From positions 5,389 through 69,388 of the forward strand of contig CBFDCV010000001.1 in NCBI GenBank assembly GCA_965603395.1: a stretch of 64,000 nucleotides of DNA. The letters run 5' to 3'. The notes beneath the pieces are model-generated. The model was given only the letters and a program-made list of their open reading frames with translations, had not been told where the DNA came from and did not search any database. Both the position numbers and the translations under genes were made by a program. The number at the start of each line of letters is the position of its first letter. Position 1 is the first letter of the stretch. Source of the DNA: an uncultured candidate division WWE3 bacterium (GTDB lineage: Bacteria; Patescibacteriota; WWE3; UBA101185; UBA10185). This document shows positions 1-64,000 of the stretch, piece after piece.

Positions 1-30
1 AATCTCAGATACAAATATTCCAAAAATCTA

Positions 31-636
31 ATGAAAGAAGCAAGGATTTGCGTTAAGTTGCTCTCTGCCATTCCCTGGGTAAAGATGATAGCAGTTACAG
101 GTGCCGTAGCTTCTCATAATGCTGTAAAAGATGACGATGTGGATGTTTTTATTGTGGCAGAAAAAAACCGTTTGTGGATTACCCGGTTTTTTGTATTTTT
201 CATTTTAAAGGCGATTGGTAAATATGCTCAAAAAGGGGAAGATAACAGAAAACTTTGTTGCAACCTTTTTGCTGATGAATCGGGTATGAGGTGGGTAAAA
301 GACAAGCATAATATATATGTGGCCAGGGAAATGTTAAGCATGCAACCTTTGTTGGATAAAGACAACACTTATTTTAAATTTATCCAGGTAAATTCTTGGG
401 CTTTAAAATATTTTAATAACTACAAAATGGAGTTTCCAAAAAAATACGCGGTGAAAAATTTAAATAAAAGCCGTTTGGTTTGGTTTTTGGAAAACTCTTT
501 AAGGAAGTTCCAACTAAATTACATGAAAAACAAAAAAACTACCGAGATCACCACCAAGCACTTCATTCATTTTAATAAGCACGATCACACCAAGGAGATC
601 TTATCTGAGTACAAGGGTAAGCTTTCCGATATCTAA
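31..636 (+). CDS. Nucleotidyltransferase-fold protein (Pol-beta-like NTase superfamily). May be 5'-truncated by the window edge: the frame is open back to position 1.
   Basis: G[AS]...D.D-type motif 'VTGAVASHNAVKDDDVDVFIV'. No other recognisable domain. Confidence 0.3.
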   Translation: MKEARICVKLLSAIPWVKMIAVTGAVASHNAVKDDDVDVFIVAEKNRLWITRFFVFFILKAIGKYAQKGEDNRKLCCNLFADESGMRWVKDKHNIYVAREMLSMQPLLDKDNTYFKFIQVNSWALKYFNNYKMEFPKKYAVKNLNKSRLVWFLENSLRKFQLNYMKNKKTTEITTKHFIHFNKHDHTKEILSEYKGKLSDI

Positions 637-641
637 CAGCG

Positions 642-1412
642 CTACAAGGTTTTCAGTTTTAATATTTCCGGTTTCATGCCCTGCGGTATTTTTTTTTCGT
701 CAACTTCATTCCATAAATCCAAAGCTACTGCTACATAACCGTTAAATAAAAGGTGAATAGCTTCTCTTATTTCAGGTTTTACCTTTGGATTCTCAATAGC
801 TTTTAGCATCCTCTCCCTAATTTCTAAGCCATATTTAAAGGTAGTTCTTATGTTGTCTTCATCACCATTAGGCCGGTTTTGGATCCATTTGGTATAAAAA
901 TAAATGAATACTAAGTTTCCATCCAAGACGTCTATTACGTTGGCTACAAGCGCCTGTTGGTTATGTGGAATCTTATCACCAGACCTTCTTAGGAAATCCT
1001 CAGCTGCATGGAAGTTTTCAAAAAGTTTATAATCTGACTCCTTAAATACTTTTTTTGCTTCTTCATTTTCTGCCTCTTCCTGCTTTTTAGCCAAGGCAAA
1101 GTTTTTGTACCTCTCCACAGCACTTACATCTACTCCGTCTGTGTACTCAGGAATGTCATGGATCCATAAAGTTCTAACCAAATCCGGATTATTAAAGGGG
1201 AGGGTCACGGCTCTGTATACACATCTTAAGGTATGAGCTTTTGAGTTATCTTCAATCATGCCAGGTTTATTTTTAGTAAACTGATTGAATCTTTTTACAT
1301 TTTCAAGTTTTTCTATGTATTTTTTTATATCAGGAGGGATTTTAATATCTTCGACATTTCTGTCTTCTGAGTCTGGATATATTATGGGAATCATTTCAAA
1401 ATATTTTGACAC
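642..1412 (-). CDS. HD-domain phosphohydrolase (YfbR-like 5'-deoxynucleotidase family)
   Basis: H...R motif 'HTLRCVYRAVTL' followed by 'LWIHDIPE' (the HD motif) and a later D. Length of about 256 aa is typical. Confidence 0.45.
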   Translation of the reverse strand: MSKYFEMIPIIYPDSEDRNVEDIKIPPDIKKYIEKLENVKRFNQFTKNKPGMIEDNSKAHTLRCVYRAVTLPFNNPDLVRTLWIHDIPEYTDGVDVSAVERYKNFALAKKQEEAENEEAKKVFKESDYKLFENFHAAEDFLRRSGDKIPHNQQALVANVIDVLDGNLVFIYFYTKWIQNRPNGDEDNIRTTFKYGLEIRERMLKAIENPKVKPEIREAIHLLFNGYVAVALDLWNEVDEKKIPQGMKPEILKLKTL

Positions 1413-1492
1413 GGTCTTTATTCTAACAAAAAGGACGGGCTAAACTATAATAGCTTTTAATAAATACTCAATTATAGGGCTGCCGTCAAATC

Positions 1493-3151
1493 CTACATCA
1501 TGCCCGGCATGCCGCCCATTCCGCCTGCAGCCGCTGCCGCTGCCGCGGCTCCTAGATCGTCTTTGTCTTTTGGTAAGTCAGCCACTAAACATTCTGTGAT
1601 TATGACCATAGTGGCTACAGATACAGCATTTTGCAAAGCACTTCTAGTCACTTTTGCGGGGTCAATTATGCCATCTTTTATCATATCCACATAAAGCATA
1701 CTGATAACGTTTAGTCCTATGTTGGGGTTTTTATCTTCCGCTGTCTTGGCTTCCAGTTCGGCCATGACCTTGCCGGCGTCTGCACCTGCGTTGCTGGCAA
1801 TGATCCTGGTTGGTTTCTCTAGCGCTTCATATAAAATATTGGCGCCTGTTTCTTCGTCACCTTCAAGATCTAAACCTCTTATAGCTTCTCTAGCTCTTAG
1901 GTAAACAACACCACCTCCTGGAACTATGCCTTCTTCTACGGCAGCTTTGGTGGCATTTACTGCGTCTTCTACTCTGAGTTTTTTCTCTTTCATTTCAGCT
2001 TCTGTAGCAGCTCCTACACCAATGACGGCCACGCCTCCGGTCAATTTAGCCAGCCTTTCCTGCAACTTTTCCTCGTCATAGTCAGAGGATGTATTTTCCA
2101 TTTGGGTCTGGATCTGATCTACTCTTGCTTTGATCTGTTTTTCATCTCCTCTACCACCTACAATAATGGTATCGTCTTTATCGGAAATTACCCTGTCTGC
2201 TCTACCTAGATCCTCAACAGTCACAGAATCCAGCTTTCTTCCCATATCTTCGCTGACCATAGTAGCACCGGTTAGAACAGCAATATCTTCCAACATGGCT
2301 TGTCTTCTATCACCAAAACCGGGGGCTTTCACAGCCAAAACGTTGAAAGTGCCTCTTAGTTTGTTAACTACCAAGGTAGCCAAGGCCTCTCCTTCAATGT
2401 CTTCGGAAATAATAACCAGATTTTTAGAAACTTTTACGAAATTCTCCAGCATTGGTAAAAGCTCTTGCAAGTTAGAAACCTTATAGTCGGTTACTAATAT
2501 GTAGGGTTCTTCAATTTCTGCCTCCATTTTGTCCGGATTGGTCACAAAATATGGTGAAGCATAACCTTTATCAAACTGCATACCTTCTTTGTATTCCAAC
2601 TCAATATTAAAACCCTTACCTTCTTCTACAGTTATGACTCCGTTGTCACCAACCTTTTCCATGGTTTCCGCGATTAAGTTTCCAATCTCGACATCCTGAG
2701 CAGAGTTTGAAGCAATTTGGGATCTTTCTTCTTTTGAAGTTATATCTTTTGAAATCTTTTTTATTTCATCAACCGCAATAGTGGAAGCTTTTTCCAAACC
2801 CTTCCTTATAATCATGGGGTTGGCGCCGGCACTGATATTTTTTAATCCGCTTTCCACTAAGGCCTGGGCTAACACCACAGCAGTTGTGGTCCCGTCTCCT
2901 GCCACTTCATTGGTTTTACTGGCAGCCTCTTTTACTATCTGGGCTCCCATATTTTCAAATTTATCTTCCAATTCAATTTCTTTAGCTACAGTGACTCCAT
3001 CATTTACAACCGACGGAGCGCCCCAGCTTTTATCTATAGCCACATTTCTGCCTTTGGCACCTAGGGTGGTGGCTAAGGCTTTAGCTAAAGTGTCAACACC
3101 TGTTTTTAATTTTGATCTGGCTTCTTCGCCATATATGATTTGTTTTGCCAT
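1493..3151 (-). CDS. groL: Chaperonin GroEL (Cpn60)
   Basis: Full-length 552 aa with conserved GroEL blocks and a C-terminal GGM repeat tail '[10 protein letters not shown]'. It sits immediately downstream of groES. Confidence 0.97.
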
Positions 3152-3168
3152 AATTAATACTCCTTAAT

Positions 3169-3462
3169 TTATTCTCCCACTATAGCCAAAACATCTTCCT
3201 GTTTTACCAAGAGCATGTCTTTGCCATCAATTTTAATATCTGTACCTCCCCATTTTTTGTACATAACTATGTCGCCTTTTTTTACGACCATGTCAACTTT
3301 TTTACCTTCGGAGTCAACTTTACCTCCACCTACAGCAACTACTTTGCCTTCTTGTGGTTTTTCTTTAGCTGAATCAGGAATTACAATACCGGAAGGTAGG
3401 GTGGTTTCTTTTTCTAATGGTTCGATAAGTATGTTATCGAATAGTGGTTTAATTTTTGCCAT
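3169..3462 (-). CDS. groS: Co-chaperonin GroES (Cpn10)
   Basis: 97 aa, 'MAKIKPL...DNILIEPLE...GIVIPDSAKEKPQEGKVVAVG' is a typical GroES sequence. Confidence 0.95.
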   Translation of the reverse strand: MAKIKPLFDNILIEPLEKETTLPSGIVIPDSAKEKPQEGKVVAVGGGKVDSEGKKVDMVVKKGDIVMYKKWGGTDIKIDGKDMLLVKQEDVLAIVGE

Positions 3463-3506
3463 ATTATTCTTTTAAATTTTAATTAAATACAAAAATGCTC
3501 GTTGAT

Positions 3507-3536
3507 AAAATAGCACTCTAATGCTTTAAGTGTCAA
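3507..3536 (-). promoter_or_regulatory. groESL promoter candidate overlapping a degenerate CIRCE-like element (HrcA operator)
   Basis: On the gene strand: TTGACA, an 18-nt spacer, then TATTTT. One arm 'GAGTGCTAT' matches the CIRCE half-site GAGTGCTAA at 8/9; the partner arm is weak at 6/9. hrcA is present in the window. Confidence 0.3.
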
Positions 3537-3547
3537 GTGGAAATTTT

Positions 3548-5395
3548 CTACGACCTCGCCCTGGCGTACACCCTAAGCATTCCTTCACCAATTTTATCTT
3601 GTTTGTAGATTTCCATAACGGGAATTTCCGAAGTATTTTCTACATGAGGTCCGCCGCAAAATTCTTTACTCACCGCTTTGTCCAAATCTTCCCCAACGTA
3701 GTAAACCTTCACTTGATCTCCGTATTTTTCGTTAAAAGCGTGAATGGCTCCGGTGGTTAATGCTTTTTCCTTTGGTAGTATTTCAAATTTTACAGGTAAT
3801 GCTTCCTTTGCCACTTTATTCATTACACTCTCAACTTCTTTTAACTCTTCATCCGTCATTTTTTGCGAATGATTAAAATCAAATCTTAGTCTTTCTCCGG
3901 TTATATTACTTCCGTGCTGCACAACCTGATCTCCCAACACCTTTCTCAGCCCCAAATGTAGTAGGTGGGTGGCTGTGTGGTACTTAAGCACTTGTTCCGA
4001 ATGATCAGCTAGCCCTCCTTTAAATTTTTGCTCAGCTCCTGCACGTGATTTTTCCTTATGTTCTTCTTCCAATTTCTTATATTCAACGTCAAACGTATTC
4101 TTATGCTCTTCCTTCTGTATAACACCTTTTTCCACAAGATCCTCTTTGAACATCTCCACGGGATAACCCCAAGATTGGGAAGCATCAAAAGCCGCTTTTG
4201 ACGGCGCTACTTCATCCACCATTGGTTTATCTAAAGCATCGATTACTTTTACCACTTTAGGCTTTGCCTTATCCAAAGTCTTCCTAAACTTATCTTCTTC
4301 CATAGAAAATGTCTTCTGAATATCCTCGATCCTGTCTTCCAACTCAGGATATAACCAAGAAAACATGTTTCCCGCTACGGGAACTAAGCTCACGGAAATG
4401 CCTTTTTCTAATCCCAAGTTTCTTCCGGCCCTAACGATCCTTCTTAGTAATCTTCGCAAAATGTAACCTTGATCCTTATTACTTGGTAACACACTATCCA
4501 TGGCCAAAAACACAGCCGCTCTCATATGATCAGCAATGATTCTCATAGGTTTTTGCACTTCTCTCCCACCGCTCTCGTAATTCTTCCCGCTTAGCTCTTC
4601 AAGTTTTTGAATAACTGTATGAAAATTATCGGTCAAATAAATGTCTTTGTGTCCTTGCACAACCATAGCCATTCTCTCTAGCCCACCGCCAAAATCTACA
4701 TTCTTCTGGGGCAGTTCTTCCCACCCTGACGCAGTTTTCCTATACTGCATGAACACAGAATTACCAATTTCCAAAAATTCATCCTGAAACTCAGCCGGGT
4801 CTTTGCCAAAACCGTCTCCCTCATCGCCAATATAATAAAAGACCTCGCTATCAGGGCCGCCCAGCTCACCCACTGCCTCACCACGCTGCCACCAGTTTTC
4901 TTCCTTACCATAAGAAAATATCCTTTCCCCCTCTTTAGCTTCAACCCCATATTTAACAAAAACCTTTTTTAAAATTTCCACAGAAACATCATCCTTTGGA
5001 GCGTCTTTATCTCCGGCAAACACAGAAGCGTACATTTTATTAATATCCAAGCCCAAATCACTTACTAAAAACTCAAAAACCCACTCCAACTGCTCTTTTT
5101 TAAAATAATCACCCAAACTCCAGTTTCCCAGCATGTGAAAAGACGTTGTGTGTCTGTTTGTTTCTCCTACATTATCCAAATCTTCGAAAAATCTTAAGCA
5201 TCTTTGCACATTCATAATTCTTTTACCTAAAGGGTGGGTCTCGCCGGATAAATAGGGGACTAAGGGAAACATGCCCGAATTGACATACAACAAAGTTGGG
5301 TCGTTTTCGGGCACTAAAGATACGTTGGGAACCTGTTTGTGTCCTCTTTTTTCATAAAAGGCCAGATATTTTTGTAAAATCTCTTTAGAGTCCAT
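3548..5395 (-). CDS. alaS: Alanine--tRNA ligase (AlaRS), short form lacking the C-terminal C-Ala/DHHA1-like domain
   Basis: Class II motifs 'TLLYVNSGM', 'NRHTTSFHMLGNWSLGDYFK', 'GGGLERMAMVVQG', and an editing-domain HxxxH...CGGPHV. Start taken at 'MDSKEILQKYLAFYEKRGH' (ATG 5395) because the longer ORF start overlaps tRNA-Cys. Confidence 0.85.
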   Translation of the reverse strand: MDSKEILQKYLAFYEKRGHKQVPNVSLVPENDPTLLYVNSGMFPLVPYLSGETHPLGKRIMNVQRCLRFFEDLDNVGETNRHTTSFHMLGNWSLGDYFKKEQLEWVFEFLVSDLGLDINKMYASVFAGDKDAPKDDVSVEILKKVFVKYGVEAKEGERIFSYGKEENWWQRGEAVGELGGPDSEVFYYIGDEGDGFGKDPAEFQDEFLEIGNSVFMQYRKTASGWEELPQKNVDFGGGLERMAMVVQGHKDIYLTDNFHTVIQKLEELSGKNYESGGREVQKPMRIIADHMRAAVFLAMDSVLPSNKDQGYILRRLLRRIVRAGRNLGLEKGISVSLVPVAGNMFSWLYPELEDRIEDIQKTFSMEEDKFRKTLDKAKPKVVKVIDALDKPMVDEVAPSKAAFDASQSWGYPVEMFKEDLVEKGVIQKEEHKNTFDVEYKKLEEEHKEKSRAGAEQKFKGGLADHSEQVLKYHTATHLLHLGLRKVLGDQVVQHGSNITGERLRFDFNHSQKMTDEELKEVESVMNKVAKEALPVKFEILPKEKALTTGAIHAFNEKYGDQVKVYYVGEDLDKAVSKEFCGGPHVENTSEIPVMEIYKQDKIGEGMLRVYARARS

Positions 5396-5407
5396 AACAA
5401 CAATCTT

Positions 5408-5482
5408 TGGAGGCGCAGGGGGGAATCGAACCCCCGCATCGAGGTTTTGCAGACCCCAGCGTTTCCACTTCGCCACTGCGCC
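5408..5482 (-). tRNA. tRNA-Cys (anticodon GCA), CCA end encoded
   Basis: 75-nt cloverleaf read on the minus strand: acceptor GGCGCAG/CTGCGCC, anticodon stem-loop GGGGT-CTGCAAA-ACCTC, T-arm GGGGG-TTCGATT-CCCCC, and discriminator U73, which is a tRNA-Cys identity element. Confidence 0.9.
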
Positions 5483-5523
5483 TTGATTTAACGCTAAAAT
5501 ACAATTGATATTTTACCATTTAC

Positions 5524-6882
5524 ATGATAATTTACCTATGTAACATCCTGCCTAGCATAATTGATATGTCCATTTCGACTCTGCAAACTATTGATCGAAG
5601 GCCAAAGAAGTTCAAGCTTTCGAATATACTCATTTATATAACTGCAATACTCATTGCGTTGCTCTTGGTATTTTTCGGCAAAAGCATGTATATGTACTTG
5701 AAGGGATTGGGGGGTAAATCAGCCATTTCCGTAGATATAGCACACGGCAGGGCAGAAGTGTTCATAAACGATGAAAACATAGGAGTTACCCCGGCAGATT
5801 CTGAAGAAATTAAACCCGGCACTAACAAAGTAACCCTAAAATCATCTTCCCGGCAGTACGAAACAACCATTAACTTTTTATCCAATAGCGACAAGTACAT
5901 TCATAAAGTGGGTATCTTCAGAGACCTTGGTGTGTCTGACCTATTCTCCTCAGGACAAGATTTATGGTTTGACGAAAGTACTTCGGAGGTGGTCTTGCGT
6001 ATCATTTCTGAGCCTCCCGGTGCTTCAGTTTACATAGATAACACAGAGATTGGCAAAACACCCTATACTTCCAGTAAATTAACTGAAGGTGATTACGATC
6101 TGAGAGTGGAAAATGTGAATTTTGAACCACAAAAAGCTAGGATCAGGATCCAAAAAGGGTACACATCTAATGTGGCGGTTAAACTTTTCCCTATGCCTGT
6201 ACCTTCTACCATCAATCTTTATAAGGGATCAGATAATTTATATGATATTTCGTCCGACAATAATCAGATAGTGGCTGACACTCAAACCTGGACCAAAGCT
6301 GTTATTTATTGGAATCAAACCAGAGGCGTTAACCTTGAAGGAGTGGGTTTGAACAAAGAGCTTGTTTTTGACTACTACCTTGATTACAAAGGTGATATTT
6401 ACAATGCCCGCGGTGATTTGGTCACAGAACCTGAAGCTTTTGATGAGCTAAGATCCGCTGAAAAAGGTGCCTATTTGGGACGTTTTTCAGACGGCGAGGG
6501 GCTAACAGAGATGGCTAGAGAAGCTTTGAAATCTTTTAAATCCTTACCTTCTATGGGAAACGGTGAGCCAAAAGTGAGAATACTACCAACCGGTTTAAGC
6601 TGGCTAAGGGTCAGAAGTGAACCTAGCACCGGATCTTCTGAAATAGCCAAGGTAGACGTTGGCCAAGAGTATGTTCTTGTGGAAGATGGGGTGGAATGGG
6701 TAAAAATAAAGGTCACAGAGACGGTACAAGGCTGGGTATCTAAAAGATACGTGGAGGACGTGGTAGTAAAGGTTGAGGAGGTACTTCCTCCGGCGACGGA
6801 AACTACTGAAACACCCGAAGAGATTCCGGAGGAGGGTACGGTTGAACCGGAACCCGTTGAGGAAGAAACACCGGCAACATAA
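5524..6882 (+). CDS. Membrane-anchored PEGA-domain protein with a C-terminal SH3b-like domain and an acidic Pro/Glu/Thr tail
   Basis: N-terminal TM helix and two PEGA-like segments ('ISEPPGASVYIDNTEIGKTPYTS...GDYDLRV'). SH3b-like 'WLRVRSEPSTGSSEIAKVDVGQEYVLVEDGVEWVKIKV...GWVSKRYV'. Start uncertain; an alternative is M15. Confidence 0.45.
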   Translation: MIIYLCNILPSIIDMSISTLQTIDRRPKKFKLSNILIYITAILIALLLVFFGKSMYMYLKGLGGKSAISVDIAHGRAEVFINDENIGVTPADSEEIKPGTNKVTLKSSSRQYETTINFLSNSDKYIHKVGIFRDLGVSDLFSSGQDLWFDESTSEVVLRIISEPPGASVYIDNTEIGKTPYTSSKLTEGDYDLRVENVNFEPQKARIRIQKGYTSNVAVKLFPMPVPSTINLYKGSDNLYDISSDNNQIVADTQTWTKAVIYWNQTRGVNLEGVGLNKELVFDYYLDYKGDIYNARGDLVTEPEAFDELRSAEKGAYLGRFSDGEGLTEMAREALKSFKSLPSMGNGEPKVRILPTGLSWLRVRSEPSTGSSEIAKVDVGQEYVLVEDGVEWVKIKVTETVQGWVSKRYVEDVVVKVEEVLPPATETTETPEEIPEEGTVEPEPVEEETPAT

Positions 6883-6884
6883 AC

Positions 6885-7475
6885 CTATCTAAAGGACTCG
6901 TGCCACTCGACTACATCATTTCTCATACTTTCTGCCTTTTCTTTTGTCTGATTGAAGTCTTCATCTTGACCTAGTTTTTTTTCATATTTGGCCACATCCG
7001 CATATAAGCCCAAATCGTTTTGGTAAGTGTTTTTTAATGAGTGATAATAAGTTCTTGCTACAGTCAGGTAGTCCAAGTTTACGTTTTTGTTTCCACCTAC
7101 CTCATCCATAGCTCCGGAAGCCAAAAAGTAATACAAAGGGATAATATTTCTTAACGTAGCCAAGTTCTTGGGATTTAGATCATAGGCTTTCTCAAGACTT
7201 TTCAATATTTCTTCGCGTGTTTCGTCCTCATCGGCCCAAATAAGAGTGGCTAGAAGTATTTTTGCTTTTTGTCTTGTGTACGCAGGCTCTCTGCTATTTA
7301 GTTTTATAGCACTTACTATATGACCCGCCGCATCCTCCAATTGCCCGGTTTCCAATTCACTTTTTGAGGCGGTGTAATAAATATCGGCAAAATAGAGATT
7401 TATGAATTTGCCCATCAAAGTAAGATACATACCTACCACTATGAATAACAATATTGTTCTAAGCATTAAGTACAT
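6885..7475 (-). CDS. Membrane-anchored TPR-like repeat protein
   Basis: N-terminal hydrophobic helix followed by helical-repeat sequence with TPR-like spacing of A/L/Y residues. No catalytic motif. Confidence 0.3.
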   Translation of the reverse strand: MYLMLRTILLFIVVGMYLTLMGKFINLYFADIYYTASKSELETGQLEDAAGHIVSAIKLNSREPAYTRQKAKILLATLIWADEDETREEILKSLEKAYDLNPKNLATLRNIIPLYYFLASGAMDEVGGNKNVNLDYLTVARTYYHSLKNTYQNDLGLYADVAKYEKKLGQDEDFNQTKEKAESMRNDVVEWHESFR

Positions 7476-7520
7476 TATATCCCGCTACGCCCGGTGCATC
7501 GAGTGCGATAAAATATTACC

Positions 7521-7895
7521 GTGTCTAAATTTGTAAATAAGGTACTGGAAATTGTGTACATGATTCCCCAAGGACAGGTAGTTAGTTATGGACAAGTGGC
7601 GCTCATGGCAGGCATTCCTAGGGGTGCTCGATTTGTGGGCGGTGTTTTGCACTTCCGGGGTGAAAACACTCCGTGGTGGAGAGTAATAAATAATGCCGGA
7701 AGAATAAGTACAACGTGCCAGGAACATACAGCCACTATGCAAAAGAAAAGGCTGCTTTCAGAAGGTGTAAGAGTTGATAAAAAGCTAAACATAGATATTG
7801 AAAAGTATCGATGGAGACCTGAACCGGATGTACTGGAAAAACTAGAGCTTAAAGATGATTACATACAAAAGATCATGGAGAAGTATCTGTTTTGA
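7521..7895 (+). CDS. Alkyltransferase-like protein (ATL): MGMT/Ogt DNA-binding domain lacking the acceptor cysteine
   Basis: Ogt-like 'VSYGQVALMAGIPRGARFVGGVLH' and the active-site block 'TPWWRVIN' in place of PCHRV (Cys replaced by Trp, as in YbaZ/Atl1-type ATLs). 124 aa. Confidence 0.55.
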   Translation: MSKFVNKVLEIVYMIPQGQVVSYGQVALMAGIPRGARFVGGVLHFRGENTPWWRVINNAGRISTTCQEHTATMQKKRLLSEGVRVDKKLNIDIEKYRWRPEPDVLEKLELKDDYIQKIMEKYLF

Positions 7896-9084
7896 TCAAC
7901 ACTAACCACAACCAAAATAATAAGCTTGTACATACGGTAGGCCAACCAAAAATGTTGGTGGCATAAAATCCTACTAAGCCTGCCGCTAGAAAAGTATCCT
8001 TGGTTTTAAGCGCCCTTACCATAATTAGAAAATAAATCACCAAAGCTACCACACCGGACTCAACCAATATTTCTAAATAATAATTGTGCGGTTTATTTAA
8101 AATAAAATCCCACTCAGAAGAATAGTTTAAAAAATCCTCTCTGAAAAACGGGAACTGATAAGGAAAGGTCTCCGGACCTGTGCCAAGCAAAAAGTTTTTG
8201 GGGCTTGAAAAGGCCATTCTTATGCTACCCTTCCACAAACCCAGCCTGATCAACCCCGGATCTGACACATTATAGCTTTGCGGATCTGTGCTTAAAGTAA
8301 GTGCGTCTGAAATTCTTTCTTTAAAGAAAGAGATGTTAAAAACGCTAAAAATTATGAAAACAAAAACAGCTAATAATCCCCACCTATTTAATACCTTCCT
8401 CCTAAATTTAATAGTCAAAAACACCAACCCCGCCGCAAGACCTACCAACCCCGATAGTGAATGAGCAAACCACAGGTTAATGAAGGCGATCAAAAAAGTA
8501 GTTGTCCAGAAATACTTTTTCAGATTCTCATCTGCTTTTAAAATTCTGTCTATCAACAAAGGTAGCAAAAACACAAGATAGGCCGCCAACCAGTTGGGCT
8601 GTCCTAATGTCGATGATATTCTATTTTGTTCGAATATCTGAAATATCCCGTAAAGAGAAACCGGAAAAACACTTAAACAAATTAGGTCCTTTAAGGTTTC
8701 CGCCTTTTTGCCATCGATAAAATTAATGCCCACCAAATAAATACCAAAAAATATTAGGAAGGACACCAACCCTCCGTTAAATCTTGAGTAGTAACCCCAA
8801 ACGGAGGTATAAGAATGAGAAGAGAACAGGGTAGATAATGAGATAATTCCCAAATAGAGTAGTATTTCTTTACCGGGAAATACCACTTTTTTTCCTCCAA
8901 ACAAAAGCCTCAACAACAACCAAAGAAACACAATAGTGCTTCCTACAATATAAACAGATGTCATTTTTGGAAATTCGTAGGCCTCGGCAGTGAAATTACT
9001 AAACACTAAAGGTGTAAAAAAGCCCAGAGATAAAAATAGGCCCAAAATAACCTTACTGATAGTAACTTTCAGCTGACTGTTCAT
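7873..9084 (-). CDS. Polytopic membrane protein, O-antigen ligase/Wzy-like family (putative)
   Basis: About 10-12 predicted TM helices over 403 aa with one larger loop. The family assignment is by architecture only. Confidence 0.3.
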   Translation of the reverse strand: MNSQLKVTISKVILGLFLSLGFFTPLVFSNFTAEAYEFPKMTSVYIVGSTIVFLWLLLRLLFGGKKVVFPGKEILLYLGIISLSTLFSSHSYTSVWGYYSRFNGGLVSFLIFFGIYLVGINFIDGKKAETLKDLICLSVFPVSLYGIFQIFEQNRISSTLGQPNWLAAYLVFLLPLLIDRILKADENLKKYFWTTTFLIAFINLWFAHSLSGLVGLAAGLVFLTIKFRRKVLNRWGLLAVFVFIIFSVFNISFFKERISDALTLSTDPQSYNVSDPGLIRLGLWKGSIRMAFSSPKNFLLGTGPETFPYQFPFFREDFLNYSSEWDFILNKPHNYYLEILVESGVVALVIYFLIMVRALKTKDTFLAAGLVGFYATNIFGWPTVCTSLLFWLWLVLIKTDTSP

Positions 9085-9107
9085 GATATTATTATTATAA
9101 CTCGCTA

Positions 9108-9168
9108 TGCTCGTTCTAATAAGCTGGTGATTTCAACCCACTGTGCTCGTTCTAATAAGCTGGTGATT
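9108..9168. repeat. Direct repeat of a 25-bp unit 'TGCTCGTTCTAATAAGCTGGTGATT' (2 copies, period 36) in a divergent promoter region
   Basis: Copies at 9108-9132 and 9144-9168 are identical and followed by T[CA][AT]AACC. The unit is related, in inverse orientation, to the tandem repeat at 63314-63430. Confidence 0.75.
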
Positions 9169-9178
9169 ATAACCTGCC

Positions 9179-9754
9179 ATGATATCTAGAACTCTAGTCA
9201 GACTAATAGACCAGGCCATAGTACCCGCAATACTCCTATTGTGTACTAGATTTGTGTCGGTGGTAATGCTGACTTATCTTTATGGAATTAAGTTTTCCGT
9301 TTCAGCCTCCGGATTTATTTTCAGCAACTCACAAGACTATTTGTTTATAAACTCTTATTCTACCTTGGCTATGATCGTGATCTTGGGATCGGGTCTTTTG
9401 TACATTTTGGTCAAAGCTTTATATTTTCATGATACCCATATCAGCCCTCGTTTAACCACAAAGCTTTTTCATCACAGGCTAGCTACTCTAATTCAAAGCT
9501 CTTTTGAGCTGTACTCACAAGGCGTTATCTGGCTCATCTATTTATACCTGATCAGCGCCGTGTCCATCATACTTGCGGTTTTTGACTACACCTACGGATG
9601 GATTCCCGTAGTGGCAGTTTTTCTGTGCGGAATCTCCACCATAGTTTTGATCATTGATGTAGAAAAAGAGCTGGAAGGCTTAGAGTCCGACTACCACGAA
9701 GAAGAAACTCCCGTAGGCATTCAGTTAGGAAAAAAGTATGGATTACGATCATAA
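9179..9754 (+). CDS. Hypothetical integral membrane protein
   Basis: 191 aa with about 4-5 hydrophobic helices and an acidic C-terminus. No recognisable motif. Confidence 0.35.
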   Translation: MISRTLVRLIDQAIVPAILLLCTRFVSVVMLTYLYGIKFSVSASGFIFSNSQDYLFINSYSTLAMIVILGSGLLYILVKALYFHDTHISPRLTTKLFHHRLATLIQSSFELYSQGVIWLIYLYLISAVSIILAVFDYTYGWIPVVAVFLCGISTIVLIIDVEKELEGLESDYHEEETPVGIQLGKKYGLRS

Positions 9755-10025
9755 AAAGGTGGACAAAGTAGGCAAAGTAATAGTTGATTCCTTATTGTTG
9801 GTGCTGTTATGGGCCATTTTAGCCCTACCAGTAAGCACTTTTTCCTTGATAAAACTTGATACTTCCGGCAATGACGTGCTTTCCGGGCAGAATGCACGAG
9901 AAGTTCCTGTTGTAAACAAGGATGACCAAACTAAAACCGTCAGGGATTTAGAGAGCAATACAGGGGACTTGATCGAAAGAATTAACAGCTATTCAGAAGA
10001 TAAGCGGGAAAACGTAGAGAACTAG
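9738..10025 (+). CDS. Small hypothetical protein with one TM helix
   Basis: 95 aa with an AGGA 8 nt upstream of the ATG. It overlaps the neighbouring gene ends, so its coding status is uncertain. Confidence 0.25.
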   Translation: MDYDHKKVDKVGKVIVDSLLLVLLWAILALPVSTFSLIKLDTSGNDVLSGQNAREVPVVNKDDQTKTVRDLESNTGDLIERINSYSEDKRENVEN

Positions 10026-10982
10026 AAGGATAAAAGATACCCACAAAATTACCGAGAATAATAAAGGTGCGTCCGACAACAAAACTCTAGCGGGAGATTC
10101 GCCTTCCTTTTTTTCGTAAATGACATATAGGTATCTGCCCACACCGTAAATAACAATGGGAATAGACAACATCATCCATTTGGGACTACTAAGAATTGAG
10201 GGTAGAAACGGTACTAAAGTTCTGGAAAAGATTTCCGGTGAAATATAAAATACAAATAAAGAATATGTAATTATCGAATAAGTAGCTGACATGGAAATCA
10301 TGCTGTCCAGCAGGTTGTCCGGATAATGTTTTAAGGTTTCTCTTGTTTCTCCTGTTTCTTTGCCTAAGTATTTAGCCAGCAAAGTTTTTTCTGATCTTCT
10401 TTTTCCAAAAGCTAGTAGGAGTGATAACCCTATTACCGCCAGTGTCATCCAAGAAGAGACGGAGGTTTCAGAGGCAAATCCACCGGCAAAAACCCTTATC
10501 ACAAAAAGGGTAGCGATGGTTAAAGAGTCTAATATAATGATGTTTTTTATGTACAACGTATATACAATTTGTATGAGAATATAAGTAATAATGGCAAAGG
10601 TAAAAAAGGTCCCGATAAAGCTAACGGAATATATTATCGAACCAAAAACCAAACCAAACGCTATGATCCAAGCTATTTTTTCTGATAATTTCCCTGAGGC
10701 AATAGGCCTATTCTTTTTTATGGGGTGTAAACGGTCTTTTGGTGCATCTATGATGTCATTGATAAAATAGGCTGCTGAAGACATAGCGCTAAAGGCGATA
10801 AAAGCCTGTGTGGTGTTAATAATTACAGATTGTTTGAAAAGTACCCCGGCAAATAAAGGCGCGGCAAATAGACTGAAGTTTTTCATCCACTGGCGCAGTC
10901 TGGCTGTTCTAACTATCTGATAAATGGTTCCAATCATTGGTTTAAGTATAAGCTTGGGTTGAAAAGTAAGCAAACAAAACAA
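9993..10982 (-). CDS. UbiA-family polyprenyl-phosphate prenyl/phosphoribosyl transferase (DPPR-synthase-like)
   Basis: 'ARLRQWMKN' N-terminal block, 'NDIIDAPKDRLHPIKKNRPIASG' (UbiA NDxxDxxxD...RP.xSG motif), and a polytopic membrane architecture. Confidence 0.7.
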   Translation of the reverse strand: MFCLLTFQPKLILKPMIGTIYQIVRTARLRQWMKNFSLFAAPLFAGVLFKQSVIINTTQAFIAFSAMSSAAYFINDIIDAPKDRLHPIKKNRPIASGKLSEKIAWIIAFGLVFGSIIYSVSFIGTFFTFAIITYILIQIVYTLYIKNIIILDSLTIATLFVIRVFAGGFASETSVSSWMTLAVIGLSLLLAFGKRRSEKTLLAKYLGKETGETRETLKHYPDNLLDSMISMSATYSIITYSLFVFYISPEIFSRTLVPFLPSILSSPKWMMLSIPIVIYGVGRYLYVIYEKKEGESPARVLLSDAPLLFSVILWVSFILLVLYVFPLIF

Positions 10983-11047
10983 CGTTGTAACGGATGTTAT
11001 ATTAATGTATATTGTGACTTAATCTAAAAGCAAAGGGAGGGAATACC

Positions 11048-11266
11048 ATGACCGAGCTAGTAAAGGTTGTTATTTCGTATGGTTGCGGAAGCGATGTAAA
11101 GACCAAGGAAGATGATAGTTATGTTTTCCACGAACCGCCGGTTGAGGGCACAACGTTTGAGTATGACACCCATTCGTGCAGAATTGTTAAAGTGGTAGAA
11201 CCCAAGAACGGTGGCAAGAAAACAGTTTTTGCTGTTCTAGATACAAAACCGGCGGGATCACAATAG
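11048..11266 (+). CDS. Hypothetical small protein
   Basis: 72 aa with a strong SD (GGAGGG) 7 nt upstream. No recognisable motif. Confidence 0.35.
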   Translation: MTELVKVVISYGCGSDVKTKEDDSYVFHEPPVEGTTFEYDTHSCRIVKVVEPKNGGKKTVFAVLDTKPAGSQ

Positions 11267-11276
11267 GAGGGAAGAA

Positions 11277-11795
11277 ATGAAAGCCAAAGTCTTTATCAAA
11301 GGTCTGGATTCAGATAGAGAAATACCGGATAAGTATTATTTTCCTATCGTAAACTGCCCGGGGGATGTTTCTGTTGGCGATATAGTCAGGTTTGATGGAA
11401 AAGCTTTTTACTATTATCCCCACAACTTTGTAGTTACCCAAGTCTGGAGAAGTCTTAGGAGCTCTCTGATCGGGCAGTGGTGGTACTATTTAACAAAAGG
11501 TGGTCCGCCGCCCTGGGGGAAAAAAATTCAACTGGAAGTAAGTAGTGATCTAGACATACTCAAGAAAACCCAGGTCAAGATTGTAGTAAACACCTATGAC
11601 TTAAAGGGTAACCTTGTTGAAAAGAACACTGACTTTTTTGAAAGCTCGGTCTACGTAATACCAAGAATAGGTGAGCTCTTTGAGTACAAGAACAGCTTTC
11701 TTGAAGTTGTCGAAGTTAAACATCGTCCCGATTGGAAATACTCAATCATCATAACTCTTCGGCTGCTCGGCTTGTCGCCTGGTGACCTTAGCTAA
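11277..11795 (+). CDS. Hypothetical protein
   Basis: 172 aa with a strong SD (AGGAGGG) upstream. Trp/Tyr-rich with no recognisable domain. Confidence 0.4.
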   Translation: MKAKVFIKGLDSDREIPDKYYFPIVNCPGDVSVGDIVRFDGKAFYYYPHNFVVTQVWRSLRSSLIGQWWYYLTKGGPPPWGKKIQLEVSSDLDILKKTQVKIVVNTYDLKGNLVEKNTDFFESSVYVIPRIGELFEYKNSFLEVVEVKHRPDWKYSIIITLRLLGLSPGDLS

Positions 11796-11799
11796 GTTT

Positions 11800-11846
11800 A
11801 GCCTTCTGAGATCATACAAATTGAAACAATTTGACCTCAGAAGGCT
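11800..11846 (+). terminator. Nested palindrome / long hairpin immediately after the stop codon (possible terminator or structured RNA)
   Basis: 11-bp perfect arms AGCCTTCTGAG...CTCAGAAGGCT enclose an inner palindrome CAAATTG-AAA-CAATTTG, followed by a moderately T-rich stretch. Confidence 0.35.
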
Positions 11847-11928
11847 TAGATCTTTCTTGACTGCAGCATGTGCTAAAAACCCCCGCCAAACGATTAATAA
11901 GCACACCAATTAAAAGGAGGTGGACAAC

Positions 11929-12183
11929 GTGAGGCCGGTAAAAACAGGTGACAAAATCTCCATTGGCAATAAGACTTATGTCTTTACCAAGAACTCAGCA
12001 AATATATTCAACATCGCACTTAAAATCAAAAATAGAGAGGGGAGATGGCCTACGGGAACTCTATCTATTAGAAATTTCACGGAAGCTGGGATTAAGCACT
12101 ATAAACCAGGTTTTTTTGAAATAGCTACTGTAGCTGATGCCGTAGAGAAAACACAAAAAGGAGAATCCGGCTCACTCCCATAG
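11929..12183 (+). CDS. Hypothetical small protein (GTG start)
   Basis: GGAGG lies 8 nt upstream of GTG 11929; the GTG at 11920 is too close to the SD. About 84 aa with no recognisable motif. Confidence 0.3.
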   Translation: MRPVKTGDKISIGNKTYVFTKNSANIFNIALKIKNREGRWPTGTLSIRNFTEAGIKHYKPGFFEIATVADAVEKTQKGESGSLP

Positions 12184-12226
12184 GGGCACTTTTGCTAGAA
12201 AGTAAAGGTGTCCTTTTTACTCTTCA

Positions 12227-12895
12227 TTATTCACACAACTTATAACCAAAACCATAAACAGTCTTGATTAGCTTTTTTTCATAGGGACGGTCTACTTTGT
12301 CACGAAGGCTTTTTATATGCACCTCCAACGTGTTGGATACCGTTTCAAAGCCCATTTCCCACACCTGCTCCAATAACCTCTCTTTAGAGACAATTCTCCC
12401 CTTGCTTAGCATTAAACATTCTAATAGTTCAAACTCTTTTCTAGAAAGTACAATGCGCTGACCGCCTCTGACTACTTCTTTTGCATGTAAATCCATTTTC
12501 AGCTCCCCTACGCTAAGCACATTCGAGCCCTTTACACCGTTAGCTTTTTTTATCAAACTTCTCAAATAGGCCACAAGCTCTCTAACCTGAACCGGCTTTG
12601 TTAAAACTGCGTCGGCTCCGCAGTCTAAAGAATCCAGCTTTCTTTCCAGATCATCCTCTTCAAGCAGCACTATGATGGGAATTTCTTGATCATCTTCTCT
12701 GGTAACCTTACACAAATCAGTATTTTCCATATCTCCAAGATCAGCTTCTACTACAATGGCGGCGTAGTCATTAACTTGGGAAAGATAAACACCTTCTTCT
12801 TGGTTATGAGCCACATCTAATAGATAGTGCTTGTTTACTTCTGAGCACATATCGACGGCAGATTCGGCATCATTGTTTACGAACAATACCCTCAT
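12227..12895 (-). CDS. OmpR/PhoB-family response regulator, atypical receiver domain, orphan
   Basis: C-terminal winged helix 'LSRKEFELLECLMLSKGRIVSKERLLEQVWE...TLEVHIKSLRDKV...VYGFGYKL'. A receiver fold is present but the acidic pocket reads 'VNNDAE', the phospho-site appears to be E ('IVVEADLGD') and the conserved T is L. No histidine kinase is adjacent. Confidence 0.65.
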   Translation of the reverse strand: MRVLFVNNDAESAVDMCSEVNKHYLLDVAHNQEEGVYLSQVNDYAAIVVEADLGDMENTDLCKVTREDDQEIPIIVLLEEDDLERKLDSLDCGADAVLTKPVQVRELVAYLRSLIKKANGVKGSNVLSVGELKMDLHAKEVVRGGQRIVLSRKEFELLECLMLSKGRIVSKERLLEQVWEMGFETVSNTLEVHIKSLRDKVDRPYEKKLIKTVYGFGYKLCE

Positions 12896-12948
12896 ACCAT
12901 TGCTTATAACTATAAGTATTCAGATTAATATTAAAAGAATATTAACTT

Positions 12949-14481
12949 TTACTTTTCTGGCAGGGAATCTTCTGGTGCTATTATATCTTTTTTAAATCTC
13001 AGGTTCAGCATGACAATGACAAAAGCCACCAGACCAACCATAGTAAGACCCATTTGAATAGTAAGTTTTTCCGCTGTTAAATAACCGATGCCTCCAAAAA
13101 TTATTGTGGTTATCCAATAAAATAACGCAATTCTTCTGATACTCCAACCTCTGTTGAGAAGTATGTGGTGTAAATGGCCCCTATCTCCTCTTAGCGGATT
13201 TTTCCTTTGTATCAGTCTTCTTACTACCGTTACAAAAGCGTCCAAAAAAGGTATCAGTATGATGATTATCGAAGTTAGCACCTTGCTATTAATTAAAATG
13301 GACAAAACTGCTAACACTAGCCCGGCTGACATGGCTCCAAATCCCCATAAAATTTTGGATGGTTGCCAAGTAAATTTCACAAATCCCAAAGCCAATCCCG
13401 CAGATATGGCTGCCAAAACTGCTACTCTCATATCTTCAACTTTCAAAGGCACGAACCTTAGAGCCAGCAACACAATTAAAATGCTAGCAATACCAACTAT
13501 GCCCGCGTATTGACCATCAATACCATTGGACCAAGACAAAACATTAAGCACCCATACGATCCAAAACGTAGTAATAATACCCGATATGATTTGCGAATTG
13601 AAAAGTAGAACGCCGCCGCCAAATGGGCTCGAAATGGAAAATATCTTAGTGCCTAAAACAGAAATCATAGACACTACTAGAAATAACAAGCCCAATCTTA
13701 CATAAGGGTTTTCCAAAAATCTAAACTGAGTTTCAGGATGTGTGTTTTGATAATCATCGAGAATCCCTAACAAAGATATTAATAACAGAGCAATGTAAAA
13801 TACGATCAATTTGGGAGGAAATCCCACAAAAACAATAGCCAAAACCAAGAAGGCAATGCCGTATACAAAACCTCCCCCACGCGCTGACGGCTCTGATAAG
13901 AGCATGCCCGGATGGGAATGTATTTGGGGACTTGTTACTATATCCCTTTCTTGCGCATACTTGATAAATCTGGGAAGTACAAAATGCATAGACATAAAAG
14001 CTACAAAGGCCGGAATCAAAAGATCCAGATAAGTGGGATTTATTACCGGTTCGAAAGGGGCGGAGGCTTTAAAAATTATTCTCAACAAAGAGAAGGTAAG
14101 TAAAATATTTGAGCTAATGGTAAAGATGCCCACTAAAGTTACCCCATACCTAACGTAGTATCTCCTAATGGGAATTGTGAAGATCAAACCGACTGCCATA
14201 ATAAGAAAAGCTGCTATGGGAAAAAGATATAACCATGACTTTTCCACTAGTTGATAATCGCCCCACATTCTTGTATACCAAAATGGTACCTGGGAGTTAA
14301 CAAAGATAAATCTCAGTTTTAAATAAATTAGCTGAAATATAATTATGGCGGAGTTTGCTACCAAAATTCCTATAATCTTATCGGAAAATCTTTTTTTCAA
14401 ATCTCCTATTGTTTTTTTGAATTTTATATAATTTTTGCTGTAAATAACCTTGTTGATCAAAGGTTTTAAAAACTCGTTCAT
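12949..14481 (-). CDS. Glycosyltransferase family 4 polyprenol-phosphate sugar-1-phosphate transferase (WecA/MraY-like) with an N-terminal extension
   Basis: Polytopic, with 'LGILDDYQN' (the DDxxD-like Mg site) and a C-terminal 'RGDRGHLHHILLNRGWSIRRIALFYW' (WecA-type DRxHLHH motif). 510 aa. Confidence 0.55.
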   Translation of the reverse strand: MNEFLKPLINKVIYSKNYIKFKKTIGDLKKRFSDKIIGILVANSAIIIFQLIYLKLRFIFVNSQVPFWYTRMWGDYQLVEKSWLYLFPIAAFLIMAVGLIFTIPIRRYYVRYGVTLVGIFTISSNILLTFSLLRIIFKASAPFEPVINPTYLDLLIPAFVAFMSMHFVLPRFIKYAQERDIVTSPQIHSHPGMLLSEPSARGGGFVYGIAFLVLAIVFVGFPPKLIVFYIALLLISLLGILDDYQNTHPETQFRFLENPYVRLGLLFLVVSMISVLGTKIFSISSPFGGGVLLFNSQIISGIITTFWIVWVLNVLSWSNGIDGQYAGIVGIASILIVLLALRFVPLKVEDMRVAVLAAISAGLALGFVKFTWQPSKILWGFGAMSAGLVLAVLSILINSKVLTSIIIILIPFLDAFVTVVRRLIQRKNPLRGDRGHLHHILLNRGWSIRRIALFYWITTIIFGGIGYLTAEKLTIQMGLTMVGLVAFVIVMLNLRFKKDIIAPEDSLPEK

Positions 14482-14496
14482 ATTTATAAGGATATC

Positions 14497-16050
14497 TTAG
14501 CGAACTTTAGGAGTGTGGTACAAATCCTTCATCCTCTTTCCAAACATCATTCTTGTTTGGGCATCTATAAATGGGAAGAAAGAAAAGGTGAGCAAGTTGA
14601 TCACTACTATCATGCCTTCCAAATTAGTAAATATCTTTCTCCAGAGTGACCACTCTTTTGGCATAGGCGGCGTAAGCTTAGCTCGGTAGTATGTAGGCGG
14701 TATTAGAAATACTAGAGTAAATGTTAGCACCCAACTTATGGCATCAGGAAGGCTATAGGCAAAACTGCTTTGTTTAATGGCAGGGTTTACCAAGGTTAAA
14801 ATTGTGAATCCAAAAGTTAGTAAATAAACCATATTTACCATAATTATCCTAGTCTTGAAATGATCATATGTCCACAAAACTTTCTTAAAGAATGGTATTT
14901 TTTTATTTTTTACAAATACCTTCAAGGATAATGGAACTTCTAAAGCTCCCCAGCCCCATCTAAGTAGCTGTTTATACAAACTCTTATGAGCGTCCCAATA
15001 GTTTTTACCCTCCACTGCATCTGCTGAATATGGAATAAAGTGCTGTGCTAGTTTAAAATCTCCATCCCTTACATAAAAAGCCCGCCAAAAAAATATAGTG
15101 TCGTCCACACCTATCTGCACATCCCAATAATTACAGTCGATCAAAGTCTGCAGAGAGCATGAATAGGCTGCAAAAGTCTCCTTTGTAAGGGTGCTAAGCC
15201 CCCACGGCACACTTCTGTGGGATAAGGTTCCCAGGGTTACAAAGTTGGCTTCTATCCTTGGCATTGAGGGCACTCTCCAATGGTTATTATTAAAAAGATG
15301 TACAGCAGTTGAGTAAAAGTGGTTATCCCGTTTGTCAGTTGTTAAATAAAGATATGTTAGCCTAGCCATATATTGTCTATCAGCAATGTGATCAGCATCA
15401 AAAGATGAAAAAATATAGTTTCTTGGATTTTCTTCTATGCTTTCTAAATGTCTGACAGCATGACCAGATCCCCATGTCCTGTTTGCTCCTCCCACGCCCT
15501 TAGCTTCTCCGGGCATACCAGCCGGGTGGACATAAATCAACACATTGTCAAATTTATCTTTATGAGGCATTACAACTTTTTTAATTGTCTCTTTGGTTTC
15601 TTTTGAAGGTTTTTCTTCGATTGTATACACTAGTGTAAAACTTTTTGTATTGTAAGTTTGATTTAATAAAGCATCAAAAGACTCTTTTATAACCTCGTAA
15701 GGTTCGTTTACACAGGGTATGAGAATGAAGTGCTTTGTTTTCTCTAGTGAGGGGGGTAGGGTTTTCTTATCGGGAAGATCATTAAAATCCAGTTCCAAAC
15801 ATCTATTATTCCAATCCTCTGCCATTTCTCTTTTATGTCTTGGATAGCCAATTACCAATCCCACAGTATTCATAACCGCTAAGTATGACCAATATAAGGT
15901 TATGAATGTTAGTATATAAACCATGGCTTGGGGATAGATTATCCCCAACCACACCGGACTTAAAATAACAGTCCATGTAAGCAAACCGGGAATTATTTCA
16001 CCCAAACGCTGAATTAATCTGTCATGTTTTTCTAACTCTACTAAGCTCAT
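14497..16050 (-). CDS. Processive family-2 glycosyltransferase (cellulose/chitin-synthase-like), membrane-embedded
   Basis: D,D,D motifs ('FDADHI') and a Q(Q/R)xRW motif 'YKQLLRWGWGALE'. TM helices at both ends. Confidence 0.6.
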   Translation of the reverse strand: MSLVELEKHDRLIQRLGEIIPGLLTWTVILSPVWLGIIYPQAMVYILTFITLYWSYLAVMNTVGLVIGYPRHKREMAEDWNNRCLELDFNDLPDKKTLPPSLEKTKHFILIPCVNEPYEVIKESFDALLNQTYNTKSFTLVYTIEEKPSKETKETIKKVVMPHKDKFDNVLIYVHPAGMPGEAKGVGGANRTWGSGHAVRHLESIEENPRNYIFSSFDADHIADRQYMARLTYLYLTTDKRDNHFYSTAVHLFNNNHWRVPSMPRIEANFVTLGTLSHRSVPWGLSTLTKETFAAYSCSLQTLIDCNYWDVQIGVDDTIFFWRAFYVRDGDFKLAQHFIPYSADAVEGKNYWDAHKSLYKQLLRWGWGALEVPLSLKVFVKNKKIPFFKKVLWTYDHFKTRIIMVNMVYLLTFGFTILTLVNPAIKQSSFAYSLPDAISWVLTFTLVFLIPPTYYRAKLTPPMPKEWSLWRKIFTNLEGMIVVINLLTFSFFPFIDAQTRMMFGKRMKDLYHTPKVR

Positions 16051-16838
16051 ATTTTAAATAGACGGCAGGTGTTTTGATAAGTATATTTTTCTATCTCTTC
16101 TTGTGGGGTATTCCTTATCCGGGCAACTTTAGCGGCCGTTATTGTAACATATTTGGGATAATTTATTTCTCCCCTATGACCTTGTGGGGGTAAAAAAGGA
16201 GCATCTGTTTCCAAAAGGAGCCGGTCTCTGGGAATATTTTTCACAGCTTCCAGTAGTTTTTTGCTCGCTGAAGGATAGGTTACTATACCCGAAAATGAAA
16301 CGTAAAAGTCTCTGTGTAACAAATCTTTAGCAAAATCCCAATCGGAAGTATAGCAATGAGCTACACCGGTAAGCTTAGTATCCTTATATAGTTGTAAAAC
16401 GTCCAGTAACTCAGGGTCGGAGTTCCTGTTGTGCAAAACCGCCGGCAGTTCCCTTTGCACGGCAAGTCCCAGCTGCATTTTAAACAATTCACGCTGTTCC
16501 TCAATATCCCTGGTTTCATAATCAACCTCACCTTGAGGAACGTCCAAACCGCACTCACCTATTCCTACAATGCTGCTTGGGTAAGAACTTAGAATTTCCT
16601 TAATACCCTCTTCCATATCATACAAACTCTTATCTAAATCCTCATGGGGGTGCACACCCACAACAGCGAAAACGTTATCGTGCGCTCTAGCCAACTCAAC
16701 TGCCTTTTTGCTATCTTCCAAAGATGTACCAATAGTAACAATCTTTTCTACTCCTGATTTTGTTGATTCTTCCACGACCTTGGCTATTTCCTGCTCATAT
16801 TTTTTGTCATGAAGATGACAATGTGAATCAATCAGCAT
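16047..16838 (-). CDS. tatD: TatD-family metal-dependent DNase/hydrolase
   Basis: 'MLIDSHCHLHD' N-terminal signature and a TIM-barrel hydrolase pattern. Start placed at the internal ATG because the track start is a TTG at 16859. Confidence 0.85.
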   Translation of the reverse strand: MLIDSHCHLHDKKYEQEIAKVVEESTKSGVEKIVTIGTSLEDSKKAVELARAHDNVFAVVGVHPHEDLDKSLYDMEEGIKEILSSYPSSIVGIGECGLDVPQGEVDYETRDIEEQRELFKMQLGLAVQRELPAVLHNRNSDPELLDVLQLYKDTKLTGVAHCYTSDWDFAKDLLHRDFYVSFSGIVTYPSASKKLLEAVKNIPRDRLLLETDAPFLPPQGHRGEINYPKYVTITAAKVARIRNTPQEEIEKYTYQNTCRLFKI

Positions 16839-16859
16839 ACGGTTAATCAATTCTAACAA

Positions 16860-18284
16860 CTATTTGATTCTGGGAAAGAGGGCGTCTTGCGCCCTTATCT
16901 TTTCCTGTCCAAACTGCTCTTGTATTTTCTTTGCTGTGTCGGGCATAAAGGGCTCTATCTGCTTGGCCACCTTCCTTACTTGAAGGACTTCATGGCTTAG
17001 AATCTCTTTAAGTTTCTTTTTATCTTCAATTGCCCACGGTTCATTTTCATTTATGTGTTTGTCCAAGCTTGCCAGCTCTTGCCATATGTTTTGCAGTATC
17101 TTGTCCACTCTAAAGTCCTTAATTGGTTCGAATAGCTTTTTATCAAGTTCTTGTGAATTTTTATCAAGAGGAAAAGCTTCCTCCGAGTTTTCTGCTAACT
17201 TAGCTACTCTAGCTACTGAGTTTCCCAAACCGTTAGCTAACTCTCCATTATAAACTTCTTTTAGTTGTGTTTTATAAAGGTTCGAGTCTTCACCAATAGG
17301 TCCGTTTTTTAGTAAGTAGTACCTTATGGCATCCACACCATACTCCTTTACTAACTCTCTTGGCCGAACAACATTGCCTAAAGATTTACTAATTTTCTTT
17401 CCTTCCAGGTTTAAAAAACCGTGCACATATACCACATCCGGAAGTCTGTGCCCGGCACTCTTTAGCATGGCCGGCCACAAAAGAGTGTGCCATCTGGCAA
17501 TATCTTTACCTACAAAATGTATGATTCTAGTATCATCGCCCCAAAATCCTTTTTGTGAGCCTTCAGTAAAATAATTTATCAAGGCATCAAACCACACGTA
17601 TATGACCTGCTCCGGATCGTTCGGAGTAGTAATTCCCCAAGAAACCTTGTACTTAGGCCTGGAAACCGTAATGTCCTTCAAACCCGCTTCCAAAAAAGCT
17701 AGCATTTCCGATCTTTTCCCATCAGGTAATACAACTAGTTCATTTGATCCGATTAGTTTTTTTAGAAAACTTTCATATTTCGACCATTTAAAAAAATAGT
17801 TTTCTTCATTAAGTTTTTGGATTTCTATTGTGGTGTGGTTTGAACACTGTCCGTCCTCATTAAGTTCAGATAAAGTTTTGTGCGCAGAACATCCCACGCA
17901 GTAAAATCCCTCATAATTATCTTTGTAAATATCTCCGTTATCAAAGGCTTTTTTGAAAAACGCGGCTGCTGTTTTTTCATGATCCTTATCTGTGGTTCTT
18001 ATAAATCGGTCGTATGAAATGTTTAATGAATCAATCTCTTTTTTGTTTGCCGTAGACACTTTTGTCACATGTTCGATGGGTGTAAGATCTTTTTCTTCAG
18101 CCGCTTTCTGATTAGTAGTACCGTGTTCATCCGTACCGGTAGTAAAAAGTACGTTTTTGTCACCTTTAATTATTCGAAAATATCTGGCCACACAATCGGC
18201 CAAGATTTTCTCGTACGCATGCCCGACGTGGATAACATCGTTAGTATAATCTATAGCGGTTGTAATAAATACTTTTTTGTTCAT
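16860..18284 (-). CDS. metG: Methionine--tRNA ligase (short form)
   Basis: HIGH-type 'HVGHAY', KMSKS-type 'KISKSLGN', a Zn-knuckle 'CVGCSAHK...CSNH', and a '[10 protein letters not shown]' anticodon-domain block. Confidence 0.9.
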
Positions 18285-18304
18285 GATAATGAGTGCCTGA
18301 TATT

Positions 18305-18667
18305 TTACCTTTTTGTACGCATTTGTAAAAACGCTAATACATACATGATCAAAAATAAGGTTAGATTTACAATATTATCTAAGTTAAAAGCTCTCAAACC
18401 CATGTAAAACACCACGCCAAATGCTAAATAAGTAGACCATTTTATACTTTTTCGGTACAAAAATCTCAAATTGCTAAAAGTGGGAGCCTTAGCATGAAAA
18501 TAAAAATATATTGGTAAAGACAAGGTTGACATCAAGGCCAAAAACAGCAGGAGCAACATAATAAGCACCGCGTCCAAACTTACCGGTTCAGTCATGTACA
18601 CATGGCGTCCAAATAGCAACCAAAATAGGGCCGATAAGAAAATAATGGTGTATATGAACTTCGGCAT
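18305..18667 (-). CDS. Small hypothetical membrane protein (3 TM)
   Basis: 120 aa, hydrophobic throughout. No motif. Confidence 0.25.
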
Positions 18668-18732
18668 AATATGATAATAACACTAAAATCCTCTACTCTC
18701 GCTTAATTTTATTATTCTGATAAAATTAGCAC

Positions 18733-19779
18733 ATGCTTTCTGAACAAACTCTGATTATTTTGGTTTTTCTAGTGCTGGGCTCTGCCGGTATTATTATTTT
18801 TGCCTTTTCTTCCCAAATTAAAAAGCTTAAAGATGAAATGAAAAATGACGAAGACGACAAGGTTTTGATGGAATGGCTCAAAGACATGAAAGGTTCTGTA
18901 GATACTAGATTAAAAGACCAAAATCAAACTTTACAGGATCAACTTGGTAGTCAGCGCAAAGCCATGACCGATCAAACAAAGTTGATTTGGGAGAGGCTGG
19001 AAAATTCGACCAAGGTTATTCAGCAGGTACACAAGGAGTTGGGAGGTATTAGTGAGTTTGGTCGTGATATGAAGGACCTGAGCAATATTTTAAAATCTCC
19101 CAAGTTAAGAGGTGGTCTGGGTGAACAGTTTTTGTACGAAATTTTAGAAAATTCTCTGCCTAAAGAATTATTTAAAACTCAGTACAAATTTAAAGACGGC
19201 GCCGTATGTGATGCTGTGGTCATTACTGAAAAAGGCTTGATTACCATCGATTCAAAATTTCCCATGGAAAACTTCAAAGAAATGGTAACCCAAGAAACTC
19301 AGGAGGCCAGAGAAAAATACAAAAAACAATTTATTAGAGATGTGAAAACTAGGATTGATGAGATTTCTTCCAAATACATCTTGCCCGAGGAAGGTACAGC
19401 CGATTTTGCCGTCATGTATGTCCCGTCTGAGAATGTCTATTACGAGTTAGTGGTTAACACGCCGGAAATTGAAAGCTACTCCAGAGATAAAAGTATTTTC
19501 ATTACCTCACCAAACACCCTAAATTATCAGATGAGAGCTATTTTAGTGGCCTATCAACAAAGTGAACTACAAAAACACGCCGGTGATATTTTAAAATCTT
19601 TGAGTGGTATAAAAACAGAAGCCGTAAAGTTTGATGAAGAACTAGGTGTGTTAGGCGGACATATTGTTCGAACATATAAGGCTATGGATAGCGTCAAGAT
19701 CAAGTTCTCTAAATTGTTTGGAAAAATTGAGAGTACTCAAGCTTTAGGAACCCCCGAAGATACAAAAGAACTTAGTTAA
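18733..19779 (+). CDS. rmuC: DNA recombination protein RmuC
   Basis: N-terminal TM, a coiled-coil region, and a conserved core 'LRGGLGEQFLYEILENSLP...AVCDAVVITEKGLITIDSKFP' typical of RmuC. Confidence 0.7.
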   Translation: MLSEQTLIILVFLVLGSAGIIIFAFSSQIKKLKDEMKNDEDDKVLMEWLKDMKGSVDTRLKDQNQTLQDQLGSQRKAMTDQTKLIWERLENSTKVIQQVHKELGGISEFGRDMKDLSNILKSPKLRGGLGEQFLYEILENSLPKELFKTQYKFKDGAVCDAVVITEKGLITIDSKFPMENFKEMVTQETQEAREKYKKQFIRDVKTRIDEISSKYILPEEGTADFAVMYVPSENVYYELVVNTPEIESYSRDKSIFITSPNTLNYQMRAILVAYQQSELQKHAGDILKSLSGIKTEAVKFDEELGVLGGHIVRTYKAMDSVKIKFSKLFGKIESTQALGTPEDTKELS

Positions 19780-19786
19780 AAAATAA

Positions 19787-19822
19787 AGCCTCAAAAGGAT
19801 GTGTGATTACCCCTTGAGGCTC
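19787..19822. terminator. Hairpin between convergent genes (candidate bidirectional terminator)
   Basis: AGCCTCAA(AAGG)...(CCCC)TTGAGGCT: 8-bp perfect arms plus a partial extension, followed by a T-rich tract. Confidence 0.35.
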
Positions 19823-19838
19823 TTGGACTGCTTGGCTT

Positions 19839-20078
19839 TTAACTTGGGCTTTTCCAAAAAATAATTCCAAAGATTAAAGCTACCACTGCCAATCCAAACA
19901 TTCCATAAGCTGTTTCATTTGGTATTTCCGATAAAAGTAAGAAGGTTGCGCCTGCTATGAAAAGTGCAAGTGCAAGGATTATACCTAAACCGGACCCAAA
20001 CTGGTCGTGACACTTACTCCAACAATTTCTCATGATCCTCTCCTTAATAATATATAAATGCCGCAGGACACCAACCAA
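19839..20078 (-). CDS. Small hypothetical membrane protein
   Basis: 79 aa with two hydrophobic helices. No motif. Confidence 0.25.
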   Translation of the reverse strand: MVGVLRHLYIIKERIMRNCWSKCHDQFGSGLGIILALALFIAGATFLLLSEIPNETAYGMFGLAVVALIFGIIFWKSPS

Positions 20079-20089
20079 ACAGTATTGTA

Positions 20090-20353
20090 CTATAGGTCTA
20101 CACTGTGGTCAAAGTCCCCAACACCGCCAAGCAGCCAGTTGACTATTACCGTACCAATCCCAATTAGTATAAGGGACAACAACCAGGCGCCTATATACAC
20201 TAGATGGAATTTGGTGTGGGCTACGTCCGTAAACAAGTTAAAAATCGCACGAATCGCACCTGCAAAAGCCACCAGCCAGAAAACACACAACATAATATTG
20301 AATCTAATAAGAAGCTTCTCTTCCGGGTCACGTTTTCTCTCTATTTTCTTCAT
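20090..20353 (-). CDS. Small hypothetical membrane protein
   Basis: 87 aa with a basic N-terminus and two TM helices. It is in tandem with the previous small membrane ORF. Confidence 0.3.
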   Translation of the reverse strand: MKKIERKRDPEEKLLIRFNIMLCVFWLVAFAGAIRAIFNLFTDVAHTKFHLVYIGAWLLSLILIGIGTVIVNWLLGGVGDFDHSVDL

Positions 20354-20398
20354 ATCCCTTCTCCTGTGGTTTAAATTGGTTTAAGCTATAATCCTTAT

Positions 20399-23260
20399 AT
20401 GCCAAATCAGAAGAAATTGCAACTCAACTTGGAGCAAATAAAGGCCGTGGAACACGTTTCCGGACCAATTTTAGTAGTAGCAGGAGCAGGTACAGGTAAG
20501 ACTAGGGTCATTTCGGAACGTATAAAACACCTCATAAATAAAAAAGAAATAAGTTCTAAGGAAATACTAGCTTTAACTTTCACAGAAAAAGCGGCCCAGG
20601 AAATGTCAAATAGAGTGGCTGATGTCATGCCATTGGGATATGAAGAGCCCTGGATCAGTACTTTCCATGCCTTTGCGGATAGAATATTAAAAGCTGAGGG
20701 TTTGGAAATGGGCTTGGACCCGACATTTAAAATATTATCCGGTCCTGATCAGTGGCTTCTTTTTAGAAAAAATCTTTTCCAATTTGATCTGAAATACTTT
20801 AGGCCCTTAGGTAACCCCACAAAATTTATTTCCGCCATACTAAAGTTTGTCTCACGATTGCAGGATGAGTACATTAGTCCCAAAGAACTCGAAGAATTTG
20901 CACAGAACTTTGAAGGGGCGGGTGAAGAAAAAGAGCGGTGGCTTGAGCTAGCTTACATTTATAAAAAGTATGAGGAGATAAAAATAGCTAACTCAAAAAT
21001 GGATTTTGGAAACTTGATCAGCTGGTGTATAAAACTTTTCGATGATAGACCAAATGTACTAAATAAATACTGTGAACAATTCAAGCATGTATTACTGGAT
21101 GAGTTTCAAGACACTAATTACGCACAATATTTACTGATAAAACGTTTGTGCCCTGAGACTATGGGAAAAAGAAGTTTGTTAGTAGTAGGTGATGATTCTC
21201 AGTCTATTTACAAATTCAGGGGTGCTGCCGTTTCAAATATTTTAGAATTCATGAAGGATTACCCAAAGGCGGAAATGATCACTTTAACTAAAAACTACCG
21301 CTCTACACAACAAATTCTAGATCCTGCCTACAAATTAATACAAAATAACAACCCCGACACCTTAGAATCCAAACTTGGCATATCAAAAAAACTAACCACT
21401 ACACAAAAGGAAGAGAGAAGTACTCCTCAAGTATTACAAACAGAAACAATAGAAGATGAGGTTGAGCTTGTCATTTCAAAAATTTACGAAGTCTTAGCTA
21501 AAGAACCCTCCTATACATATAGGGACGTGGCAATACTAGCCAGAGCCAACGGTCACCTAGACGCTTATGTTATGGCCTTGAGAAAATACGGCCTTCCTTA
21601 TCAGCTAGTCGGTAACCGTGGTTTATACGATCAAGATGAGATAAGAGACATCTTAGCGTTACTAAAAGTTATTGTTAATCCCAAAGACTCTATCAGCCTA
21701 TACCGCGCCCTAAACATCGATTCATTTGCCATTCCCCAAAAGATCATAACCGGGCTGCTATCTCAGTCAAAATATAAGAAAACTGACATTTGGGAGCTAA
21801 TTCCTGATTACAAAAATCCTGAACTGGAAAACTTTCACCAATTAATAACCAGGTATCAAGACAAAATTACTAAAGCCCTGCCTGTGCAACTTGTCTATGA
21901 TCTAGTACACGAATCGGGCTATTTAAACATTTACCTGGAAGAAGAGACCATAGAAAATATACTTAGTATTAAAAACCTTGATCTCTTTTTAAACGTGGTT
22001 AAGAAGTTTGAAATTGACTATAGATCAGACAGCAATGAGCTCCCCACACTAGTGAACTTAGTGGACTACATAGAGATGCTTATTGAGGCCGGTGATAGCC
22101 CCGCTCAAGCGGAAATCGAAGACATAGACACTATCAACCTGCTCACTGTGCACTCCGCTAAGGGGCTGGAATTCCCTGTGGTATTTTTAGTCAACTTGGT
22201 CACAGGAAGATTCCCAACCAGAAATCGTAAAGATATGATCCGAATGCCTGACGAATTAGTTAAAGAAACACTACCTACAGGGGATGAGCACCTGCAAGAA
22301 GAGCGAAGGCTGTTTTATGTAGGCATGACAAGAGCAAAAAAATATTTGTACATGGTAATGGCAAAAAACTACGGCGGTGTGAGAGAAAGAAAACCTTGCG
22401 GCTATGTTGAAGAAACCGGTCTTACCTTAGAAGAAGTTCAAGCGGATGAAATTGCCTCCAAGAAAGTAGGCCAAAAGCCTCTTTTCGGGGTTGAGTCAGG
22501 TTTTAAGGATCCCGTTTTGGCAAAACTTGATTTTACACCCAGATTTTTAAGTTATTCTCAAATAGACACTTACAAAATCTGCCCCCTTAGATACAAATAT
22601 AGCTATGTACTCAAAGTCCCTGCTTCGCCCAGCCATAATCTAAGTTTTGGCATAACCATCCACGACACTTTGCGCGATTTTCATTCCAGGCAGATTTTCG
22701 ATGATGTTTCTTTAGACGATTTACTAAAAATGTATGAGAACAATTGGCAGCCTCTAGGGTATATGGATGAAGATCATAGAAATCACAGATTCGAGGATGG
22801 TAAGAAGTTATTAGAAACGTACTATAATAGGCATAAAGACGACAAGAAAAAACCTCTGGAGTTGGAAAAATCGTTTAATTTGAAGATTGGCGGTATAAGA
22901 TTTTACGGCAGAATAGACCGCATAGACAAGCTGGATGGCGGCGTTGAGATCATCGACTATAAAACCGGAAATACCAAAACTCAAAAAGATGTGGACAAGG
23001 ATGACCAGATTGCTTTTTACGCCATTGCTGCCAAAGAAGCGTTAGGTGTGGAACCAAAAAAACTTACCTACTACTTTTTAGAGAGCGGAGAGAGGATTTC
23101 CACAACCAGAACCGACAAGCAATTAGAAAATAAAAAGCAGGAGGCAGGACAGATCGTAGAAGATATTAAAAAAGGAGAGTTTACAGCTAGTCCCGGTATG
23201 CAATGTAGTTGGTGCGATTACAAAGAAATTTGTCCTTTTGCTTACAAAGGAAGTTCCTGA
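20399..23260 (+). CDS. UvrD/PcrA-family SF1 helicase fused to a C-terminal Cas4/AddB-like PD-(D/E)xK nuclease domain with a 4-Cys (Fe-S) cluster
   Basis: Walker A 'AGAGTGKTRV' and UvrD motifs throughout. The C-terminal 'CPLRY...RIDRID...IIDYKTG...CSWCDYKEICPF' gives a C...CxxCx5C cluster plus D/E-K nuclease residues. Confidence 0.8.
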   Translation: MPNQKKLQLNLEQIKAVEHVSGPILVVAGAGTGKTRVISERIKHLINKKEISSKEILALTFTEKAAQEMSNRVADVMPLGYEEPWISTFHAFADRILKAEGLEMGLDPTFKILSGPDQWLLFRKNLFQFDLKYFRPLGNPTKFISAILKFVSRLQDEYISPKELEEFAQNFEGAGEEKERWLELAYIYKKYEEIKIANSKMDFGNLISWCIKLFDDRPNVLNKYCEQFKHVLLDEFQDTNYAQYLLIKRLCPETMGKRSLLVVGDDSQSIYKFRGAAVSNILEFMKDYPKAEMITLTKNYRSTQQILDPAYKLIQNNNPDTLESKLGISKKLTTTQKEERSTPQVLQTETIEDEVELVISKIYEVLAKEPSYTYRDVAILARANGHLDAYVMALRKYGLPYQLVGNRGLYDQDEIRDILALLKVIVNPKDSISLYRALNIDSFAIPQKIITGLLSQSKYKKTDIWELIPDYKNPELENFHQLITRYQDKITKALPVQLVYDLVHESGYLNIYLEEETIENILSIKNLDLFLNVVKKFEIDYRSDSNELPTLVNLVDYIEMLIEAGDSPAQAEIEDIDTINLLTVHSAKGLEFPVVFLVNLVTGRFPTRNRKDMIRMPDELVKETLPTGDEHLQEERRLFYVGMTRAKKYLYMVMAKNYGGVRERKPCGYVEETGLTLEEVQADEIASKKVGQKPLFGVESGFKDPVLAKLDFTPRFLSYSQIDTYKICPLRYKYSYVLKVPASPSHNLSFGITIHDTLRDFHSRQIFDDVSLDDLLKMYENNWQPLGYMDEDHRNHRFEDGKKLLETYYNRHKDDKKKPLELEKSFNLKIGGIRFYGRIDRIDKLDGGVEIIDYKTGNTKTQKDVDKDDQIAFYAIAAKEALGVEPKKLTYYFLESGERISTTRTDKQLENKKQEAGQIVEDIKKGEFTASPGMQCSWCDYKEICPFAYKGSS

Positions 23261-24141
23261 TACTTAGAAAAGAATTTTAAAACCGGATTGTAGTATTTAA
23301 TGTAGGGCGGAGGCAGTCTTAGCACGGTCCCTCCAAATTTCTCCTTGAAGTGACTGAACCCTCCCCAATTTTTTGTAAATACAGGAAACCTTTCGTCATC
23401 GATCCCCTCTAAATCAATATATTTATATCCAAGTTTCTTAAAATATAATATTGACTCCCACATAAGCAGATATCCTCCTTTACCCTTCCTACCTAGCTTA
23501 GTAGTGCCACCATGTAAAAAGGTAGCTATGCCCTTCCAACCAAAATAAACCTTTGCACTAACCAATTCCCCTTTTGAATCGTAGACCTCGAGCAAGAAGG
23601 AATCCTCTTTAAAAATATCTCTTTTTTTAAGTAAGTCTTTGTAAGGTTGCACATAAAATTTTCCTCTTTTACCGGTTGCTTTAACCAGTACATAGAATTT
23701 GTCCAGTTGTGACTTTTTGGGATCTCTTGTTACCTTTATATTATTCCCCTCTCTCCTAGCTCTATTTACAGAATACTTGCCGCTTTTAGACACGTTTCCC
23801 CAAAGCTCTTCTTCACTCTTTTCAAGCTCAATGAGCATGGTTGAGGGCGGGCTTAATGGAAAGCTGCTTGTTACATATCCTCTTTTAGTGAGAAGGCTTT
23901 CGTCCTGACCAAAACTTGGTTCGATCTTATTAAAAATGCACTTTTTCCCGGTACAAATTTCTTCAATCTCTTCCAAATCCTTTTCGCAAAAGTTTTTAGG
24001 TCTTTGAATTTTTGATACTGTACCAAAAGGAGTTCTCATAATGGCGATCTTTATTCCGGAAGTTGTATCCACTATATTCCATTTGAGAAACTTCAAATAT
24101 TGCTCCCATGGCTTTGATTGTCTTATACTCTCATAATTCAC
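23242..24141 (-). CDS. FemAB-family peptidoglycan-bridge aminoacyltransferase (aa-tRNA dependent), paralogue 2
   Basis: GNAT-like FemAB blocks 'GGTTKLGRKGKGGYLLMWESILYFKKLGYKYIDLEGI' and '...FKEKFGG'. A 4-nt overlap with the upstream paralogue indicates an operon. Confidence 0.6.
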   Translation of the reverse strand: MNYESIRQSKPWEQYLKFLKWNIVDTTSGIKIAIMRTPFGTVSKIQRPKNFCEKDLEEIEEICTGKKCIFNKIEPSFGQDESLLTKRGYVTSSFPLSPPSTMLIELEKSEEELWGNVSKSGKYSVNRARREGNNIKVTRDPKKSQLDKFYVLVKATGKRGKFYVQPYKDLLKKRDIFKEDSFLLEVYDSKGELVSAKVYFGWKGIATFLHGGTTKLGRKGKGGYLLMWESILYFKKLGYKYIDLEGIDDERFPVFTKNWGGFSHFKEKFGGTVLRLPPPYIKYYNPVLKFFSKYQELPL

Positions 24142-25079
24142 TTTATGAGCCCTAACTCAAGTAAATTCCATCTTATATTGTTTAATCGAGTAAAAATGTA
24201 GTGCATGGGCCAATTAATTACTAAATCATATGAATCTATATATTTTACATGTCTGCCATTAAACTTGGTTTTGAAGTTGGTAAATCCGTAGTAAGGATCT
24301 TTCTTATCTTCAAGGTCTTCTGCAGCACCCCACATATCAAAAACCTCACAACCCTTACTCTTACCAAACCTTATGCTTTCCCATCCCAAAGCATTACTGG
24401 CAAACAAATTTTTGTGTCTTTCCGAAGATCCTCCGTAGGGATAATATATGGTCTTTTCGTAAATGAATAACATCCAAGAACCAAGTGCTTCTCCTTCATA
24501 TTTTGCGGTTAGTATGTGGCACATATCTTTAGGATGAAGTTCGTCCCATATAATTTTGTAGTACTGTCTTGGTCTTACAAAGTAGTTTTGTCTCAAAGCT
24601 GTTTTTTTCAATAACTCATAAAATCCTTCAAAGTCCTCTTCGTTTTCAGCCAATTCAATCACCACGCCCTTTTTTAAAGCATACCTGGCATTGTACCTGT
24701 GCTTTGAATGCATTCTTTTAAATAATTCCTCCTCAGATGCTTTTAGGTCCAACAAAATATTAGCCTTGGCGAATTCAGAGCGGACGGCTTTTTTGCAATG
24801 CTTTTTTAAGATATCAACCGCTTTAATTTCCTCATTCGAACCTTTTATTACATTTGGAACATCAAAAGTCAGGCCGATGCACTTATTTTGTTTTAATGAA
24901 GCTTTCAGTTTTTCAATATCCACCTTCACAGGATTAACTCTAGGACAATAAGCATAGTTATAATTAGTTTTGGGAATCTTATGCATGGTGTAATAAATAT
25001 CACCCACTTTTACTGATTCACTACCATATTTTGTTTTTACATTTGCCCACTCATCAGACTGAACAATGTGCTTATACAT
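24138..25079 (-). CDS. FemAB-family peptidoglycan-bridge aminoacyltransferase (aa-tRNA dependent), paralogue 1
   Basis: 'MYKHIVQSDEWANVK', '...YGGSSERHKNLFASNALGWESIRFGKSKGCEVFDMWGA...GFTNFKTKFNG' is a FemAB/FemX-like pattern. Confidence 0.65.
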   Translation of the reverse strand: MYKHIVQSDEWANVKTKYGSESVKVGDIYYTMHKIPKTNYNYAYCPRVNPVKVDIEKLKASLKQNKCIGLTFDVPNVIKGSNEEIKAVDILKKHCKKAVRSEFAKANILLDLKASEEELFKRMHSKHRYNARYALKKGVVIELAENEEDFEGFYELLKKTALRQNYFVRPRQYYKIIWDELHPKDMCHILTAKYEGEALGSWMLFIYEKTIYYPYGGSSERHKNLFASNALGWESIRFGKSKGCEVFDMWGAAEDLEDKKDPYYGFTNFKTKFNGRHVKYIDSYDLVINWPMHYIFTRLNNIRWNLLELGLIK

Positions 25080-25143
25080 GGTGGTAGTATAGAATTTTTA
25101 TCCCTTGCTTACAAGATAAAAAGTGTGTTAACTTATCATAGTA

Positions 25144-25923
25144 ATGAATACAAAGGAAATTATTATCAGCGTAATTGCACTAATACTCCTTTTGATAGGA
25201 TTGTTTTTTCTTATACGATTTGGAAGAAATAGGTCCGATTCTGCGAAGGAAGCACAAGAGATAGATTCAGGAGCTGTACCAACTACAGAAAACCTGGATT
25301 CCGGAGACGAGCTTGATTCAAGTTTTTCAAACGACCTTTCATTTGAAAAAACCGATGGAACAGGCGATGATACTAACATGGAAGGCTTCGAATCAAAAAG
25401 AACACAGGCAGACAAAAAGCTAGAACCACCTGCTTTTAGACTAAAAGATGGAGTGGATTATCAGGCCGTCATTCAAACCTCTATGGGAGACATAAAGGTA
25501 GACCTGTTCGAAAAAGAAACTCCTATTACCGTAAATAATTTTGTTCACTTGGCTAATATAGCTTTTTATGATGGTTTAATATTTCACCGTGTCATTCCTG
25601 ACTTCATGATACAAGGGGGAGATCCGCTGGGCAGCGGTGCCGGTGGTCCTGGCTACTCTTTTGAAGATGAGATCATTACCGGTCTTCATCTTGTAAAAGG
25701 CACATTGGCTATGGCTAACTCCGGTAAAGACACTAATGGAAGTCAATTTTTTATAGTAACCAAGAAGGCTGTTCCCTGGCTTGATGGAGACCACACAAAC
25801 TTTGGGCAGGTTATGGAGGGTCAAAACATAGCGGATGAGATATCTTTAGTGGATGCTGATCCCAAAAATAATAAGCCCAATGAAGACGTGGTTATTAAAA
25901 CAATTGTTATTTTGGAAAATTGA
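25144..25923 (+). CDS. Cyclophilin-type peptidyl-prolyl cis-trans isomerase, membrane-anchored with an acidic linker
   Basis: N-terminal TM, then 'FHRVIPDFMIQGGDP...GGPGYSFEDE...GTLAMANSGKDTNGSQFFI' (cyclophilin signature). Confidence 0.85.
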   Translation: MNTKEIIISVIALILLLIGLFFLIRFGRNRSDSAKEAQEIDSGAVPTTENLDSGDELDSSFSNDLSFEKTDGTGDDTNMEGFESKRTQADKKLEPPAFRLKDGVDYQAVIQTSMGDIKVDLFEKETPITVNNFVHLANIAFYDGLIFHRVIPDFMIQGGDPLGSGAGGPGYSFEDEIITGLHLVKGTLAMANSGKDTNGSQFFIVTKKAVPWLDGDHTNFGQVMEGQNIADEISLVDADPKNNKPNEDVVIKTIVILEN

Positions 25924-26683
25924 TCTCAGCTTTTTCATAAAGCTTAATCCAATTTTTTACCTCGATGTGTTGCGGACGTAGCTTTTCGTCTATACCTAAC
26001 TCTTTCAACATTTTTTTGGAAAATACCTTATTTAGCATTTTTCTAGGTTTTGAAAAGGCTTTATGTAAAAATTCCTCATAGTTCATAAGTTCCTTTTCTG
26101 CTATGGGTGGGTTTTTAATCTTAGTCATCCTTATTATGACGCCATCTACTTTCGGTATGGGTTCAAAAAAAGATCTGGGAACTATTTCTAAAACTTTAAT
26201 TTTGTAGAAAGTTTGTAAATAAACAGACAAGTAAGACGCTTTGGGGGCTTTGGCTGAGATTTTCCTTCCTACCTCTTTTTGCATAAGTAAAACACAAATA
26301 GAGATGTTGCCTTTATGCCTGGCCACTGCGTGTAGTATGGGGGAAGTTATGTAATAAGGAAGCGAGCCTATGACTTTAAACTCCTTACCCGGCCTAAATC
26401 TAGGCAACCAGCTAAGAACGTCAGCCTTGAAAATTGTTAAGTTCTTCTGCTTTGAAAATCTTTTTTTTAACTCTTTAACATATCTTTCATCGATTTCTAT
26501 AGCTTGAACTTTAGTCTTTTTCTTTTTTGCTTCTTTAACTAATATTTTAGTGAGAGCTCCCAACCCGGCACCAATTTCTACCACCAAATCGTTTTTTTCC
26601 ATCCCTAAGGCATTTACCATGTTACTTGCTACGCCTGATTCGATAATAAAATTCTGACCCAGCCCTTTTATAGGTTTAAGCAT
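25907..26683 (-). CDS. rsmA: 16S rRNA (adenine1518/1519-N6)-dimethyltransferase RsmA/KsgA
   Basis: 'LGQNFIIESGVASNMVNALG...VVEIGAGLGALT' SAM motif, 258 aa. Confidence 0.85.
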   Translation of the reverse strand: MLKPIKGLGQNFIIESGVASNMVNALGMEKNDLVVEIGAGLGALTKILVKEAKKKKTKVQAIEIDERYVKELKKRFSKQKNLTIFKADVLSWLPRFRPGKEFKVIGSLPYYITSPILHAVARHKGNISICVLLMQKEVGRKISAKAPKASYLSVYLQTFYKIKVLEIVPRSFFEPIPKVDGVIIRMTKIKNPPIAEKELMNYEEFLHKAFSKPRKMLNKVFSKKMLKELGIDEKLRPQHIEVKNWIKLYEKAEINFPK

Positions 26684-26721
26684 ATGCTAGTCAAGTATAC
26701 TACAGCGTAGATAAGTAATTA

Positions 26722-27477
26722 TTAAGGCTCGTTGTCCATGAGGTAAATATCAACGTAGCCGGTGCGCCAAGGGGCCGTACGGTGATCTTTGTAGGCAAGA
26801 TCAATTTTATTTCCTTTTATAGCGCCCCCTACATCCAAGGCCTGGCATTTCCCGTACCCCGGAACATAAAAATGCGTGTACATATCTATTACAGTAGGGT
26901 CTACTGCGCAAACTCCCTGTTGTACGGGCGCACCCAGGGCAGTAGTATTATTACAACCTTCGCAAGTGGAATCGTATTTAGTGGCCCACACCCTCATCTT
27001 ATACCAATATTTTATTTTTCCGTATTCAGGGGTACTTAGCTTTTTCCACACGATTTTTTTCCCTTTTGAAACAATTTGAGTTGTGGGCTCTTTTACTTCT
27101 GTGTTAAGTACTGTTTTGTCGATGATGTCATCGACCCAATACGTTACAAGAAAGGTTTTAGTTATCAACCCTTCCTCCCCCGGTCTTTGTATTTCCTCTT
27201 TACCATACTCCAACTCTTCATCGTCTTCATATACTATCTCGAAGGGAATTGTATCGTGTTCATCCACTTCCATTTGGTCAAAGGCAGTGGTCGTCACAAT
27301 CTCAGGTTTGTATGTGGTCCGGGTCTGGTAAACTTCGTCCCTTATAGTGTCTGCGCCCAATACCTGACCTTCGTCAACTAAAATGTTTTTGTATAAAAAT
27401 ACGGTCGTGTAAATTACCTGCAGTATGATTAATATTCTATATATCATGTTATTCCCAACTGAAATTCCTTCTATCAA
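26722..27477 (-). CDS. Secreted/anchored G5 + 3D-domain protein (YabE/YuiC-like, cell-wall binding/lytic)
   Basis: N-terminal TM, a G5-like middle segment, and a C-terminal 3D domain 'YVPGYGKCQALDVGGAIKGNKIDLAY'. Confidence 0.5.
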   Translation of the reverse strand: MIEGISVGNNMIYRILIILQVIYTTVFLYKNILVDEGQVLGADTIRDEVYQTRTTYKPEIVTTTAFDQMEVDEHDTIPFEIVYEDDEELEYGKEEIQRPGEEGLITKTFLVTYWVDDIIDKTVLNTEVKEPTTQIVSKGKKIVWKKLSTPEYGKIKYWYKMRVWATKYDSTCEGCNNTTALGAPVQQGVCAVDPTVIDMYTHFYVPGYGKCQALDVGGAIKGNKIDLAYKDHRTAPWRTGYVDIYLMDNEP

Positions 27478-29392
27478 GCTCTAGGTTATCAAGAAAATCG
27501 TCCACGTTTTGGTTGCTCTTATAGGGATCTGTATAGTAACCCACATTTTCTATTAATTCTTGTGGGATCTCTAGTAAAAACCGGCTGGGAAGATTGCTTT
27601 GGCGGGTACCAAAGTACATTCGATTATAGGCTCTGGTTAGATACACCTGTTTCTTTGCCCTAGTTAGAGCCACATAACAAAGTCTTCTTTCTTCCTCCAT
27701 CTCGTCTTTCTCCATGATAGAATTGGCGTGCGGAAATAAACCCTCTTCCATACCAACCACAAAAACCACGGGAAATTCCAAACCCTTGGAAGCGTGAACA
27801 GTCATCAACGTAACCGATTCATAAATATCAGGGTTTGCTTTGTTTGAGCTTTCTATCAGCGCTACGTTTTCCAGAAAATCTTCTAAGTTGACAAACTGCT
27901 GAGCCACGGACCTGAGCTCTTTTATGTTTTCTATCCTGAACTTTCCTTCATCCGAACCATCGTCCAACCATTTTATGTAGCCCGTATCTTCCAGCAACAT
28001 TTCCATAAGCTCTAAGGTTGATTTACTTTCTTTTTCTTGCAACCATTTGGTAACAGGTAGTCCTGACTTTTGTTCTATGCTACCAATGTCCCAATTAGTT
28101 TCCTTTAAAATCTCCACACTTTTTTGCCCGATTTTTCTTGGTGGCACATTAATGATCCTCTCCCACGATATGCTGTCCTTAGGATTGTGAATCACTCTCA
28201 AATACGCAATTACGTCTTTTATTTCTTTCCTTGAATAAAATCTTAGGCCGCCCACAATTTTGTAAGGTATGTTGTTTTTAATAAAGTGTTCTTCCAAGTT
28301 TCTTGATTGAGCGTTTGTTCTGTAAAGTACAGCTATTTCTTTGTAAGCCACGTCTTCTTGACGTTTTTGCAATACTTTTTCAGCTACAAACTGTGCCTCT
28401 TCAAATTCTGATAATCCGGTAAAGTTGGTAATTTTTTCTCCTCCCTCTTGGTCCGTCCAAAGATCTAAAGGTATGTATGTTGAGTTGTTTTTTATGACGT
28501 TTTTAGCTGCATCTAAAATGTTTTGTGTGGATCGGTAATTTCTTTCCAGGTTATAAACTTTCACATCAGAGTAGTCATTTTGGAAGTGTAGTATGTTTCT
28601 GTAATCAGCCCCTCTAAACCCATAAATAGCCTGTGACATATCTCCCACTACATATAGATTTTTATGTTTTTGGGCCAAAAGTTTTGTTAGAACGTATTGT
28701 GCACGATTAGTATCCTGGTATTCATCAACCAGTAAATATTTAAACTGGTCTTGAAATTTTTCCAACACTCGCGGTTCCTTTCTAAAAAGGTTTACAGTTT
28801 CGAACAATAAATCATCAAAGTCCAAAGCATTGTTTTCTCTTATACGTTTTTGGTACTCGCGGTAGATCTTGGCTACACTTCTTTGAAAGTACCCTTGTAC
28901 AAATGTTTCGTAAGTTTCTGCATCGATTAGCTCTGATTTTGCACTAGAAATCATAGCGTGCACGGCACGTGGTTTGATCTTTTTGATATCCATACCAAAA
29001 TCTTTAATTATTTGTTTGGTGAGAGAAATGGAGTCGTCCTGATCGTAAATTACATAAGAAATGGGAATTCCTAGATAAAAACCGTGTTTTCTTAGGATAC
29101 GGGCACAAATGGAGTGAAAAGTACCGCTCCAAGCCAGTTTTTGGTCTTTACCTAACAGTTTGTGCACACGTCCTTGTACTTCCTTGGCCGCTTTATTAGT
29201 AAAGGTTACACACAAAATTTCTTCTTGGCCTATGCCGTGTTCTGTTATTAAGTAAGCAACCCTGTGTGTCAAAACCCTAGTCTTACCGCTTCCCGGCCCC
29301 GCCACTACTAAAGCGGGCCCATCTAAATGCTTAACGGCCTCTATTTGCTGAGAATTTAAGTCTTTGAGAATCTTTGGGTTTTGTTCTGGCAC
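27449..29392 (-). CDS. pcrA: UvrD/PcrA-family ATP-dependent DNA helicase
   Basis: Walker A 'AGPGSGKTRVL', 'LVDEYQDTN', 'GDMSQAIYGFRGA', 'VTLMTVHASKGLEF'. 647 aa with no nuclease domain. Confidence 0.85.
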   Translation of the reverse strand: MPEQNPKILKDLNSQQIEAVKHLDGPALVVAGPGSGKTRVLTHRVAYLITEHGIGQEEILCVTFTNKAAKEVQGRVHKLLGKDQKLAWSGTFHSICARILRKHGFYLGIPISYVIYDQDDSISLTKQIIKDFGMDIKKIKPRAVHAMISSAKSELIDAETYETFVQGYFQRSVAKIYREYQKRIRENNALDFDDLLFETVNLFRKEPRVLEKFQDQFKYLLVDEYQDTNRAQYVLTKLLAQKHKNLYVVGDMSQAIYGFRGADYRNILHFQNDYSDVKVYNLERNYRSTQNILDAAKNVIKNNSTYIPLDLWTDQEGGEKITNFTGLSEFEEAQFVAEKVLQKRQEDVAYKEIAVLYRTNAQSRNLEEHFIKNNIPYKIVGGLRFYSRKEIKDVIAYLRVIHNPKDSISWERIINVPPRKIGQKSVEILKETNWDIGSIEQKSGLPVTKWLQEKESKSTLELMEMLLEDTGYIKWLDDGSDEGKFRIENIKELRSVAQQFVNLEDFLENVALIESSNKANPDIYESVTLMTVHASKGLEFPVVFVVGMEEGLFPHANSIMEKDEMEEERRLCYVALTRAKKQVYLTRAYNRMYFGTRQSNLPSRFLLEIPQELIENVGYYTDPYKSNQNVDDFLDNLELDRRNFSWE

Positions 29393-29460
29393 AGAAATAT
29401 TTTAGCACGGATAAAAATTATGTTTGATTAGATTGATTTTTTACCTTATTATTTCTGTGT

Positions 29461-29796
29461 ATGAAATTTCTAATCAAGCTTCTCATAGCTACACTGGCTG
29501 TATTTTTAAGTGCTTATTTAATTCCCGGTGTGTCCGTAGATGGTTTTCAAACTGCGTTTATAGTGGCCATTGTCTTAGGCGTACTAAATGTGTTTTTAAA
29601 ACCTCTGCTTGTATTGCTAACTCTTCCGGTTACCTTACTCACCTTGGGACTGTTTTCTTTTGTGATAAACATAGCTCTTATTTACTTGGCTGCTTACATC
29701 GTGCCCGGATTCAACGTAGCTACTATACTGGCCGCACTCCTTTTTGGCTTACTGGTATCACTAATAAGCTCATTTCTTAACTTGCTGGCTAAATAA
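29461..29796 (+). CDS. DUF360 / phage-holin-superfamily-IV-like small membrane protein (YvlD family)
   Basis: 111 aa with 4 TM helices and the pattern '...GVSVDGF..A.I.A.VLG.LN...KPLL..LTLPVTLLTLGLFSFVINIAL'. Confidence 0.45.
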   Translation: MKFLIKLLIATLAVFLSAYLIPGVSVDGFQTAFIVAIVLGVLNVFLKPLLVLLTLPVTLLTLGLFSFVINIALIYLAAYIVPGFNVATILAALLFGLLVSLISSFLNLLAK

Positions 29797-29863
29797 AAGC
29801 GGTTAGGTTTGTCTGGTGTGGTAATATATCTTTTGTAGCAATTTCCTCGGAGATTTTAAAGAT

Positions 29864-30130
29864 ATGCTAACTCTAATAGATTTTTATGCGGACTGGTGCG
29901 GTCCCTGCAAAATTATGGAACCCATATTTACCGACATAAAAAAAGATTATGAAGGTAAAGTCACTTTTAAAAAAGTGGATGTAGAGGCAAACTCTGCTGA
30001 AGCCGGCAAGTACAGTGTCATGGGTATTCCTACTTTCGTTTTATTAAAAGGTGAAGAAGAAGTATCCAGAAAAGTCGGTGCTGTGCCAAAAGACATTTTA
30101 ACAAATTGGCTTGATTCTAACCTTAAATAA
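29864..30130 (+). CDS. trxA: Thioredoxin (short, 88 aa)
   Basis: 'WCGPCK' active site and thioredoxin-fold sequence. There is no in-frame upstream start, so it is genuinely N-terminally short. Confidence 0.85.
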   Translation: MLTLIDFYADWCGPCKIMEPIFTDIKKDYEGKVTFKKVDVEANSAEAGKYSVMGIPTFVLLKGEEEVSRKVGAVPKDILTNWLDSNLK

Positions 30131-30157
30131 TTTCTTAAAAAAGTATACAATTAGATC

Positions 30158-31168
30158 ATGTCTATAAAAATTGCTATAAATGGGTTTGGCCGAATTGGCC
30201 GTGCAGCTTATAAAATTGTGCAGGACCGCGACGATTTTGAAGTCGTTGCTGTCAATGATCTCACTAACCCTCAAACACTCCTCCATCTCTTAAAATATGA
30301 TACTGCCTATGGTAAATATGAAAGGACATGCAGTATAGAGGAAGGGTTTTTGGTAACAGATGGAAAAAAATCTAAGTTTTTAAATCAAAAGGTGCCTGCT
30401 GAACTTCCCTGGTCCGAACTTGGCATTGACGTGGTTTTGGAATGCACCGGATTTTTCGTGAAAGATGGAGCTTCTAAAGCGCACCTGGAAGCCGGAGCCA
30501 AAAGTGTAGTAGTTTCTGCTCCCACCAAGGGTAGCGATGATATAAAAATATATTTAAAAGGGGTCAACGAAGACGCTTACCAGGGCGATAATGTAATTTC
30601 CAACGCCTCTTGTACTACCAACTGCATTGCACCCACTATTTCAGTTATTCATAAAGCCTTAGGTGTTAAAAAGGCCGGACTTACCACCATTCATGCTATA
30701 ACCTCAACTCAAAAATTGGTAGATAGCCCCGATAAAGACTTAAGACGCGCCAGAGCCGCCGGCTACAATATGATACCTACTACCACCGGAGCGGCCATAG
30801 CCACTACTAAAGCTATGCCCGATCTAGAAGGCAAATTTGATGGCCTCGCTATTAGAGTTCCTATCTTGGTAGGCTCTCTGTCTGACATCACCATGCTGGT
30901 AGAAAAACCAACCACCGTAGAGGAAATCAACCAGCTATACGTTAACGCCAAAGAGAGCCCTCTCTACAAAGGAATCTTGGAAACAACTACAGAACCTATC
31001 GTTTCAAGTGATGTTGTTAAAACTCCTTACTCTGCCATTGTTGATCTAGGTATGACCAGAGTAATAGATGGTGATCTTGTGAAAGTTCTAGCTTGGTATG
31101 ACAACGAGTGGGGCTACAGCCATAGACTAATCGATATGGCCGCAGTTTTAGCCTCCCAACTGACCTAA
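30158..31168 (+). CDS. gap: Glyceraldehyde-3-phosphate dehydrogenase, type I
   Basis: 'KIAINGFGRIGR' NAD motif, 'ASCTTNCIAP' catalytic Cys, and 'WYDNEWGYS'. Confidence 0.95.
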   Translation: MSIKIAINGFGRIGRAAYKIVQDRDDFEVVAVNDLTNPQTLLHLLKYDTAYGKYERTCSIEEGFLVTDGKKSKFLNQKVPAELPWSELGIDVVLECTGFFVKDGASKAHLEAGAKSVVVSAPTKGSDDIKIYLKGVNEDAYQGDNVISNASCTTNCIAPTISVIHKALGVKKAGLTTIHAITSTQKLVDSPDKDLRRARAAGYNMIPTTTGAAIATTKAMPDLEGKFDGLAIRVPILVGSLSDITMLVEKPTTVEEINQLYVNAKESPLYKGILETTTEPIVSSDVVKTPYSAIVDLGMTRVIDGDLVKVLAWYDNEWGYSHRLIDMAAVLASQLT

Positions 31169-31213
31169 AAACTTCGTCCTAACCTGTGTTAACGTGATAA
31201 AATAGCTCCATCA

Positions 31214-31483
31214 ATGGCTAAAAATCTTAAAGTATCTTTTCCTCAAAAATGCATAGGATGTGAAGTTTGCGTCTTTGAAGCTCAAAGGCAGTTAAAAAAA
31301 GTTGGTTTAGAAGGCTCGCTGATTAGAATTTTTCGAAACAAAAAAGAAGACAAGGAATTTTTGGAGTACTCCATAGACATAGAACCCCGTTTGAATAAAC
31401 TTGATATTGAAGCCATTAAAAATATGTGCCCAACGGAAGTGTTTGAAGTTGTGGAAGAAGAAAACGATGGACTTATCGAGTAA
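31214..31483 (+). CDS. Small 4Fe-4S ferredoxin-like protein
   Basis: 'CIGCEVCV' (CxxCxxC) plus a distal 'CP' in 89 aa. It overlaps the start of the next gene by 17 nt. Confidence 0.5.
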   Translation: MAKNLKVSFPQKCIGCEVCVFEAQRQLKKVGLEGSLIRIFRNKKEDKEFLEYSIDIEPRLNKLDIEAIKNMCPTEVFEVVEEENDGLIE

Positions 31484-32309
31484 AAAAATACTTTTCATCA
31501 ACCTGGGTGAAAAAACTTCGGAAGTTAAAACATTTCCTGATCTACATAAATACATTGGTGGCGTTGCGCTGGGCCTAAGACTATACGAACTGCATAAGGA
31601 TCAGGATCCCGTAATCTTTTCCGTTGGTCCCCTAAATGGTATGTTTCCATACGTCTCAAAAACTTCCGTTGTATTCAACCTGGAGGGCGTCATGGAAGAT
31701 ATTTATTTTGGTGGTTACTTATCCACTAGAATAAAGTTCGCCGATATTGACTCCATAGTAATCTACGGAAAATCCGCTGAGCCTGTGATATTAGATCTTC
31801 ACAACGATTCTGTTTCTTTCAAGTCCGCTGATACAGTTGCGGGATCCCTGGGTCTTCCCGGAAAAAGAAGTTTCTTATCATATCAAGAAAAAGCTATGGT
31901 TTTAGATGACTATTTTACAGTACCTGATAACTTATTGAATAAAAAATTTGATAAAAATGGTTTAGCCGGTTTAACTGTTACAGGAACATGTACTTTTACA
32001 CCGAAGGATCTGGACAAATATGAATCTCTCTACAAAGAATTGGTGGGTAAAACTTTAGATATTAGAGTTGAGAAAGGGTTTTTCCCGTCTTGCTCCGGCT
32101 GCCCTATGGGCTGTGCAAAGTCCAATGTGGGTGAAATTGGGGGAAATGTACTAGCACATAGCATGGTAGCATGTGAATTTGCCGAAGATATTTATACAGA
32201 TGTGGGAACAGTCTTTTCGTGCTTAAATATATTAGGGTATGATTATACGCACGAAGATATTGAAAATCTTCCCGTACTTGTTCAAAATACTCTAAAAAGC
32301 TTGAGCTAA
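31467..32309 (+). CDS. Aldehyde:ferredoxin oxidoreductase (AOR/GAPOR) family protein, truncated. It has the N-domain plus the CxxCxxxC Fe-S motif but lacks the tungstopterin-binding domains.
   Basis: Pattern matches the AOR N-domain: 'ILFINLGE...YIGGVALGLRLY...DPVIFSVGPLNGMFPYVSKTSVV...GGYLSTRIKFADIDSIVIYGKSAEPV'. It then has 'CSGCPMGC' (the AOR CxxCPxGC cluster ligands) and 'SCLNILGYDY'. Only about 281 aa, against about 600 for AORs. Confidence 0.5.
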   Translation: MDLSSKKILFINLGEKTSEVKTFPDLHKYIGGVALGLRLYELHKDQDPVIFSVGPLNGMFPYVSKTSVVFNLEGVMEDIYFGGYLSTRIKFADIDSIVIYGKSAEPVILDLHNDSVSFKSADTVAGSLGLPGKRSFLSYQEKAMVLDDYFTVPDNLLNKKFDKNGLAGLTVTGTCTFTPKDLDKYESLYKELVGKTLDIRVEKGFFPSCSGCPMGCAKSNVGEIGGNVLAHSMVACEFAEDIYTDVGTVFSCLNILGYDYTHEDIENLPVLVQNTLKSLS

Positions 32310-32310
32310 C

Positions 32311-32967
32311 ATGAAATATATTATTGCTAATTGGAAAATGAATATGAATCTGCACGAGATTGAGAAGTGGCTATCCCAATTTACCTCTTTGCTAGAAGGA
32401 AAAAGCTTTAAAAACAAAGTCGTGTTGGCTGCTTCTTTCCCCCACCTTAAGTATGTGTCTGATTTCTGCTCCTTACACAACATAACTTGCTCTGCTCAAG
32501 ACATATCTTTTTACGAAAAGGGGGCACATACCGGGGATGTTGGCGCCTTTCAACTTAGAGAAATATGCCAGTTTAGTATTGTCGGCCACAGCGAAAGAGA
32601 GGAATCAAAAAACATGGTTAAGGAAAAACGCGGTGCTTGTATCAACCACAATATTACACCTATTGTATGCTTTACAAAAATAGAAGAATGGTCACAAAAC
32701 ATTGTAAAGGGAGCATTACTTGCCTGGGAAGATCCTGAAAACATTTCCAAAGGAGGTGTGTACAAAGAAAAGAATCCTTCTGATATTGAACAGTCTTATG
32801 ACTATTTTATGCAGCAGTCGCCCCAAACACCAGTGATTTATGGGGGATCTGTGCATAGGCGAAATGCACCTCATTTAGCTAAAATCCCTAATGTGGGCGG
32901 TGTTTTGATTGGAAATGCAAGCCTAGACCCCCAACATTTCATGGATATAATTTCTGCCTTTGAGTAA
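32311..32967 (+). CDS. tpiA: Triosephosphate isomerase (compact, 218 aa)
   Basis: 'IIANWKMN', 'VGHSERE', 'VIYGGSV' are TIM signatures. Confidence 0.8.
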   Translation: MKYIIANWKMNMNLHEIEKWLSQFTSLLEGKSFKNKVVLAASFPHLKYVSDFCSLHNITCSAQDISFYEKGAHTGDVGAFQLREICQFSIVGHSEREESKNMVKEKRGACINHNITPIVCFTKIEEWSQNIVKGALLAWEDPENISKGGVYKEKNPSDIEQSYDYFMQQSPQTPVIYGGSVHRRNAPHLAKIPNVGGVLIGNASLDPQHFMDIISAFE

Positions 32968-34044
32968 ATGACCTACATTGACGTTAAGATAAAAAAGAAA
33001 AAAGAAAAGAAGAAAAATCTATTGTGGTTAAAGATGTTGATAGCATTTTTGTTTCTCGGTTTGTTGATTGGCGGTGGTGTGGTTTTGGCAAAAAAGGGTG
33101 CTAAGTGGTTTGACCCAATCTCAATTGTTGCCACTGTCTCTGCATCTAATTTAAAAGAAACTGATGGAAGAACCAACGTACTCATCTTGGGATCTGATAG
33201 AAGAGCTGCCGGTACTGTTGAATCTGAGCTTACCGACACTCTTCTTCTTATGTCCATCGGCAGAGTGGAGCATGACGTGGTATTAATCTCTCTTCCTAGA
33301 GATCTTTGGGTGGAAGATCCACGTGGTGCAAAATCAAAAATAAATGCTGTTTACACACTCAATAAAGAAGATGGTACCGACACTATTACCGGTGGTGATG
33401 CCTTGATGAATGTGGCTAAAGAGGTATTAGGTGTTTCTATCCACTATTATTCAGTTATAAATTTTGAACTTTTCAGAGAGATTATTGATATTTTAGGTGG
33501 TATAGATGTTGAAGTGGAAAGATCCTTCATAGATCACTACTATCCTGTGGAAGGTAAGGAAAATGCTCCCGAGAACGAGAGGTATGAAACTGTAGCTTTT
33601 GACAAGGGCGTACAAACCATGAACGGGGAACGTGCATTAAAATATGTCCGGTCCAGAAAAGGCACCAATGGAGAAAACACCGACTTTGCCCGCTCCGAAA
33701 GACAACAGAGAGTTATTTCTGCCATAAAAAGCAAAGCTCTTTCGCTTGAAACTCTTGTCAATCCCATAAAAATAAAAGAGCTATACGAAATTTATTCCAC
33801 CCAAATTGACACTAACATCAACTTTAGTGATGTACAAAGTTTTTATCTTCTTTCTCAACAAATTGATTTTGACAGAGTTACATCCATTGTTTTAGACGAC
33901 AGAAGCGCAGCGGATGAAGGTGGTTTGTTATATGCTCCCTCTGAAACAGAGTTGTACGGTGGTGCTTACGTCTTAATACCCAAGGTTGGTGATTTCTCAC
34001 AACTACATGCCTATGTACAAAGATATTTATTTGGCCAAAAATGA
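32968..34044 (+). CDS. LytR-CpsA-Psr (LCP) family cell-wall polymer phosphotransferase
   Basis: Lys-rich N-terminus and TM, then 'NVLILGSDRR...DTLLLMSI' and 'YYSVINFELFREIIDILGGIDVEV' (the LCP core). Confidence 0.75.
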   Translation: MTYIDVKIKKKKEKKKNLLWLKMLIAFLFLGLLIGGGVVLAKKGAKWFDPISIVATVSASNLKETDGRTNVLILGSDRRAAGTVESELTDTLLLMSIGRVEHDVVLISLPRDLWVEDPRGAKSKINAVYTLNKEDGTDTITGGDALMNVAKEVLGVSIHYYSVINFELFREIIDILGGIDVEVERSFIDHYYPVEGKENAPENERYETVAFDKGVQTMNGERALKYVRSRKGTNGENTDFARSERQQRVISAIKSKALSLETLVNPIKIKELYEIYSTQIDTNINFSDVQSFYLLSQQIDFDRVTSIVLDDRSAADEGGLLYAPSETELYGGAYVLIPKVGDFSQLHAYVQRYLFGQK

Positions 34045-34742
34045 TTTATTTAGTCCACGGTGATGATTATGCAAAATCCAGAATACTAGTTATTAACCAG
34101 CAAAAAAAACTAGCCATGGGATTAAAAGTTGAAAGGGACGTAGCAGACTTTTCTCCCAGAGAACTTTACGAAACCGCTTGTTCTTTTGACATTTTTGGTA
34201 ATCCCCCTTTCATTGTTCTCAATATACCTAACACTAAAGTGGCTGAGTCTGAAGAGTATATAAAAGTAATTAAAAAAATTCCTCATGAAACAGTTTTAAT
34301 AATTTTATGTCAAAGAGAGCTGGGCCGTACCAACGCCTTTTACAAAAGCGCACCTAAGATCAAGGCTAAAGTTGCCCTAAATAACAAAGCTCAGACATCA
34401 AATATCTTTAAATTTGTTGATAGCGTATTTTTTCAGAATAAAAATTCCTCTTATGAAGAATTAGAAAAACTGACCGATGAAGGTAACGATGCTTTCTATA
34501 TACTTTCCATGCTGCTTTACGGCCTCAGAAACATAACTCATGCCAAGTTTAGTACAGTAGAGTTTGCCAAAAAAAGCAGTTTTGTGAGAGAAAAAGCTCT
34601 TATACAAGCTGAAAACTTTTCTCAACAAAACATTAGGGAGTTGTTCGATTTTATGTACGATGTGGACAAGAAACTTAAAACAGGCCTTATAAATCAGGAA
34701 ATCGCTTTAGTGTACACTATAGAGAAAATACTAAGTATTTAA
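34041..34742 (+). CDS. holA: DNA polymerase III delta subunit-like (HolA-like), compact
   Basis: 'IYLVHGDD', '...IFGNPPFIVLNIP', and the helical C-terminal domain pattern of the clamp-loader delta subunit. Weak, pattern-level only. Confidence 0.4.
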   Translation: MIYLVHGDDYAKSRILVINQQKKLAMGLKVERDVADFSPRELYETACSFDIFGNPPFIVLNIPNTKVAESEEYIKVIKKIPHETVLIILCQRELGRTNAFYKSAPKIKAKVALNNKAQTSNIFKFVDSVFFQNKNSSYEELEKLTDEGNDAFYILSMLLYGLRNITHAKFSTVEFAKKSSFVREKALIQAENFSQQNIRELFDFMYDVDKKLKTGLINQEIALVYTIEKILSI

Positions 34743-34747
34743 AACTT

Positions 34748-35506
34748 ATGGAAAAAAAGGTTTACATAAAAGATGAAAGTTTCGATCCTATTTACAATGA
34801 GGTCAGTAAGGGCTTTTACGCTAAGACCAGGATGTTGCCTTCCTTGCTTTTCTTTTCCGGTATGTTCGTATTTGCTACCCAAGTTTTACTTCCAATATTA
34901 GTTTTTAAAACCCACGATGAATCCATTGAACTATTAGACAATAGTACTGTGTTGGGAAGAGCTGCCGGCTTTTATAACTTTCAGTTTGATGAGCTGGAAG
35001 AGCTTAGTCAAAAGGAAAATGTTTTTGAGAACACACAAGTATTAGGAACTTCAAATGAAAATGGTGCTACAAATGTACCCGATTATTTTTATCTCTCCAT
35101 ACCAAAATTAAAAATAAAGGATGCTTTAGTAGAAACTAACTCTGAGAGTTTAAATCCTTCTTCTGCCCTTGGTCACTATCCGGGAACCTCTCTTCCGGGA
35201 GAAAACGGAAATGCCTTCATCTACGGACACTCTGTTCTCCCCTGGTTTTTTAACACCAATAACTATAAAACACTCTTCTCTACCTTGGGAAAGCTTGAGC
35301 CCGGTGATGAGTTCTACATCACATATAACAACAGATCGTATACCTACGTGGTAGAAACAACAGAGGAGCTCTCCCCTTCAGAAGTTAAGCCCTTAGATGA
35401 GATAAAACCAAAATATCTGAATGAGTCCACTGTTGTTCTCATGACTTGCTCACCTCCGGGAACAAAGCTCAAAAGGTTACTTATAAATGGGATATTGGTG
35501 GATTAA
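34748..35506 (+). CDS. Sortase (transpeptidase), membrane-anchored
   Basis: N-terminal TM, catalytic His 'FIYGHSV', catalytic Cys 'VVLMTCSPPG' (TLxTC-like) and a downstream R. Confidence 0.7.
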   Translation: MEKKVYIKDESFDPIYNEVSKGFYAKTRMLPSLLFFSGMFVFATQVLLPILVFKTHDESIELLDNSTVLGRAAGFYNFQFDELEELSQKENVFENTQVLGTSNENGATNVPDYFYLSIPKLKIKDALVETNSESLNPSSALGHYPGTSLPGENGNAFIYGHSVLPWFFNTNNYKTLFSTLGKLEPGDEFYITYNNRSYTYVVETTEELSPSEVKPLDEIKPKYLNESTVVLMTCSPPGTKLKRLLINGILVD

Positions 35507-36057
35507 TCAAGATCGTCCAAAACGTCTTTTTCGAAGTTGTATAAAGCAATATTTCTTGGTCCTATAAACATTACGTATGCCGCAAACCCCAGTATTACCA
35601 AGGTAAGAACTATGCCCATCGTCGGCCCTGAAATTCCTGTATCGGGAACTGTTGATTGCGCTGTTTCTGTGGCATCGCTTGTGCTTTCTGTAGCTACCAT
35701 GGTAGCGGTGTCTGCTGTGTCCGAACCTGCTAGTACCTGTCTTTGAGGTATATTATCCATTTTTTGATTTGCCAATTCTTCAAACACACTGGCTTTCTCT
35801 TCCTCAACGCCCTCACTTACATCCACCGGTATTTCCTCCGCTCTAACATCAGCTTCCCCCAAAGTGGCTGTTTCTAAATCCTCGTCTAGGGAAACAGGCG
35901 CTTTGAGGCTGCTGCTGATTTCGTTTTTTTCAACATATGAGGTTTCTTCCTGTTCATTATTTATAATGTAATATATAGCACTAAAAACAATTAGCGATAT
36001 CGCTAACGTTAGTATGAAAGTTTTAAATCCTTTTGTTGCTTGAGTTTTAGAATTCAT
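35503..36057 (-). CDS. Acidic surface protein with an N-terminal signal/anchor and a C-terminal 'VPDTG'+TM sorting-signal-like segment (candidate sortase substrate)
   Basis: '...STVPDTGISGPTMGIVLTLVILGFAAYVMFIGPRN...' is a pentapeptide followed by a hydrophobic helix. The gene is convergent with, and overlaps, the sortase gene. Confidence 0.35.
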   Translation of the reverse strand: MNSKTQATKGFKTFILTLAISLIVFSAIYYIINNEQEETSYVEKNEISSSLKAPVSLDEDLETATLGEADVRAEEIPVDVSEGVEEEKASVFEELANQKMDNIPQRQVLAGSDTADTATMVATESTSDATETAQSTVPDTGISGPTMGIVLTLVILGFAAYVMFIGPRNIALYNFEKDVLDDLD

Positions 36058-36235
36058 AGGCAGGCTTAAATTCCTGTTTTAGAAATTCAAGATCCAAATC
36101 TTCCCCGGACATTATCGCTTTTTCTAAAAATTGATAACTTACGTACCTCTCCTCCGAAAATGTCCTCGCACCAGCTCCTATCCATAATATAACAATTAAC
36201 AATAAAATTAACAATATAATAATAATTTTTCTCAT
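36047..36235 (-). CDS. Small bitopic membrane protein
   Basis: 62 aa with one N-terminal TM helix. It lies in an operon with the neighbouring membrane-protein genes. Confidence 0.25.
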   Translation of the reverse strand: MRKIIIILLILLLIVILWIGAGARTFSEERYVSYQFLEKAIMSGEDLDLEFLKQEFKPAYEF

Positions 36236-36236
36236 A

Positions 36237-36794
36237 CTATCTTTCTAGATAAAACGCCCGTAAAAAAATTTGTATATGAGCAGTGTCTCCCTCTAAACTA
36301 TATGTGAATTTTCTCACAACGGAAAGTCTGTTTATATCCTCTATCGATCTGATGAAGGGGTGAATTTGAAAAGGCGGCCCTTGAAAGGTTGCTCTAAGCT
36401 CAACATAATCATCTTCAGTATGTTGATTCTGCATTTTTTTCTGCTTAAGACCGTTTACGGCTGCGGCATTTACTAAACCTAGCATGTAGTCTTCAATTTT
36501 TCTCTCCTTCGGCACAGCAACCTCCAACATATTTAAATAAAATTTTGATTCGTTCAGCTTAACCCCCAACGTGTCTATGTTCTTACTCTTCATTTCCAGT
36601 TTTGCATTAAGTTCATTTAGTTCTGACAGTGTTAGTAATCTCCTCCTTGTTATCTTTACAAGTGAGTAAATACCAATTAGATCAAAAACTATAATAGTAA
36701 AGACTAAGAGAAATGAGAAAATTATGCTCTGAAGCCTCTTATTTTCCAGATTTCTCCTGTAGGTATTCAGTTGTTTTCTCATTTGCTCATTCAT
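36237..36794 (-). CDS. Bitopic membrane protein with PilO-like architecture (TM + coiled coil + C-terminal domain)
   Basis: 185 aa with a short cytoplasmic N-terminus, one TM helix and a coiled-coil 'LSELNELNAKLEMKSKNIDTL'. It overlaps the upstream gene by 4 nt. Assigned by architecture only. Confidence 0.25.
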   Translation of the reverse strand: MNEQMRKQLNTYRRNLENKRLQSIIFSFLLVFTIIVFDLIGIYSLVKITRRRLLTLSELNELNAKLEMKSKNIDTLGVKLNESKFYLNMLEVAVPKERKIEDYMLGLVNAAAVNGLKQKKMQNQHTEDDYVELRATFQGPPFQIHPFIRSIEDINRLSVVRKFTYSLEGDTAHIQIFLRAFYLER

Positions 36795-37273
36795 TTCATT
36801 TGTACCTCTAAACTTGCGTTATAACTTCTGTTTGAAGTGATGTACTCAACATAATTTATGGTAATACTGTCCACTTCTTCGCTTTCCAATAAACCAGCGA
36901 TAAGACGTGCATACGAGGTTGCTCTACTAGCTTCTGCTAGCAACTCATAGGTTAGGTGGTCTCTTTCGTATATAAGCTCTTTTATAGTCACTGTGTCCTC
37001 TAATACACCTGCCACATGTTCAAGACTTTCTCCTACGTCCGGATTCTGCAGCTTTGTGTCCTTATAAAGCTTTGTCACCCTGGAAATAATTCTCACTTGA
37101 TCTTCGATATGAGAATTTCTCTCGATTGCCTCTATATGAACATCTCTGATTTTTACACCACTTTCCAGTAAACTTTGCAGGAACACATTTACAGCAAAAA
37201 ATATAACGTAGATTACAGCTGTAACAATGGCTAACGTTTTTACAGACCTGGCAATTTTTGGCCCTGCCTTCAT
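36791..37273 (-). CDS. Bitopic membrane protein with PilN-like architecture
   Basis: Start taken at 'MKAGPKIARSVKTL' (short tail plus TM). The longer ORF start (37411) would overlap rpsT by about 98 nt, but it contains an 'NLLSP' segment reminiscent of the PilN INLLP motif. Confidence 0.25.
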   Translation of the reverse strand: MKAGPKIARSVKTLAIVTAVIYVIFFAVNVFLQSLLESGVKIRDVHIEAIERNSHIEDQVRIISRVTKLYKDTKLQNPDVGESLEHVAGVLEDTVTIKELIYERDHLTYELLAEASRATSYARLIAGLLESEEVDSITINYVEYITSNRSYNASLEVQMK

Positions 37274-37313
37274 TATTAAACTTTTTGTTTCAATTGGGGA
37301 TAAGAGATTAGGA

Positions 37314-37652
37314 CTAAGATTTCTTTCCAGAAACGTCTCCTGCTTTTTTTGTGGAGCTTTCTTTTTTAGAGGTATTTTTTCTTTTACCAAGGGCAGTAAT
37401 TTTTTTAGCATATCTTGATTTTAATCTGTTAGCTTTATTTTTGTGGATCACATTATTCTTGGCAGCCTTGTCCAAGACCTTCTGTAACGCCATAAGCTCT
37501 TTATTAAGTATATCAGCATCAACCTGTTTATTCTCAATATTTTCCTTTAAGGACTTCACCGAATCCTTTACTTTGTTTTTCCAATATTTGTTAAATTGTC
37601 TCTTTCTCAAAGAAGATCTTACGGCTTTCTTTGCAGATTTAGTATTTGGCAT
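37314..37652 (-). CDS. rpsT: 30S ribosomal protein bS20 with a Lys-rich C-terminal extension
   Basis: 'MPNTKSAKKAVRSSLRKR...DKAAKNNVIHKNKANRLKSR' is the bS20 signature, with an extra ~20-aa Lys-rich tail. Confidence 0.8.
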   Translation of the reverse strand: MPNTKSAKKAVRSSLRKRQFNKYWKNKVKDSVKSLKENIENKQVDADILNKELMALQKVLDKAAKNNVIHKNKANRLKSRYAKKITALGKRKNTSKKESSTKKAGDVSGKKS

Positions 37653-37748
37653 AGACGTTGCGTATAATAACATAAGTTGATAATTTAGGAAAAGACTTTC
37701 TTTGTCCTAAATTTTTTTGTGCTTATTGGGTAAAATGTAGTTAACAAT

Positions 37749-39398
37749 ATGATTAAAAGTCACAAAAGGTTCATCATCAAAACACAAAAAACAATTCTTT
37801 CAGCAGCCTTTATATTAGCTGTTGCTAGCGGCTTTAACGCCATTTTGGGCTTTATAAAAAGCAGGTTGTTGGTCACCTATTTTGGTGATTCAAAAGAGTT
37901 GGCTATTTTCTACACTGCCGATAGAATACCTGATCTTTTATACTCTGTTTTGGTTGTAGGGGCGCTTTCCACTGTTTTTATACCCGTTTTCACAACCCTT
38001 TATAAAAAAGACAAAAATAGGGCCTGGGATACCGCTTCTTCTATGATCAACATAACCGTGGGGTTTTTCCTTGTTTTATCTGTTCTCATCTTTATTTTTG
38101 CTCCATATTTGATGACTGCCTTATCTTTAGGTCAATTTGGCAAGCCAGAAATTCTTCTAGGAACCAGGTTGATGAGAGTAATGCTTGGAGCGCAGCTTAT
38201 TCTTGTGGTCAGCAGCTTTTTAACCAGCGTGTTGCAATCGTTCAAATACTTTTTGATACCAGCTCTAGCTCCCATAGCGTATAATCTTGGCTTTATTTTT
38301 GGCACTATAGCTCTTTCAAACAAGATTGGTATCTTTGGCCCTGCCGTTGGGGTAGTTATAGGAGCTCTTCTTCATGTGGTAATACAACTTCCCATGATGA
38401 GAAGTGTTAAATTCAAATTCTCTATGTTCTCTTATAACATGTACAAAAACGGAACAAGAGAGGTGTTCAAACTTATGCCAGCTAGAATAGGTAGCGTTCT
38501 TATTAATAACCTGATATACACCATCAGTAACGCCATGGCCATTCTTATTTCAACCCCTGCGGTTGTTCATCTTAAATTTGCCAACCAGCTTCAATTTTTT
38601 CCTGTGCATATATTTGGGTTCTCAATAGCACACGCCAGCCTTCCCACCTTAGCAGAAGAAGGAGATGGCCTAAGTCTAAGTAAGTTCAAGAGAACTTTTC
38701 TGACGTCTTTTCACCAGATGATGTATCTTGTTGTTCCCGCTAGTGTAATTTTACTTGTATTAAGGGTTCCCGTGGTAAGAATTGTTTATGGGGCTGCAAC
38801 TTTTCCCTGGGAAGCCACCGTAAAAACTTCCTACGCTTTGGCTTTCTTTAGTTTGTCCATTTTTGCACAAGGTGGAATATATTTAATTACCAGGGCGTTT
38901 TATGCACTTAAAGATACGAGCACTCCCGTAAAGGTAAGTGCTTTAACTTTGTTTGTTAACATTTTACTTTCTCTAACTTTTGTTAAGTACTTACAGCTGG
39001 GCATTTGGTCTGTGGCCTTTTCTTTTTCTATAACATCGGTCTTGACCTTCCTTATTCTTTTTGTTTTATTTTTCACCAAAGTAGGAGGTTTTAACATAGA
39101 CGATCTTACCCAACCTTTTGTAAAGATCTGCTACTCATCTATTTTTATGGGCGTAGGTTTATATTTACCGCTAAAACTCCTAGATCAGTTTGTTTTTGAT
39201 ACTTCAAGAACAGTTCCCCTATTGATGCTGACCGCCGTGGCCTCCCTTGCCGGAACGGCTACCTATCTTATATTCACCTGGGTATTTAAAGTGGAAGAAG
39301 TAGAGTTGCTTTTTAATCTTTTAAGAAAACTTAAACTACAAAAAGGCGCAGATGTTGTGGCAACATCAACTATTGGACTCAGAGAAGAGATAGAGTAG
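37749..39398 (+). CDS. murJ: Lipid II flippase MurJ (MviN)
   Basis: About 14 TM helices, a 'DLLYSVLVVGALSTVFIPVFT' MurJ N-terminal block, 549 aa. Confidence 0.85.
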   Translation: MIKSHKRFIIKTQKTILSAAFILAVASGFNAILGFIKSRLLVTYFGDSKELAIFYTADRIPDLLYSVLVVGALSTVFIPVFTTLYKKDKNRAWDTASSMINITVGFFLVLSVLIFIFAPYLMTALSLGQFGKPEILLGTRLMRVMLGAQLILVVSSFLTSVLQSFKYFLIPALAPIAYNLGFIFGTIALSNKIGIFGPAVGVVIGALLHVVIQLPMMRSVKFKFSMFSYNMYKNGTREVFKLMPARIGSVLINNLIYTISNAMAILISTPAVVHLKFANQLQFFPVHIFGFSIAHASLPTLAEEGDGLSLSKFKRTFLTSFHQMMYLVVPASVILLVLRVPVVRIVYGAATFPWEATVKTSYALAFFSLSIFAQGGIYLITRAFYALKDTSTPVKVSALTLFVNILLSLTFVKYLQLGIWSVAFSFSITSVLTFLILFVLFFTKVGGFNIDDLTQPFVKICYSSIFMGVGLYLPLKLLDQFVFDTSRTVPLLMLTAVASLAGTATYLIFTWVFKVEEVELLFNLLRKLKLQKGADVVATSTIGLREEIE

Positions 39399-39484
39399 AT
39401 AAAAATCTTTCATTTGACCTATAATATTATTTCCTGTATAAATTTAGCAGATACCCACGTACCTTACAAAAGGAGGAGATTGTC

Positions 39485-39940
39485 ATGTTATTTTGGATTA
39501 CAACTACGGCATACTTATGGGCTGTCATTGTAGTTTTCATTAAATTAGGGAATAGGGCTAAGCAACGATACGAGAAGCAAAACTTCTCAACCTTTGACTA
39601 TATTGTCAGATTTGAGTTACCACATTATACTGCAACCTTCGTTTTATTTTTTGGATGGAGTTTTCTTATGGACGCATTTACCATAAGGGAGGTTCCTTAT
39701 TCAATGCTAAGTACGATATTCCCTATTCTAAGCTTAATCCTAATGGCAGGAATTGGTTATCAGGAAACGAGTAGTATGTACGCTTCCTTACGCAAAGAAG
39801 CAAAGCTTGGGGGAGATGCGGGGGTAGCTGACCTGACAAAGTATTTCGCTAGAAGCTCTGGAGGTCTTTTTGTACTATCTGTAGCTTTTATAATACTTGG
39901 AAAGCTTGCTTGCATAAGCCTAGTCCTTCTTTTAACCTGA
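39485..39940 (+). CDS. Hypothetical integral membrane protein
   Basis: 151 aa with 4 hydrophobic helices and a strong SD, AAAGGAGGAG. Confidence 0.35.
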   Translation: MLFWITTTAYLWAVIVVFIKLGNRAKQRYEKQNFSTFDYIVRFELPHYTATFVLFFGWSFLMDAFTIREVPYSMLSTIFPILSLILMAGIGYQETSSMYASLRKEAKLGGDAGVADLTKYFARSSGGLFVLSVAFIILGKLACISLVLLLT

Positions 39941-40016
39941 GAAACCGCCCACATGGGAAAACGATTTTTTATTCACCACTAAATCGTTTTCCCTTCTTTT
40001 TTGCTACAATCCCCTT

Positions 40017-41819
40017 ATGCAACAAGGCAATATTCGAAACTTTTGTATCATAGCCCACATAGACCACGGCAAGTCCACCTTGGCGGATAGGTTTTTGGAG
40101 ATCACTAAAACTGTAGAAAAAAGAAAACTCAAAGAAAGAACCTTGGACACTATGGAGCTCGAGCAGGAAAAAGGCATCACCATAAAACTAAAGGCCGTCA
40201 CCATGGACTATGAACTAAATGGTGAGAAATATCAGCTTAATCTAATAGACACGCCCGGACATGTAGATTTTTCTTATGAGGTTTCCAGATCGCTCGCTGC
40301 TTGTGAAGGAGCCATACTCGTAGTCGATGCCAGCCAAGGCATTCAGGCACAGACCGTTTCAAATGTCTACAAAGCCTTGGAGGCAAACCTAACTATCATT
40401 CCTGTACTAAATAAAATTGATTTACCAAATGCAAGCTTAGATGAAGTTAAAAAAGACCTTGTTGATACTTTCGGTTTTAATCATGATGAAGTTCTGCAGG
40501 TCTCAGCTAAAACAGGTGAGGGTGCGGAGGACCTGCTTGATGCTGTAGTAGAAAAAGTTCCTCCCCCAAGCGGAAGTGTTAATAAGCCCGCCCGGGCTCT
40601 GATCTTTGATACATTCTACGACGACTTCCTGGGAGTCATCGCCGCTATAAAAATGGTTGACGGTCAGTTTATCGATAATGATTTTAAGAATGGCAAAAAA
40701 GTTAAATTTCTCGCTACGGGAGCTGTCACCAAACCTGAAGGTTTGGGAATATTCAAACCGTCTAGAGTAAGCCGAGAAACAATAACTGCCGGGGAAGTTG
40801 GTTTTGTCTCAACCGGATTAAAAGAAATTAAAAAAGTTAAAGTGGGAGATACTATTGCCCTAGCAGAGAGTGGCCCTAAACCACTTCCTGGTTATAAGGA
40901 AATAAAGCCCTTTGTGTTTGTCTCAATATTTCCTACCCAAAATGATAGATTCACAAACCTTAGAATCGCATTAGAAAAACTAGCTCTTTCTGATTCTTCT
41001 TTAAGCTTCGAACCGGAAACTAGCACCGCTCTAGGATTTGGTTTTAGATGCGGCTTTTTAGGACTACTCCATGCTGACATTATTCAGGAACGCCTTGAAA
41101 GAGAGTACGATCTTGATCTAATTTCCACCACGCCAACCGTAGAATATAAGATCACCACTACCCGAGATGAAACCTTGTGGATAAAATCAGCCGCGGACTT
41201 TCCCAATCCGTCCAGAATCAAACAGGTAGAAGAGCCTTGGATATTAACAAACATTGTTTCTCCTGCAAAATATGTGGGAGGCATCATACCTTTGTGCGAA
41301 GAGAGAAGAGGAATCATGATAAAAATGGAGTACCCTTCCGAAAGTAGGGTGGTTTTTGAATACGAGCTCCCTTTATCAGAACTTGTTTACAATTTTTACG
41401 ATGACTTAAAAACAGCCACCTCAGGTTACGCCAGCTTAGATTACGAAATCACCAACTACAAACCTGCCAAGGTAGCCAAGCTAGATATATTAGTCCACGG
41501 TGAGGTTGTCCCTCCACTTTCACACATTGTACTAAAAGAGAAAGCGGACCCTGCCGGCAGAGCTCTTCTCAAGAAACTCAAAGACGTCATACCTAGACAG
41601 CAATATAAAGTATCTCTACAAGCTGCCATAGGAGGAAAAATTATTGCTAGAGAAGATATTCCAGCGGTAAGAAAAAATGTTTTAGCCGGTATTTACGGAG
41701 GACATAGAGATAGAAAAGACAAACTACTAGAACGCCAGAAAAAAGGTAAGGACAGGCTAAAAAGGATAGGAAAAATAGATATTCCTCAGGAAGCTTTCAG
41801 GCAGGTATTGAAAAGTTAA
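40017..41819 (+). CDS. lepA: Elongation factor 4 (LepA)
   Basis: 'IRNFCIIAHIDHGKSTLADR' G1, 'DTPGHVDF' and the LepA C-terminal domain. 600 aa. Confidence 0.95.
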   Translation: MQQGNIRNFCIIAHIDHGKSTLADRFLEITKTVEKRKLKERTLDTMELEQEKGITIKLKAVTMDYELNGEKYQLNLIDTPGHVDFSYEVSRSLAACEGAILVVDASQGIQAQTVSNVYKALEANLTIIPVLNKIDLPNASLDEVKKDLVDTFGFNHDEVLQVSAKTGEGAEDLLDAVVEKVPPPSGSVNKPARALIFDTFYDDFLGVIAAIKMVDGQFIDNDFKNGKKVKFLATGAVTKPEGLGIFKPSRVSRETITAGEVGFVSTGLKEIKKVKVGDTIALAESGPKPLPGYKEIKPFVFVSIFPTQNDRFTNLRIALEKLALSDSSLSFEPETSTALGFGFRCGFLGLLHADIIQERLEREYDLDLISTTPTVEYKITTTRDETLWIKSAADFPNPSRIKQVEEPWILTNIVSPAKYVGGIIPLCEERRGIMIKMEYPSESRVVFEYELPLSELVYNFYDDLKTATSGYASLDYEITNYKPAKVAKLDILVHGEVVPPLSHIVLKEKADPAGRALLKKLKDVIPRQQYKVSLQAAIGGKIIAREDIPAVRKNVLAGIYGGHRDRKDKLLERQKKGKDRLKRIGKIDIPQEAFRQVLKS

Positions 41820-41844
41820 GGCTCGCTGTTTAATATCAACTTAT

Positions 41845-42495
41845 ATGTTCATCATTATGCTAGGTGCTCCTGGAGCCGGCAAAGGCACACAGGCAAAAAT
41901 ATTAACTAATAAACTGGGCATTCCTCAAATATCTACCGGTGACCTATTCAGAGACGAGATGAAACATGAAACAAAACTGGGACAACAAATCACGTACCTT
42001 ATGAACAGCGGTCAATTAGTGCCTGATAAAACCACCATGGAGGTCTTCAAACAAAGAATTTCCCAACAGGACTGTCAAAACGGTGCTGTTTTAGACGGTA
42101 TTCCCCGCACCATTATGCAAGCTAAAATCTTAGATTTATTACTCAAAGAGTTAGACAAACCACTAGACCACGTACTTTATATTAAACTTCCTGAAGATGA
42201 AATTATGAAAAGGCTGTCAGGCAGGTGGACATGCAAAAAATGCGGTCATATCTACCACGAAGAGTACAACCCTCCTAAAACTCCCTATATCTGTGACATT
42301 GACCAAAGCCCCCTTTACCAAAGAGAGGATCAAAAAAAAGAGGCCATTGAAGAAAGAATAAAAGTTTACCGGGAGCGCACTGAGCCGCTGATAAGTTACT
42401 ACCAAGTGCAGAGTTTACTCATAGAAATAGATGGACAACATACCATAGAAAAAGTAAGTGCCGACATATTCGAAAAACTTAATCTCAAAGCTTGA
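41845..42495 (+). CDS. adk: Adenylate kinase (with Zn-binding lid)
   Basis: 'MLGAPGAGKGTQA' P-loop and lid 'CKKCGHIYH...C'. Confidence 0.9.
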   Translation: MFIIMLGAPGAGKGTQAKILTNKLGIPQISTGDLFRDEMKHETKLGQQITYLMNSGQLVPDKTTMEVFKQRISQQDCQNGAVLDGIPRTIMQAKILDLLLKELDKPLDHVLYIKLPEDEIMKRLSGRWTCKKCGHIYHEEYNPPKTPYICDIDQSPLYQREDQKKEAIEERIKVYRERTEPLISYYQVQSLLIEIDGQHTIEKVSADIFEKLNLKA

Positions 42496-42519
42496 CATTT
42501 TTATCACTCCATCTATAAT
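42492..42519 (+). promoter_or_regulatory. Near-consensus sigma-70-type promoter for hrcA-grpE-dnaK
   Basis: TTGACA (42492-42497), a 16-nt spacer, then TATAAT (42514-42519), just upstream of hrcA (42529). Confidence 0.5.
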
Positions 42520-42528
42520 ACTGCTAGA

Positions 42529-43251
42529 ATGATTTCTGAAAGACAAATAAAACTGTTAAATGCCATCATTAGTGAGTATGTAAACACCGCCGAACCGGTG
42601 GGTTCAGTAGAAGTAGTAAAAAAATATAACTTTAAATATTCTCCCGCCACAGCCAGAAACGAAATGGCCAGATTGCTTGACCTGGGCTTTTTGGAAATGA
42701 TGCACACTTCTTCCGGCAGGGTACCTACTGCCATGGCTTATAGGCTTTTCTTAGACCAAATCATGCAAGAAGAAGAAATGCCTGTATTACAGGAAGTTGC
42801 CATGAAGCAAAGACTTTGGCCCAGCAGATTCGAGTTTGATAGGCTTTTACGACAGGCCGTTGTTTCATTATCAGAAAACGTTAAAGAAATGGCTATAGGT
42901 ACTTCTAACGATGGTTATATAACAAGCGCCGGTATGGTAAATATTTTAGATCACAAAGAATTCTGGGACATTGACGTAGCCAGAACTGCTTTAAATTTAT
43001 TAGACAGGCACGAATTGCTGGAAGAGATTTTCAAAAAGTCCCCCTATGGAAATGAGGTTAGAACTGTTATCGGTACAGAAATAGGCATTGAAAACCTGGA
43101 AAACTGCGCTTTTGTTTTCTCTTCTTATCAGGCTGGTAACAAAAACGGTTTTGTGGGAATATTCGGTCCGGCTAGAATGAAATATGAAAGCGCTATCCCT
43201 GCAGTCAGATATACAAAAAATCTCATCGAAGAATTAGGAGAATCCTGGTAA
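42529..43251 (+). CDS. hrcA: Heat-inducible transcription repressor HrcA (compact)
   Basis: N-terminal wHTH 'RQIKLLNAIISEYVNTAEPVGSVEVVKKYNFKYSPATARNEMARLLDLGFL'. First gene of the grpE-dnaK operon. Confidence 0.75.
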   Translation: MISERQIKLLNAIISEYVNTAEPVGSVEVVKKYNFKYSPATARNEMARLLDLGFLEMMHTSSGRVPTAMAYRLFLDQIMQEEEMPVLQEVAMKQRLWPSRFEFDRLLRQAVVSLSENVKEMAIGTSNDGYITSAGMVNILDHKEFWDIDVARTALNLLDRHELLEEIFKKSPYGNEVRTVIGTEIGIENLENCAFVFSSYQAGNKNGFVGIFGPARMKYESAIPAVRYTKNLIEELGESW

Positions 43252-43266
43252 TTCCAAAAATCTATT

Positions 43267-43740
43267 ATGGATAAAAGACCAAGTAAAAATAAAAAGGTGG
43301 ATAAAAATTTGGACCGAATTAAAGAATTAGAAACCAGGCTTTTGGAAATGGAGGAAAACTGGAAAAGAGCCTTAGCGGATTATAAGAATTTAGAAAAAAG
43401 GTCGGCTCAAGAAAAAATAGTTTTGGTAGATTTTGCCAACATTGTTTTAATAGAAAACATGTTGCCAATTTTAGATAACTTTGTCATGCTGGAAAATCAT
43501 ACGGAAGATGTAGGTATAAAAATGTCTATTAAAGAATTTGTAAATGTGTTGGAAAACTCAGGCCTAAAAGAGATCAAGGTAACCAAAGGGGATGAGTTCG
43601 ATCCGAATTTAATGGACGCAGTTGATTCCGGACAAGGTCAAAAGAACAAGATCGTAGAGATAGTCCGAGCAGGATACAGCTTTAGAGATAAATTGATCAG
43701 GCCGGTAAGTGTAAAAGTTGGCCAGGGCAAGAAAGCCTAG
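43267..43740 (+). CDS. grpE: Nucleotide exchange factor GrpE
   Basis: A coiled-coil N-terminus, 'RALADYKNLEKR', and the C-terminal beta domain. It lies between hrcA and dnaK. Confidence 0.85.
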   Translation: MDKRPSKNKKVDKNLDRIKELETRLLEMEENWKRALADYKNLEKRSAQEKIVLVDFANIVLIENMLPILDNFVMLENHTEDVGIKMSIKEFVNVLENSGLKEIKVTKGDEFDPNLMDAVDSGQGQKNKIVEIVRAGYSFRDKLIRPVSVKVGQGKKA

Positions 43741-43761
43741 GCCCAAAAAAGGATAAATTAA

Positions 43762-45660
43762 ATGAGTAAGATCATAGGAATAGATCTAGGAACAACTAAC
43801 AGTGCTATGGCCGTTATGGAAAGCGGCCAATCAAAAATAATTGCAAACGCTGAGGGAGGAAACACAACTCCTTCTGTAGTAGCTGCAGAAGCTAACTTGG
43901 TGGGCGTGTCCGCAAAAAGACAGCAAGTGGTAAATCCCAGAGGTACAGTTTTTAGCGTTAAAAGATTAATGGGGATGAAATACAATAGCCCGGAAGTGCA
44001 AAGGCTAAAAAAGGACTACCCTTATGAAATAATCGAAGGTAAAAATGGCATGGCTGCCGTAAAAGTAGATGACAAAGTTTATACTCCGCAAGAAATATCA
44101 GCCAAGATACTAGTCAAATTAAAAACCGATGCCGAAACTTATCTAGGCGGTAAAGTTACGGAAGCTGTTATTACAGTTCCTGCATACTTTAACGATTCCC
44201 AAAGAACCGCCACCAAAGAGGCAGGAAAAATTGCCGGCTTGGTAGTAAAAAGAATTATTAATGAGCCCACAGCTGCTTCCTTATCATACGGTTTAGAAAA
44301 AAAGAAAAATGAAACTATAGCTGTTTATGATCTAGGCGGTGGAACATTTGATGTTTCTATCCTGGAAATTGGCGAAGGCGTTTTTGAAGTTAAATCTACC
44401 AACGGAGATACTCACTTAGGCGGAGATGACTTTGATAAAAAAATCATCGATTGGTTGCTGGCTGAATTCAAATCTGAGCAAGGCGTTGACCTATCAGCTG
44501 ACAGACAAGCCATGCAAAGACTAAAAGATGCCGCCGAGAAAGCTAAGATAGAGCTGTCTTCAACTATGGAAACCGAAATTAACATTCCTTTTATTACCGC
44601 TGATGCCACCGGACCTAAGCATTTAAATACCAAGCTTTCCAGAGCAAAACTTGAACAGCTGGTTGATGAGTTAGTACAAAAGACCATTAAACCGATGGAA
44701 AACGCCATGAAAGACGCCGGCATACAAAAATCGGAAATAGATGAGGTAGTAATGGTGGGAGGTATGACCAGAATGCCTAAGATAAATGAGGTTGTGAAAA
44801 AGTTTTATGGCAAGGATCCCCACAAAGGCATCAACCCGGATGAAGTGGTAGCTTTGGGAGCTGCTATTCAGGGCGGTGTGTTGGGCGGAGACGTGAAAGA
44901 TGTGCTCTTGCTGGATGTAACCCCTCTAACTTTAGGTATAGAAACTCTAGGCGGGGTGAGTACTTCCCTTATTAAAAGAAACACCACCATTCCTACTAAC
45001 GCTTCACAGGTGTTTAGCACCGCTGCAGATAGTCAAACTTCTGTAGAAATAAACATTCTGCAAGGGGAAAGAGAAATGGCTTTAGATAATAAGAGTTTGG
45101 GCCGATTTATCCTAGACGGCCTTCCTCCGGCACCTAGAGGAGTGCCGCAAGTAGAAGTCTCCTTTGATATTGATGCCAACGGTATTTTGAACGTGAGCGC
45201 CAAAGATAAAGCTTCAGGGAAAGAACAAAAAATCACTGTGCAAGGTGGGGCCGGATTAAGCGATGATGAGATCAACAATATGGTCAAAGATGCTGAATCT
45301 CACGCCGAAGAAGACAAAAAGAAAAAAGAATTAGTGGAGGCTAAAAATAACGCTGACAACCTGTGCTACACCGCTGAAAAGTCGTTAAAAGATGCCGGAG
45401 ACAAAGTGCCTGAAAATATAAGATCAGACATAGAAGGCAAAGCAAAGGCTCTAAAAGATATCATTCAGACCGGCACTGTGGAAGACCTGCAGGCAAAATC
45501 GAAAGAATTATCAGACAGCTTGCTAAAAATAGGTGAGCATATGTATAAAGGTCAGGATGGACCACAAGCAGGTCCGGAACAAACCGGAGATAAACCAAAA
45601 GACAAGAATAAAAAAGACGAGCCTGAAGACACCGTAGAAGGCGAAGTTGTCGAAGAATAA
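43762..45660 (+). CDS. dnaK: Chaperone DnaK (Hsp70)
   Basis: '[11 protein letters not shown]', '[12 protein letters not shown]' and an acidic C-terminus. 632 aa. Confidence 0.97.
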
Positions 45661-45669
45661 ACCTATTTA

Positions 45670-45927
45670 TTGTATACTAAAGTCACTGCCCGTATGGACT
45701 TACAAGTAATACTCATCTTCATACTAGCTATACTAACCGTCGCCTTGGTAGGTATTGGTGTTTATGTGATCCTGGTTTTAAAAGAACTTAGGGAAACTAT
45801 CAAAAAAGCTAATCTTATAATTGATGACGTGGAGACTCTCACCAACATAGTCTCCAACCCACTAAACCTTATTTCGGGTGCTATTAGTGGATTTAAAGCA
45901 ATAAAAAATTTACAAAAGGAGGAATAA
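45670..45927 (+). CDS. DUF948-like small membrane protein
   Basis: 85 aa with an N-terminal TM and an amphipathic helix. It is paired with the downstream YtxH-like gene, as in Firmicutes ytxG-ytxH. Confidence 0.35.
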   Translation: MYTKVTARMDLQVILIFILAILTVALVGIGVYVILVLKELRETIKKANLIIDDVETLTNIVSNPLNLISGAISGFKAIKNLQKEE

Positions 45928-45929
45928 CT

Positions 45930-46274
45930 ATGTGCAGTAGCAAAAAAGATTTTGCCAAAGGAGCTTTTTTTGGAGCGGCTATCGGTGCAGTAATAGGTTT
46001 TTTAACAGCGCCTGCTTCAGGAGAAGAAACCAGAAAAAAACTAAAAGATGGCTCAGAAAAATACTTGGACGAAGGCAAAGATAAGCTGGAAGAACTAAAA
46101 ACAGAAGGCCAGAAAAAAGTAGCTGAGCTAAAAGATGAAGCGGAGATAAAAGCTGAAGAGGTAAAAGAAAAAGTATACGAAGCTGTAGAAGAAATATTGG
46201 AAGAAACCACAAACAAGGTTAAGAAAAACTCGCCAAAAAAATCAGACAAAAAGCAGCAGTTCGAAGGCGTATAA
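45930..46274 (+). CDS. YtxH-family protein
   Basis: 'GAFFGAAIGAVIGFLTAPASGEETRKKL' glycine-zipper N-terminus followed by Lys/Glu-rich helices. Confidence 0.45.
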   Translation: MCSSKKDFAKGAFFGAAIGAVIGFLTAPASGEETRKKLKDGSEKYLDEGKDKLEELKTEGQKKVAELKDEAEIKAEEVKEKVYEAVEEILEETTNKVKKNSPKKSDKKQQFEGV

Positions 46275-46321
46275 TAGCAAAAACAGCCAAAAAATCCTTG
46301 GGATGCTAAAATATTCTCAGT

Positions 46322-46723
46322 ATGAATAATCTGCCACCGGATCCCAATCAACCAATCTCTTCTCCTATTGATCCCGGTTCTTCGGGCTCTACTATTAAAG
46401 GTTCTGAAGGCGGTGTTTTTCCGGAAAGTGCTTCTGTGCCTGAAACGCCGTCATCTCCTGAAACTCAAACTTCCCCGGAGATCCAAAAATTACCGGAAAA
46501 ATTAACGGGACCCATACCGAAAACCGCACAAGCCGCCCCTCCTTTAGAAGTTCCAAAAAACGGCGCCGTTGAGCCTACTCAAATACCAAACATAGTGGAC
46601 AAAACAGACCAGCTAACCACCTTGCATGAGATCAAAGCGCCTAAAGACAAGCTAACCGAAGAGGCCGACGAAGAAGAGGAACATTTTATCGAGGAGGTTG
46701 AAAAGCACCATGGAGACCTTTGA
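46322..46723 (+). CDS. Pro/Ser/Glu-rich low-complexity protein
   Basis: 133 aa with no TM. It overlaps the start of the next gene by 26 nt. Coding status uncertain. Confidence 0.25.
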   Translation: MNNLPPDPNQPISSPIDPGSSGSTIKGSEGGVFPESASVPETPSSPETQTSPEIQKLPEKLTGPIPKTAQAAPPLEVPKNGAVEPTQIPNIVDKTDQLTTLHEIKAPKDKLTEEADEEEEHFIEEVEKHHGDL

Positions 46724-49142
46724 CGTGGTTTTCGATTCATTTTGGACTGTTCTCTATTTGATCATTCTCATTGGACTTCTTGCCGGCTTTTTCTTAATCA
46801 TTGCTGCGGCCAAAAGAAAAAGGTCTATTAAAACGCACGAGTTTGATCTCACTTTCTTACAAATTATGCTACCTAAAGATAATGAAACTGAGGTAGACGC
46901 AGCTGAACACCTTTTTTCAAACTTAGCAGGGCTTAAAAAATCTTTTTTTAAAAGGCTTTTCACTGGAGATTTCCGTCTATCCTTTGAAATCGTATCAAAA
47001 GTGGAGGGTATAGGTTTCTATGTAGTAGTGCCCGATGAGATAGCCGGCTTTGTGGAAAAACAGATAAATGGCGTTTACCCTGACGCAGAAATCGATGTAG
47101 TTAATCCCAATGAGGTATGGGATAGAGGTAATTTCACCAAAGTATCAGAGTTCAAATTCAAAGGATACCCATACTCACCATTAAAAACTCATGAAGATAT
47201 TAAAACTGACCCCCTCAACCTTATTACCTCGTCTATGAGCAAATTGGATAAGGATGAGGTACTGGCTGTGCAGTATATCATTACGCCGGCCGGCAGCTCT
47301 TGGCGCAAAGCAGGTCAAAAGTATGTGAACGCTATCAGGTCCAAAGTTCAAGATGCAGAAAAGAAATATCATGTGGATGAGAAATATTTGGAAAAAATCG
47401 AAAAAAAGATAGCTGCTCCAGGTTTTGATACTGCTATCAGAGTAGTATCCATATCAAAAAACGCGCAAACAGCCCAGGCACATATCAACAATGTTGTGTC
47501 TACTTTTGAGCAATTTGCAGATGTAAATCACAACAAATTAGTTTTGAGAAAGTCTTTATTAAGTGGTTTACTATCAAAAAAACTTGTCGACAATTTCATC
47601 TACCGGAAAATGAGCTTGCGAGAACTTACCATCCCTCTCTTGGATCTAACTTTTTATAAAAACATGCCTGTTTTAAATACTGAGGAGTTGGCTACCGTTT
47701 TTCACTTTCCTAATAAAGATGTGCAAACCCCAAAGATTATCCGACTCACTTCCAGAAAATCAGCGGCTCCTGCCAACCTACCTACTCAAAAAGATGGTAT
47801 TTGGATTGGTGAGAGTTCCTTCAGGGGTGTTAAGACTCCTGTTTACCTGAAAGAAGAAGATCGTACCCGTCACTTTTACATTTTGGGACAAACAGGTACC
47901 GGTAAATCCGAGCTCCTAAAGTACATGGCATTACAGGATATAAAAAATGGTGAGGGCGTTGCTCTCATAGACCCTCACGGTACTGACGTACAAGACCTTC
48001 TTACAAAAATACCACCGGAAAGGGTGGACGATACTATATACTTCAATGTTTCAGATACAGGGCGCCCCATGGGCTTAAATCTTTTGGAACACCACAATGA
48101 AGAAGAGCAACATATCATCATAAATTCTTTTATCGCTTTGTTATATAAACTGTACGATCCCAATAGGCAAGGCATTATGGGACCTCAGTTAGAGAGGGCT
48201 ATAAGAAACGTCATGCTCACCGCTATGGTAGACAAACACAGCACTATAGTAGATGTCTTAAGGCTATTAATAGATGCACCTTATTCTAAAAAGTTCGTGG
48301 CTAAAGTTACTGATCCCCTGGTTAAAAAGTACTGGACCGATGAAATGGCCAAAACTTCCGACTTCCATAAAAGTGAAAAGATGGGCTACTTTGTCTCAAA
48401 GTTCGATCGGTTTGTGACTGATAAATTAATGAGAAATATATTAGGGCAACCAAAGTCTTCCTTTAATTTAGCTGATGTCATGGCTCAAAAGAAAATACTG
48501 TTGGTGGATCTTGCCAAAGGTAAAATAGGTGAAGAAAATTCCAGCTTTTTGGGACTTATACTTGTCCCCAAAATCCTTGGAGCAGCATTAGCCAGACACC
48601 GCCTGCTAGAGCAGGGCCAACCCTTCCCTAACTTTTATTTATACGTAGATGAATTCCAAAATTTTGCCACTCCTGACTTTACCACTATTCTTTCCGAAGC
48701 TAGAAAATATAAATTGAACCTTACTGTGGCCCATCAGTTCATAGAACAACTTCCGGATGACATCAGGGAAGCTGTTTTTGGAAACGTAGGATCCCTTTGT
48801 ACCTTCAGAGTTGGCGCAAATGATGCCGAGTTTCTGGAACACTACTATGAGCCCGTTTTTACAAAACAAGACATAGGAAACCTGCCTATAGGAAACGCCT
48901 ACGTCAGGCTGTTGGTTGACGGCCACCCCACCCCTCCTTTCTCCATGAACGTGCCCTGGAAAACTATCGATACTGACGTACCCAAAAACCAAGAGGTAGC
49001 AAACAAGATCAAAGAACAATCAAGATTAAAATACGGTGTGCCGGTAAAAGAGGTTGAAGAATACATTAATCTTAGAGCCGGTTTCAATGAGTCTCCCCCA
49101 GAGATAAATAAGAAACCCGAGAAAAAGAAAATCCCTTTTTAA
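46698..49142 (+). CDS. VirB4/TraC/CagE-like (FtsK-HerA superfamily) transport ATPase with an N-terminal TM helix; VirD4-like coupling protein not excluded
   Basis: Walker A 'ILGQTGTGKSELL' at about residue 395 of 814, 'ALIDPHGTD', Walker B 'LYVDEFQNF', and 'ARKYKLNLTVAHQFIEQL' (the T4SS ATPase RK...Q..QL block). Confidence 0.5.
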   Translation: MKSTMETFDVVFDSFWTVLYLIILIGLLAGFFLIIAAAKRKRSIKTHEFDLTFLQIMLPKDNETEVDAAEHLFSNLAGLKKSFFKRLFTGDFRLSFEIVSKVEGIGFYVVVPDEIAGFVEKQINGVYPDAEIDVVNPNEVWDRGNFTKVSEFKFKGYPYSPLKTHEDIKTDPLNLITSSMSKLDKDEVLAVQYIITPAGSSWRKAGQKYVNAIRSKVQDAEKKYHVDEKYLEKIEKKIAAPGFDTAIRVVSISKNAQTAQAHINNVVSTFEQFADVNHNKLVLRKSLLSGLLSKKLVDNFIYRKMSLRELTIPLLDLTFYKNMPVLNTEELATVFHFPNKDVQTPKIIRLTSRKSAAPANLPTQKDGIWIGESSFRGVKTPVYLKEEDRTRHFYILGQTGTGKSELLKYMALQDIKNGEGVALIDPHGTDVQDLLTKIPPERVDDTIYFNVSDTGRPMGLNLLEHHNEEEQHIIINSFIALLYKLYDPNRQGIMGPQLERAIRNVMLTAMVDKHSTIVDVLRLLIDAPYSKKFVAKVTDPLVKKYWTDEMAKTSDFHKSEKMGYFVSKFDRFVTDKLMRNILGQPKSSFNLADVMAQKKILLVDLAKGKIGEENSSFLGLILVPKILGAALARHRLLEQGQPFPNFYLYVDEFQNFATPDFTTILSEARKYKLNLTVAHQFIEQLPDDIREAVFGNVGSLCTFRVGANDAEFLEHYYEPVFTKQDIGNLPIGNAYVRLLVDGHPTPPFSMNVPWKTIDTDVPKNQEVANKIKEQSRLKYGVPVKEVEEYINLRAGFNESPPEINKKPEKKKIPF

Positions 49143-49176
49143 CTGTAGTACAGGCCGCAAATTTAGTTATGTTTAA

Positions 49177-49184
49177 TGTATAAT
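49177..49184 (+). promoter_or_regulatory. Extended -10 element (TGTATAAT) 7 nt before the ATG of the FtsA-like gene. Implies a leaderless or very short-leader transcript.
   Basis: TGnTATAAT match. The ATG at 49192 has no room for an SD. Confidence 0.3.
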
Positions 49185-49191
49185 CGAGTTA

Positions 49192-50388
49192 ATGATCAAG
49201 CTGCCATTTTTTAAAAAAGCTACTAAAAAGACACCAAAATTTATCACTTTGGATATAGGTTCGAGCGGTATTAGGTGCTTAGCTTTCTATAAAGAGGATG
49301 GAAGCCTCAAAATTATAGGCAGAGGGAATGCCGCGCTTGATGCGGGTGCCGTTAGAAACGGCGTCATTATTGATTTTGGTCCGGTTGCCGCTGCGGCTCA
49401 AGAAGCCATTGATGTTGCCACTCAAAACGCAGAGGATGTCATCAAAAATACCATTATAGGCATTAGCAGCGATGTCTGCATAGAGAACGTAACTACAGCA
49501 AAAATAACCAGGGGTTCAACTAAGCCCATTACGCTTAAAGAGGTTGAAAACTTTAACCAGAAAATTGCTGATTCCGCCACCATACAAGTACAAGATTACT
49601 ACTCCCAATTCAAAGGTGACCCGGACACCGAACTACAAATGATCACATCATCCGTAGTTTATACCAAGCTTGATGATAACAAGGTTGACACATTAGAAAA
49701 ACAAGACGGGCAATCGGTCGAAATGGCACTATATACAGCTTTTTGTCCTGTACACCATATCGAAACCGTTCAAAAACTCGGTAAAAAGTTAAAAATTAAT
49801 ATACTAGCTATAAGCCCGGTCAACTTTGCCGTGCTAAAAACGTTGAAACAAACCGAACTGGAAAGCAGTGATCTAGTTTTGATACAGGTAGGATCCGATT
49901 TTACTAATGTGGGAGTTGTCTTTGGCGGAGCCATTATTAAAAATAAAAGCCTCCATATTGGTCATAAGCATTTTACCGATGAGATCAGCCGTATCATGGG
50001 GCTGACCCAAATCGAAGCTACAAAAGTATTGCAGACTCACTCACGCGGGGCACTAAGTCCAAGTGAAAGTGTGGTGGTACAAAGCTGTTTGGAAGATGTA
50101 TTAAACCTCTGGCTTGAGGGGGTAGAGCTTCTTTTTACTGATTTTGCAGGTGTAAAGACATTTGCCCCTCACGTGTTTCTCTTCGGTGAGGGCGTACAAC
50201 TACAGGAAATCGAAGAAATGCTAGCAAAAGAGCCCTGGATGAAAAATATTCCCTTTAAGTCTCCTCCCAAAATCCAGGTCTTATCATTGGTAGATATGAA
50301 AAAGGTTGCAGACGCTACCGGCTCGGTGATTTCACAAGAATGGGTTCCTCCAGCGGCACTATCTTATATTTATGAGGAAGTAGCATGA
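49192..50388 (+). CDS. Actin-fold ATPase, FtsA-like (PilM-like not excluded)
   Basis: 'LDIGSSGIRCLAF...DGSLKIIGRGN...GAVRNGVIIDFGPVAAAAQEAIDVA' and 'LIQVGSDFTNVGVVFGGAII...LHIGHKHFTDEIS' (FtsA 1A/2A phosphate motifs). Confidence 0.55.
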   Translation: MIKLPFFKKATKKTPKFITLDIGSSGIRCLAFYKEDGSLKIIGRGNAALDAGAVRNGVIIDFGPVAAAAQEAIDVATQNAEDVIKNTIIGISSDVCIENVTTAKITRGSTKPITLKEVENFNQKIADSATIQVQDYYSQFKGDPDTELQMITSSVVYTKLDDNKVDTLEKQDGQSVEMALYTAFCPVHHIETVQKLGKKLKINILAISPVNFAVLKTLKQTELESSDLVLIQVGSDFTNVGVVFGGAIIKNKSLHIGHKHFTDEISRIMGLTQIEATKVLQTHSRGALSPSESVVVQSCLEDVLNLWLEGVELLFTDFAGVKTFAPHVFLFGEGVQLQEIEEMLAKEPWMKNIPFKSPPKIQVLSLVDMKKVADATGSVISQEWVPPAALSYIYEEVA

Positions 50389-51923
50389 CAAAACTAGAAG
50401 TGGAACTACATGAGGACGTTGTAAGCGTTCTACATAAACTAAAGGACATAAACGACACAGGTATTGAGCTTATCGTACCTGAAGGAGCGGTGCTTTTTGA
50501 CAACGTACTAAATCTCAAGCTTTTACAAAAATGGTCCGATAAAGAGGAGAAGGTTATCAACTTCCAAACCGATGATCTCAACGGCCAGAGCATGCTTATG
50601 TCGTTGGAAGATGAGGGAGTTCCGTCAGAAGAAATAATGGAAGAGGACATTAGTGCTATTGAACAAGAGGTTCCCACTCAAAAGTTTTCCATGCCTAAAG
50701 TTAAGTTAGCGCTCCCCGTTATCAAACTTAAAAAGGGTAGGGTCTTTTTTGTTTTGTTTTTGGTGTTAGCTTTTTTGGGTCTGTCCGGATTTTTTGGTTA
50801 TAAAAAAGTGGCTCAGATGCCAAAAGCCCAAGTTAAAATCATCGTTAATTCCCAACCTCTCACCCGAAGTTTTGAAATTAAAGTAAAACATAATAATGAT
50901 ACGGATGCGGAAAATAAAATTCTCAGAGGTACTACAGTAGAATCCAGCTTGGAAGACGAAGTGATCATAGAAACAACCGGAGAAAAGATAGTCGGAGAAA
51001 AAGCTGAAGGAGAAATAACCATTTTCAATAAAACAGATGAAGAAAAAAAGTTTAAAGAAGATACTGAGGTCATTTACGAAGATGATGACGATGACGAATA
51101 TGTTTACGAGCTCAAAGAAGATGTTACTGTTCCTCCCAGAGAGGAAGCATCCGACTCAACGCCCGCCGAACCCAAATACATTAGCGGAAACGCCGACGTA
51201 GAGGTTGAAGCCCAAGAAATTGGGAAAGACTACAACTTAGATGAGGGAGAAAATCTTAAAATCGAAGATCAAGATGATTCCGATTATGAAGCTGAGGTTA
51301 ATGAGGACATCGATGGTGGTAAGGAGGAAACCATCATGGTTGTGGCTCAAGAAGACATTGACGATGCTACACAAAGACTTCTTGAAAATTCCCGGGAAAA
51401 AGCCCTAAGAGCGTTGGGTGAAAAGATTAGCGGAGAACAAAAGCTAGTGGGCGGTTCTGAAAATGTAGCAATAGTAAAAGAAACATTTAGCCATGAGTTG
51501 GAAGATGAAACCGAGGAGTTAGCTCTTTCTCAAACTTTTTCTGCCAAAGGTCTTGTTTACAACCCGGATGATCTGGACAAACTTATTGAACTTCTCATGG
51601 AAGAATTCGTACCTGAAGGATTTGTTTTGTCCACCAAAGAAAGGATTGTTAATGTTGAGGTTCTAGGAAATACAGAAACCACCTTACTCTCATCCTCCGA
51701 GGCCGACCTGCAAGTTACGCTCAAAACATACGTGATAACTGATATTTCCGAAGAAACTATTAAGCAGGCTCTTATGGGAAAAAGCCCGGGAGACGCTGAA
51801 AAATATCTTGGGAGCATTAGAAACGTAAAAACGTACGAGCTGAACATAAACCCTCGCATACCGTTGTTTGATTACATTCCAAAAGACGAGTCGCGTATAG
51901 TTATCAATCTGGAAAGAGAATAG
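50385..51923 (+). CDS. Bitopic membrane protein: ~110-aa cytoplasmic N-domain, one TM, large highly acidic extracytoplasmic domain
   Basis: TM at about 'VFFVLFLVLAFLGLSGFFGY', D/E-rich runs including 'YEDDDDDEY', and a 4-nt overlap with the FtsA-like gene. No recognisable domain. Confidence 0.4.
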   Translation: MTKLEVELHEDVVSVLHKLKDINDTGIELIVPEGAVLFDNVLNLKLLQKWSDKEEKVINFQTDDLNGQSMLMSLEDEGVPSEEIMEEDISAIEQEVPTQKFSMPKVKLALPVIKLKKGRVFFVLFLVLAFLGLSGFFGYKKVAQMPKAQVKIIVNSQPLTRSFEIKVKHNNDTDAENKILRGTTVESSLEDEVIIETTGEKIVGEKAEGEITIFNKTDEEKKFKEDTEVIYEDDDDDEYVYELKEDVTVPPREEASDSTPAEPKYISGNADVEVEAQEIGKDYNLDEGENLKIEDQDDSDYEAEVNEDIDGGKEETIMVVAQEDIDDATQRLLENSREKALRALGEKISGEQKLVGGSENVAIVKETFSHELEDETEELALSQTFSAKGLVYNPDDLDKLIELLMEEFVPEGFVLSTKERIVNVEVLGNTETTLLSSSEADLQVTLKTYVITDISEETIKQALMGKSPGDAEKYLGSIRNVKTYELNINPRIPLFDYIPKDESRIVINLERE

Positions 51924-51925
51924 AC

Positions 51926-52357
51926 ATGGCAAAGAAAAAGGGTAAAGATCCTCTAGATGAAAAGTTGTTAGGTATAGACTACGGCTCTACAAATATAGGT
52001 CTGGCTTTTGGTATTAATGATCTAGTTTCCCCACTTAAAGTGATTTCCGGTAGGAATCAGCAACAAGCTCTTTCGGAAATTGCCAGGTATATTATCGAAA
52101 ATAAAGTAGACAGAGTTGTGTTAGGGCTTCCCCTTAACCCTGAAGGTAAGGAGTCCGCACAATCTAAAGAGGTCAGAAAGTTCGGTAAACTTTTAAGAAT
52201 TAAAACTAAAAAGCCGGTTAAATATGTCAACGAGTACCGCACTACCGAAGAAAGCATAACCGAAGCAGTTAATTTAGGTATTTCTAAAAAAAGACGGCAA
52301 AAGATTGACCATCTATCAGCCGCACTAATAATCAAGGAGTATTACTCAAAGCTTTAA
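51926..52357 (+). CDS. ruvX: Putative pre-16S rRNA nuclease / Holliday-junction resolvase-like YqgF (RuvX)
   Basis: 'LLGIDYGSTNIGLAFG' RNase H-like N-terminus, 143 aa. Confidence 0.75.
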   Translation: MAKKKGKDPLDEKLLGIDYGSTNIGLAFGINDLVSPLKVISGRNQQQALSEIARYIIENKVDRVVLGLPLNPEGKESAQSKEVRKFGKLLRIKTKKPVKYVNEYRTTEESITEAVNLGISKKRRQKIDHLSAALIIKEYYSKL

Positions 52358-52361
52358 CTTT

Positions 52362-52592
52362 TTATTTCTTTTTCTTCTCTTTTTTTATCCTCATTTCCAC
52401 TTCTTTTGACTCACAAATGGAACACTCAAAGTTTTGTCCCGGTTTCAGACAGGAAGGGCATATATAAATACCGTCCATAAAGATAAGCTTCTCCTGTTTA
52501 CAGGTGTTGCATAAAAATAAAACGTCATCACGTTTGATGTCACCATCGTTGGGACAATTAAATTTTATGTTTTCCTCTTTTATATCTTTCAT
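52362..52592 (-). CDS. Small double zinc-ribbon protein
   Basis: Four CxxC pairs (CPND, CNTC, CPSC, CSIC) and a Lys-rich tail in 76 aa. Confidence 0.4.
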   Translation of the reverse strand: MKDIKEENIKFNCPNDGDIKRDDVLFLCNTCKQEKLIFMDGIYICPSCLKPGQNFECSICESKEVEMRIKKEKKKK

Positions 52593-52802
52593 TAGAATAT
52601 GCTAGCATATATCCATGGAGATATTAATTGTCTTTTTATACGTGTACCTAAGCCTTGGAACCATATATGGTCTGTACCTGCTTTTTAACGGTTCCAGCAG
52701 TATTTGGCAACTTCCCATAAACATACTAGGAGGACCTGTTGTAGCCCTTTACGTTATTATTAAGACCAGAAAGGACGGTCCTCTCAGGAAAAGATAGCTT
52801 GT

Positions 52803-53534
52803 ATGTATAAGAAGGTATTCCAAAACAAAAAAGCTGCTCTTTTTGACCTCGACGGCACGATCATTGATTCTCTACCTTACTGGAGAACTGCCCTAAGGCT
52901 TGTGCTTGAAGATGCCAGCGACGGTACGGCCTCTTTGCACGGTGTGGATAGTGGTTCTTATCTAGGAGAAATTTGGAAGAGCACCATAAAAAAAGGCGGT
53001 TTGAAGACTGAATTGTCTGTTGAAGAGTTAGTTAAAAAATCTCAACAAGAATATTTATACCTCTTTAACGAAAATCCTTTAGAACCAAGAGATGGTTTTT
53101 GGGTGTTTATCGATGCATTAAAAAATGATAAAAATTGGGTACTTGCGTTAATTTCAAATTCCGATAACTCAGTCGTAGAGCCTGTTTTAAAAAGCCTCAA
53201 CATTAATGAGGGTGTCTTTGATGCAATCATCACCGGCGATAAGGTAAAACACCGCAAACCCTCCCCTGATATTTACAACAAGGTCCTCAAAGAATTAAAG
53301 CTTAAAAGTAAAGATGCTCTTGCTTTTGAGGATTCTTTGTCAGGAGCACGTGCGTCCGGTAAGGCGGGTATCGATACTGTTGTAATTCTGAATGGAGAAA
53401 CTCCTGAGCCAGAGTATCCTGATAATGTTCTACTTTTCCTATCCGATTTTAGTACTTTACCAGGAAACCTTGATGTCACTTACTTGGAAGCTTCCAAAAA
53501 ACGCTTAGATTACATGCAATCAGAATTAGCATAA
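52803..53534 (+). CDS. HAD-superfamily hydrolase, subfamily IA (beta-phosphoglucomutase-like)
   Basis: Motif I 'FDLDGTIIDS', motif II 'ISNS', motif III K in 'HRKPSPD', motif IV 'FEDSLSGARAS'. Confidence 0.75.
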   Translation: MYKKVFQNKKAALFDLDGTIIDSLPYWRTALRLVLEDASDGTASLHGVDSGSYLGEIWKSTIKKGGLKTELSVEELVKKSQQEYLYLFNENPLEPRDGFWVFIDALKNDKNWVLALISNSDNSVVEPVLKSLNINEGVFDAIITGDKVKHRKPSPDIYNKVLKELKLKSKDALAFEDSLSGARASGKAGIDTVVILNGETPEPEYPDNVLLFLSDFSTLPGNLDVTYLEASKKRLDYMQSELA

Positions 53535-53552
53535 ACACCATTGCTTTATCAT

Positions 53553-53561
53553 TGTGGATAA
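53553..53561 (-). promoter_or_regulatory. Perfect DnaA box (TTATCCACA) upstream of dnaA
   Basis: Plus strand TGTGGATAA is the reverse complement of the consensus DnaA box. Confidence 0.5.
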
Positions 53562-53623
53562 CTTATGTTAAATTACTTCTGCCTCGTACTAAACCTGTCT
53601 TATTTCTGCCTTCATTTTTTAGC

Positions 53624-55015
53624 ATGAATAAAAGAAAAAAAGCTGTCAAATCACAAGAGGATACTAATCAGTTTTGGAAGAAGGTTCTAGGAATTCTACA
53701 AACTGAGTTAAACCCATCCATTTTTAATACATGGGTAACGGGCGTCACGCCTGAAAACCTCACCGACACCTCAATAGAACTAGTGGTTCCTATGGATTAC
53801 AGTGCAAAACAGCTACAAAAATATACTTCTCTTATTCAAGATTCCATAGAACGGGTGGGAGGAGGGCCGTACAAAATACAATTTGTAGTAAAAAAAACAA
53901 CTGAAAAAATTGAGGTTGATGACCTAGGACCTTTGTTCGAACCGAAAAAGGAAACTAAAATTAGTAAGGCGGTTATCACCAAGGCAGGACTCAATCCCAA
54001 ATTCACATTCGAAAATTTCATCATGGGAAACAGTAATCAACTGGCGTACGCCATAGCTCAATCTGTGGCAGAGAACCCGGGAAAAAGCTATAATCCCTTC
54101 TTTTTGTATTCCGGTGTGGGTATGGGAAAAACTCACCTCATGCAAGCTATAGGAAATAGAATATTACAAAATGATCCGAAAACAACTGCGGTATATACAA
54201 CCGGCGAGAGTTTCATGAACGAGCTCATTGAATCTATACAAAGTGGCAAGGGAAGAGGACGTTACACATCAAACGAATTTAGAAATAAGTTTAGAAAAAC
54301 AGATGTTTTATTGATCGATGATATCCAAGAAATTGTGGGAAAAGAAGCCACACAAGCTGAGTTCTTTCATACTTTTAATAGCCTATACATGGCCGGTAAA
54401 CAGATTGTTCTTACGTCCGATAGACCCCCCAAAGATTTTACTAATTTAGAAAAACGCATAACGTCAAGATTTGGGAGCGGCATCATCGCTGATATACAAC
54501 ACCCTGAAACAGATTTGAGAGTGGCCATACTAAGAACCAAAAGAGACCAAAATGATGACGATATCTCTAACGAAGTGGTAGACTACATCGCTGAAAAAGT
54601 AACTTCTAATATTAGGGAACTTGAAGGAGCTTATTTACAGGTGCTGACTACCGCCAAGGCAAAGGGCAAGAACCCCACACCTGAGTTAGCAGAAGGAGTA
54701 TTGGGAAAAACCGTTACTCTAAAAAGAAAGAAATCTCTAACCTTAAGTCAGATACTAAGCACTGTTTGCAAATACTACTCACTAAAAACTACTGATCTTA
54801 AAGGAAAAAGAAGAACCAAGAACATTGTTATTCCCAGACAGGTAGCCATGTATTTGATGAGGGAGCTTACCGAAGAGCCTCTTATGAATATTGGAAAGTT
54901 TTTGGGTGGTAGAGACCACACCACCATCATGCATGGCATCGATAAGATCCGAGCCGAGATTAAGGACATGGGTAGGATCAGACAGGATGTTAACAATGTT
55001 AAAGAGATGCTTTAG
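53624..55015 (+). CDS. dnaA: Chromosomal replication initiator DnaA
   Basis: AAA+ 'FLYSGVGMGKTHLMQAIGN', 'LLIDDIQ', and domain IV 'IPRQVAMYLMRELT...IGKFLGGRDHTTIMHGIDKI'. Start taken at 'MNKRKK'. Confidence 0.92.
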   Translation: MNKRKKAVKSQEDTNQFWKKVLGILQTELNPSIFNTWVTGVTPENLTDTSIELVVPMDYSAKQLQKYTSLIQDSIERVGGGPYKIQFVVKKTTEKIEVDDLGPLFEPKKETKISKAVITKAGLNPKFTFENFIMGNSNQLAYAIAQSVAENPGKSYNPFFLYSGVGMGKTHLMQAIGNRILQNDPKTTAVYTTGESFMNELIESIQSGKGRGRYTSNEFRNKFRKTDVLLIDDIQEIVGKEATQAEFFHTFNSLYMAGKQIVLTSDRPPKDFTNLEKRITSRFGSGIIADIQHPETDLRVAILRTKRDQNDDDISNEVVDYIAEKVTSNIRELEGAYLQVLTTAKAKGKNPTPELAEGVLGKTVTLKRKKSLTLSQILSTVCKYYSLKTTDLKGKRRTKNIVIPRQVAMYLMRELTEEPLMNIGKFLGGRDHTTIMHGIDKIRAEIKDMGRIRQDVNNVKEML

Positions 55016-55039
55016 TTCATAAAAGATCGGCCTGGGGAA

Positions 55040-55340
55040 AGCTTGTGGATACCTATGGATAAGATAGTGTAGCTCTATAAGGTATGTGGAAAAACCCAAG
55101 TCTTATACACAAAACTATGCACAACAAACCGGTAATTATGCACAAGCTAGGCGTTGATGGTTCTTACAAAAAACGATTACGTTCTTGGGCAAAGCTTAAT
55201 GGAGCAAGTCAGAACTCGTTATCAACATGTAAAAAGTTGGGATAATCTACCAATAAAGCAAATGGAAGCACCGTACACAAATCCACAGCCCCTACTACCT
55301 CTACTACTTATTTTATATATACTAACTATTAGAGTTATTG
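55040..55340. promoter_or_regulatory. Candidate oriC: cluster of DnaA-box-like 9-mers plus an AT-rich DUE-like tract downstream of dnaA
   Basis: TGTGGATAC 55044, TATGGATAA 55054, TGTGGAAAA 55085, TTATACACA 55103, CTATGCACA 55115, TTATGCACA 55136, AAATCCACA 55279, then 'TTATTTTATATATACTAACTATT' at about 55308-55330. Confidence 0.5.
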
Positions 55341-56498
55341 TGTAAAACTATGTACATATTTTCAATAACATTTACAAAAATACTAAGCAAGTTAATAAGA
55401 AGGTTTAATCTTGGATCGGGTTATGTTTGGCCGGGCCATTTAATATTAAAGATTTACCCCAAAGTAATTAAGAGTATTAATCAAAGACTGCCGAAAAAAG
55501 TAGTTTTTATATCCGGTACTAATGGGAAAACCACTACAGCCAAGCTTATAAGACATATAGCTGAAAAACATAATCTGAAGGTACTCCACAACGATACAGG
55601 AGCCAACTTGCTTAATGGCGTGGTGTCCAGTGTTTTGCTAAGCTCTGATCTTAGGGGAAACCTTGACCATGATATAGCCATTTTTGAATTAGACGAGGTT
55701 GCGTTACCAAAACTAATGAAGGAGGTAGAGCCCGGAATTCTTGTCCTGCTTAATTTATCAAGAGATCAGCTTGATAGGCATTGGGAAGTTGATGCGGTCT
55801 TTGAAAAGTGGTTAGAAGCAGTTAAGAGTTTGCGGGGGGAAACCACACTAATTTTGGAAAAAGCACAAAACAAACTCACACACTTAGCAGGAAAGCATAA
55901 TGGAGAAAATATTTATTTTGATGATTCCGTTGATAATTTATCTTACACAAAGTTGGCAGGTTCATTTAATGCCAAAAATGTTAATTGTTCCCTATTGGTA
56001 GCTGAAAAAATGGGCATTAACCGGGATGAGGCTAGAGATAGTTTGCATGATTTTGAATATGCTTATGGTAGAGGAGAGAAAGTATTATACAAGAATAAGG
56101 AGTGGCGGATACTGCTAGCAAAAAATCCTGAAAGTTTAAATCAAAACCTAAAACTACTTTTAGAGGATAAGACTTCCTATGATTCCGTTTTGTACATACT
56201 AAATGACAACATTCCTGATGGTTTGGATGTTTCGTGGATATATGATATTGAGCCAAAACTACTAAGAGAGGTAAGTGCAGGAAAGAACATATTCATAGCA
56301 GGAATTAGATTTATGGACATGGCTGTACGTCTTCAGTACGCGGGAGCCGCGGTGCTAAAGGATAAGATAACAGAGAATCCGACAGATATTACAAATATCA
56401 TCAGCAAATATGAAGAAGTAAAAAAGATAGTGGTACTACCAAACTATTCAGCCATGTTAGAGATGAGAAAAGTTTTAACCGGAAGGAAGATCCTATGA
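55338..56498 (+). CDS. murT: Mur-ligase-family protein MurT (lipid II isoglutaminyl synthase subunit)
   Basis: 'VVFISGTNGKTTTAKLI' Mur-ligase P-loop with no MurC-F N-domain, followed by gatD with a 4-nt overlap. Confidence 0.65.
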   Translation: MCKTMYIFSITFTKILSKLIRRFNLGSGYVWPGHLILKIYPKVIKSINQRLPKKVVFISGTNGKTTTAKLIRHIAEKHNLKVLHNDTGANLLNGVVSSVLLSSDLRGNLDHDIAIFELDEVALPKLMKEVEPGILVLLNLSRDQLDRHWEVDAVFEKWLEAVKSLRGETTLILEKAQNKLTHLAGKHNGENIYFDDSVDNLSYTKLAGSFNAKNVNCSLLVAEKMGINRDEARDSLHDFEYAYGRGEKVLYKNKEWRILLAKNPESLNQNLKLLLEDKTSYDSVLYILNDNIPDGLDVSWIYDIEPKLLREVSAGKNIFIAGIRFMDMAVRLQYAGAAVLKDKITENPTDITNIISKYEEVKKIVVLPNYSAMLEMRKVLTGRKIL

Positions 56499-57262
56499 AA
56501 CTATCTTTAGCCTATTTCTATCCGGACGAGCTAAATTTATATGGAGACACCGGAAATGTGGAGATTCTTGTTGCTAGAGCTAAAGCACGTGATCTAAAAG
56601 TAAATGTTGTAGAAGTCAGTTCTCAAACTCACGCAAACAGAGCTTTGCTAAAAGAGGTTGATCTGATTTTCATGGGCGGAGGGCCCGATTCGGGACAGAA
56701 AAAAATGTACGAAGATCTACTACACAAAAAAGGACCTTATATAAAAGAGTTTATACAAGAAGAAGGCGTTGCCTTGTTCATTTGCGGTGCTTACCAGTTG
56801 ATGGGCCATTATTATAGATCAGCTGACAGCAGCGAGCTTAAAGGTTTGGGATTATTTGATATATATACACAACATTTTGGTAATCATAAAAAGAGATGTG
56901 TTGGCAACACCGTATGCAATCTTAATGAATCTATTTTGGATGATAGTGTGTTCAAAGCCGTAAACAAAACAGGTGATACCCTAGTAGGTTTTGAAAATCA
57001 CGGGGGAAGAACTTATCTAAACGAAGGTACCAAGCCGTTAGCCAGAGTGTTATCAGGACATGGAAATAACTCTGAAGACAGGACTGAAGGATTGCACTTT
57101 AAAAACTCCATAGGAACCTACTTTCATGGCCCGCTGCTTTCAAAAAACCCGCACATAGCTGATTATCTTATTGCTAAAGCATTAAAACTGGAAAATCTTT
57201 CTAATTTAGATGATACTATTATTAACACCGCCCACTCTGCCCTGGTAAAAAGATTCAAATGA
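56495..57262 (+). CDS. gatD: CobQ/CobB-type glutamine amidotransferase GatD (partner of MurT)
   Basis: 'LFICGAYQLMGHYY' nucleophile Cys, a 'GFENHGGRT' His region, 255 aa. Confidence 0.65.
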   Translation: MKLSLAYFYPDELNLYGDTGNVEILVARAKARDLKVNVVEVSSQTHANRALLKEVDLIFMGGGPDSGQKKMYEDLLHKKGPYIKEFIQEEGVALFICGAYQLMGHYYRSADSSELKGLGLFDIYTQHFGNHKKRCVGNTVCNLNESILDDSVFKAVNKTGDTLVGFENHGGRTYLNEGTKPLARVLSGHGNNSEDRTEGLHFKNSIGTYFHGPLLSKNPHIADYLIAKALKLENLSNLDDTIINTAHSALVKRFK

Positions 57263-58476
57263 AGAAAAAAAGAAAAGAAACCATTAGCAGAGTGCTGTTT
57301 TATGTATTGGTGTTTTTGTTACCCCTCAATCTTGGCTACCACTTTCTGATCAAGGACGCTTACCAAAATGGTATTCTGATAGACTATTTAATACCTACGC
57401 TCTATCTGCAGGATATTTTAGCAGCTTTGTTTATTACACTTAATTTAGACACGCTGTACAAGAATATTCGAAAAGGTGACAAGTACTTGATGTGGTTTTT
57501 ATTCACCGTATTTCTAGCCTCAGTTTCTTCTATGTATACATACTCTTCGCTTGCTTCTTTTGGTAGGCTACTTATTTACGTGCTAACCATGCTTATTGTA
57601 AAGCATAAGTATAGGGGAAAAGAATATTTTAATAAGGTAGTTTACATTTTCGGTGTTACCGTCACATTACTATCTTTGTTGGCTGTGTTTCAGTGGAAGG
57701 GTCAAGGGTCTGTTTTTGATAACTATTTATTCTTTGGGGAGCAACCGTATACTGTGGCTACTCCGGGGATTAATGTAGAAAGCTTTTTTAGCATAGCAAA
57801 AGTCCCTCCTTACGGAACTTTTAGACACCCCAACATATTTGGTGGGATATTGAGCATTATCTTGATTTGGTTTTTATTTAAAAATAAAAAGAGTAGGTTT
57901 ATGAAAGTAGCTTTTATTCTTGGTGTGATAGCGTTATTTTTAACCTTAAGTAAATTTGCCTGGATCAGCTTTCTTCTTGGGGTTGGATTTTACTTTTTGT
58001 TAAAGAAGAGGCCCCAGTATGTGTACAGGGTTGGCTTAGGTATTGTAGGCTTTTCGATTTCTTTATCTTTGTTTCTACCCTTTTTTCCAAAGATTTCGGG
58101 CCTTTCAGAAAAACCGTCATATTACAGGAGGGCAGACCTTCTTAGTTCCTCCTACAGGCTTATTGGCATGGATCCTTACTTTGGGGTGGGTTATGGAGCG
58201 TCTACAGCATATATAAATAAATTCTTACCTTCCAAACACGATATAAGATTTGCCCAACCCACACATAATATTTTTGTGTTGTTACTAGTGGAAGCGGGAG
58301 CACTCGCGTTGCTGTTTTTTACCTTGTTTTTATTTAACAGTATAAAAAAAGCGTTAAAAAACCCTATAATTTTTATTTCTCTCACACAAATTGTATTTCT
58401 GGGTATTTTCGATCACTATTTTTTCACAATTCACCAACCACAGCTTTTAATGTGGTTAATTTTAGGCTTTGTGTAA
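57259..58476 (+). CDS. Polytopic membrane protein, O-antigen ligase/Wzy-like family (putative)
   Basis: About 10-12 TM helices over 405 aa with one larger loop. Assigned by architecture only; it is a second copy of the class seen at 7873-9084. Confidence 0.3.
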   Translation: MKKKRKETISRVLFYVLVFLLPLNLGYHFLIKDAYQNGILIDYLIPTLYLQDILAALFITLNLDTLYKNIRKGDKYLMWFLFTVFLASVSSMYTYSSLASFGRLLIYVLTMLIVKHKYRGKEYFNKVVYIFGVTVTLLSLLAVFQWKGQGSVFDNYLFFGEQPYTVATPGINVESFFSIAKVPPYGTFRHPNIFGGILSIILIWFLFKNKKSRFMKVAFILGVIALFLTLSKFAWISFLLGVGFYFLLKKRPQYVYRVGLGIVGFSISLSLFLPFFPKISGLSEKPSYYRRADLLSSSYRLIGMDPYFGVGYGASTAYINKFLPSKHDIRFAQPTHNIFVLLLVEAGALALLFFTLFLFNSIKKALKNPIIFISLTQIVFLGIFDHYFFTIHQPQLLMWLILGFV

Positions 58477-58534
58477 CACCGCGCCTTGTAGATTTAAGTA
58501 AAAGCCCCTATAATTTAAAAGTATTAGTATATAT

Positions 58535-59866
58535 ATGTATAAAAAGGCCTGCTCCAAAAACATTAAAAGCAAGTTTCTCACCATTGGTTTAGTTTTAGTT
58601 TTACCTGTGTTTTTAACCGCATGTACACTGGGGGATTTACCTGTGATAGGTAAGTTTTTTGGTGGTAGTAGTACTACAGACGATGGGCCTCCGGTAGTAG
58701 ACACAGGCCCGGCTAGTTTAAATGTGTGGGGAATTTGGGAGAGAAAAGAAGTGATGGATGTTCTGATTCAAAGATACAACGAGGTTTATCCTGATGTAAC
58801 TATCAATTATGAGGACAGGTCAGTATTAAAGCCAATTGTGGAATATAAAGAGATAAGTTTTACTAGGGCCACCGATCCTTCAGGACCCGACGTTATGAGA
58901 GTTCATATTAGTTGGTTGCCCACATTGGTACCTTCCTTAGAGCCGATGCCTGATGACATCATGGACGTAGACACCTTTAGAAGTACTTTTTATCCTGTGG
59001 CGGCGGATAATCTAGTTGTCGATGGGAAGATCTATGGTATGCCCACTTTCTATGATGGTTTGGTATTAGTTTATAACAAGGACCATTTTGAGGAGATTGG
59101 TCAGACAGAAGCACCTACAGCTTGGGAAGAATTCAGAAGATTGGCATTGGAACTGACAGTCAAAGGCGAAGGAAATCGCATAGTAAGAGCTGGCGCAGCC
59201 ATGGGAGCGGCTGATAACATTGACTTTTTCTCTGACATTTTAGGAATGTTGTTCTCACAAGCTAGGGTTGCCGTGCCGGCAGAGATCGAACAGGAACCCG
59301 CACAACATGCACTAGCGTTTTATACCAACTTTGTGATGGAAGATGAGGTATGGGCCACGGATCTACCGGAAGCTTCGGTTGCTTTTGCTCAGGAAAAGGT
59401 TTCCATGATTTTTGTGCCAACCTGGAACCTTCTGGACATTTTAGCCGCCAGACCGGATATGAACATTGGTGTAGCGGTTCCCCCGCAAGCTCAACCTGAT
59501 GAACCGGCAACATGGGCAAGTTTTTGGGTGGATGTAGTGCCCAAGTCCAGTCAAGATACTTTAGCTGCGTGGAGCTACATTAGCTTTTTAGCTCAGGAGG
59601 AACAGCAAATGATGATATTCGGCGAGGCTAGTAATTACAGAGTATTCGGACCTCCGTACAGTTTGATGTCTTTGAGCGGAGAACTAGCCGACAACCCTTA
59701 CTTAGCGCCAGTACTTGAGGCAGCCAGCGTAGCTAATACTAATGAGTTAGCAGCCAGAGCAGGAAATAGGAAGCAAGTGGATGCCATGAAGGAAGCTGTA
59801 AACTCTATATTGGGAGGTAGAACTACACCTGAACAAGCACTGGATACCGCTAAAGAAGCTTTATAA
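58535..59866 (+). CDS. Extracellular solute-binding lipoprotein (ABC-type, carbohydrate cluster), orphan
   Basis: Lipobox 'FLTAC', an SBP family-1-like pattern, 443 aa. No permease or ATPase genes adjacent. Confidence 0.5.
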   Translation: MYKKACSKNIKSKFLTIGLVLVLPVFLTACTLGDLPVIGKFFGGSSTTDDGPPVVDTGPASLNVWGIWERKEVMDVLIQRYNEVYPDVTINYEDRSVLKPIVEYKEISFTRATDPSGPDVMRVHISWLPTLVPSLEPMPDDIMDVDTFRSTFYPVAADNLVVDGKIYGMPTFYDGLVLVYNKDHFEEIGQTEAPTAWEEFRRLALELTVKGEGNRIVRAGAAMGAADNIDFFSDILGMLFSQARVAVPAEIEQEPAQHALAFYTNFVMEDEVWATDLPEASVAFAQEKVSMIFVPTWNLLDILAARPDMNIGVAVPPQAQPDEPATWASFWVDVVPKSSQDTLAAWSYISFLAQEEQQMMIFGEASNYRVFGPPYSLMSLSGELADNPYLAPVLEAASVANTNELAARAGNRKQVDAMKEAVNSILGGRTTPEQALDTAKEAL

Positions 59867-59899
59867 AACAAAAACCCCCCGTTAAGATATAATACCCTC

Positions 59900-60910
59900 G
59901 TGAAAATATTTGGTATTGAATCATCTTGTGACGAAACCGCTTGCGCTGTGATTGAAGATGGCGTTAAAGAAATATCTAGTGTGGTGGCCTCTTCCGCCGA
60001 ACTTCATGAGAAAACAGGAGGCGTAGTACCAGAGGTGGCAGCAAGAAAGCAGGTAGAAAGCATCACGCCGGTTATCGAAGCCTGTTTGCAAGAGGCTGGT
60101 ATAAAAGATCCTAAAAAAGAAATAGATGCCATAGCAGTGACCGTTGGACCAGGCCTAGTGGGTTCTTTATTGGTAGGCGTGGAGGCTGCTAAGTCTCTGT
60201 CCTTGGTTTGGGACAAGCCTTTGGTACCTGTAAACCATCTCATAGGTCATATATACGGTAATTTTGTAAACGGACCATCAACAGATAAGATACAATTCCC
60301 GGCTGTGGTTTTGATTGTAAGCGGTGGCCACACGGATTTGGTGATCATGTATGACCATGGCAAGTTTGAGTACTTAGGTGGAACCCTGGACGATGCTGCT
60401 GGTGAAGCTTTTGATAAAGTGGCCAGGCTGTTGGGACTTTCAAAATATTTAGGAGGCTCTTTGCTTTCAGCTAAAGCGGCTGAGTGTAAGAATAATACTG
60501 TAATGGGCAGGCTTCCCAGACCAATGATAGATAGGGAAGATTTTGATTTTTCATTTTCGGGTTTGAAAACAGCTGTGCTAAGGCTGGTCGAAAAGGAAGA
60601 ACACCCGGCGGAGGTAGTAGCCTGTGAGTTTGAGGAAGCTGCTACGGAGGTTTTAATAACCAAAACCATAAGGGCAGCCAAAAAGGTCAAGGCAAAGTCT
60701 ATATTGTTAGGGGGAGGTGTGGCCGCTAATCAAAAGCTAAGAGCCGGATTAAAATATGCCTCAGAGGGGATAAACATCCCGGTGTTCGCGCCTCCTTTAA
60801 AATACTGCGGAGACAGTGCTGTATATATAGCCAGCGCTGCGCACTTTAATTATTTTCCCAAGCCTTTATCTGAAGTAACTGCAGATCCGTCCCTCACCGT
60901 AATGGATTAG
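59900..60910 (+). CDS. tsaD: tRNA N6-adenosine threonylcarbamoyltransferase TsaD (Kae1/Gcp)
   Basis: 'IFGIESSCDETACAV' and 'HLIGHIY' metal-binding His pair. 336 aa. Confidence 0.9.
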   Translation: MKIFGIESSCDETACAVIEDGVKEISSVVASSAELHEKTGGVVPEVAARKQVESITPVIEACLQEAGIKDPKKEIDAIAVTVGPGLVGSLLVGVEAAKSLSLVWDKPLVPVNHLIGHIYGNFVNGPSTDKIQFPAVVLIVSGGHTDLVIMYDHGKFEYLGGTLDDAAGEAFDKVARLLGLSKYLGGSLLSAKAAECKNNTVMGRLPRPMIDREDFDFSFSGLKTAVLRLVEKEEHPAEVVACEFEEAATEVLITKTIRAAKKVKAKSILLGGGVAANQKLRAGLKYASEGINIPVFAPPLKYCGDSAVYIASAAHFNYFPKPLSEVTADPSLTVMD

Positions 60911-60925
60911 GGACTTTTCCATAAA

Positions 60926-60934
60926 TTATCCACA
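60926..60934 (+). promoter_or_regulatory. Isolated perfect DnaA box (TTATCCACA) in the promoter region of a hypothetical gene
   Basis: Exact 9-mer, followed by TTGACA...TGTGGAAAA...TATATAT. Confidence 0.3.
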
Positions 60935-60996
60935 TATTTATGTGCCAACCAAAGCCATCATTGAGCCACTTTTGTGTTATCTATTGACACGCACCC

Positions 60997-61581
60997 TTGA
61001 AATGTGGAAAACTTGTATATATGTCGAGCCTCCCTTATGTTCAATCGTACAAGAAGCTAAAAGTCTTTTTTGAGGCTGTAAAAATTGCAGAAACCCCTTC
61101 CAAATTTACGTATAGGTACTTTGCAGGACTTGGTTTCCCTAGTTCTAAAGATAGGGACTTTGTTATAGCTCTAAAACAGCTGGGATTTATTGATGCCAAA
61201 GGGCAACCCACAGAGGATTACGCTAGTCTAAAGGATGTCAGGCAGTTTGAGGGTACTGTGAAGAGGGGAATAGAGAGAGCATATTTAAACCTGCTTGAGC
61301 TGGACGGAAATGCAGTAGATGTGTCAGAAAATGTGCTAAACGGTTATTTTGGAAGGTTAACAGGAGAGTCGTTAGAAAAAGTAATGGTTTATGCCAGGAC
61401 ATTTAAAGAGTTGGTTGGTTTAGCCGGTTGGGACACAGAAGAAGAGCAGGAAGTTGAAAGTAGAAAGAACGTTGAAAGGGATAGGTCAAACATAAACTTA
61501 AGTATTAATTTACCAACTACAACGGATGAAAAGGTGTACGAGACCTTATTTAAGCACTTAAAAGACTTAGTAACTCCTTGA
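60997..61581 (+). CDS. Hypothetical protein
   Basis: 194 aa with no recognisable motif. Start may be at 'MSSLPY' (61019). It overlaps the proS 3' end convergently. Confidence 0.3.
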   Translation: MKCGKLVYMSSLPYVQSYKKLKVFFEAVKIAETPSKFTYRYFAGLGFPSSKDRDFVIALKQLGFIDAKGQPTEDYASLKDVRQFEGTVKRGIERAYLNLLELDGNAVDVSENVLNGYFGRLTGESLEKVMVYARTFKELVGLAGWDTEEEQEVESRKNVERDRSNINLSINLPTTTDEKVYETLFKHLKDLVTP

Positions 61582-63244
61582 TGGTTATAGTTTTACTGTC
61601 TTTTTCATTGCGTTTTTTAACTTCCGCCTTATCACCGGTTTTTTTGGATACCACAACTCTGTAGGGACAGCCTATTAGATCGGCATCAGCAAACTTTTCT
61701 CCGGCCATAATGTCTTCCCGGTCATCGAACAAAACCTCTACGTTGTTCTTTAGTAGCTTTTTATAGAGATCATGGGCTTTTTTGTGGGTGCTTTTATCTT
61801 CCAGGTTGATACCAACCAGGTGTACTTTAAAAGGAGCCACGCTTTCCGGCCAGATAATACCGTTATCATCGTGGTGGGTTTCTACCACGGTGGCCACGGA
61901 TCTGCCTAAACCTATGCCGTAAGAGCCCATCCAAATAGGTTTATCTGACCCGTCATTATCAGTGAAGTTACCTTTGTGAGGTTCGGAATAGAAAGTATCC
62001 AGTTTAAAACAATGCCCCCATTCAATACCTTTGATTTTTTTCAACTTACCCTTACCGCACTTTACGCAGACATCATCCTCTTTGACTTCCCGGATATCTA
62101 CAAATTCAGGTGTTTTAAAGTCTCTTTCATAGTTTAGGTTATATAAGTGCAGGCCTGATTTATTTCCACCGGCTTCAAAGTTGGTTCTATCTTGGCAGGT
62201 AATATCAGCCACGATCAAAACGCTGTCAGGAAGACCCACAGGGCCAACAAAACCTACCTTAGCCCCGGTCAGATCACTAATTTCCTTTTCTGTGGCTAGC
62301 TCTAACGACTCAGTGCCAAGATGCCTTTTCAACTTAGTTTCATTAATGTCGTAATCGCCTCTAACCATGGCTGCCACAAACTTACCGTCAGCCTTAAACA
62401 TGATGGTTTTGGTGGTGGTGTAGATGGGAACACCCATTCGTTCAGCTAAAATCTCACAATTAACCACGGTATCATCCCAAAACTCTTTGACTTCCTTCAC
62501 GTCCTTGTCTTGAGGATGAGTTTCATAACCGCCTTCAGCACGTTCAACTTGAGAGGCGTAACTGCAGCCCTCACAAGATAAAGCTTCAGCCTCACCTGTC
62601 TCAGAAAGAACAATAAACTCATGATTGTAATCCCCACCTATAGCACCGCTTTCAGCCAACACAGGATAAGCTTTAAGATCAAGCCTTTGGGCAATCTTCA
62701 AATATGAGTCATAAAACTTCTGGTACGAATCATAAGAAGCTTCCTCTGATCTATCAAAGGAGTACGCATCTTTCATGGTAAATTCCCTGACCCTGAGAAT
62801 TCCACCGCGTGGTCGTTTTTCGTCCCTAAATTTATTGGTAAATTGATGTACGTAAAAAGGTAATTCCTTGTAAGAAGGGGCAAACATTTTTACCAACTCT
62901 ATCATTACGCCTTCGGCAGTTGCCCCCATGGCAAAAGTAGCCCCGTGGTGATCGTCAACAATGTGCATTTCGTCACCAAAAGCAGCATCTCGGTTAGTTA
63001 CTTTCCAAATCTCGATAGGCTGTAAAATAGGGGTATTCAAGCGCTGACTGCCTACAGCTTCCATTTCTTCGTCCACAATATTCATAATTTTCTGCCAAAC
63101 CCTAAAACCTAAAGGTAAAAAGGCATACCTGCCGGCGGAAACTTGCCTGACAAAGCCTCCCTGGTATAAAAATCTATGACTAGGTGTTTTGTAGTTACCG
63201 GGGACAGTTTTTATTGTTTTTCCAAATAAATTCGAATATTTCAT
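61550..63244 (-). CDS. proS: Proline--tRNA ligase (bacterial type with editing insertion)
   Basis: 'MKYSNLFGKTIKTVP...SHRFLYQGGFVRQVSAGRYAFLPLG' and class II motifs. 564 aa. Confidence 0.9.
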   Translation of the reverse strand: MKYSNLFGKTIKTVPGNYKTPSHRFLYQGGFVRQVSAGRYAFLPLGFRVWQKIMNIVDEEMEAVGSQRLNTPILQPIEIWKVTNRDAAFGDEMHIVDDHHGATFAMGATAEGVMIELVKMFAPSYKELPFYVHQFTNKFRDEKRPRGGILRVREFTMKDAYSFDRSEEASYDSYQKFYDSYLKIAQRLDLKAYPVLAESGAIGGDYNHEFIVLSETGEAEALSCEGCSYASQVERAEGGYETHPQDKDVKEVKEFWDDTVVNCEILAERMGVPIYTTTKTIMFKADGKFVAAMVRGDYDINETKLKRHLGTESLELATEKEISDLTGAKVGFVGPVGLPDSVLIVADITCQDRTNFEAGGNKSGLHLYNLNYERDFKTPEFVDIREVKEDDVCVKCGKGKLKKIKGIEWGHCFKLDTFYSEPHKGNFTDNDGSDKPIWMGSYGIGLGRSVATVVETHHDDNGIIWPESVAPFKVHLVGINLEDKSTHKKAHDLYKKLLKNNVEVLFDDREDIMAGEKFADADLIGCPYRVVVSKKTGDKAEVKKRNEKDSKTITIKELLSLLSA

Positions 63245-63313
63245 AATACTAATAATGTATACCTTCTAATCCTTGTTGTTGTCAAGCAAAAAGCTATAAT
63301 CACTTGTTTATTA

Positions 63314-63430
63314 GAACGAGCAAAGTGAGCTACTTTGTATTCAAAGCAACGAGCAAAGTGAGCTACTTTGTATTCAAAGCAACGAGCAAAGTGAGCTACT
63401 TTGTATTCAAAGCAACGAGCAAAGTGAGTT
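63314..63430. repeat. Tandem repeat: 33-bp unit 'CAACGAGCAAAGTGAGCTACTTTGTATTCAAAG' in 3.5 copies, each containing the palindrome CAAAGT-N5-ACTTTG. It sits in the proS/valS divergent promoter region.
   Basis: Exact copies at 63347, 63380 and partial at 63413; a variant first copy at 63314. A -10-like TATAAT at 63430-63435 follows immediately, 9 nt before the valS ATG. Confidence 0.85.
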
Positions 63431-63444
63431 ATAATGAGCAGGTA

Positions 63445-64000
63445 ATGGAAATGCCCCAGATGCCAAAAAAGTATAATCATCAGGAATCGGAGCCCGAAAT
63501 CTATAAATATTGGGAGGAGTTAGGTGTGTTTGCACCCGAAAAAGCAGCTGAAGAAAGGAAAAAACACGGTTATCAGGTGAAAGATGAAACTTTTTGCGTA
63601 TTGATGCCTCCGCCAAATGCTAATGCGCCCCTACATTTGGGGCATGCCACTTATAACATTCAGGACCTGATCACCAGATTTAAGAGAATGCAGGGATACC
63701 AATCTTTGTATGTGCCCGGTACGGATCACGCAGGTTTTGAAACACAGGTGGTTTATGAGAAGGGTTTGAGAGACGAGGATAAAAGTCGGTTTGATTTTGA
63801 CGCCAAGACATTATTCGAAAACATACTTGCCTTTGTGAAAGAAAACTCTGATCTGGCTGTTGATCAGCTGAAAAAACTGGGCATGAGCGCAGATTGGAAT
63901 AGGAATACCTTCATGCTGGAAGACAAAGTACTTGATTTGGTGCTAAACACCTTTAAGAAGATGAATGATGACGGACTTATTTACAGGGATGTTTATTTGG
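63445..64000 (+). CDS. valS: Valine--tRNA ligase, 5' part (continues beyond the window)
   Basis: 'LMPPPNANAPLHLGHA' HIGH region and 'VPGTDHAGFETQ'. Confidence 0.85.
   Translation, partial: MEMPQMPKKYNHQESEPEIYKYWEELGVFAPEKAAEERKKHGYQVKDETFCVLMPPPNANAPLHLGHATYNIQDLITRFKRMQGYQSLYVPGTDHAGFETQVVYEKGLRDEDKSRFDFDAKTLFENILAFVKENSDLAVDQLKKLGMSADWNRNTFMLEDKVLDLVLNTFKKMNDDGLIYRDVYL

Follow-up and report, generated by a model that had tools for sequence, protein, structure and literature searches.

A ferredoxin-like protein and a pterin-less relative of aldehyde:ferredoxin oxidoreductases form a conserved gene pair in a glycolytic array of WWE3 bacteria

The 64-kb stretch of DNA from a WWE3 bacterium that we analysed (the window) contains an array of genes that all lie on the plus strand. 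According to the ORF calls, their order is trx, gap, an fdx-like gene, a gene for a short AOR-like protein (mini-AOR), tpiA, lytR_cpsA_psr, holA and a sortase gene. The array, which in related genomes follows the scheme trx-gap-(pgk)-fdx-miniAOR-tpiA, opens with a thioredoxin gene of 88 codons (29864..30130) whose orthologues in three other loci (L001, L003, L089) match Pfam Thioredoxin; this gene precedes gap in most loci compared. The following gap gene (30158..31168) encodes a phosphorylating type I GAPDH, as indicated by TIGR01534 (384 bits, cutoff 367), by Pfam Gp_dh_N and Gp_dh_C, and by the catalytic SCTTNC in its translation. Next come the fdx-like gene for an 89-aa protein (31214..31483) and the mini-AOR gene for 280 aa (31467..32309), which starts at an ATG also used by its homologues and overlaps fdx by 17 nt. 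Only 1 nt past its stop codon begins tpiA (32311..32967; 218 aa; Pfam TIM, 1.6e-41). The region 32968..35506 holds the ORFs for lytR_cpsA_psr, holA (DNA polymerase III delta) and sortase, annotated through Pfam on the collinear loci L001 and L089, and these three always accompany the fdx/mini-AOR pair. The original prediction of two overlapping genes between gap and tpiA is thus borne out, including the identities of the two flanking genes.

The 45-nt spacer between gap and fdx carries the motif GTGATAAAATA (31194..31204, plus strand), 9 nt before the fdx start codon. Its core TGATAAAATA is invariant in all eight loci of the pgk-less clade, although the flanking spacer has diverged; 41 of the 45 spacer positions are identical to L089, with synonymous sites near saturation. 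An internal promoter may be present here, with GTGATAAAATA as its putative extended -10 element. A consensus promoter and terminator scan of positions 29300-36200 did not report it, and the hits of that scan were not enriched over shuffles.

Enzymes of the AOR/WOR family are defined by a tungsten or molybdenum pyranopterin cofactor. The mini-AOR comprises AOR domain 1 and the [4Fe-4S] cradle, without the pterin domains. Pfam AFOR_N (PF02730) matches residues 7-126 (E=3.6e-22, 79.5 bits, cutoff 29.8), and a profile aligns residues 2-199 to approximately positions 2-230 of full-length AOR-family proteins, so that residues 1-199 (31467..32063) correspond to domain 1, as had been proposed for the first ~200 residues. 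Pfam AFOR_C (PF01314), on the other hand, gives no match at E<=1 in the mini-AOR, whereas full-length relatives do match, and the pterin core falls into an alignment gap; the tungstopterin-binding domains are indeed absent. Residues C209-S-G-C212-P-M-G-C216 (32091..32114) provide three [4Fe-4S] ligands, equivalent to C288, C291 and C295 of Pyrococcus furiosus AOR (Pf AOR). This CxxCPxGC motif is genuine, as it aligns to KPCYACPIGC in the 286-299 region of Pf AOR and is found in all 87 minis and in at least 90% of the 139 aligned sequences. The fourth cluster ligand, Cys494 of Pf AOR, corresponds to C236 (codon at 32172-32174). All four cysteines are retained in 87/87 minis, and the full pattern recurs in 118 of 120 database matches. 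Pf AOR numbering was transferred through 1AOR by pairwise mapping via six full-length rows of the 139-sequence alignment.

The presence of the fourth ligand bears on how the protein became short. The 'C.N.LG.D' block had been read as the stretch that follows the AOR cluster motif, and the gene as a simple C-terminal truncation; neither view holds. The block corresponds to Pf AOR ~510-524, with LGYDYTHEDIE equivalent to LGWDFTTEDYL (514-524). Since this lies ~200 residues beyond the cluster motif, the mini-AOR is internally deleted and not merely truncated. In hmmsearch, residues 228-269 aligned to 486-527 of a 604-aa AOR (iE 9e-5), and likewise to P0165 (iE 1e-7). Across more than 20 full-length proteins, the counterparts of profile positions 206-218 and 228-270 lie at ~283-301 and ~485-530, respectively. 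Independently, MAFFT placed a 210-column gap after residue 217 and two smaller ones, of 35 and 51 columns, towards the C-terminus. Altogether the mini-AOR lacks ~200 internal residues and the C-terminal ~70-85, and it is ~325 residues shorter than canonical AORs. The segment retained behind the deletion (residues 228-280; 32148..32306) is equivalent to Pf AOR ~486-535 and holds C236, LGYDYTHEDIE and a fifth invariant cysteine, C252, which by alignment is specific to the minis (87/87).

When compared with the large subunits of AOR/WOR enzymes (WorL; Pf AOR 1AOR, FOR 1B25, WOR5/ASOR 6X1O, BamB 4Z3W), the mini-AOR shares domain 1, the same four Cys positions and the helix after Cys494 with the pattern LG[YW]D[YF]T.ED, but it is devoid of most of domains 2 and 3, which bind the two pyranopterins. 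The columns of Thr243, Glu313, Tyr427 and His448 are gaps in 87/87 minis, D338 and D343 are likewise within the deleted part, and Arg182 is replaced by Phe. Thr243, Glu313, Tyr427 and His448 are conserved second-shell catalytic residues, and roles have been described for them as well as for D338/D343 (PMC12096430). Judging from this deletion map, the mini-AOR cannot hold a W/Mo cofactor in the way known AOR/WOR members do. An AF2 model based on the 139-sequence alignment shows a compact fold (pLDDT 95.2, pTM 0.93), the AOR-like C-terminal packing being partly inherited from the full-length AORs in that alignment. With a mini-only alignment of 28 sequences, domain 1 is again confidently folded and residues 192-280 are at pLDDT 30-47. 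By sequence, the C-terminal 80 residues are the most conserved part of the protein.

In the fdx-like protein, C13-x2-C16-x2-C19 and C72-P73 form a single cluster motif. None of these residues varies among 26 aligned sequences, and 73 of 75 loci show the CxxCxxC...CP pattern. Such a ligand pattern in a protein of <100 aa is what characterises single-cluster [4Fe-4S] ferredoxins, and the earlier description as a ferredoxin-like protein stands, even though curated Fer4 models match only below threshold (Pfam Fer4, E=0.004, 17.3 bits against a cutoff of 21.1; Fer4_13, E=0.08). In a comparison of the fdx profile with the PDB, the Fe-S subunits of WOR5, a bifurcating AOR and AorA ranked highest, none of them at a significant level (E 0.02-0.3). 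The nearest non-CPR relative likewise has a small Fer4 gene immediately upstream. Class II WORs, i.e. WorL+WorS heteromers such as P. furiosus ASOR/WOR5 and C. bescii GOR (PMC13328260), resemble the pair in that a small Fe-S gene lies directly upstream of, and overlaps, the large-subunit gene; their ferredoxin-type clusters are placed to relay electrons from the cluster of the large subunit, and the role of GOR is glycolytic. The pair differs in having one cluster motif instead of four in the small subunit, and a large subunit without a pterin site. The fdx-like protein is probably a reduced WorS-type Fe-S subunit.

Both genes are well conserved. The mini-AOR has more than 280 homologues, nearly all of 270-290 aa, which fall into 46 clusters at 50% identity (E<1e-30); forms of ~280 aa (276-290) occur in at least 74 species-level genomes, and the same length recurs in hundreds of independent assemblies (NCBI, JGI, ENA, Logan). 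The dN/dS ratios of fdx (0.054) and mini-AOR (0.060) indicate purifying selection and are similar to those of gap (0.053) and tpiA (0.080). A pseudogene, with a disrupted frame, relaxed selection and sporadic occurrence, was considered and rejected in view of the intact frame, this ratio and the constant length. No protein among all those retrieved joined the mini-AOR to fdx, TIM, PGK or GAPDH in one chain.

The arrangement found in the window recurs in related genomes. The fdx gene lies upstream of the mini-AOR gene in 76/76 WWE3 loci, with a median overlap of 17 nt that suggests translational coupling, and tpiA follows directly in 74/76. The gene immediately preceding the pair is pgk in 62 of the 76 loci, and one further locus has a gap-pgk fusion; pgk is missing at that position only in the clade of the window and in a few other loci. 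The idea that the pair occupies the 'pgk slot' thus does not apply to the family as a whole: the pair occurs alongside pgk and is no replacement for PGK. In the clade of the window, pgk is absent from the operon and, by comparison with its relatives, has evidently been removed from its normal position upstream of the pair. A tblastn search with three CPR PGKs detected no pgk in the whole 64-kb window or in the flanks (10-21 kb) of seven related loci, and when the PGK of a sister lineage was used as database query, no match was listed on the 349-kb and 294-kb contigs bearing pgk-less operons. The closest PGK (P0365) belongs to a standard pgk-bearing operon. It is important to note that pgk-less and pgk-bearing lineages have the invariant residues of the mini-AOR in common. 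The context itself says little about function, because synteny is very stable in these genomes and the pair is tied as tightly to the downstream lytR-holA-sortase genes as to the upstream glycolytic ones.

Other Patescibacteria have larger or smaller relatives at the same syntenic position. These are AFOR_N+AFOR_C proteins of 545-550 aa (P0167, P0274, P0298, P0164) and 'micro' forms of 198-217 aa (P0187, P0191, P0212), encoded behind pgk and a 78-80-aa fdx and before (tpiA-)lytR-holA. The full-length version is arranged as fdx (79 aa)-AOR (545-550 aa)-LytR; LytR follows the pair without tpiA in the loci examined (L080, L082, L083, L087). Both groups share with the mini-AOR the R182F change, where non-CPR relatives keep Arg, and the conserved LG.(D/S).(T/S)HE helix. 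Unlike the mini-AOR, the 545-aa forms retain the scaffold of the pterin domains, but they have lost Arg182 and, in 25/25, His448, and position 252 is Ala, Ser or Val. In the micro forms the second half of domain 1 is missing as well. The cluster cysteines are gone from some members of each group.

Taken together, we consider it somewhat likely that the pair is a conserved heteromeric two-cluster Fe-S electron-transfer module of WWE3/Katanobacteria that descended from a WorL/WorS-type enzyme and is not a stand-in for PGK. Its ancestor would have been a two-subunit enzyme of the AOR/WOR family, with one large subunit of the WorL type and one small Fe-S subunit of the WorS type. The large subunit would have lost ~200 internal residues and its C-terminal tail, that is, the residues for W/Mo bis-pyranopterin binding and the second shell, while keeping domain 1 and the complete four-Cys [4Fe-4S] site; the small subunit would have been reduced to the single CxxCxxC...CP cluster. 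With the pterin site and the second-shell residues lost, the pair has no means of oxidising an aldehyde, glyceraldehyde-3-phosphate included, in the way AORs do. The conservation of the ligands suggests that both proteins bind clusters and, presumably as a heterodimer, act as a low-potential electron-transfer module composed of a ferredoxin and a docking or relay subunit. The pair would be co-expressed with lower glycolysis and presumably serves ferredoxin-dependent fermentative steps. The ferredoxin-linked metabolism of WWE3 fits such a role: for RAAC2_WWE3_1, PFOR, an ADP-forming acetyl-CoA synthetase and a group 3b hydrogenase have been reported, and 'a ferredoxin oxidoreductase-like protein' is listed among the electron carriers of this organism (PMC3812714).

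The AOR-derived subunit could also be a pseudoenzyme with a non-redox job, serving as scaffold or adaptor to stabilise or target the ferredoxin, or as a redox- or O2-sensing regulator of neighbouring enzymes, the cluster being structural or sensory. We regard this as unlikely. Two relatives, P0164 (550 aa, L087) and P0212 (198 aa, L088), have no cluster cysteines, yet their length has been maintained in full and they are still encoded behind a Cys-complete fdx. Since fdx keeps its cysteines where the AOR-like partner lost its own, the co-loss test gives no support for an obligatory cluster-to-cluster transfer; the cluster of the AOR-derived subunit is thus dispensable in some lineages, and this speaks for a role as structural element or adaptor. 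Moreover, the loss of His448 and Arg182 in the 545-aa forms preceded the domain deletion and suggests that catalysis was dropped early while the protein was retained, and the most conserved C-terminal 80 residues hold C252 and Y258, both invariant and specific to the minis, which have no known catalytic role. Against this, the retention of all four ligands in every WWE3 mini and of the Cys pattern in nearly all database matches goes beyond the need of a purely structural remnant, and a domain profile search of the mini-AOR found no DNA-binding or signalling domain.

It is improbable, in our view, that after loss of the tungsten cofactor an Fe-S enzyme or redox switch of a novel type, acting directly on lower glycolysis, evolved on the exposed [4Fe-4S] face, be it a ferredoxin-driven thioredoxin/GAPDH reductase or a cofactor-independent route that would make PGK dispensable in the pgk-less clade. 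Still less credence can be given to the specific case of a ferredoxin-dependent thiol/disulfide reductase, in which, by a logic like that of ferredoxin:thioredoxin reductase (FTR), the exposed [4Fe-4S] cluster and Cys252 would keep the thioredoxin of the operon and/or the catalytic Cys of GAPDH reduced. The thioredoxin gene that opens the array in most loci and the mini-specific fifth cysteine would fit such an activity, and from the architecture of AORs the loss of the pterin domains should expose the pterin-facing side of the cluster. Yet neither the sequence nor the fold resembles FTR or any other disulfide reductase, C252 is a single spare Cys and not part of a CxC or CxxC pair, and linkage to trx extends to lineages whose protein is the full-length form of 545 aa without C252. 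This proposal is purely speculative.

A much-reduced standing must be assigned to the earlier suggestion of a GAPOR-type remnant, or more generally of a GAPOR/GOR-type glyceraldehyde-3-phosphate:ferredoxin oxidoreductase that bypasses GAPDH and PGK at the pgk position; we consider it very unlikely and already largely refuted. What speaks for it is an AOR-family protein with a ferredoxin in a gap...tpiA operon of a window without pgk, and the existence of a bacterial two-subunit GOR in Caldicellulosiruptor (PMC12096430, PMC13328260), which makes an ancestral GOR-like role of the full-length CPR form conceivable. The mini-AOR shares with archaeal GAPOR the membership in the AOR family, while the use of ferredoxin and the link to the glyceraldehyde-3-phosphate step of glycolysis are further likenesses, but GAPOR is a monomeric, pterin-containing enzyme of ~650 aa that replaces GAPDH and PGK. 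Here, a type I GAPDH is retained upstream, PGK adjoins the pair in most related loci, and the mini-AOR has the same invariant residues whether pgk is present or not. The NCBIfam model GAPOR_Arch (NF040818, cutoff 1300 bits) does not match the mini-AOR at E<=1 and scores the 545-aa relatives at just 29 bits. The pterin-binding core is deleted together with the segments carrying all four second-shell residues, and His448, which the GOR clade conserves according to a review of the family, is missing even from the full-length CPR form. Bacterial GOR, compared here by its description, has all four second-shell residues and a polyferredoxin small subunit; the pair has neither. Finally, the gene might be a pseudogene in decay, or a full-length AOR that only looks short through an assembly error or a frameshift. 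The short length and the undetected AFOR_C might point this way, but this reading has a negligible chance and is already refuted by the comparative data, given the length shared by independent assemblies, the intact frame under purifying selection, the compact AF2 fold and a tpiA start so close to the stop codon that there is no room for a missing C-terminal half.

The remaining suggestion of the original prediction, a short AOR-family protein paired with its own ferredoxin, therefore describes a genuine conserved family, and none has been described as far as the searchable literature shows. Searches for AOR-type proteins in WWE3, Patescibacteria or CPR returned nothing relevant and no description of the pair, and two recent reviews of the WOR family (PMC12096430, PMC13328260) mention neither CPR nor pterin-less forms. 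JGI names label mini-AORs 'aldehyde ferredoxin oxidoreductase', an automatic label that would wrongly credit these genomes with aldehyde or glyceraldehyde-3-phosphate oxidation. Likewise, the missing pgk in the operon of the window should not be taken as a GAPOR bypass. The 545-aa, mini and ~200-aa relatives represent a stepwise natural series, in which the catalytic residues were lost first, then the domain was deleted, and after that domain 1 was halved; this series could show what AOR domain 1 and the cluster module do alone. An entire class of Candidate Phyla Radiation bacteria has retained a version of AOR minus exactly the cofactor-binding core, under selection as strong as on GAPDH, with the iron-sulfur site and the partner ferredoxin remaining. 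For the sparse, fermentative metabolism of these ultra-small bacteria, the pair may indicate an electron carrier that has so far gone unrecognised.

The genes from trx to a sortase gene form a single-strand (+) array with nearly no spacers. Downstream of trx (29864-30130) and gap (30158-31168; phosphorylating type I GAPDH, TIGR01534 384 bits) lies fdx (31214-31483), an 89-aa ORF with the pattern C13-x2-C16-x2-C19 ... C72-P73. It is followed by the mini-AOR (31467-32309), a 280-aa ORF matching Pfam AFOR_N at residues 7-126, by tpiA (32311-32967; Pfam TIM 1.6e-41) and, 3' of the latter, by lytR-cpsA-psr, holA and the sortase gene. The ORFs and the significant AFOR_N match (E=3.6e-22) agree with the original prediction of a ferredoxin-like gene paired with an AOR-like gene at this site. 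The mini-AOR starts at an ATG also used by its homologues and overlaps the stop of the preceding ORF by 17 nt, which is also the median across related loci; overlaps of this type are typical for translationally coupled subunits. The tpiA product is short (218 aa) and scores 86.9 bits against the bacterial model TIGR00419 vs a cutoff of 130.6; some Katanobacteria TIMs group with archaeal sequences (Jaffe et al., PMC7304191).

The window also harbors dnaA (53552-55015; Bac_DnaA, DnaA_N, DnaA_C), which places it near the chromosomal replication origin, and the housekeeping genes dnaK, hrcA, adk, lepA and murJ as well as genes for a MurT-like ligase, tsaD and a proS-like protein. An 814-aa HerA/DUF87-type ATPase (46698-49142) is followed downstream by a 512-aa ORF without Pfam match (50385-51923). 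Two overlapping + strand ORFs of 118 and 111 aa occupy 29424-29796; in the collinear relative L089, the counterpart of the 111-aa one is annotated as a Phage_holin_4_2-family membrane protein. The motif GTGATAAAATA is located 9 nt 5' of the fdx start codon (31194-31204, +). Its core TGATAAAATA is unchanged in 8/8 loci of the pgk-less clade, the remaining spacer being divergent, and a one-mismatch copy, GTGCTAAAATA, lies 5 nt upstream of the GTG start of a UvrD-like gene (29398-29408, -). The motif suggests an internal promoter ahead of fdx and may be an extended -10 element that yields very short or leaderless transcripts.

Among 5.8 billion proteins searched, the mini-AOR has at least 282 homologues. 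They stem from NCBI, JGI, ENA and Logan assemblies and bear the names Patescibacteria or candidate division WWE3; among the 120 listed, identities range from 52 to 100% and 117 are 270-289 aa long. At E<1e-30, 46 clusters, mostly of 270-300 aa, were recovered when 1.84 billion representatives were searched exhaustively with a profile. In comparison with L089 (86-90% amino-acid identity, dS close to saturation), dN/dS amounts to 0.054 for the ferredoxin, 0.060 for the mini-AOR, 0.053 for gap and 0.080 for tpiA. Strong purifying selection can thus safely be deduced from these ratios despite the near-saturated dS. A pseudogene, which the original prediction had considered, or an assembly artefact is ruled out by the constant-length homologues from many assemblies and the low dN/dS.

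Scanning one genome per GTDB species yielded 74 loci, nearly all from WWE3/Katanobacteria and including the complete genome RAAC2_WWE3_1; all loci, 76 with the window included, were annotated with phmmer and HMMs derived from the window and the related locus L003. In every one of the 76, fdx precedes the mini-AOR, and tpiA follows in 74, the remaining two being contig ends. The original reading of a short AOR-family protein with its own ferredoxin is supported. In 62/76 loci, the gene immediately 5' of fdx encodes a genuine PGK of 320-330 aa (245-295 bits with Pfam). Therefore, the pair is not an occupant of a "pgk slot" and does not replace pgk, as had been proposed. Judging from synteny, its usual place is between pgk and tpiA, and pgk has been removed from that position in the window's clade. 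Ten of the 76 loci have a pgk-less gap-fdx junction. Seven of these (the window, L006, L007, L008, L030, L033 and L075) group as a single clade in a neighbour-joining tree, with the pgk-bearing L009 as sister; the other three are L032 and the divergent L078/L079. No PGK-like sequence was found in the 64-kb window or in the flanks searched around related pgk-less loci. PGK is reported to be essentially universal in CPR (Jaffe et al., PMC7304191). Relocation of pgk is plausible, since in about 12 WWE3 loci gap is not adjacent to pgk within the retrieved flanks.

The WWE3 PGKs (L003:4762-5733, L027:6763-7749 and other loci) comprise 304-330 aa vs about 390-400 typical residues and match Pfam PGK (245-295 bits) in two or three stretches; by their sequences they are compact, internally deleted PGKs. 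In one locus beyond the 62 with a separate pgk, L048 (283-2232) of a Patescibacteria MAG, Gp_dh_N, Gp_dh_C and PGK domains all fall within a single ORF of 649 aa directly 5' of fdx and the mini-AOR; this GAPDH-PGK fusion is either natural or an assembly/frameshift artefact.

A Pfam search of the 280-aa mini-AOR gave no match besides AFOR_N. In an alignment of 28 sequences, five cysteines are invariant (C209, C212, C216, C236 and C252), and conservation is very high in the C-terminal block FSCLNxLGYDYTHEDIE. In profile searches against full-length AOR-family proteins, three collinear segments emerged: residues 2-199 map to about 2-230, residues 206-218 (PSCSGCPMGC) to about 283-301, and residues 228-270 to about 485-530. 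This mapping recurs in more than 20 full-length proteins, for the third segment with iE 9e-5 in one 604-aa protein (q228-269:t486-527) and 1e-7 in P0165. When minis, 545-aa CPR forms and non-CPR AORs of roughly 580 aa (139 sequences in all) were aligned independently with MAFFT, a 210-column gap opened immediately past mini residue 217, with lesser gaps of 50 columns ahead of the Cys motif and, towards the C-terminus, of 35 and 51 columns. The P. furiosus AOR sequence was taken from HMMER alignments and residues were transferred via six pairwise alignments. C209/C212/C216/C236 are the equivalents of the four [4Fe-4S] ligands C288/C291/C295/C494 and are kept in 87/87 minis; LGYDYTHEDIE corresponds to LGWDFTTEDYL (514-524). 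Since this block, taken initially to lie just after the cluster motif, maps about 200 residues past it in AOR, the mini-AOR derives from an internal deletion and not from truncation at the C-terminus. The missing segment holds D338/D343 and the second-shell residues Thr243, Glu313, Tyr427 and His448, which are conserved in aldehyde-oxidising members (2025 review, PMC12096430). Mapped in this way, the mini-AOR lacks the catalytic residues and would be unable to hold the bis-pyranopterin as known family members do. On the mini-only alignment, AF2 confidence was limited to residues 1-190; on the 139-sequence alignment it extended over the whole chain (pLDDT 95.2, pTM 0.93), the modelled C-terminal packing being partly inherited from the full-length AORs in that input.

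None of the four fdx cysteines varies among 26 aligned sequences, and the pattern recurs in 73/75 loci, the exceptions having masked residues or CV instead of CP; QRQ, IR and DP are conserved as well. Ala occupies the position of the fourth cysteine of dicluster ferredoxins (CxxCxxCxxxC), and the Fer4 score is sub-threshold (E=0.004). The best PDB profile matches, not significant at E 0.02-0.3, are Fe-S subunits of AOR-family complexes: WOR5-S (6x6u_B, 6x1o_B), 9mqx_E and AorA (8c0z_C). We infer that fdx and the mini-AOR are a reduced WorS/WorL couple.

The nearest longer relatives are AFOR_N+AFOR_C proteins of 538-554 aa, likewise from Patescibacteria. Full-length AOR-like genes (545-550 aa) hold the syntenic position at L082:7001-8644, L083:7001-8638 and L087:6001-7653, in the order UvrD, 3D-domain protein, trx-gap ... 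(pgk)-fdx(78-79 aa)-AOR-lytR-holA ... S20-MurJ; tpiA is absent between AOR and lytR at these loci. Its position right behind the AOR-like gene only in shortened-protein lineages hints that tpiA insertion and loss of the AOR C-terminus are perhaps linked. The 545-aa CPR forms retain Thr243, Glu/Asp313 and Tyr427; Thr replaces His448 in 25/25, a mapping consistent in only 4/6 guide alignments and less secure than that of Arg182. Phe for Arg182 is common to minis and 545-aa CPR forms, His and Arg being retained in non-CPR relatives. The 545-550-aa CPR forms may already be non-catalytic. Micro-AORs of 198-217 aa (L081:466-1119, P0191; L088:149-745, P0212; also P0187) are reduced to about the first 100 residues of domain 1 plus the cluster/C-terminal segment, and their gene order is pgk-fdx(80 aa)-micro-tpiA-lytR. 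The closest non-CPR relative (L084, 31% identity) has a small Fer4 gene of dicluster type directly 5' in unrelated surroundings. These features support a series in which a WorS+WorL pair would have been acquired, catalytic and pterin-contact residues lost, the pterin core deleted in WWE3, and more trimmed in another lineage.

The closest known systems are Class II (WorL+WorS) WOR members, e.g. P. furiosus ASOR/WOR5 and C. bescii GOR (PMC13328260). The pair is similar to them in its gene order and cluster ligands but lacks the pterin domain and second-shell residues, the family's defining features, and is therefore filed as a derived pterin-less variant rather than an AOR enzyme. Two recent WOR reviews (PMC12096430, PMC13328260) make no mention of pterin-less CPR forms, nor was any found in literature combining WWE3, Patescibacteria or CPR with AOR terms. 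Database names include "AFOR N-terminal domain-containing protein", "hypothetical protein" and "aldehyde:ferredoxin oxidoreductase", the last of which is misleading for minis.

We are highly confident in this structural and evolutionary description. The mini-AOR retains the full [4Fe-4S] ligand set and its one-cluster ferredoxin partner is always present, so that, on sequence grounds, an electron-transfer role may tentatively be proposed. The two proteins would associate as a heterodimer whose two clusters are close enough for electron transfer, and could act as a low-potential carrier or relay. Description and role combined are probably the best explanation overall. The main rival, a non-redox scaffold, adaptor or sensor, is favoured by cluster-less relatives: P0164 (550 aa) has no cluster cysteines and the micro-AOR P0212 no CxxCxxxC, each behind a cysteine-complete ferredoxin gene; we nevertheless consider it unlikely. 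Linkage to trx and the mini-specific Cys252 speak for a thiol reductase, a speculative and quite improbable function. A GAPOR/GOR bypass, raised earlier as a GAPOR-type remnant, is very improbable, because the protein fails the GAPOR model, its active site is deleted, and GAPDH and PGK coexist with the pair.

As to the possible electron-transfer role, the gene content of WWE3 includes PFOR, ADP-forming acetyl-CoA synthetase and a group 3b hydrogenase, and among the electron carriers the 2013 genome paper (PMC3812714) names only "a ferredoxin oxidoreductase-like protein". Given these ferredoxin-linked enzymes and this single entry, a dedicated ferredoxin module co-expressed with glycolysis would be physiologically sensible.

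What the first reader, a model, noticed from the sequence alone, without database searches (positions are those of the whole stretch)
46322..51923. Unassigned cluster: VirB4-like ATPase, FtsA-like actin-fold ATPase and a large acidic bitopic membrane protein
Four consecutive + strand genes sit between the dnaK region and ruvX. (1) A Pro/Ser/Glu-rich 133-aa protein overlaps the next start. (2) An 814-aa protein has one N-terminal TM and a C-terminal FtsK-HerA-type ATPase, with Walker A at about residue 395, 'VDEFQNF' and 'ARKYKLNLTVAHQ..QL', as in VirB4/TraC (or VirD4) T4SS ATPases. (3) After an extended -10 comes a 398-aa actin-fold ATPase with FtsA-like phosphate motifs, but no ftsZ follows. 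(4) Translationally coupled (ATGA overlap) is a 512-aa bitopic protein with a ~110-aa cytoplasmic N-domain and a strongly acidic ~370-aa external domain, and no recognisable fold. No other T4SS parts (VirB6/8/9-like, relaxase) are visible. An FtsA/PilM-type ATPase paired with an acidic bitopic protein and a VirB4-like motor does not match a described divisome, T4P or T4SS layout. It may be a lineage-specific envelope-spanning machine for DNA uptake, conjugation-like transfer or host attachment.
Basis: partly seen in the sequence, partly recalled or inferred. Interest (0 to 1): 0.6.

Follow-up and report, generated by a model that had tools for sequence, protein, structure and literature searches.

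The report
Patescibacterial actin-like protein with baseplate-like partner
The four genes are real but form two separate units: an orphan conjugation-type ATPase with a small partner, and a pair conserved across Patescibacteria (Candidate Phyla Radiation, CPR), in which a third FtsA/PilM-like actin-fold protein sits next to a membrane protein with a phage-baseplate-like outer domain, of unknown function but needed for growth in the one species tested.

Summary
All four ORFs exist as described, in a housekeeping, origin-proximal region (hrcA-grpE-dnaK ... ruvX-HAD-dnaA) of a WWE3-type Patescibacteria genome.

**Unit 1 (A-B).** A disordered acidic protein with a conserved C-terminal motif overlaps the start of an 814-aa membrane-anchored ATPase of the VirB4/VirD4/HerA branch. 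Sequence profiles hit only coupling proteins (TrwB, DotL, TraD). The architecture, an N-domain followed by a P-loop domain, looks VirB4-like. Orphan ATPases of this kind are already reported as widespread in Patescibacteria.

**Unit 2 (C-D-ruvX).**
- It has its own conserved TATAAT box 7 nt before the ATG, so the mRNA is probably leaderless.
- C is equidistant from FtsA and PilM.
- D is not foldless. It has a STAS-like cytoplasmic domain, one TM helix and a baseplate-J/GlxA-type ectodomain.
- In other lineages a reduced C-like domain is fused to D in place of the STAS-like domain, which argues that C and D form one complex.
- The pair normally sits in alaS-[C-D]-ruvX-mltG.
- An identically annotated pair at the same position in Southlakia epibionticum is Patescibacteria-enriched. 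There the D counterpart is class II essential, and canonical FtsA-FtsZ and PilM-PilN lie elsewhere.

The single "VirB4 + FtsA + bitopic machine" reading is only partly supported. The most likely role is an envelope scaffold.

The parts
46322..46723 (+). A: 133-aa disordered Pro/Glu/Ser/Thr-rich acidic protein with a conserved C-terminal motif DKLTEEADEEEEHFIEEVEKHHG. Translationally coupled to B.
   Evidence: ORF. No Pfam or NCBIfam hit. pI 4.45. In nearly all of 35 distinct loci an upstream ORF of 75-273 aa carries the D(K)LT..AD.EE..FI.EVE..H motif. It ends about 25 nt inside B in 24 of them.
46698..49142 (+). B: 814-aa membrane-anchored ATPase of the VirB4/VirD4/HerA branch. It has an N-terminal TM helix (residues ~14-37), an alpha/beta N-domain (~50-330, Pfam DUF8128 in precomputed annotations) and a P-loop domain (~366-790) with a helical insertion (468-582).
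47886..47909 (+). Walker A motif GQTGTGKS of B (residues 397-404)
   Evidence: Motif scan. Invariant in alignment A3.
49177..49184 (+). TGTATAAT: a -10 promoter box 7 nt upstream of the C start codon. This suggests a separate, probably leaderless, C-D-ruvX transcript.
   Evidence: Sequence. A perfect TATAAT lies 5-9 nt (31 times exactly 7 nt) before the C start in 34 of 46 distinct related loci.
49192..50388 (+). C: 398-aa actin-fold (ASKHA) protein of the FtsA/PilM superfamily. It belongs to a distinct paralogous family and has no C-terminal membrane-targeting helix.
   Evidence: NCBIfam ftsA 52 bits (cut-off 176) and pilM 46.5 bits (cut-off 133). Family profile against PDB: PilM 1.6e-15, FtsA 2.8e-15. 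Nucleotide-binding motifs are partly conserved. 50 homologues, all Patescibacteria.
50385..51923 (+). D: 512-aa bitopic (N-in) protein. Domains: STAS/SpoIIAA-like cytoplasmic domain (residues 1-78), disordered linker (79-111), TM helix (~120-143), then an acidic ectodomain with a baseplate-J/GlxA-type beta-barrel region (147-320), a long helix (322-347) and two alpha/beta domains (360-512).
51926..52357 (+). ruvX (YqgF), the invariant downstream partner. It starts 3 nt after the D stop.
   Evidence: Pfam RuvX 1.4e-28. C-D-ruvX are contiguous in every locus whose contig covers all three genes.

Best explanation
The region holds two independent units.

**Unit 1 (A-B).** B is an orphan, membrane-anchored hexameric-type ATPase of the VirB4/VirD4 branch. 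A is a small acidic disordered protein whose conserved C-terminal helix probably docks on B (inferred). This family is highly conserved and chromosomal in Patescibacteria. It has most likely been exapted from conjugation for another translocation task, with unknown substrate.

**Unit 2 (C-D-ruvX).** This is an operon with its own -10 box and a probably leaderless mRNA. C is a third paralogue of the FtsA/PilM actin-fold family. D is its bitopic membrane partner.

- Shown: the two genes are always adjacent and translationally coupled.
- Shown: in other lineages a reduced C-like domain (1A+2A core only) is covalently fused to D's TM helix and ectodomain, in place of D's STAS-like domain.
- Inferred: C is held at the membrane by D's cytoplasmic STAS-like domain, as PilM is by PilN, MreB by RodZ, or as in the GspL fusion. 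C's nucleotide-dependent state or oligomerisation is then coupled across the membrane to an oligomerising, phage-baseplate-derived acidic ectodomain in the wall zone.
- Inferred: because the pair is embedded in alaS-[C-D]-(sortase)-ruvX-mltG next to ftsK and a rodZ-like gene, and never next to pilus or secretion genes, its most likely job is scaffolding of cell-envelope growth, division or budding. DNA transfer is less likely.

The identically annotated pair at the same position in S. epibionticum matters for fitness there.
For: **Separate units.**
- The TATAAT box 7 nt before the C ATG is conserved in 34/46 loci.
- B is separated from C by alaS or inserts in several WWE3 loci, while C-D-ruvX is invariant.
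- No B-like gene lies within 10 kb in L003, L058-L062.
- B is about 60% identical across the family, against 35-40% for C and D.

**C-D complex.**
- The ATGA overlap.
- Fusion proteins P0387, P0397 and P0405-P0409 match D only from residue ~80-123 onward.
- Their N-terminal ~260 aa align to the whole of C (hhalign probability 97.8%, E 6.8e-13) minus the regions that correspond by position to subdomains 1C and 2B.
- D's N-domain is its most conserved part, with a mean major-residue frequency of 0.61.

**C is a third paralogue.**
- It is equidistant from PilM and FtsA and below both NCBIfam cut-offs.
- S. epibionticum tables list SEML1_0657 alaS, 0656 'PilM', 0655 'baseplate J/gp47 family', 0654 RuvX and 0653 MltG in order. 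FtsA-FtsZ are at 0174-0175 and PilM-PilN at 0104-0105 (PMC10633639).

**Fitness.**
- SEML1_0655 is called NE/ES/ES (class II essential), with insertions falling 25, 7, 2.
- SEML1_0656 is called NE/NE/GD.
- Both are core and Patescibacteria-enriched families.

**D fold.**. The ECOD assignment of SEML1_0655 agrees (SpoIIaa-like plus beta-barrel plus baseplate).

**Envelope context.** ftsK, an HTH_25 RodZ-like gene, sortase and YceG/MltG are neighbours.

**B.**. PMC12102498 reports 5,713 VirD4-type homologues in 2,918 Patescibacteria genomes, only 148 of them near virB4, and raises possible exaptation.

**A-B pair.** Conserved motif and overlap.
Against: - No direct evidence that C binds D's N-domain.
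- The envelope-scaffold role rests only on gene neighbourhood. alaS-ruvX-mltG is an ancient gene order whose members are not all functionally linked.
- Homology of SEML1_0655/0656 to D/C was inferred from annotation, synteny, length and ECOD domains, not from their sequences.
- Tn insertions in SEML1_0655 could be partly polar on the essential ruvX. However, insertions in the upstream 0656 are tolerated.
- C's phosphate-1 glycine and phosphate-2 aspartate are only partly conserved, so ATPase activity is uncertain.
- B is next to C in most WWE3 genomes, so a functional link in this class cannot be excluded.
- I could not scan a whole WWE3 genome, so canonical ftsA-ftsZ in WWE3 itself remains unverified.
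Confidence: 0.55

Rival explanations
1. One envelope-spanning translocation machine. The A-B motor, the C platform ATPase and the D ectodomain would work together in DNA uptake, conjugation-like transfer or effector delivery to a host.
For: - B lies directly upstream of C (about 130-190 bp) in most WWE3 loci, across D identities down to about 35%.
- B is T4SS-type.
- Patescibacterial T4SS genes tend to lie near dnaA (PMC12102498), and this cluster is 1.6 kb from dnaA.
- D's ectodomain is related to injection-machine baseplates.
Against: - C has its own conserved promoter.
- alaS or 1.5-3.7 kb inserts lie between B and C in L001, L008, L017, L021, L025, L029, L031, L036 and L037.
- No B-like gene is near C-D in the other lineages.
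- In S. epibionticum the two T4CP-like genes (0142, 0293) are far from 0655/0656 and have different fitness classes.
- The whole 15-kb region is syntenic in WWE3, so adjacency carries little information.
- The window has no VirB3/6/8, pilin, relaxase or ComEC genes.
Confidence: 0.12
2. C is a pilus-platform PilM and D is a divergent PilN/PilO-type partner of a type IV pilus or competence pilus encoded elsewhere.
For: - The family profile hits PilM structures as strongly as FtsA.
- Pfam PilM_2 is precomputed on many homologues.
- The Table S1 annotation (headed PROKKA) of the S. epibionticum counterpart is 'pilus assembly protein PilM'.
- WWE3 genomes encode T4P (PMC3812714).
Against: - The score is below the TIGR01175 cut-off (46.5 against 133).
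- No pilB/C/T/D, pilN/O or pilin genes lie near C-D in any of more than 60 loci.
- S. epibionticum has a bona fide PilM-PilN in its T4P1 locus, called GD or ES at T0 and ES thereafter. By contrast 0656 is only GD at T2 and 0655 is class II.
Confidence: 0.12
3. C is the cell's divisome FtsA, and D is a functional substitute for FtsQ/DivIB/FtsN and for FtsA's missing membrane anchor.
For: - The best NCBIfam hit is ftsA (4e-14).
- JGI and NCBI label homologues as FtsA or FtsA-domain proteins.
- ftsK and ftsEX-pcsB are in the wider neighbourhood in L001.
- C lacks its own membrane-targeting helix.
Against: - The score is 52 bits against a cut-off of 176.
- No ftsZ lies within 10 kb in the window (motif scan) or in L001-L057 (tblastn); the neighbourhoods of L058-L062 list none either.
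- S. epibionticum has canonical FtsA-FtsZ elsewhere in addition to the C-D counterpart, and insertions in the C counterpart are tolerated whereas FtsA is essential.
- D shows no POTRA or FtsQ similarity.
- Fused variants lose the regions aligned to subdomains 1C and 2B. In FtsA these are the subdomains that contact late divisome proteins and FtsZ (general knowledge, not tested here).
Confidence: 0.1
4. D is a remnant of a prophage or contractile injection system baseplate, and the cluster is a degraded mobile element.
For: Baseplate_J/gp47 similarity.
Against: - No other phage or contractile-injection-system genes in the window.
- Strictly conserved housekeeping synteny across deep divergence.
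- Bitopic membrane topology.
- 10,075 cluster representatives.
- The S. epibionticum counterpart is a core family and is essential there.
Confidence: 0.02

Closest known systems
PilM-PilN (type IV pilus alignment subcomplex) and its fused form GspL/EpsL of type II secretion
   Same: A cytoplasmic FtsA-like actin-fold protein is paired with, or fused to, a bitopic membrane protein. The family exists in split and fused versions. The fused version keeps only a reduced actin-like core without conserved nucleotide motifs.
   Different: - D has no PilN N-terminal peptide motif. It carries a STAS-like domain instead.
- The ectodomain is baseplate-J/GlxA-like, not the PilN/PilO/GspL ferredoxin-like fold.
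- It never neighbours pilus or secretion genes.
- The S. epibionticum annotation lists a separate genuine PilM-PilN in the same genome.
FtsA (TIGR01174), the divisome membrane tether of FtsZ
   Same: - Actin fold, with one contiguous alignment to S. aureus FtsA over residues 11-285.
- The spacing between the phosphate-1 and phosphate-2 motifs is about 210 residues, typical of FtsA/PilM proteins with a 1C insertion.
   Different: - The score is far below the family cut-off.
- No adjacent ftsZ and no C-terminal amphipathic helix.
- The counterpart pair in S. epibionticum coexists with a canonical FtsA.
MreB-RodZ
   Same: An actin-like cytoskeletal protein would be anchored by the small folded cytoplasmic N-domain of a bitopic protein that also has an external domain. 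The setting is a cell-wall gene context.
   Different: C is FtsA/PilM-type, not MreB-type. D's N-domain is STAS-like, not a helix-turn-helix. A RodZ-like HTH_25 gene exists separately in related loci.
Baseplate J / gp47 / T4 gp6 wedge proteins and the GlxA beta-barrel domain (PF04865, PF21110)
   Different: D is a membrane-anchored extracytoplasmic protein of a cellular housekeeping operon. There are no other baseplate, sheath or tube partners.
VirD4/TraD/TrwB type IV coupling proteins and VirB4/TrwK
   Same: - TraG-D_C scores just above its Pfam cut-off.
- The family profile hits only DotL and TrwB in the PDB.
- The full-length Foldseek alignment is to TrwK.
   Different: - One TM helix instead of two.
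- A roughly 280-aa N-domain (DUF8128) that is absent from T4CPs.
- No relaxase or VirB3/6/8 nearby.
- About 60% identity across a whole class, which is chromosomal housekeeping-like conservation.
- A conserved small acidic partner (A).

Membership tests
FtsA (NCBIfam TIGR01174 equivalog) | Whole-protein score at or above the curated cut-off | tested here: not met
   52.4 bits against a cut-off of 175.85
FtsA | Gene adjacent to ftsZ or within a dcw cluster | tested here: not met
   No FtsZ motif anywhere in the window.
FtsA | C-terminal amphipathic membrane-targeting helix | tested here: not met
   The protein ends with the conserved core segment W.PPA.LSYIYEE., with no extension beyond it. This was sequence inspection only.
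FtsA/PilM superfamily | Actin (ASKHA) fold with a 1C-type insertion and nucleotide-binding motifs | tested here: inconclusive
   - Family profile hits PilM 1.6e-15 and FtsA 2.8e-15.
- Phosphate-1 to phosphate-2 spacing is about 210 aa.
- T238 and G332 are invariant, but G23 (19/44) and position 232 (D in 17/44) are variable.
- No structure was predicted for C.
PilM (TIGR01175 / PF11104) | Score at or above cut-off, and a neighbouring pilN/pilO/pilB/pilC | tested here: not met
   46.5 bits against 133, and Pfam 21.6 against 27. No pilus genes in any neighbourhood.
PilN / PilO / FtsQ-DivIB (for D) | Short conserved N-peptide plus a ferredoxin-like periplasmic domain (PilN/O), or POTRA plus beta domain (FtsQ) | tested here: not met
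   [not shown]
Baseplate_J (PF04865) / GlxA barrel (PF21110) | Domain score at or above cut-off, and fold match | tested here: inconclusive
   [not shown]
Contractile-injection or phage baseplate system | Co-encoded gp25/W-like, gpI-like, tube, sheath and spike proteins | tested here: not met
   None found in the window or in related loci.
STAS / SpoIIAA-like (D residues 1-78) | Beta-alpha fold of anti-sigma antagonists | tested here: met
   [not shown]
VirD4-type coupling protein (T4CP) | P-loop NTPase domain with all-alpha insertion, and a TraG-D_C / TrwB_AAD_bind signature | tested here: met
   [not shown]
VirD4-type coupling protein (T4CP) | Two N-terminal TM helices, no large N-domain, and association with a relaxase or T4SS | tested here: not met
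   One TM helix plus a roughly 280-aa N-domain. No T4SS or relaxase in the window.
VirB4 / TraC | VirB4-specific sequence families (CagE_TrbE_VirB, AAA_10) and neighbouring VirB3/6/8 | tested here: not met
   AAA_10 scores 12.6 against 27.5, and the VirB4_plasma NCBIfam model gives 15.7 against 590. There are no partner genes. The fold and two-domain architecture do resemble VirB4.
FtsK / SpoIIIE | Multi-TM N-domain plus alpha/beta motor plus gamma (KOPS) domain | tested here: not met
   [not shown]

The most novel reading that the evidence does not exclude
C-D would be the core of a so far undescribed, Patescibacteria-wide, fitness-critical transmembrane apparatus. A third FtsA/PilM paralogue on the cytoplasmic face would control a ring or lattice of phage-baseplate-derived ectodomains in the cell wall. 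Such a structure could organise polar budding or division, or the host-contact zone of these epibionts. In WWE3 it might be functionally coupled to the neighbouring exapted T4CP-like motor (A-B).
Probability: 0.25. Interest if true: 0.8.

Novelty: new variant of a known kind. Interest (0 to 1): 0.6.

Why it matters
Patescibacteria make up a large share of bacterial diversity, and most of their lineage-specific essential genes have no assigned function.

This analysis does three things:
- It links two "Patescibacteria-enriched" families into one module, an actin-like protein and a "baseplate J" membrane protein. The links are gene fusion, translational coupling and invariant synteny.
- It gives the module a domain-level anatomy and a testable docking hypothesis.
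- It separates the module from the divisome, from pili and from the neighbouring orphan coupling-protein-like ATPase.

The counterpart pair in S. epibionticum sits in a genetically tractable organism and already has a fitness phenotype, so the hypothesis can be tested directly.

The work also shows a phage baseplate wedge fold reused as a cellular extracytoplasmic domain. In addition it points to leaderless expression from a conserved -10 box.

Tried and rejected
- **afdb50 fold search of D.** The library was not available.
- **Literature searches.** Searches for DUF8128, for baseplate/FtsA/PilM in Patescibacteria, for alaS/ruvX/mltG, and for WWE3 FtsZ/FtsA found nothing specific. The Kantor 2013 WWE3 genome paper mentions T4P but not division genes.
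- **Canonical ftsA-ftsZ in a WWE3 genome.** I could not locate it. FtsZ was only shown to be absent within 10 kb of the cluster.
- **The 799-aa gene at the end of L058.** I tested whether it is a B homologue. It is not.
- **Sequence search of the fusion N-domain (A4) against the PDB.** No significant hit. Only the profile-profile comparison with C worked.
- **First regex and frame filters for the A motif.** They were too strict or wrong and were corrected.
- **Rejected readings.** FtsK identity for B, FtsQ/PilN identity for D, and a prophage remnant.
- **Not resolved.** Whether B's N-domain is homologous to the VirB4 N-domain, because the models could not be split by domain. Also which S. epibionticum ATPase is B's orthologue: 0142 (essential, preceded by a small essential ORF) or 0293 (non-essential, with T4CP Pfam hits).

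Full report
**1. Observation**

- A, 46322-46723 (133 aa)
- B, 46698-49142 (814 aa, TTG start)
- C, 49192-50388 (398 aa)
- D, 50385-51923 (512 aa)

A overlaps the start of B by 26 nt. C and D overlap by ATGA. ruvX (Pfam RuvX 1.4e-28) starts 3 nt after D.

Upstream lie hrcA, grpE, dnaK, a DUF948 protein and a YtxH protein. Downstream lie ruvX, a HAD hydrolase, dnaA (53552-55015), murT and gatD.

The motifs quoted for B are present. Walker A GQTGTGKS is at residues 397-404.

B has one N-terminal hydrophobic helix followed by AKRKRSIK. This places the rest of the protein in the cytoplasm. D has one TM helix (about 120-143) preceded by K/R residues, which gives an N-in topology. Its ectodomain has pI 4.2 and net charge -52.

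Pfam scans of the other ORFs of at least 110 aa in the window show an ordinary, cell-wall-rich housekeeping chromosome:
- MurJ, two FemAB genes, LCP, sortase, MurT/GatD and two Wzy_C genes
- tRNA synthetases and GroEL

There is no T4SS, pilus, relaxase or phage gene. No FtsZ signature occurs in any frame. Homologues place the organism in candidate division WWE3 (Patescibacteria/CPR).

**2. The ATPase (B) and its small partner (A)**

Sequence evidence for B:
- B hits Pfam DUF87/HerA (4.7e-9) and TraG-D_C (4.4e-5, just above cut-off).
- It hits NCBIfam TraD/VirD4/CedD models, all far below their cut-offs.
- More than 2000 homologues exist. The best 120 are still about 58-91% identical. They carry PF26449 (DUF8128), PF01935 and PF12696, often also PF10412.
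- This level of conservation is typical of housekeeping genes, not of mobile elements.
- A family profile hits only the coupling proteins DotL and TrwB among PDB sequences.

Structural evidence for B, from the AF2 model (pLDDT 84):
- The model has a TM helix, an alpha/beta N-domain (about 50-330) and a P-loop domain with a helical insertion.
- Foldseek ranks full-length TrwK/VirB4 first (E 4e-16, about 900 alignment columns, TM 0.31).

B is therefore a separate branch of the VirB4/VirD4/HerA group. It is coupling-protein-like in sequence and VirB4/HerA-like in having a large N-domain. It is not FtsK.

A is a real gene. Nearly every one of 35 distinct related loci has an upstream ORF of 75-273 aa with a variable disordered body. 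It carries a conserved C-terminal motif D(K)LT..AD.EE..FI.EVE..HG. The ORF ends about 25 nt inside B in 24 of them.

Quinonero-Coronel et al. (PMC12102498) already reported 5,713 VirD4-type homologues in 2,918 Patescibacteria genomes. Only 148 were near virB4. They suggested exaptation.

**3. The actin-fold protein (C)**

- C scores 52 bits on NCBIfam ftsA (cut-off 176) and 46.5 bits on pilM (cut-off 133).
- Its 50 detectable homologues are all Patescibacteria.
- A family profile hits PilM (1.6e-15) and FtsA (2.8e-15) structures equally.
- The alignment to FtsA is contiguous over residues 11-285.
- The phosphate-1 to phosphate-2 spacing of about 210 residues is that of FtsA/PilM with a 1C insertion.
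- Nucleotide-binding motifs are only partly conserved: D/E21 in 39/44 sequences, G23 in 19/44, T238 and G332 invariant.
- There is no C-terminal amphipathic helix.

**4. The bitopic protein (D)**

D has full-length homologues throughout WWE3. In a profile search of 1.84 billion cluster representatives it has:
- 10,075 hits at E<=1e-3
- 2,688 hits at E<=1e-30

The AF2 model is confident (pLDDT 89). Its parts are:
- an alpha/beta N-domain (1-78)
- a disordered linker (79-111)
- a TM helix
- a beta-rich region (147-320)
- a long helix (322-347)
- two alpha/beta domains (360-512)

Across 85 family members, 24 hit the Pfam GlxA barrel and 13 hit Baseplate_J. The 'no recognisable fold' statement is therefore wrong.

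**5. Neighbourhoods**

Across the related loci, C-D-ruvX is contiguous wherever the contig covers all three genes. These loci are the 54 WWE3 genome loci, including the closed genome CP006914.1, plus L001-L003 (tblastn map).

The order hrcA-grpE-dnaK-(DUF948)-(YtxH)-A-B-C-D-ruvX-HAD-dnaA-murT-gatD is broadly conserved.

B is directly upstream of C in most loci. In L001, L008, L017, L021, L025, L029, L031, L036 and L037 it is separated from C by alaS or by 1.5-3.7 kb. It is not seen next to C in L003, L040, L041, L045, L052 and L053, where alaS is the neighbour.

A more distant unfused member (L062) shows AlaRS, a PilM_2/FtsA-like protein (395 aa), a D-like protein (547 aa) and RuvX in order.

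No ftsZ lies within 10 kb of any locus L001-L057.

**6. Fusions**

Six of the best profile hits (P0387, P0397, P0405, P0406, P0408, P0409; 696-793 aa) match D only from about residue 80-123 onward.

- Their N-terminal ~260 residues are homologous to C over its whole length (hhalign probability 97.8%, E 6.8e-13).
- They lack the segments of C around residues 100-180 and 260-310. By position these correspond to subdomains 1C and 2B.
- The phosphate-1 motif is not conserved in them.
- They have no STAS-like domain.
- Their loci read RNase J-FtsK-[HTH_25 RodZ-like]-small ORF-(YtxH)-AlaRS-[fusion]-sortase-RuvX-66 aa-YceG/MltG-rpoB-rpoC. No B-like gene is present.

This is a Rosetta-stone argument that C and D act as one complex. 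It also suggests that D's STAS-like domain is the docking site that a covalent link replaces. The logic is the same as PilM+PilN versus GspL.

**7. Own promoter**

A perfect TATAAT, usually TGTATAATC, lies 5-9 nt (31 times exactly 7 nt) upstream of the C start codon. This holds in 34 of 46 distinct loci, including the window (49177-49184).

This indicates a separate and probably leaderless C-D-ruvX transcript. The generic promoter scan did not list it because there is no -35 match.

**8. Experimental anchor from the literature**

The source is Tables S1 and S2 of Wang et al. 2023 (PMC10633639). Southlakia epibionticum ML1 encodes the following genes in this order:
- SEML1_0657, alaS
- SEML1_0655, 'baseplate J/gp47 family protein' (ECOD: SpoIIaa-like N-domain, beta-barrel, baseplate)
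- SEML1_0654, RuvX
- SEML1_0653, MltG

Both 0655 and 0656 are flagged as core and Patescibacteria-enriched families.

Tn-seq results:
- 0655 is NE/ES/ES (class II essential), with insertions falling 25, 7, 2.
- 0656 is NE/NE/GD, with normalised reads falling 2427, 660, 221.

The same genome has canonical FtsA-FtsZ (0174-0175, essential) and a T4P PilM-PilN (0104-0105, essential). It also has two orphan T4CP-like ATPases far away:
- 0142, essential, preceded by a small essential ORF
- 0293, non-essential

I infer that 0656/0655 are homologous to C/D from synteny, annotation, size and domain assignment. I did not have their sequences. The main text of that paper does not discuss these genes.

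**9. Interpretation**

The region is best read as two units.

- A-B is a member of the already noted class of orphan chromosomal T4CP-like ATPases. It adds a previously unremarked small acidic partner and a large N-domain.
- C-D(-ruvX) is a Patescibacteria-specific module. It is a third FtsA/PilM paralogue plus a bitopic partner.
- That partner combines a STAS-like cytoplasmic domain with a baseplate-J-like acidic ectodomain.

I commit to the following model. The first step rests on the fusion evidence and the rest is inference:
- C docks on D's N-domain.
- The resulting transmembrane scaffold couples C's nucleotide state or oligomerisation to an oligomeric ectodomain in the wall zone.
- It acts in envelope growth, division or budding. 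This fits its fixed place in alaS-[C-D]-(sortase)-ruvX-mltG next to ftsK and a rodZ-like gene, and its fitness requirement.

The rivals are less likely for the reasons listed under rival explanations. They are one machine with B, a pilus platform, the divisome FtsA, and a phage remnant.

**10. Novelty and score**

The individual families are known as uncharacterised Patescibacteria-enriched families. The orphan T4CP-like ATPases have been described. I found no description of the following in the searchable literature:
- the C-D partnership
- its split and fused forms
- its domain anatomy
- its separation from the FtsA, PilM and T4CP systems
- the conserved leaderless-type promoter

I rate this a new variant of a known kind: an actin-like protein with a bitopic partner. 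Interest is 0.6. The mechanism is still inferential, but the system is widespread, is fitness-critical in the one species tested, and can be tested directly in a tractable organism.

Noticed in passing
window 49177-49184 (and the same position in 34 of 46 related loci): A perfect TATAAT, usually TGTATAATC, sits 7 nt upstream of the C start codon with no Shine-Dalgarno sequence between them. This suggests a conserved promoter that produces a leaderless C-D-ruvX mRNA.
   Followed up: yes
window 46322-46723; upstream of B in L002-L057: Protein A is a conserved gene with a variable disordered body (75-273 aa). Its C-terminal motif is D(K)LT..AD.EE..FI.EVE..HG, and its overlap with B is nearly constant at about 25 nt. 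It resembles the small essential ORF SEML1_0141 that precedes the essential T4CP-like SEML1_0142 in S. epibionticum.
   Followed up: partly
window 53552-55015 and composition profile: dnaA lies 1.6 kb downstream of ruvX, and cumulative GC skew reaches its minimum around 38-42 kb. The cluster is therefore origin-proximal, as reported for T4SS genes in many Patescibacteria.
   Followed up: no
window 3548-5476 (-) and 5408-5482 (-): The longest alaS ORF (GTG start) overlaps tRNA-Cys, so the true alaS start must be further downstream. alaS is 41 kb from C-D in this genome, although it is the immediate upstream neighbour of C-D (or of the fusion) in other lineages.
   Followed up: partly
L001 6854-8731: A 625-aa hypothetical protein with no Pfam hit is inserted between B and C in one WWE3-type lineage (also L002 and L035).
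   Followed up: no
L059 6978-7616, L060 6723-7370, L061 7034-7663: A RodZ-like gene (HTH_25 plus a Glucodextran_B-like domain) lies directly after ftsK and upstream of alaS-[fusion] in the fusion-bearing lineages. A sortase gene is always inserted between the fusion gene and ruvX.
   Followed up: no
window 31401-32309: A 302-aa ORF matches only the N-terminal domain of aldehyde:ferredoxin oxidoreductase (AFOR_N, 4e-22). It sits between gap (GAPDH) and tpi in a glycolytic gene row.
   Followed up: no
window 52362-52592 (-): A 76-aa protein rich in CxxC pairs (zinc-ribbon-like) lies on the opposite strand just after ruvX. A similar 85-aa gene with a faint Zn_Ribbon_TF hit occupies the same position in L002.
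   Followed up: no
window 20399-23260 and 27449-29392: There are two UvrD-family helicases. One (953 aa) is fused to a C-terminal PD-(D/E)XK/Cas4-like nuclease, as in AddA/AddB. A RmuC gene lies at 18733-19779.
   Followed up: no

Follow-up and report, generated by a model that had tools for sequence, protein, structure and literature searches.

Tandem repeats of variable assembled copy number at the -10 box of valS and at least two other leaderless-layout genes in a clade of Patescibacteria

The genomes of Patescibacteria are tiny, and their intergenic regions span a few dozen bases; we know of almost no mobile DNA in this group, and to our knowledge their promoters are essentially unstudied. 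A perfect tandem array immediately upstream of valS in an uncultured candidate division WWE3 bacterium therefore raises the question of what such a repeat is and how it came to lie there. The array is part of the window analysed here, a stretch of 64,000 nucleotides (64 kb). The original prediction took its palindrome-bearing 33-bp units for a multi-operator array controlling valS and/or proS or, as an alternative, for a genome-specific repeat element.

The tandem 33-bp units described next to valS are real. TRF places 3.5 copies of period 33 with 100% matches at 63315-63428 (score 228), the strongest tandem repeat of the 64-kb window by far, since the remaining ones score no more than 55, and a separate repeat search reproduces the same register. 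The units stand head-to-tail with a period equal to the unit length and no spacers between them, so a CRISPR array is rejected, in agreement with the original prediction. The statements that proS (61550-63244, minus strand) diverges from valS and that the array ends at a TATAAT 9 nt before the valS ATG hold as well. The four units originally seen are present, but a diverged fifth unit and a second TATAAT lie just upstream of the coordinates originally given; with these two elements, the complete proS-valS structure becomes TATAAT-B-A-A-A-TATAAT, 9 nt and ATG. Starting from the proS side, a TTGACA on the minus strand at 63280-63285, outside the array, resembles a -35 hexamer and may belong to the divergent proS promoter; it is kept (as TGTCAA) in L003, L004, L005, L007 and L013. 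The upstream TATAAT (63295-63300, plus strand) represents the second copy of the ancestral valS -10 box, located beyond the insertion as seen from valS, with its flank changed from TG to GC; array-free relatives carry a single ...GCAAAAATGTATAATGAGCAGGTAATG. It is followed by the B-type unit CACTTGTTTATTAGAACGAGCAAAGTGAGC (63301-63330, plus strand; nhmmer E=1.8e-8, and alignment), which is 83% identical to the B units of a second locus, described below, over 36 nt including the leading TATAAT (30/36). Three A-type units on the plus strand, all recovered by TRF, complete the array. The first, TACTTTGTATTCAAAGCAACGAGCAAAGTGAGC, also recovered by the repeat search and nhmmer, occupies 63331-63363; the second (63364-63396) is identical to it and is the unit missing from the otherwise identical contig L001; the third (63397-63429) ends in GAGT, not GAGC. 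The TTCAAA of this third unit sits 18 nt upstream of the proximal TATAAT (63430-63435, plus strand), an arrangement that scores 10/12 matches in a simple promoter scan, and the proximal TATAAT is followed by the 9-nt GAGCAGGTA and the valS ATG at 63445 (together 63436-63447). Two reading frames touch the array: a TTG-initiated frame (63304-64000) joins it to valS, and a spurious 79-aa ORF covers it on the opposite strand (63241-63480, minus).

The promoter layout at valS recurs elsewhere in the window. Eight genes have a TATAAT or TACAAT 6-9 nt ahead of the start codon, with starts at 20399, 30158, 40017, 42529, 49192, 59900, 9084 (minus strand) and, for valS, 63445. A TATAAT shortly before the start codon is a published signature of leaderless transcription in bacteria (PMC6028130), which suggests that leaderless mRNAs are common in this genome. 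On the basis of sequence, the TATAAT-9 nt-ATG geometry predicts that the valS mRNA is leaderless or has a leader of 2-3 nt. The proximal-promoter string TATAATGAGCAGGTAATGG is identical in seven sequences (the window, L003, L004, L005, L011, L013 and L016), including lineages whose ProS is only 79% identical to that of the window, and because of this identity the proximal TATAAT is presumed to be the working valS -10 box. The named homologues of ProS and of the Wzy_C-family protein discussed below come from Patescibacteria, Microgenomates or WWE3. As to the wider setting, Pfam identifies dnaA at 53552-55015, and the cumulative GC skew has its minimum near 36-40 kb.

We obtained the proS-valS regions of relatives through exact-protein look-ups. 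Contig L003 matches the window at 99-100% identity over 58.4-61 kb but lacks the array and carries an uninterrupted ancestral GCAAAAATGTATAATGAGCAGG. This array-free allele is real rather than collapsed: the array allele contains none of its TGTATAAT junction k-mers. The valS array is likewise missing from L004, L005/6, L007-10 and L013-15, and in L003, L004, L005/6 and L013-15 the sequence ...GTCAAGCAAAAATGTATAATGAGCAGGTAATG... lies within an intergenic region of 65-75 nt that has one TATAAT. Contig L001, in turn, is 100% identical to the window over 5.4 kb except for having one 33-nt unit fewer (2.5 copies). Arrays are also present in L011 (3.5 copies) and L016 (1.5 copies), from a species ~82% identical in DNA and 91% identical in ProS; a G-to-A change is common to two of the L011 units. 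In L016, a G-variant unit joins GAGT-TATAAT directly, so this allele is real, and the copy-number difference between L016 and L011 is backed by unique junction k-mers. The array thus has units longer than 10 nt and a copy number that differs between close strains, as a VNTR or minisatellite does. Assembled copy number does differ (1.5, 2.5 and 3.5 copies), but the more exact values of 1.45, 2.45 and 3.45 equal the de Bruijn resolvable maxima at k=21-33, 55-77 and 99, respectively, so the difference between the window and L001 may be an assembly collapse. Two public contigs end at or inside the valS array (L002 at its position 1 and L012 at its position 1, the latter inside the array), and the repeat therefore breaks short-read assemblies. 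Scanning genome and metagenome contig collections for the 20-mer GCAAAGTGAGCTACTTTGTA gave no further arrays, although the metagenome scan is not exhaustive, as it missed the JGI contig L011, which has the 20-mer; a degenerate 18-mer scan gave no further arrays of this period, and phage and plasmid collections contained no match.

The valS units belong to a family of 30-36 nt A and B units with the shared core AACGAGCAAAGTGAGYTA. Using blastn-short, a 3-mismatch search and an nhmmer profile (real matches at E<1e-3, noise at E>8), we found family units only at valS, at window positions 9085-9171 and upstream of tsaD in species C; the documented loci are only three because the search covered 64 kb of this genome and short pieces of relatives. 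The unit is therefore not confined to valS, and the alternative of a genome-specific repeat element turned out to be essentially right, with homologous units at a second locus of the window and a third in a sister species. At the second locus (9085-9171, minus strand), the arrangement is TATAAT-B-TGAAAT-B-TATAAT-AATAATATC-ATG, with two 36-nt B units between TATAAT boxes and a distance of 9 nt to the ATG; this ATG starts a Wzy_C-family gene (7873-9084) that shares its divergent intergenic region with the gene for a 191-aa membrane protein (9179-9754, ATG at 9179). Unit number and type at this locus differ in every relative examined: the window has two B units, species B has one, species C has B+A or B+2A, and in another sample of the window species the first unit has diverged. 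The empty site is seen in the outgroup L136/137 (65% protein identity) as CAT-AGGCAGG-TTATAAT-AATAATAAC-ATG. For tsaD, the empty site is a single TATAAT-ACCCTC-GTG in the window and L003, with ACCCAC in L004 and ACCCTA in L005. Species C has instead one to three 34-nt units at this position, each with its own TATATT, ending in GAGTTATAAT-ACCCTC-GTG (L013 6358-6478; L014 5264-5395; L015 3883-3948); the upstream boundary of these arrays is a partial unit, not TATAAT. The L014 array runs straight into tsaD at about codon 21; the gene is consequently called with 310 aa versus 337, and this junction is either a real deletion allele or a misassembly. One public gene call (P0125; L135 182-1489) runs through the 36-nt array of the Wzy_C locus and gives 435 aa versus 403 (+32 residues).

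The inserts at valS and at the Wzy_C locus have TATAAT on both sides, the outgroups have a single TATAAT at all three loci, and the orientation of the units toward the downstream gene is identical at all three. In this Patescibacteria clade, at least three leaderless-layout genes have family units precisely at their -10 box, namely valS, the Wzy_C-family gene and tsaD. Ancestrally, a single TATAAT precedes the start by 6-9 nt; the derived state is TATAAT-unit(s)-TATAAT with the downstream box and its spacing unchanged. Across unit variants, the conserved feature is a direct pair of hexamers, AACGAG-N3-ARYGAG, adjoining the -10 box. The sequence inserted at the Wzy_C locus is unlike the local ancestral sequence, and the best local alignment of the unit with the ancestral valS promoter is not significant (p ~0.09-0.10 against random windows or shuffles), so the inserted DNA probably came from elsewhere. 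The putative end repeats of the units, as read from the sequences, are imperfect and 5-7 nt long (CACTTG...CAAAGTG; ACTAGC...GCGAGT). No transposase, integrase or regulator was found beside the array among the 50 window ORFs scanned with Pfam, which are ordinary housekeeping genes.

Taking these comparisons together, we read the valS array as a hypervariable, probably mobile, promoter-embedded minisatellite, in which the valS promoter would consist of the gene-nearest unit and its TATAAT, with the other units as passengers. To this reading, which makes the array a lineage-restricted, copy-number-variable expansion of the 33-nt A unit from a promoter-embedded family, we assign a probability of roughly 0.55. 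DNA from elsewhere would have entered the -10 hexamer or a position beside it and restored the hexamer, and we infer that insertion is tolerated before essential genes because of this regeneration. Units would then have been gained and lost through slipped-strand mispairing or unequal recombination (the instability of tandem repeats has been reviewed; PMC3899988), and short-tract homologous recombination would have carried the valS allele from one species to another as a haplotype of ~170-190 nt. Transcription of valS would start from the proximal TATAAT (63430-63435), with the last A unit supplying the upstream half of the promoter (TTCAAA, 18 nt, TATAAT), and the remaining units would at most tune promoter strength or separate valS from the proS promoter.

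The proposed movement between species draws on the contrast between the insert and its surroundings. Only 2 differences separate the window from L011 in the 129-nt insert (98.4% identical), as against 82.5% identity overall; at the flank divergence of 17.8%, the probability of two or fewer differences in 129 nt is 4e-9. Moreover, the flanks in the window change to an L003-like haplotype within ~30 nt on either side of the insert, and linked T-to-C and TG-to-GC changes go with the array in both species. This pattern fits the transfer of a haplotype of ~170-190 nt via short-tract recombination, and purifying selection is not needed for the 98% identity because the flanks switch haplotype within ~30 nt. 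The high identity of the units across species could instead reflect strong selection on every unit, which would favor a functional binding array. Elsewhere in the region, the identity of L003 to the window drops to 74-88% in patches (61200-61800 and 62400-62900) inside DUF5343 and proS, and these mosaic patches indicate short-tract recombination between co-occurring populations.

The core of the species C tsaD units, AACGAACAAAGTGAGTTA, has a much wider distribution, as the exact 18-mer also lies between genes in unrelated bacteria and archaea. Scanning genome and metagenome collections with AACGARCAAAGTGAGYTA gave 114 loci in unrelated taxa; the 18-mer loci are L017-L130 and L138, with L020, L031, L033, L044, L048, L064, L097 and L115 as examples. 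The single variant AACGAACAAAGTGAGTTA makes up 77/119 matches. It falls in long open frames in 12% of cases, compared to 67% of random positions in the same loci, and is directly flanked by inverted repeats of at least 8 bp in 20/74 cases, compared to 0.4% of random windows. In these hairpins, the 18-mer is at the tip (stem-TAACGAACAAAGTGAGTTA-stem), and the stems differ from locus to locus and are often A-tract/T-tract. Hairpin cases represent ~9 independent lineages, counted as distinct flanking contexts, which include Bdellovibrionota, Lachnospiraceae and Woesearchaeota. The dominance of one variant, the intergenic bias, the inverted-repeat flanks and the number of independent lineages mean that the 114 scan loci are not noise. 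No Rfam family matches the 18-mer, and no paper with the sequence was found in literature text. Its complementarity or similarity to E. coli 16S, 23S and 5S rRNAs and tRNAs is no better than that of shuffles (30% reach the observed score), and no shared neighbor gene was found among the 18-mer loci. Several individual loci have features of their own. An IS200-like Y1 transposase gene lies beside the 18-mer in L097 and has its own, different flanking AATCGGAGGCTCGGCCTCCGATT hairpins; in the same contig (3290-4200), a CIRCE-like operator (TGGCACTC-N9-GAGTGCCA) upstream of hrcA is directly beside the 18-mer hairpin. L079 (66% GC) and L098 have short tandem repeats of the 18-mer's 3' end just after the motif, (TGAGTTA)x4 and GGTGAGTTA x2, respectively, as if this end were prone to reiteration. 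The wide occurrence of the 18-mer makes it less likely that the core of the units is arbitrary. We regard as a tentative possibility that the 18-nt core is a portable module with its own function, and that the arrays derive from an unrecognized, extremely small (30-36 nt) mobile element or from the recognition site of a widespread factor. Such an element would insert into -10 boxes here and into hairpin tips elsewhere, rebuilding the interrupted promoter.

Two alternatives assign the repeats to a DNA-binding protein. According to the original prediction, a dimeric helix-turn-helix regulator would recognize the palindrome CAAAGT-N5-ACTTTG and control valS and/or proS. The 17-nt palindrome CAAAGTGAGCTACTTTG is indeed exact three times (starts at 63321, 63354 and 63387) with a regular 33-bp spacing beside two promoters, its chance expectation is 0.30, and 0/100 shuffles reach 3 copies; in addition, two species with 82% identity have nearly the same array sequence. 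The palindrome is weak, however, and arises because the 18-nt core of the A unit is flanked by the short inverted repeat CAAAG/CTTTG. It is found nowhere else in the 64-kb window at 3 or fewer mismatches and is absent from the related arrays at the Wzy_C locus and tsaD, whose folding does not exceed that of shuffles; what the family conserves is not this palindrome. Nor is helical phasing, which had been proposed for the 33-bp units, a family property, given that 33 bp corresponds to 3.14 turns and that the related arrays have periods of 34 and 36 bp. A near-identical strain and all more distant relatives have the same essential genes without the array, in a compact region of 65-75 nt, and no regulator gene is adjacent, the only transcription factors found in the window being an OmpR-type response regulator (12.2 kb; 12227-12895) and HrcA (42.5 kb). 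The comparative data thus largely refute a multi-operator array for valS or proS, which we consider very unlikely, and the original interpretation as a whole is partly supported. The main rival to the minisatellite is a binding array for the conserved core, in which an activator or repressor shared by valS, tsaD and the Wzy_C-family gene would recognize the direct half-sites AACGAG-N3-ARYGAG at the -10 box; a winged-helix response regulator that binds head-to-tail would be an example, with extra units as added sites. Both hexamers are preserved across all unit variants, whereas the intervening 3 nt are variable (CAA, CAT, CAC, TCT, TGC, TGA), and single core-like copies lie on the tsaD -10 box without arrays in L007 (GAACGAAGTGAGATATAAT) and species B (CAGTGAGTTATAAT). 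A similar copy occurs in L102, an AT-rich metagenomic contig with ...AACGAGAGAAACGAGTTATAAT-9 nt-ATG before a yebC-like ORF (named from its N-terminal translation only), and the gene for an OmpR-family regulator lies ~3 kb away from the Wzy_C locus, a proximity also seen in the outgroup L136. Relatives nevertheless run valS and the Wzy_C gene without any core, the known loci number three (for 64 kb of genome and short relative pieces searched), and the half-site spacing of 9 nt is below the 10-11 nt usual for the winged-helix response regulator family. We therefore judge this explanation to be unlikely, although less so than control through the palindrome.

The remaining alternatives place the array in RNA, in protein or in mere replication error. 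If transcription started at the upstream TATAAT (63295-63300), the array could be a structured valS 5' leader or a small RNA, with CTTTG-tatt-CAAAG and CAAAGT-gagct-ACTTTG as competing hairpins and a loop presenting each 18-nt core. The 144-nt valS region does fold better than shuffles (z = -2.85). Moreover, the A-unit core lies between CAAAG and CTTTG much as the identical 18-mer lies between inverted repeats in unrelated genomes, and the orientation of the units to the downstream gene is the same at three loci. These hairpins are weak, though (-3 to -4 kcal/mol as DNA), and the B-type, 34-nt and 36-nt arrays show no structure (z = +1.4 at tsaD and 0.0 at the Wzy_C locus against shuffles). 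No terminator-like site was found, and the conserved TATAAT-9 nt-ATG argues for a leaderless mRNA from the proximal promoter. An Rfam scan returned nothing at gathering score, T-box included, with SNORD29 and a group I intron as the only hits at E<=1, both chance-level and far below gathering; a T-box, a riboswitch or another known RNA is rejected on this basis, and we consider an RNA element in general to be quite improbable. REP/BIME elements with a RAYT were also rejected, given hairpins of only -3 to -4 kcal/mol, a palindrome without other copies in the window and no Y1_Tnp domain in the scanned ORFs. Purely local slippage would make the array a VNTR born from the valS promoter itself, with no related copies and no function. 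Perfectly identical units, variable assembled copy number and a weak likeness of the unit to the ancestral promoter (TTGT..TC-AAGCAA) are compatible with such an origin, but the likeness is not significant (p ~0.09), and the homologous units at two other loci, where the ancestral sequences are unrelated to the unit, contradict it; it is highly improbable. A coding repeat is hardly credible. It would extend the N-terminus of ValS by 11-residue repeats (SKVSYFVFKAT), in frame from TTG 63304. The 33-nt period equals 11 codons, the frame is open and continuous with valS, and one gene caller did read the Wzy_C gene through the 36-nt array (P0125, 435 versus 403 aa). Against this, ValS of the relatives has no residues ahead of its conserved MEMPQMPKKY start, the unit is in any case open in two of its three forward frames, the only available start is a TTG 3 nt after a TATAAT, and the sister array cannot be coding because of its 34-nt period.

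The promoter-embedded minisatellite, our preferred reading, has consequences beyond this locus. A repeat family can occupy the -10 box of essential genes with the leaderless geometry intact and a copy number that changes between near-identical strains, and its valS array would cross species boundaries as a haplotype of less than 200 nt. If confirmed, the family offers a natural means of studying the construction, duplication and exchange of promoters in Patescibacteria. It also carries a warning for annotation, as gene callers read through the arrays and assemblers break or collapse there. Should the 18-mer at the hairpin tips of different phyla have a single cause, it would point to an undescribed widespread element.

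Among the closest known systems are dispersed minisatellite or VNTR loci of the MIRU type. MIRU minisatellites of Mycobacterium tuberculosis lie between genes inside operons and carry small overlapping ORFs. The family described here shares with them spacer-less head-to-tail units of tens of nt, related units at several intergenic loci (here three, all in one orientation), a fixed orientation to the flanking genes and a copy number that differs between close strains. It differs in that its units are 30-36 nt long, lie inside promoters and are bounded by duplicated -10 boxes, at three loci so far. Correia elements of Neisseria are ~100-150 bp long, with 26-bp terminal inverted repeats and hundreds of dispersed single copies. 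Like these and other promoter-carrying MITEs, the present family has the look of a short non-autonomous insertion: a TA-containing target is duplicated, the insertion lands beside genes and supplies or restores promoter elements, and empty and filled sites coexist among strains. The target-site duplication (TATAAT on both sides at valS and the Wzy_C locus) and the empty sites in relatives are those expected of a MITE. The units are, however, 30-36 nt long and tandem, their end repeats are imperfect and 5-7 nt long, no transposase was found in 50 window ORFs, and dispersal amounts to two loci within the 64 kb searched. Arrays of ToxI, the RNA of type III toxin-antitoxin systems, consist of 36-nt repeats with a ToxN-type endoribonuclease gene downstream. 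The likeness lies in spacer-less tandem units of ~34-36 nt that immediately precede a gene and share its orientation. In the present family, by contrast, the arrays are followed by valS, tsaD and a Wzy_C-family gene rather than by a ToxN/AbiQ-type toxin gene, and no terminator stands between array and gene, so that such an RNA array is rejected.

Putative mobile promoters have been defined as at least 50 nt at 80% identity or more upstream of non-homologous CDSs (Matus-Garcia et al. 2012; PMC3488235). Homologous sequence directly upstream of non-homologous genes, varying between close strains, is also what we observe, but the best inter-locus match is 30/36 nt (20 nt at 95% by blastn-short), which is too short for assignment to this class, and neither tandem amplification nor -10 duplication is among the features of that class. 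Finally, phase-variable promoter repeats such as the TAAA of nadA, the TA of hifA/B and the poly-G of porA have units of 1-4 nt that alter the -35/-10 or operator spacing (PMC3899988). As in those promoters, repeat number changes here in a promoter region shared by divergent genes. In contrast to them, what changes at valS is the number of whole 33-nt units upstream of an intact -10 box, with the core geometry constant, and the genes concerned include essential housekeeping genes.
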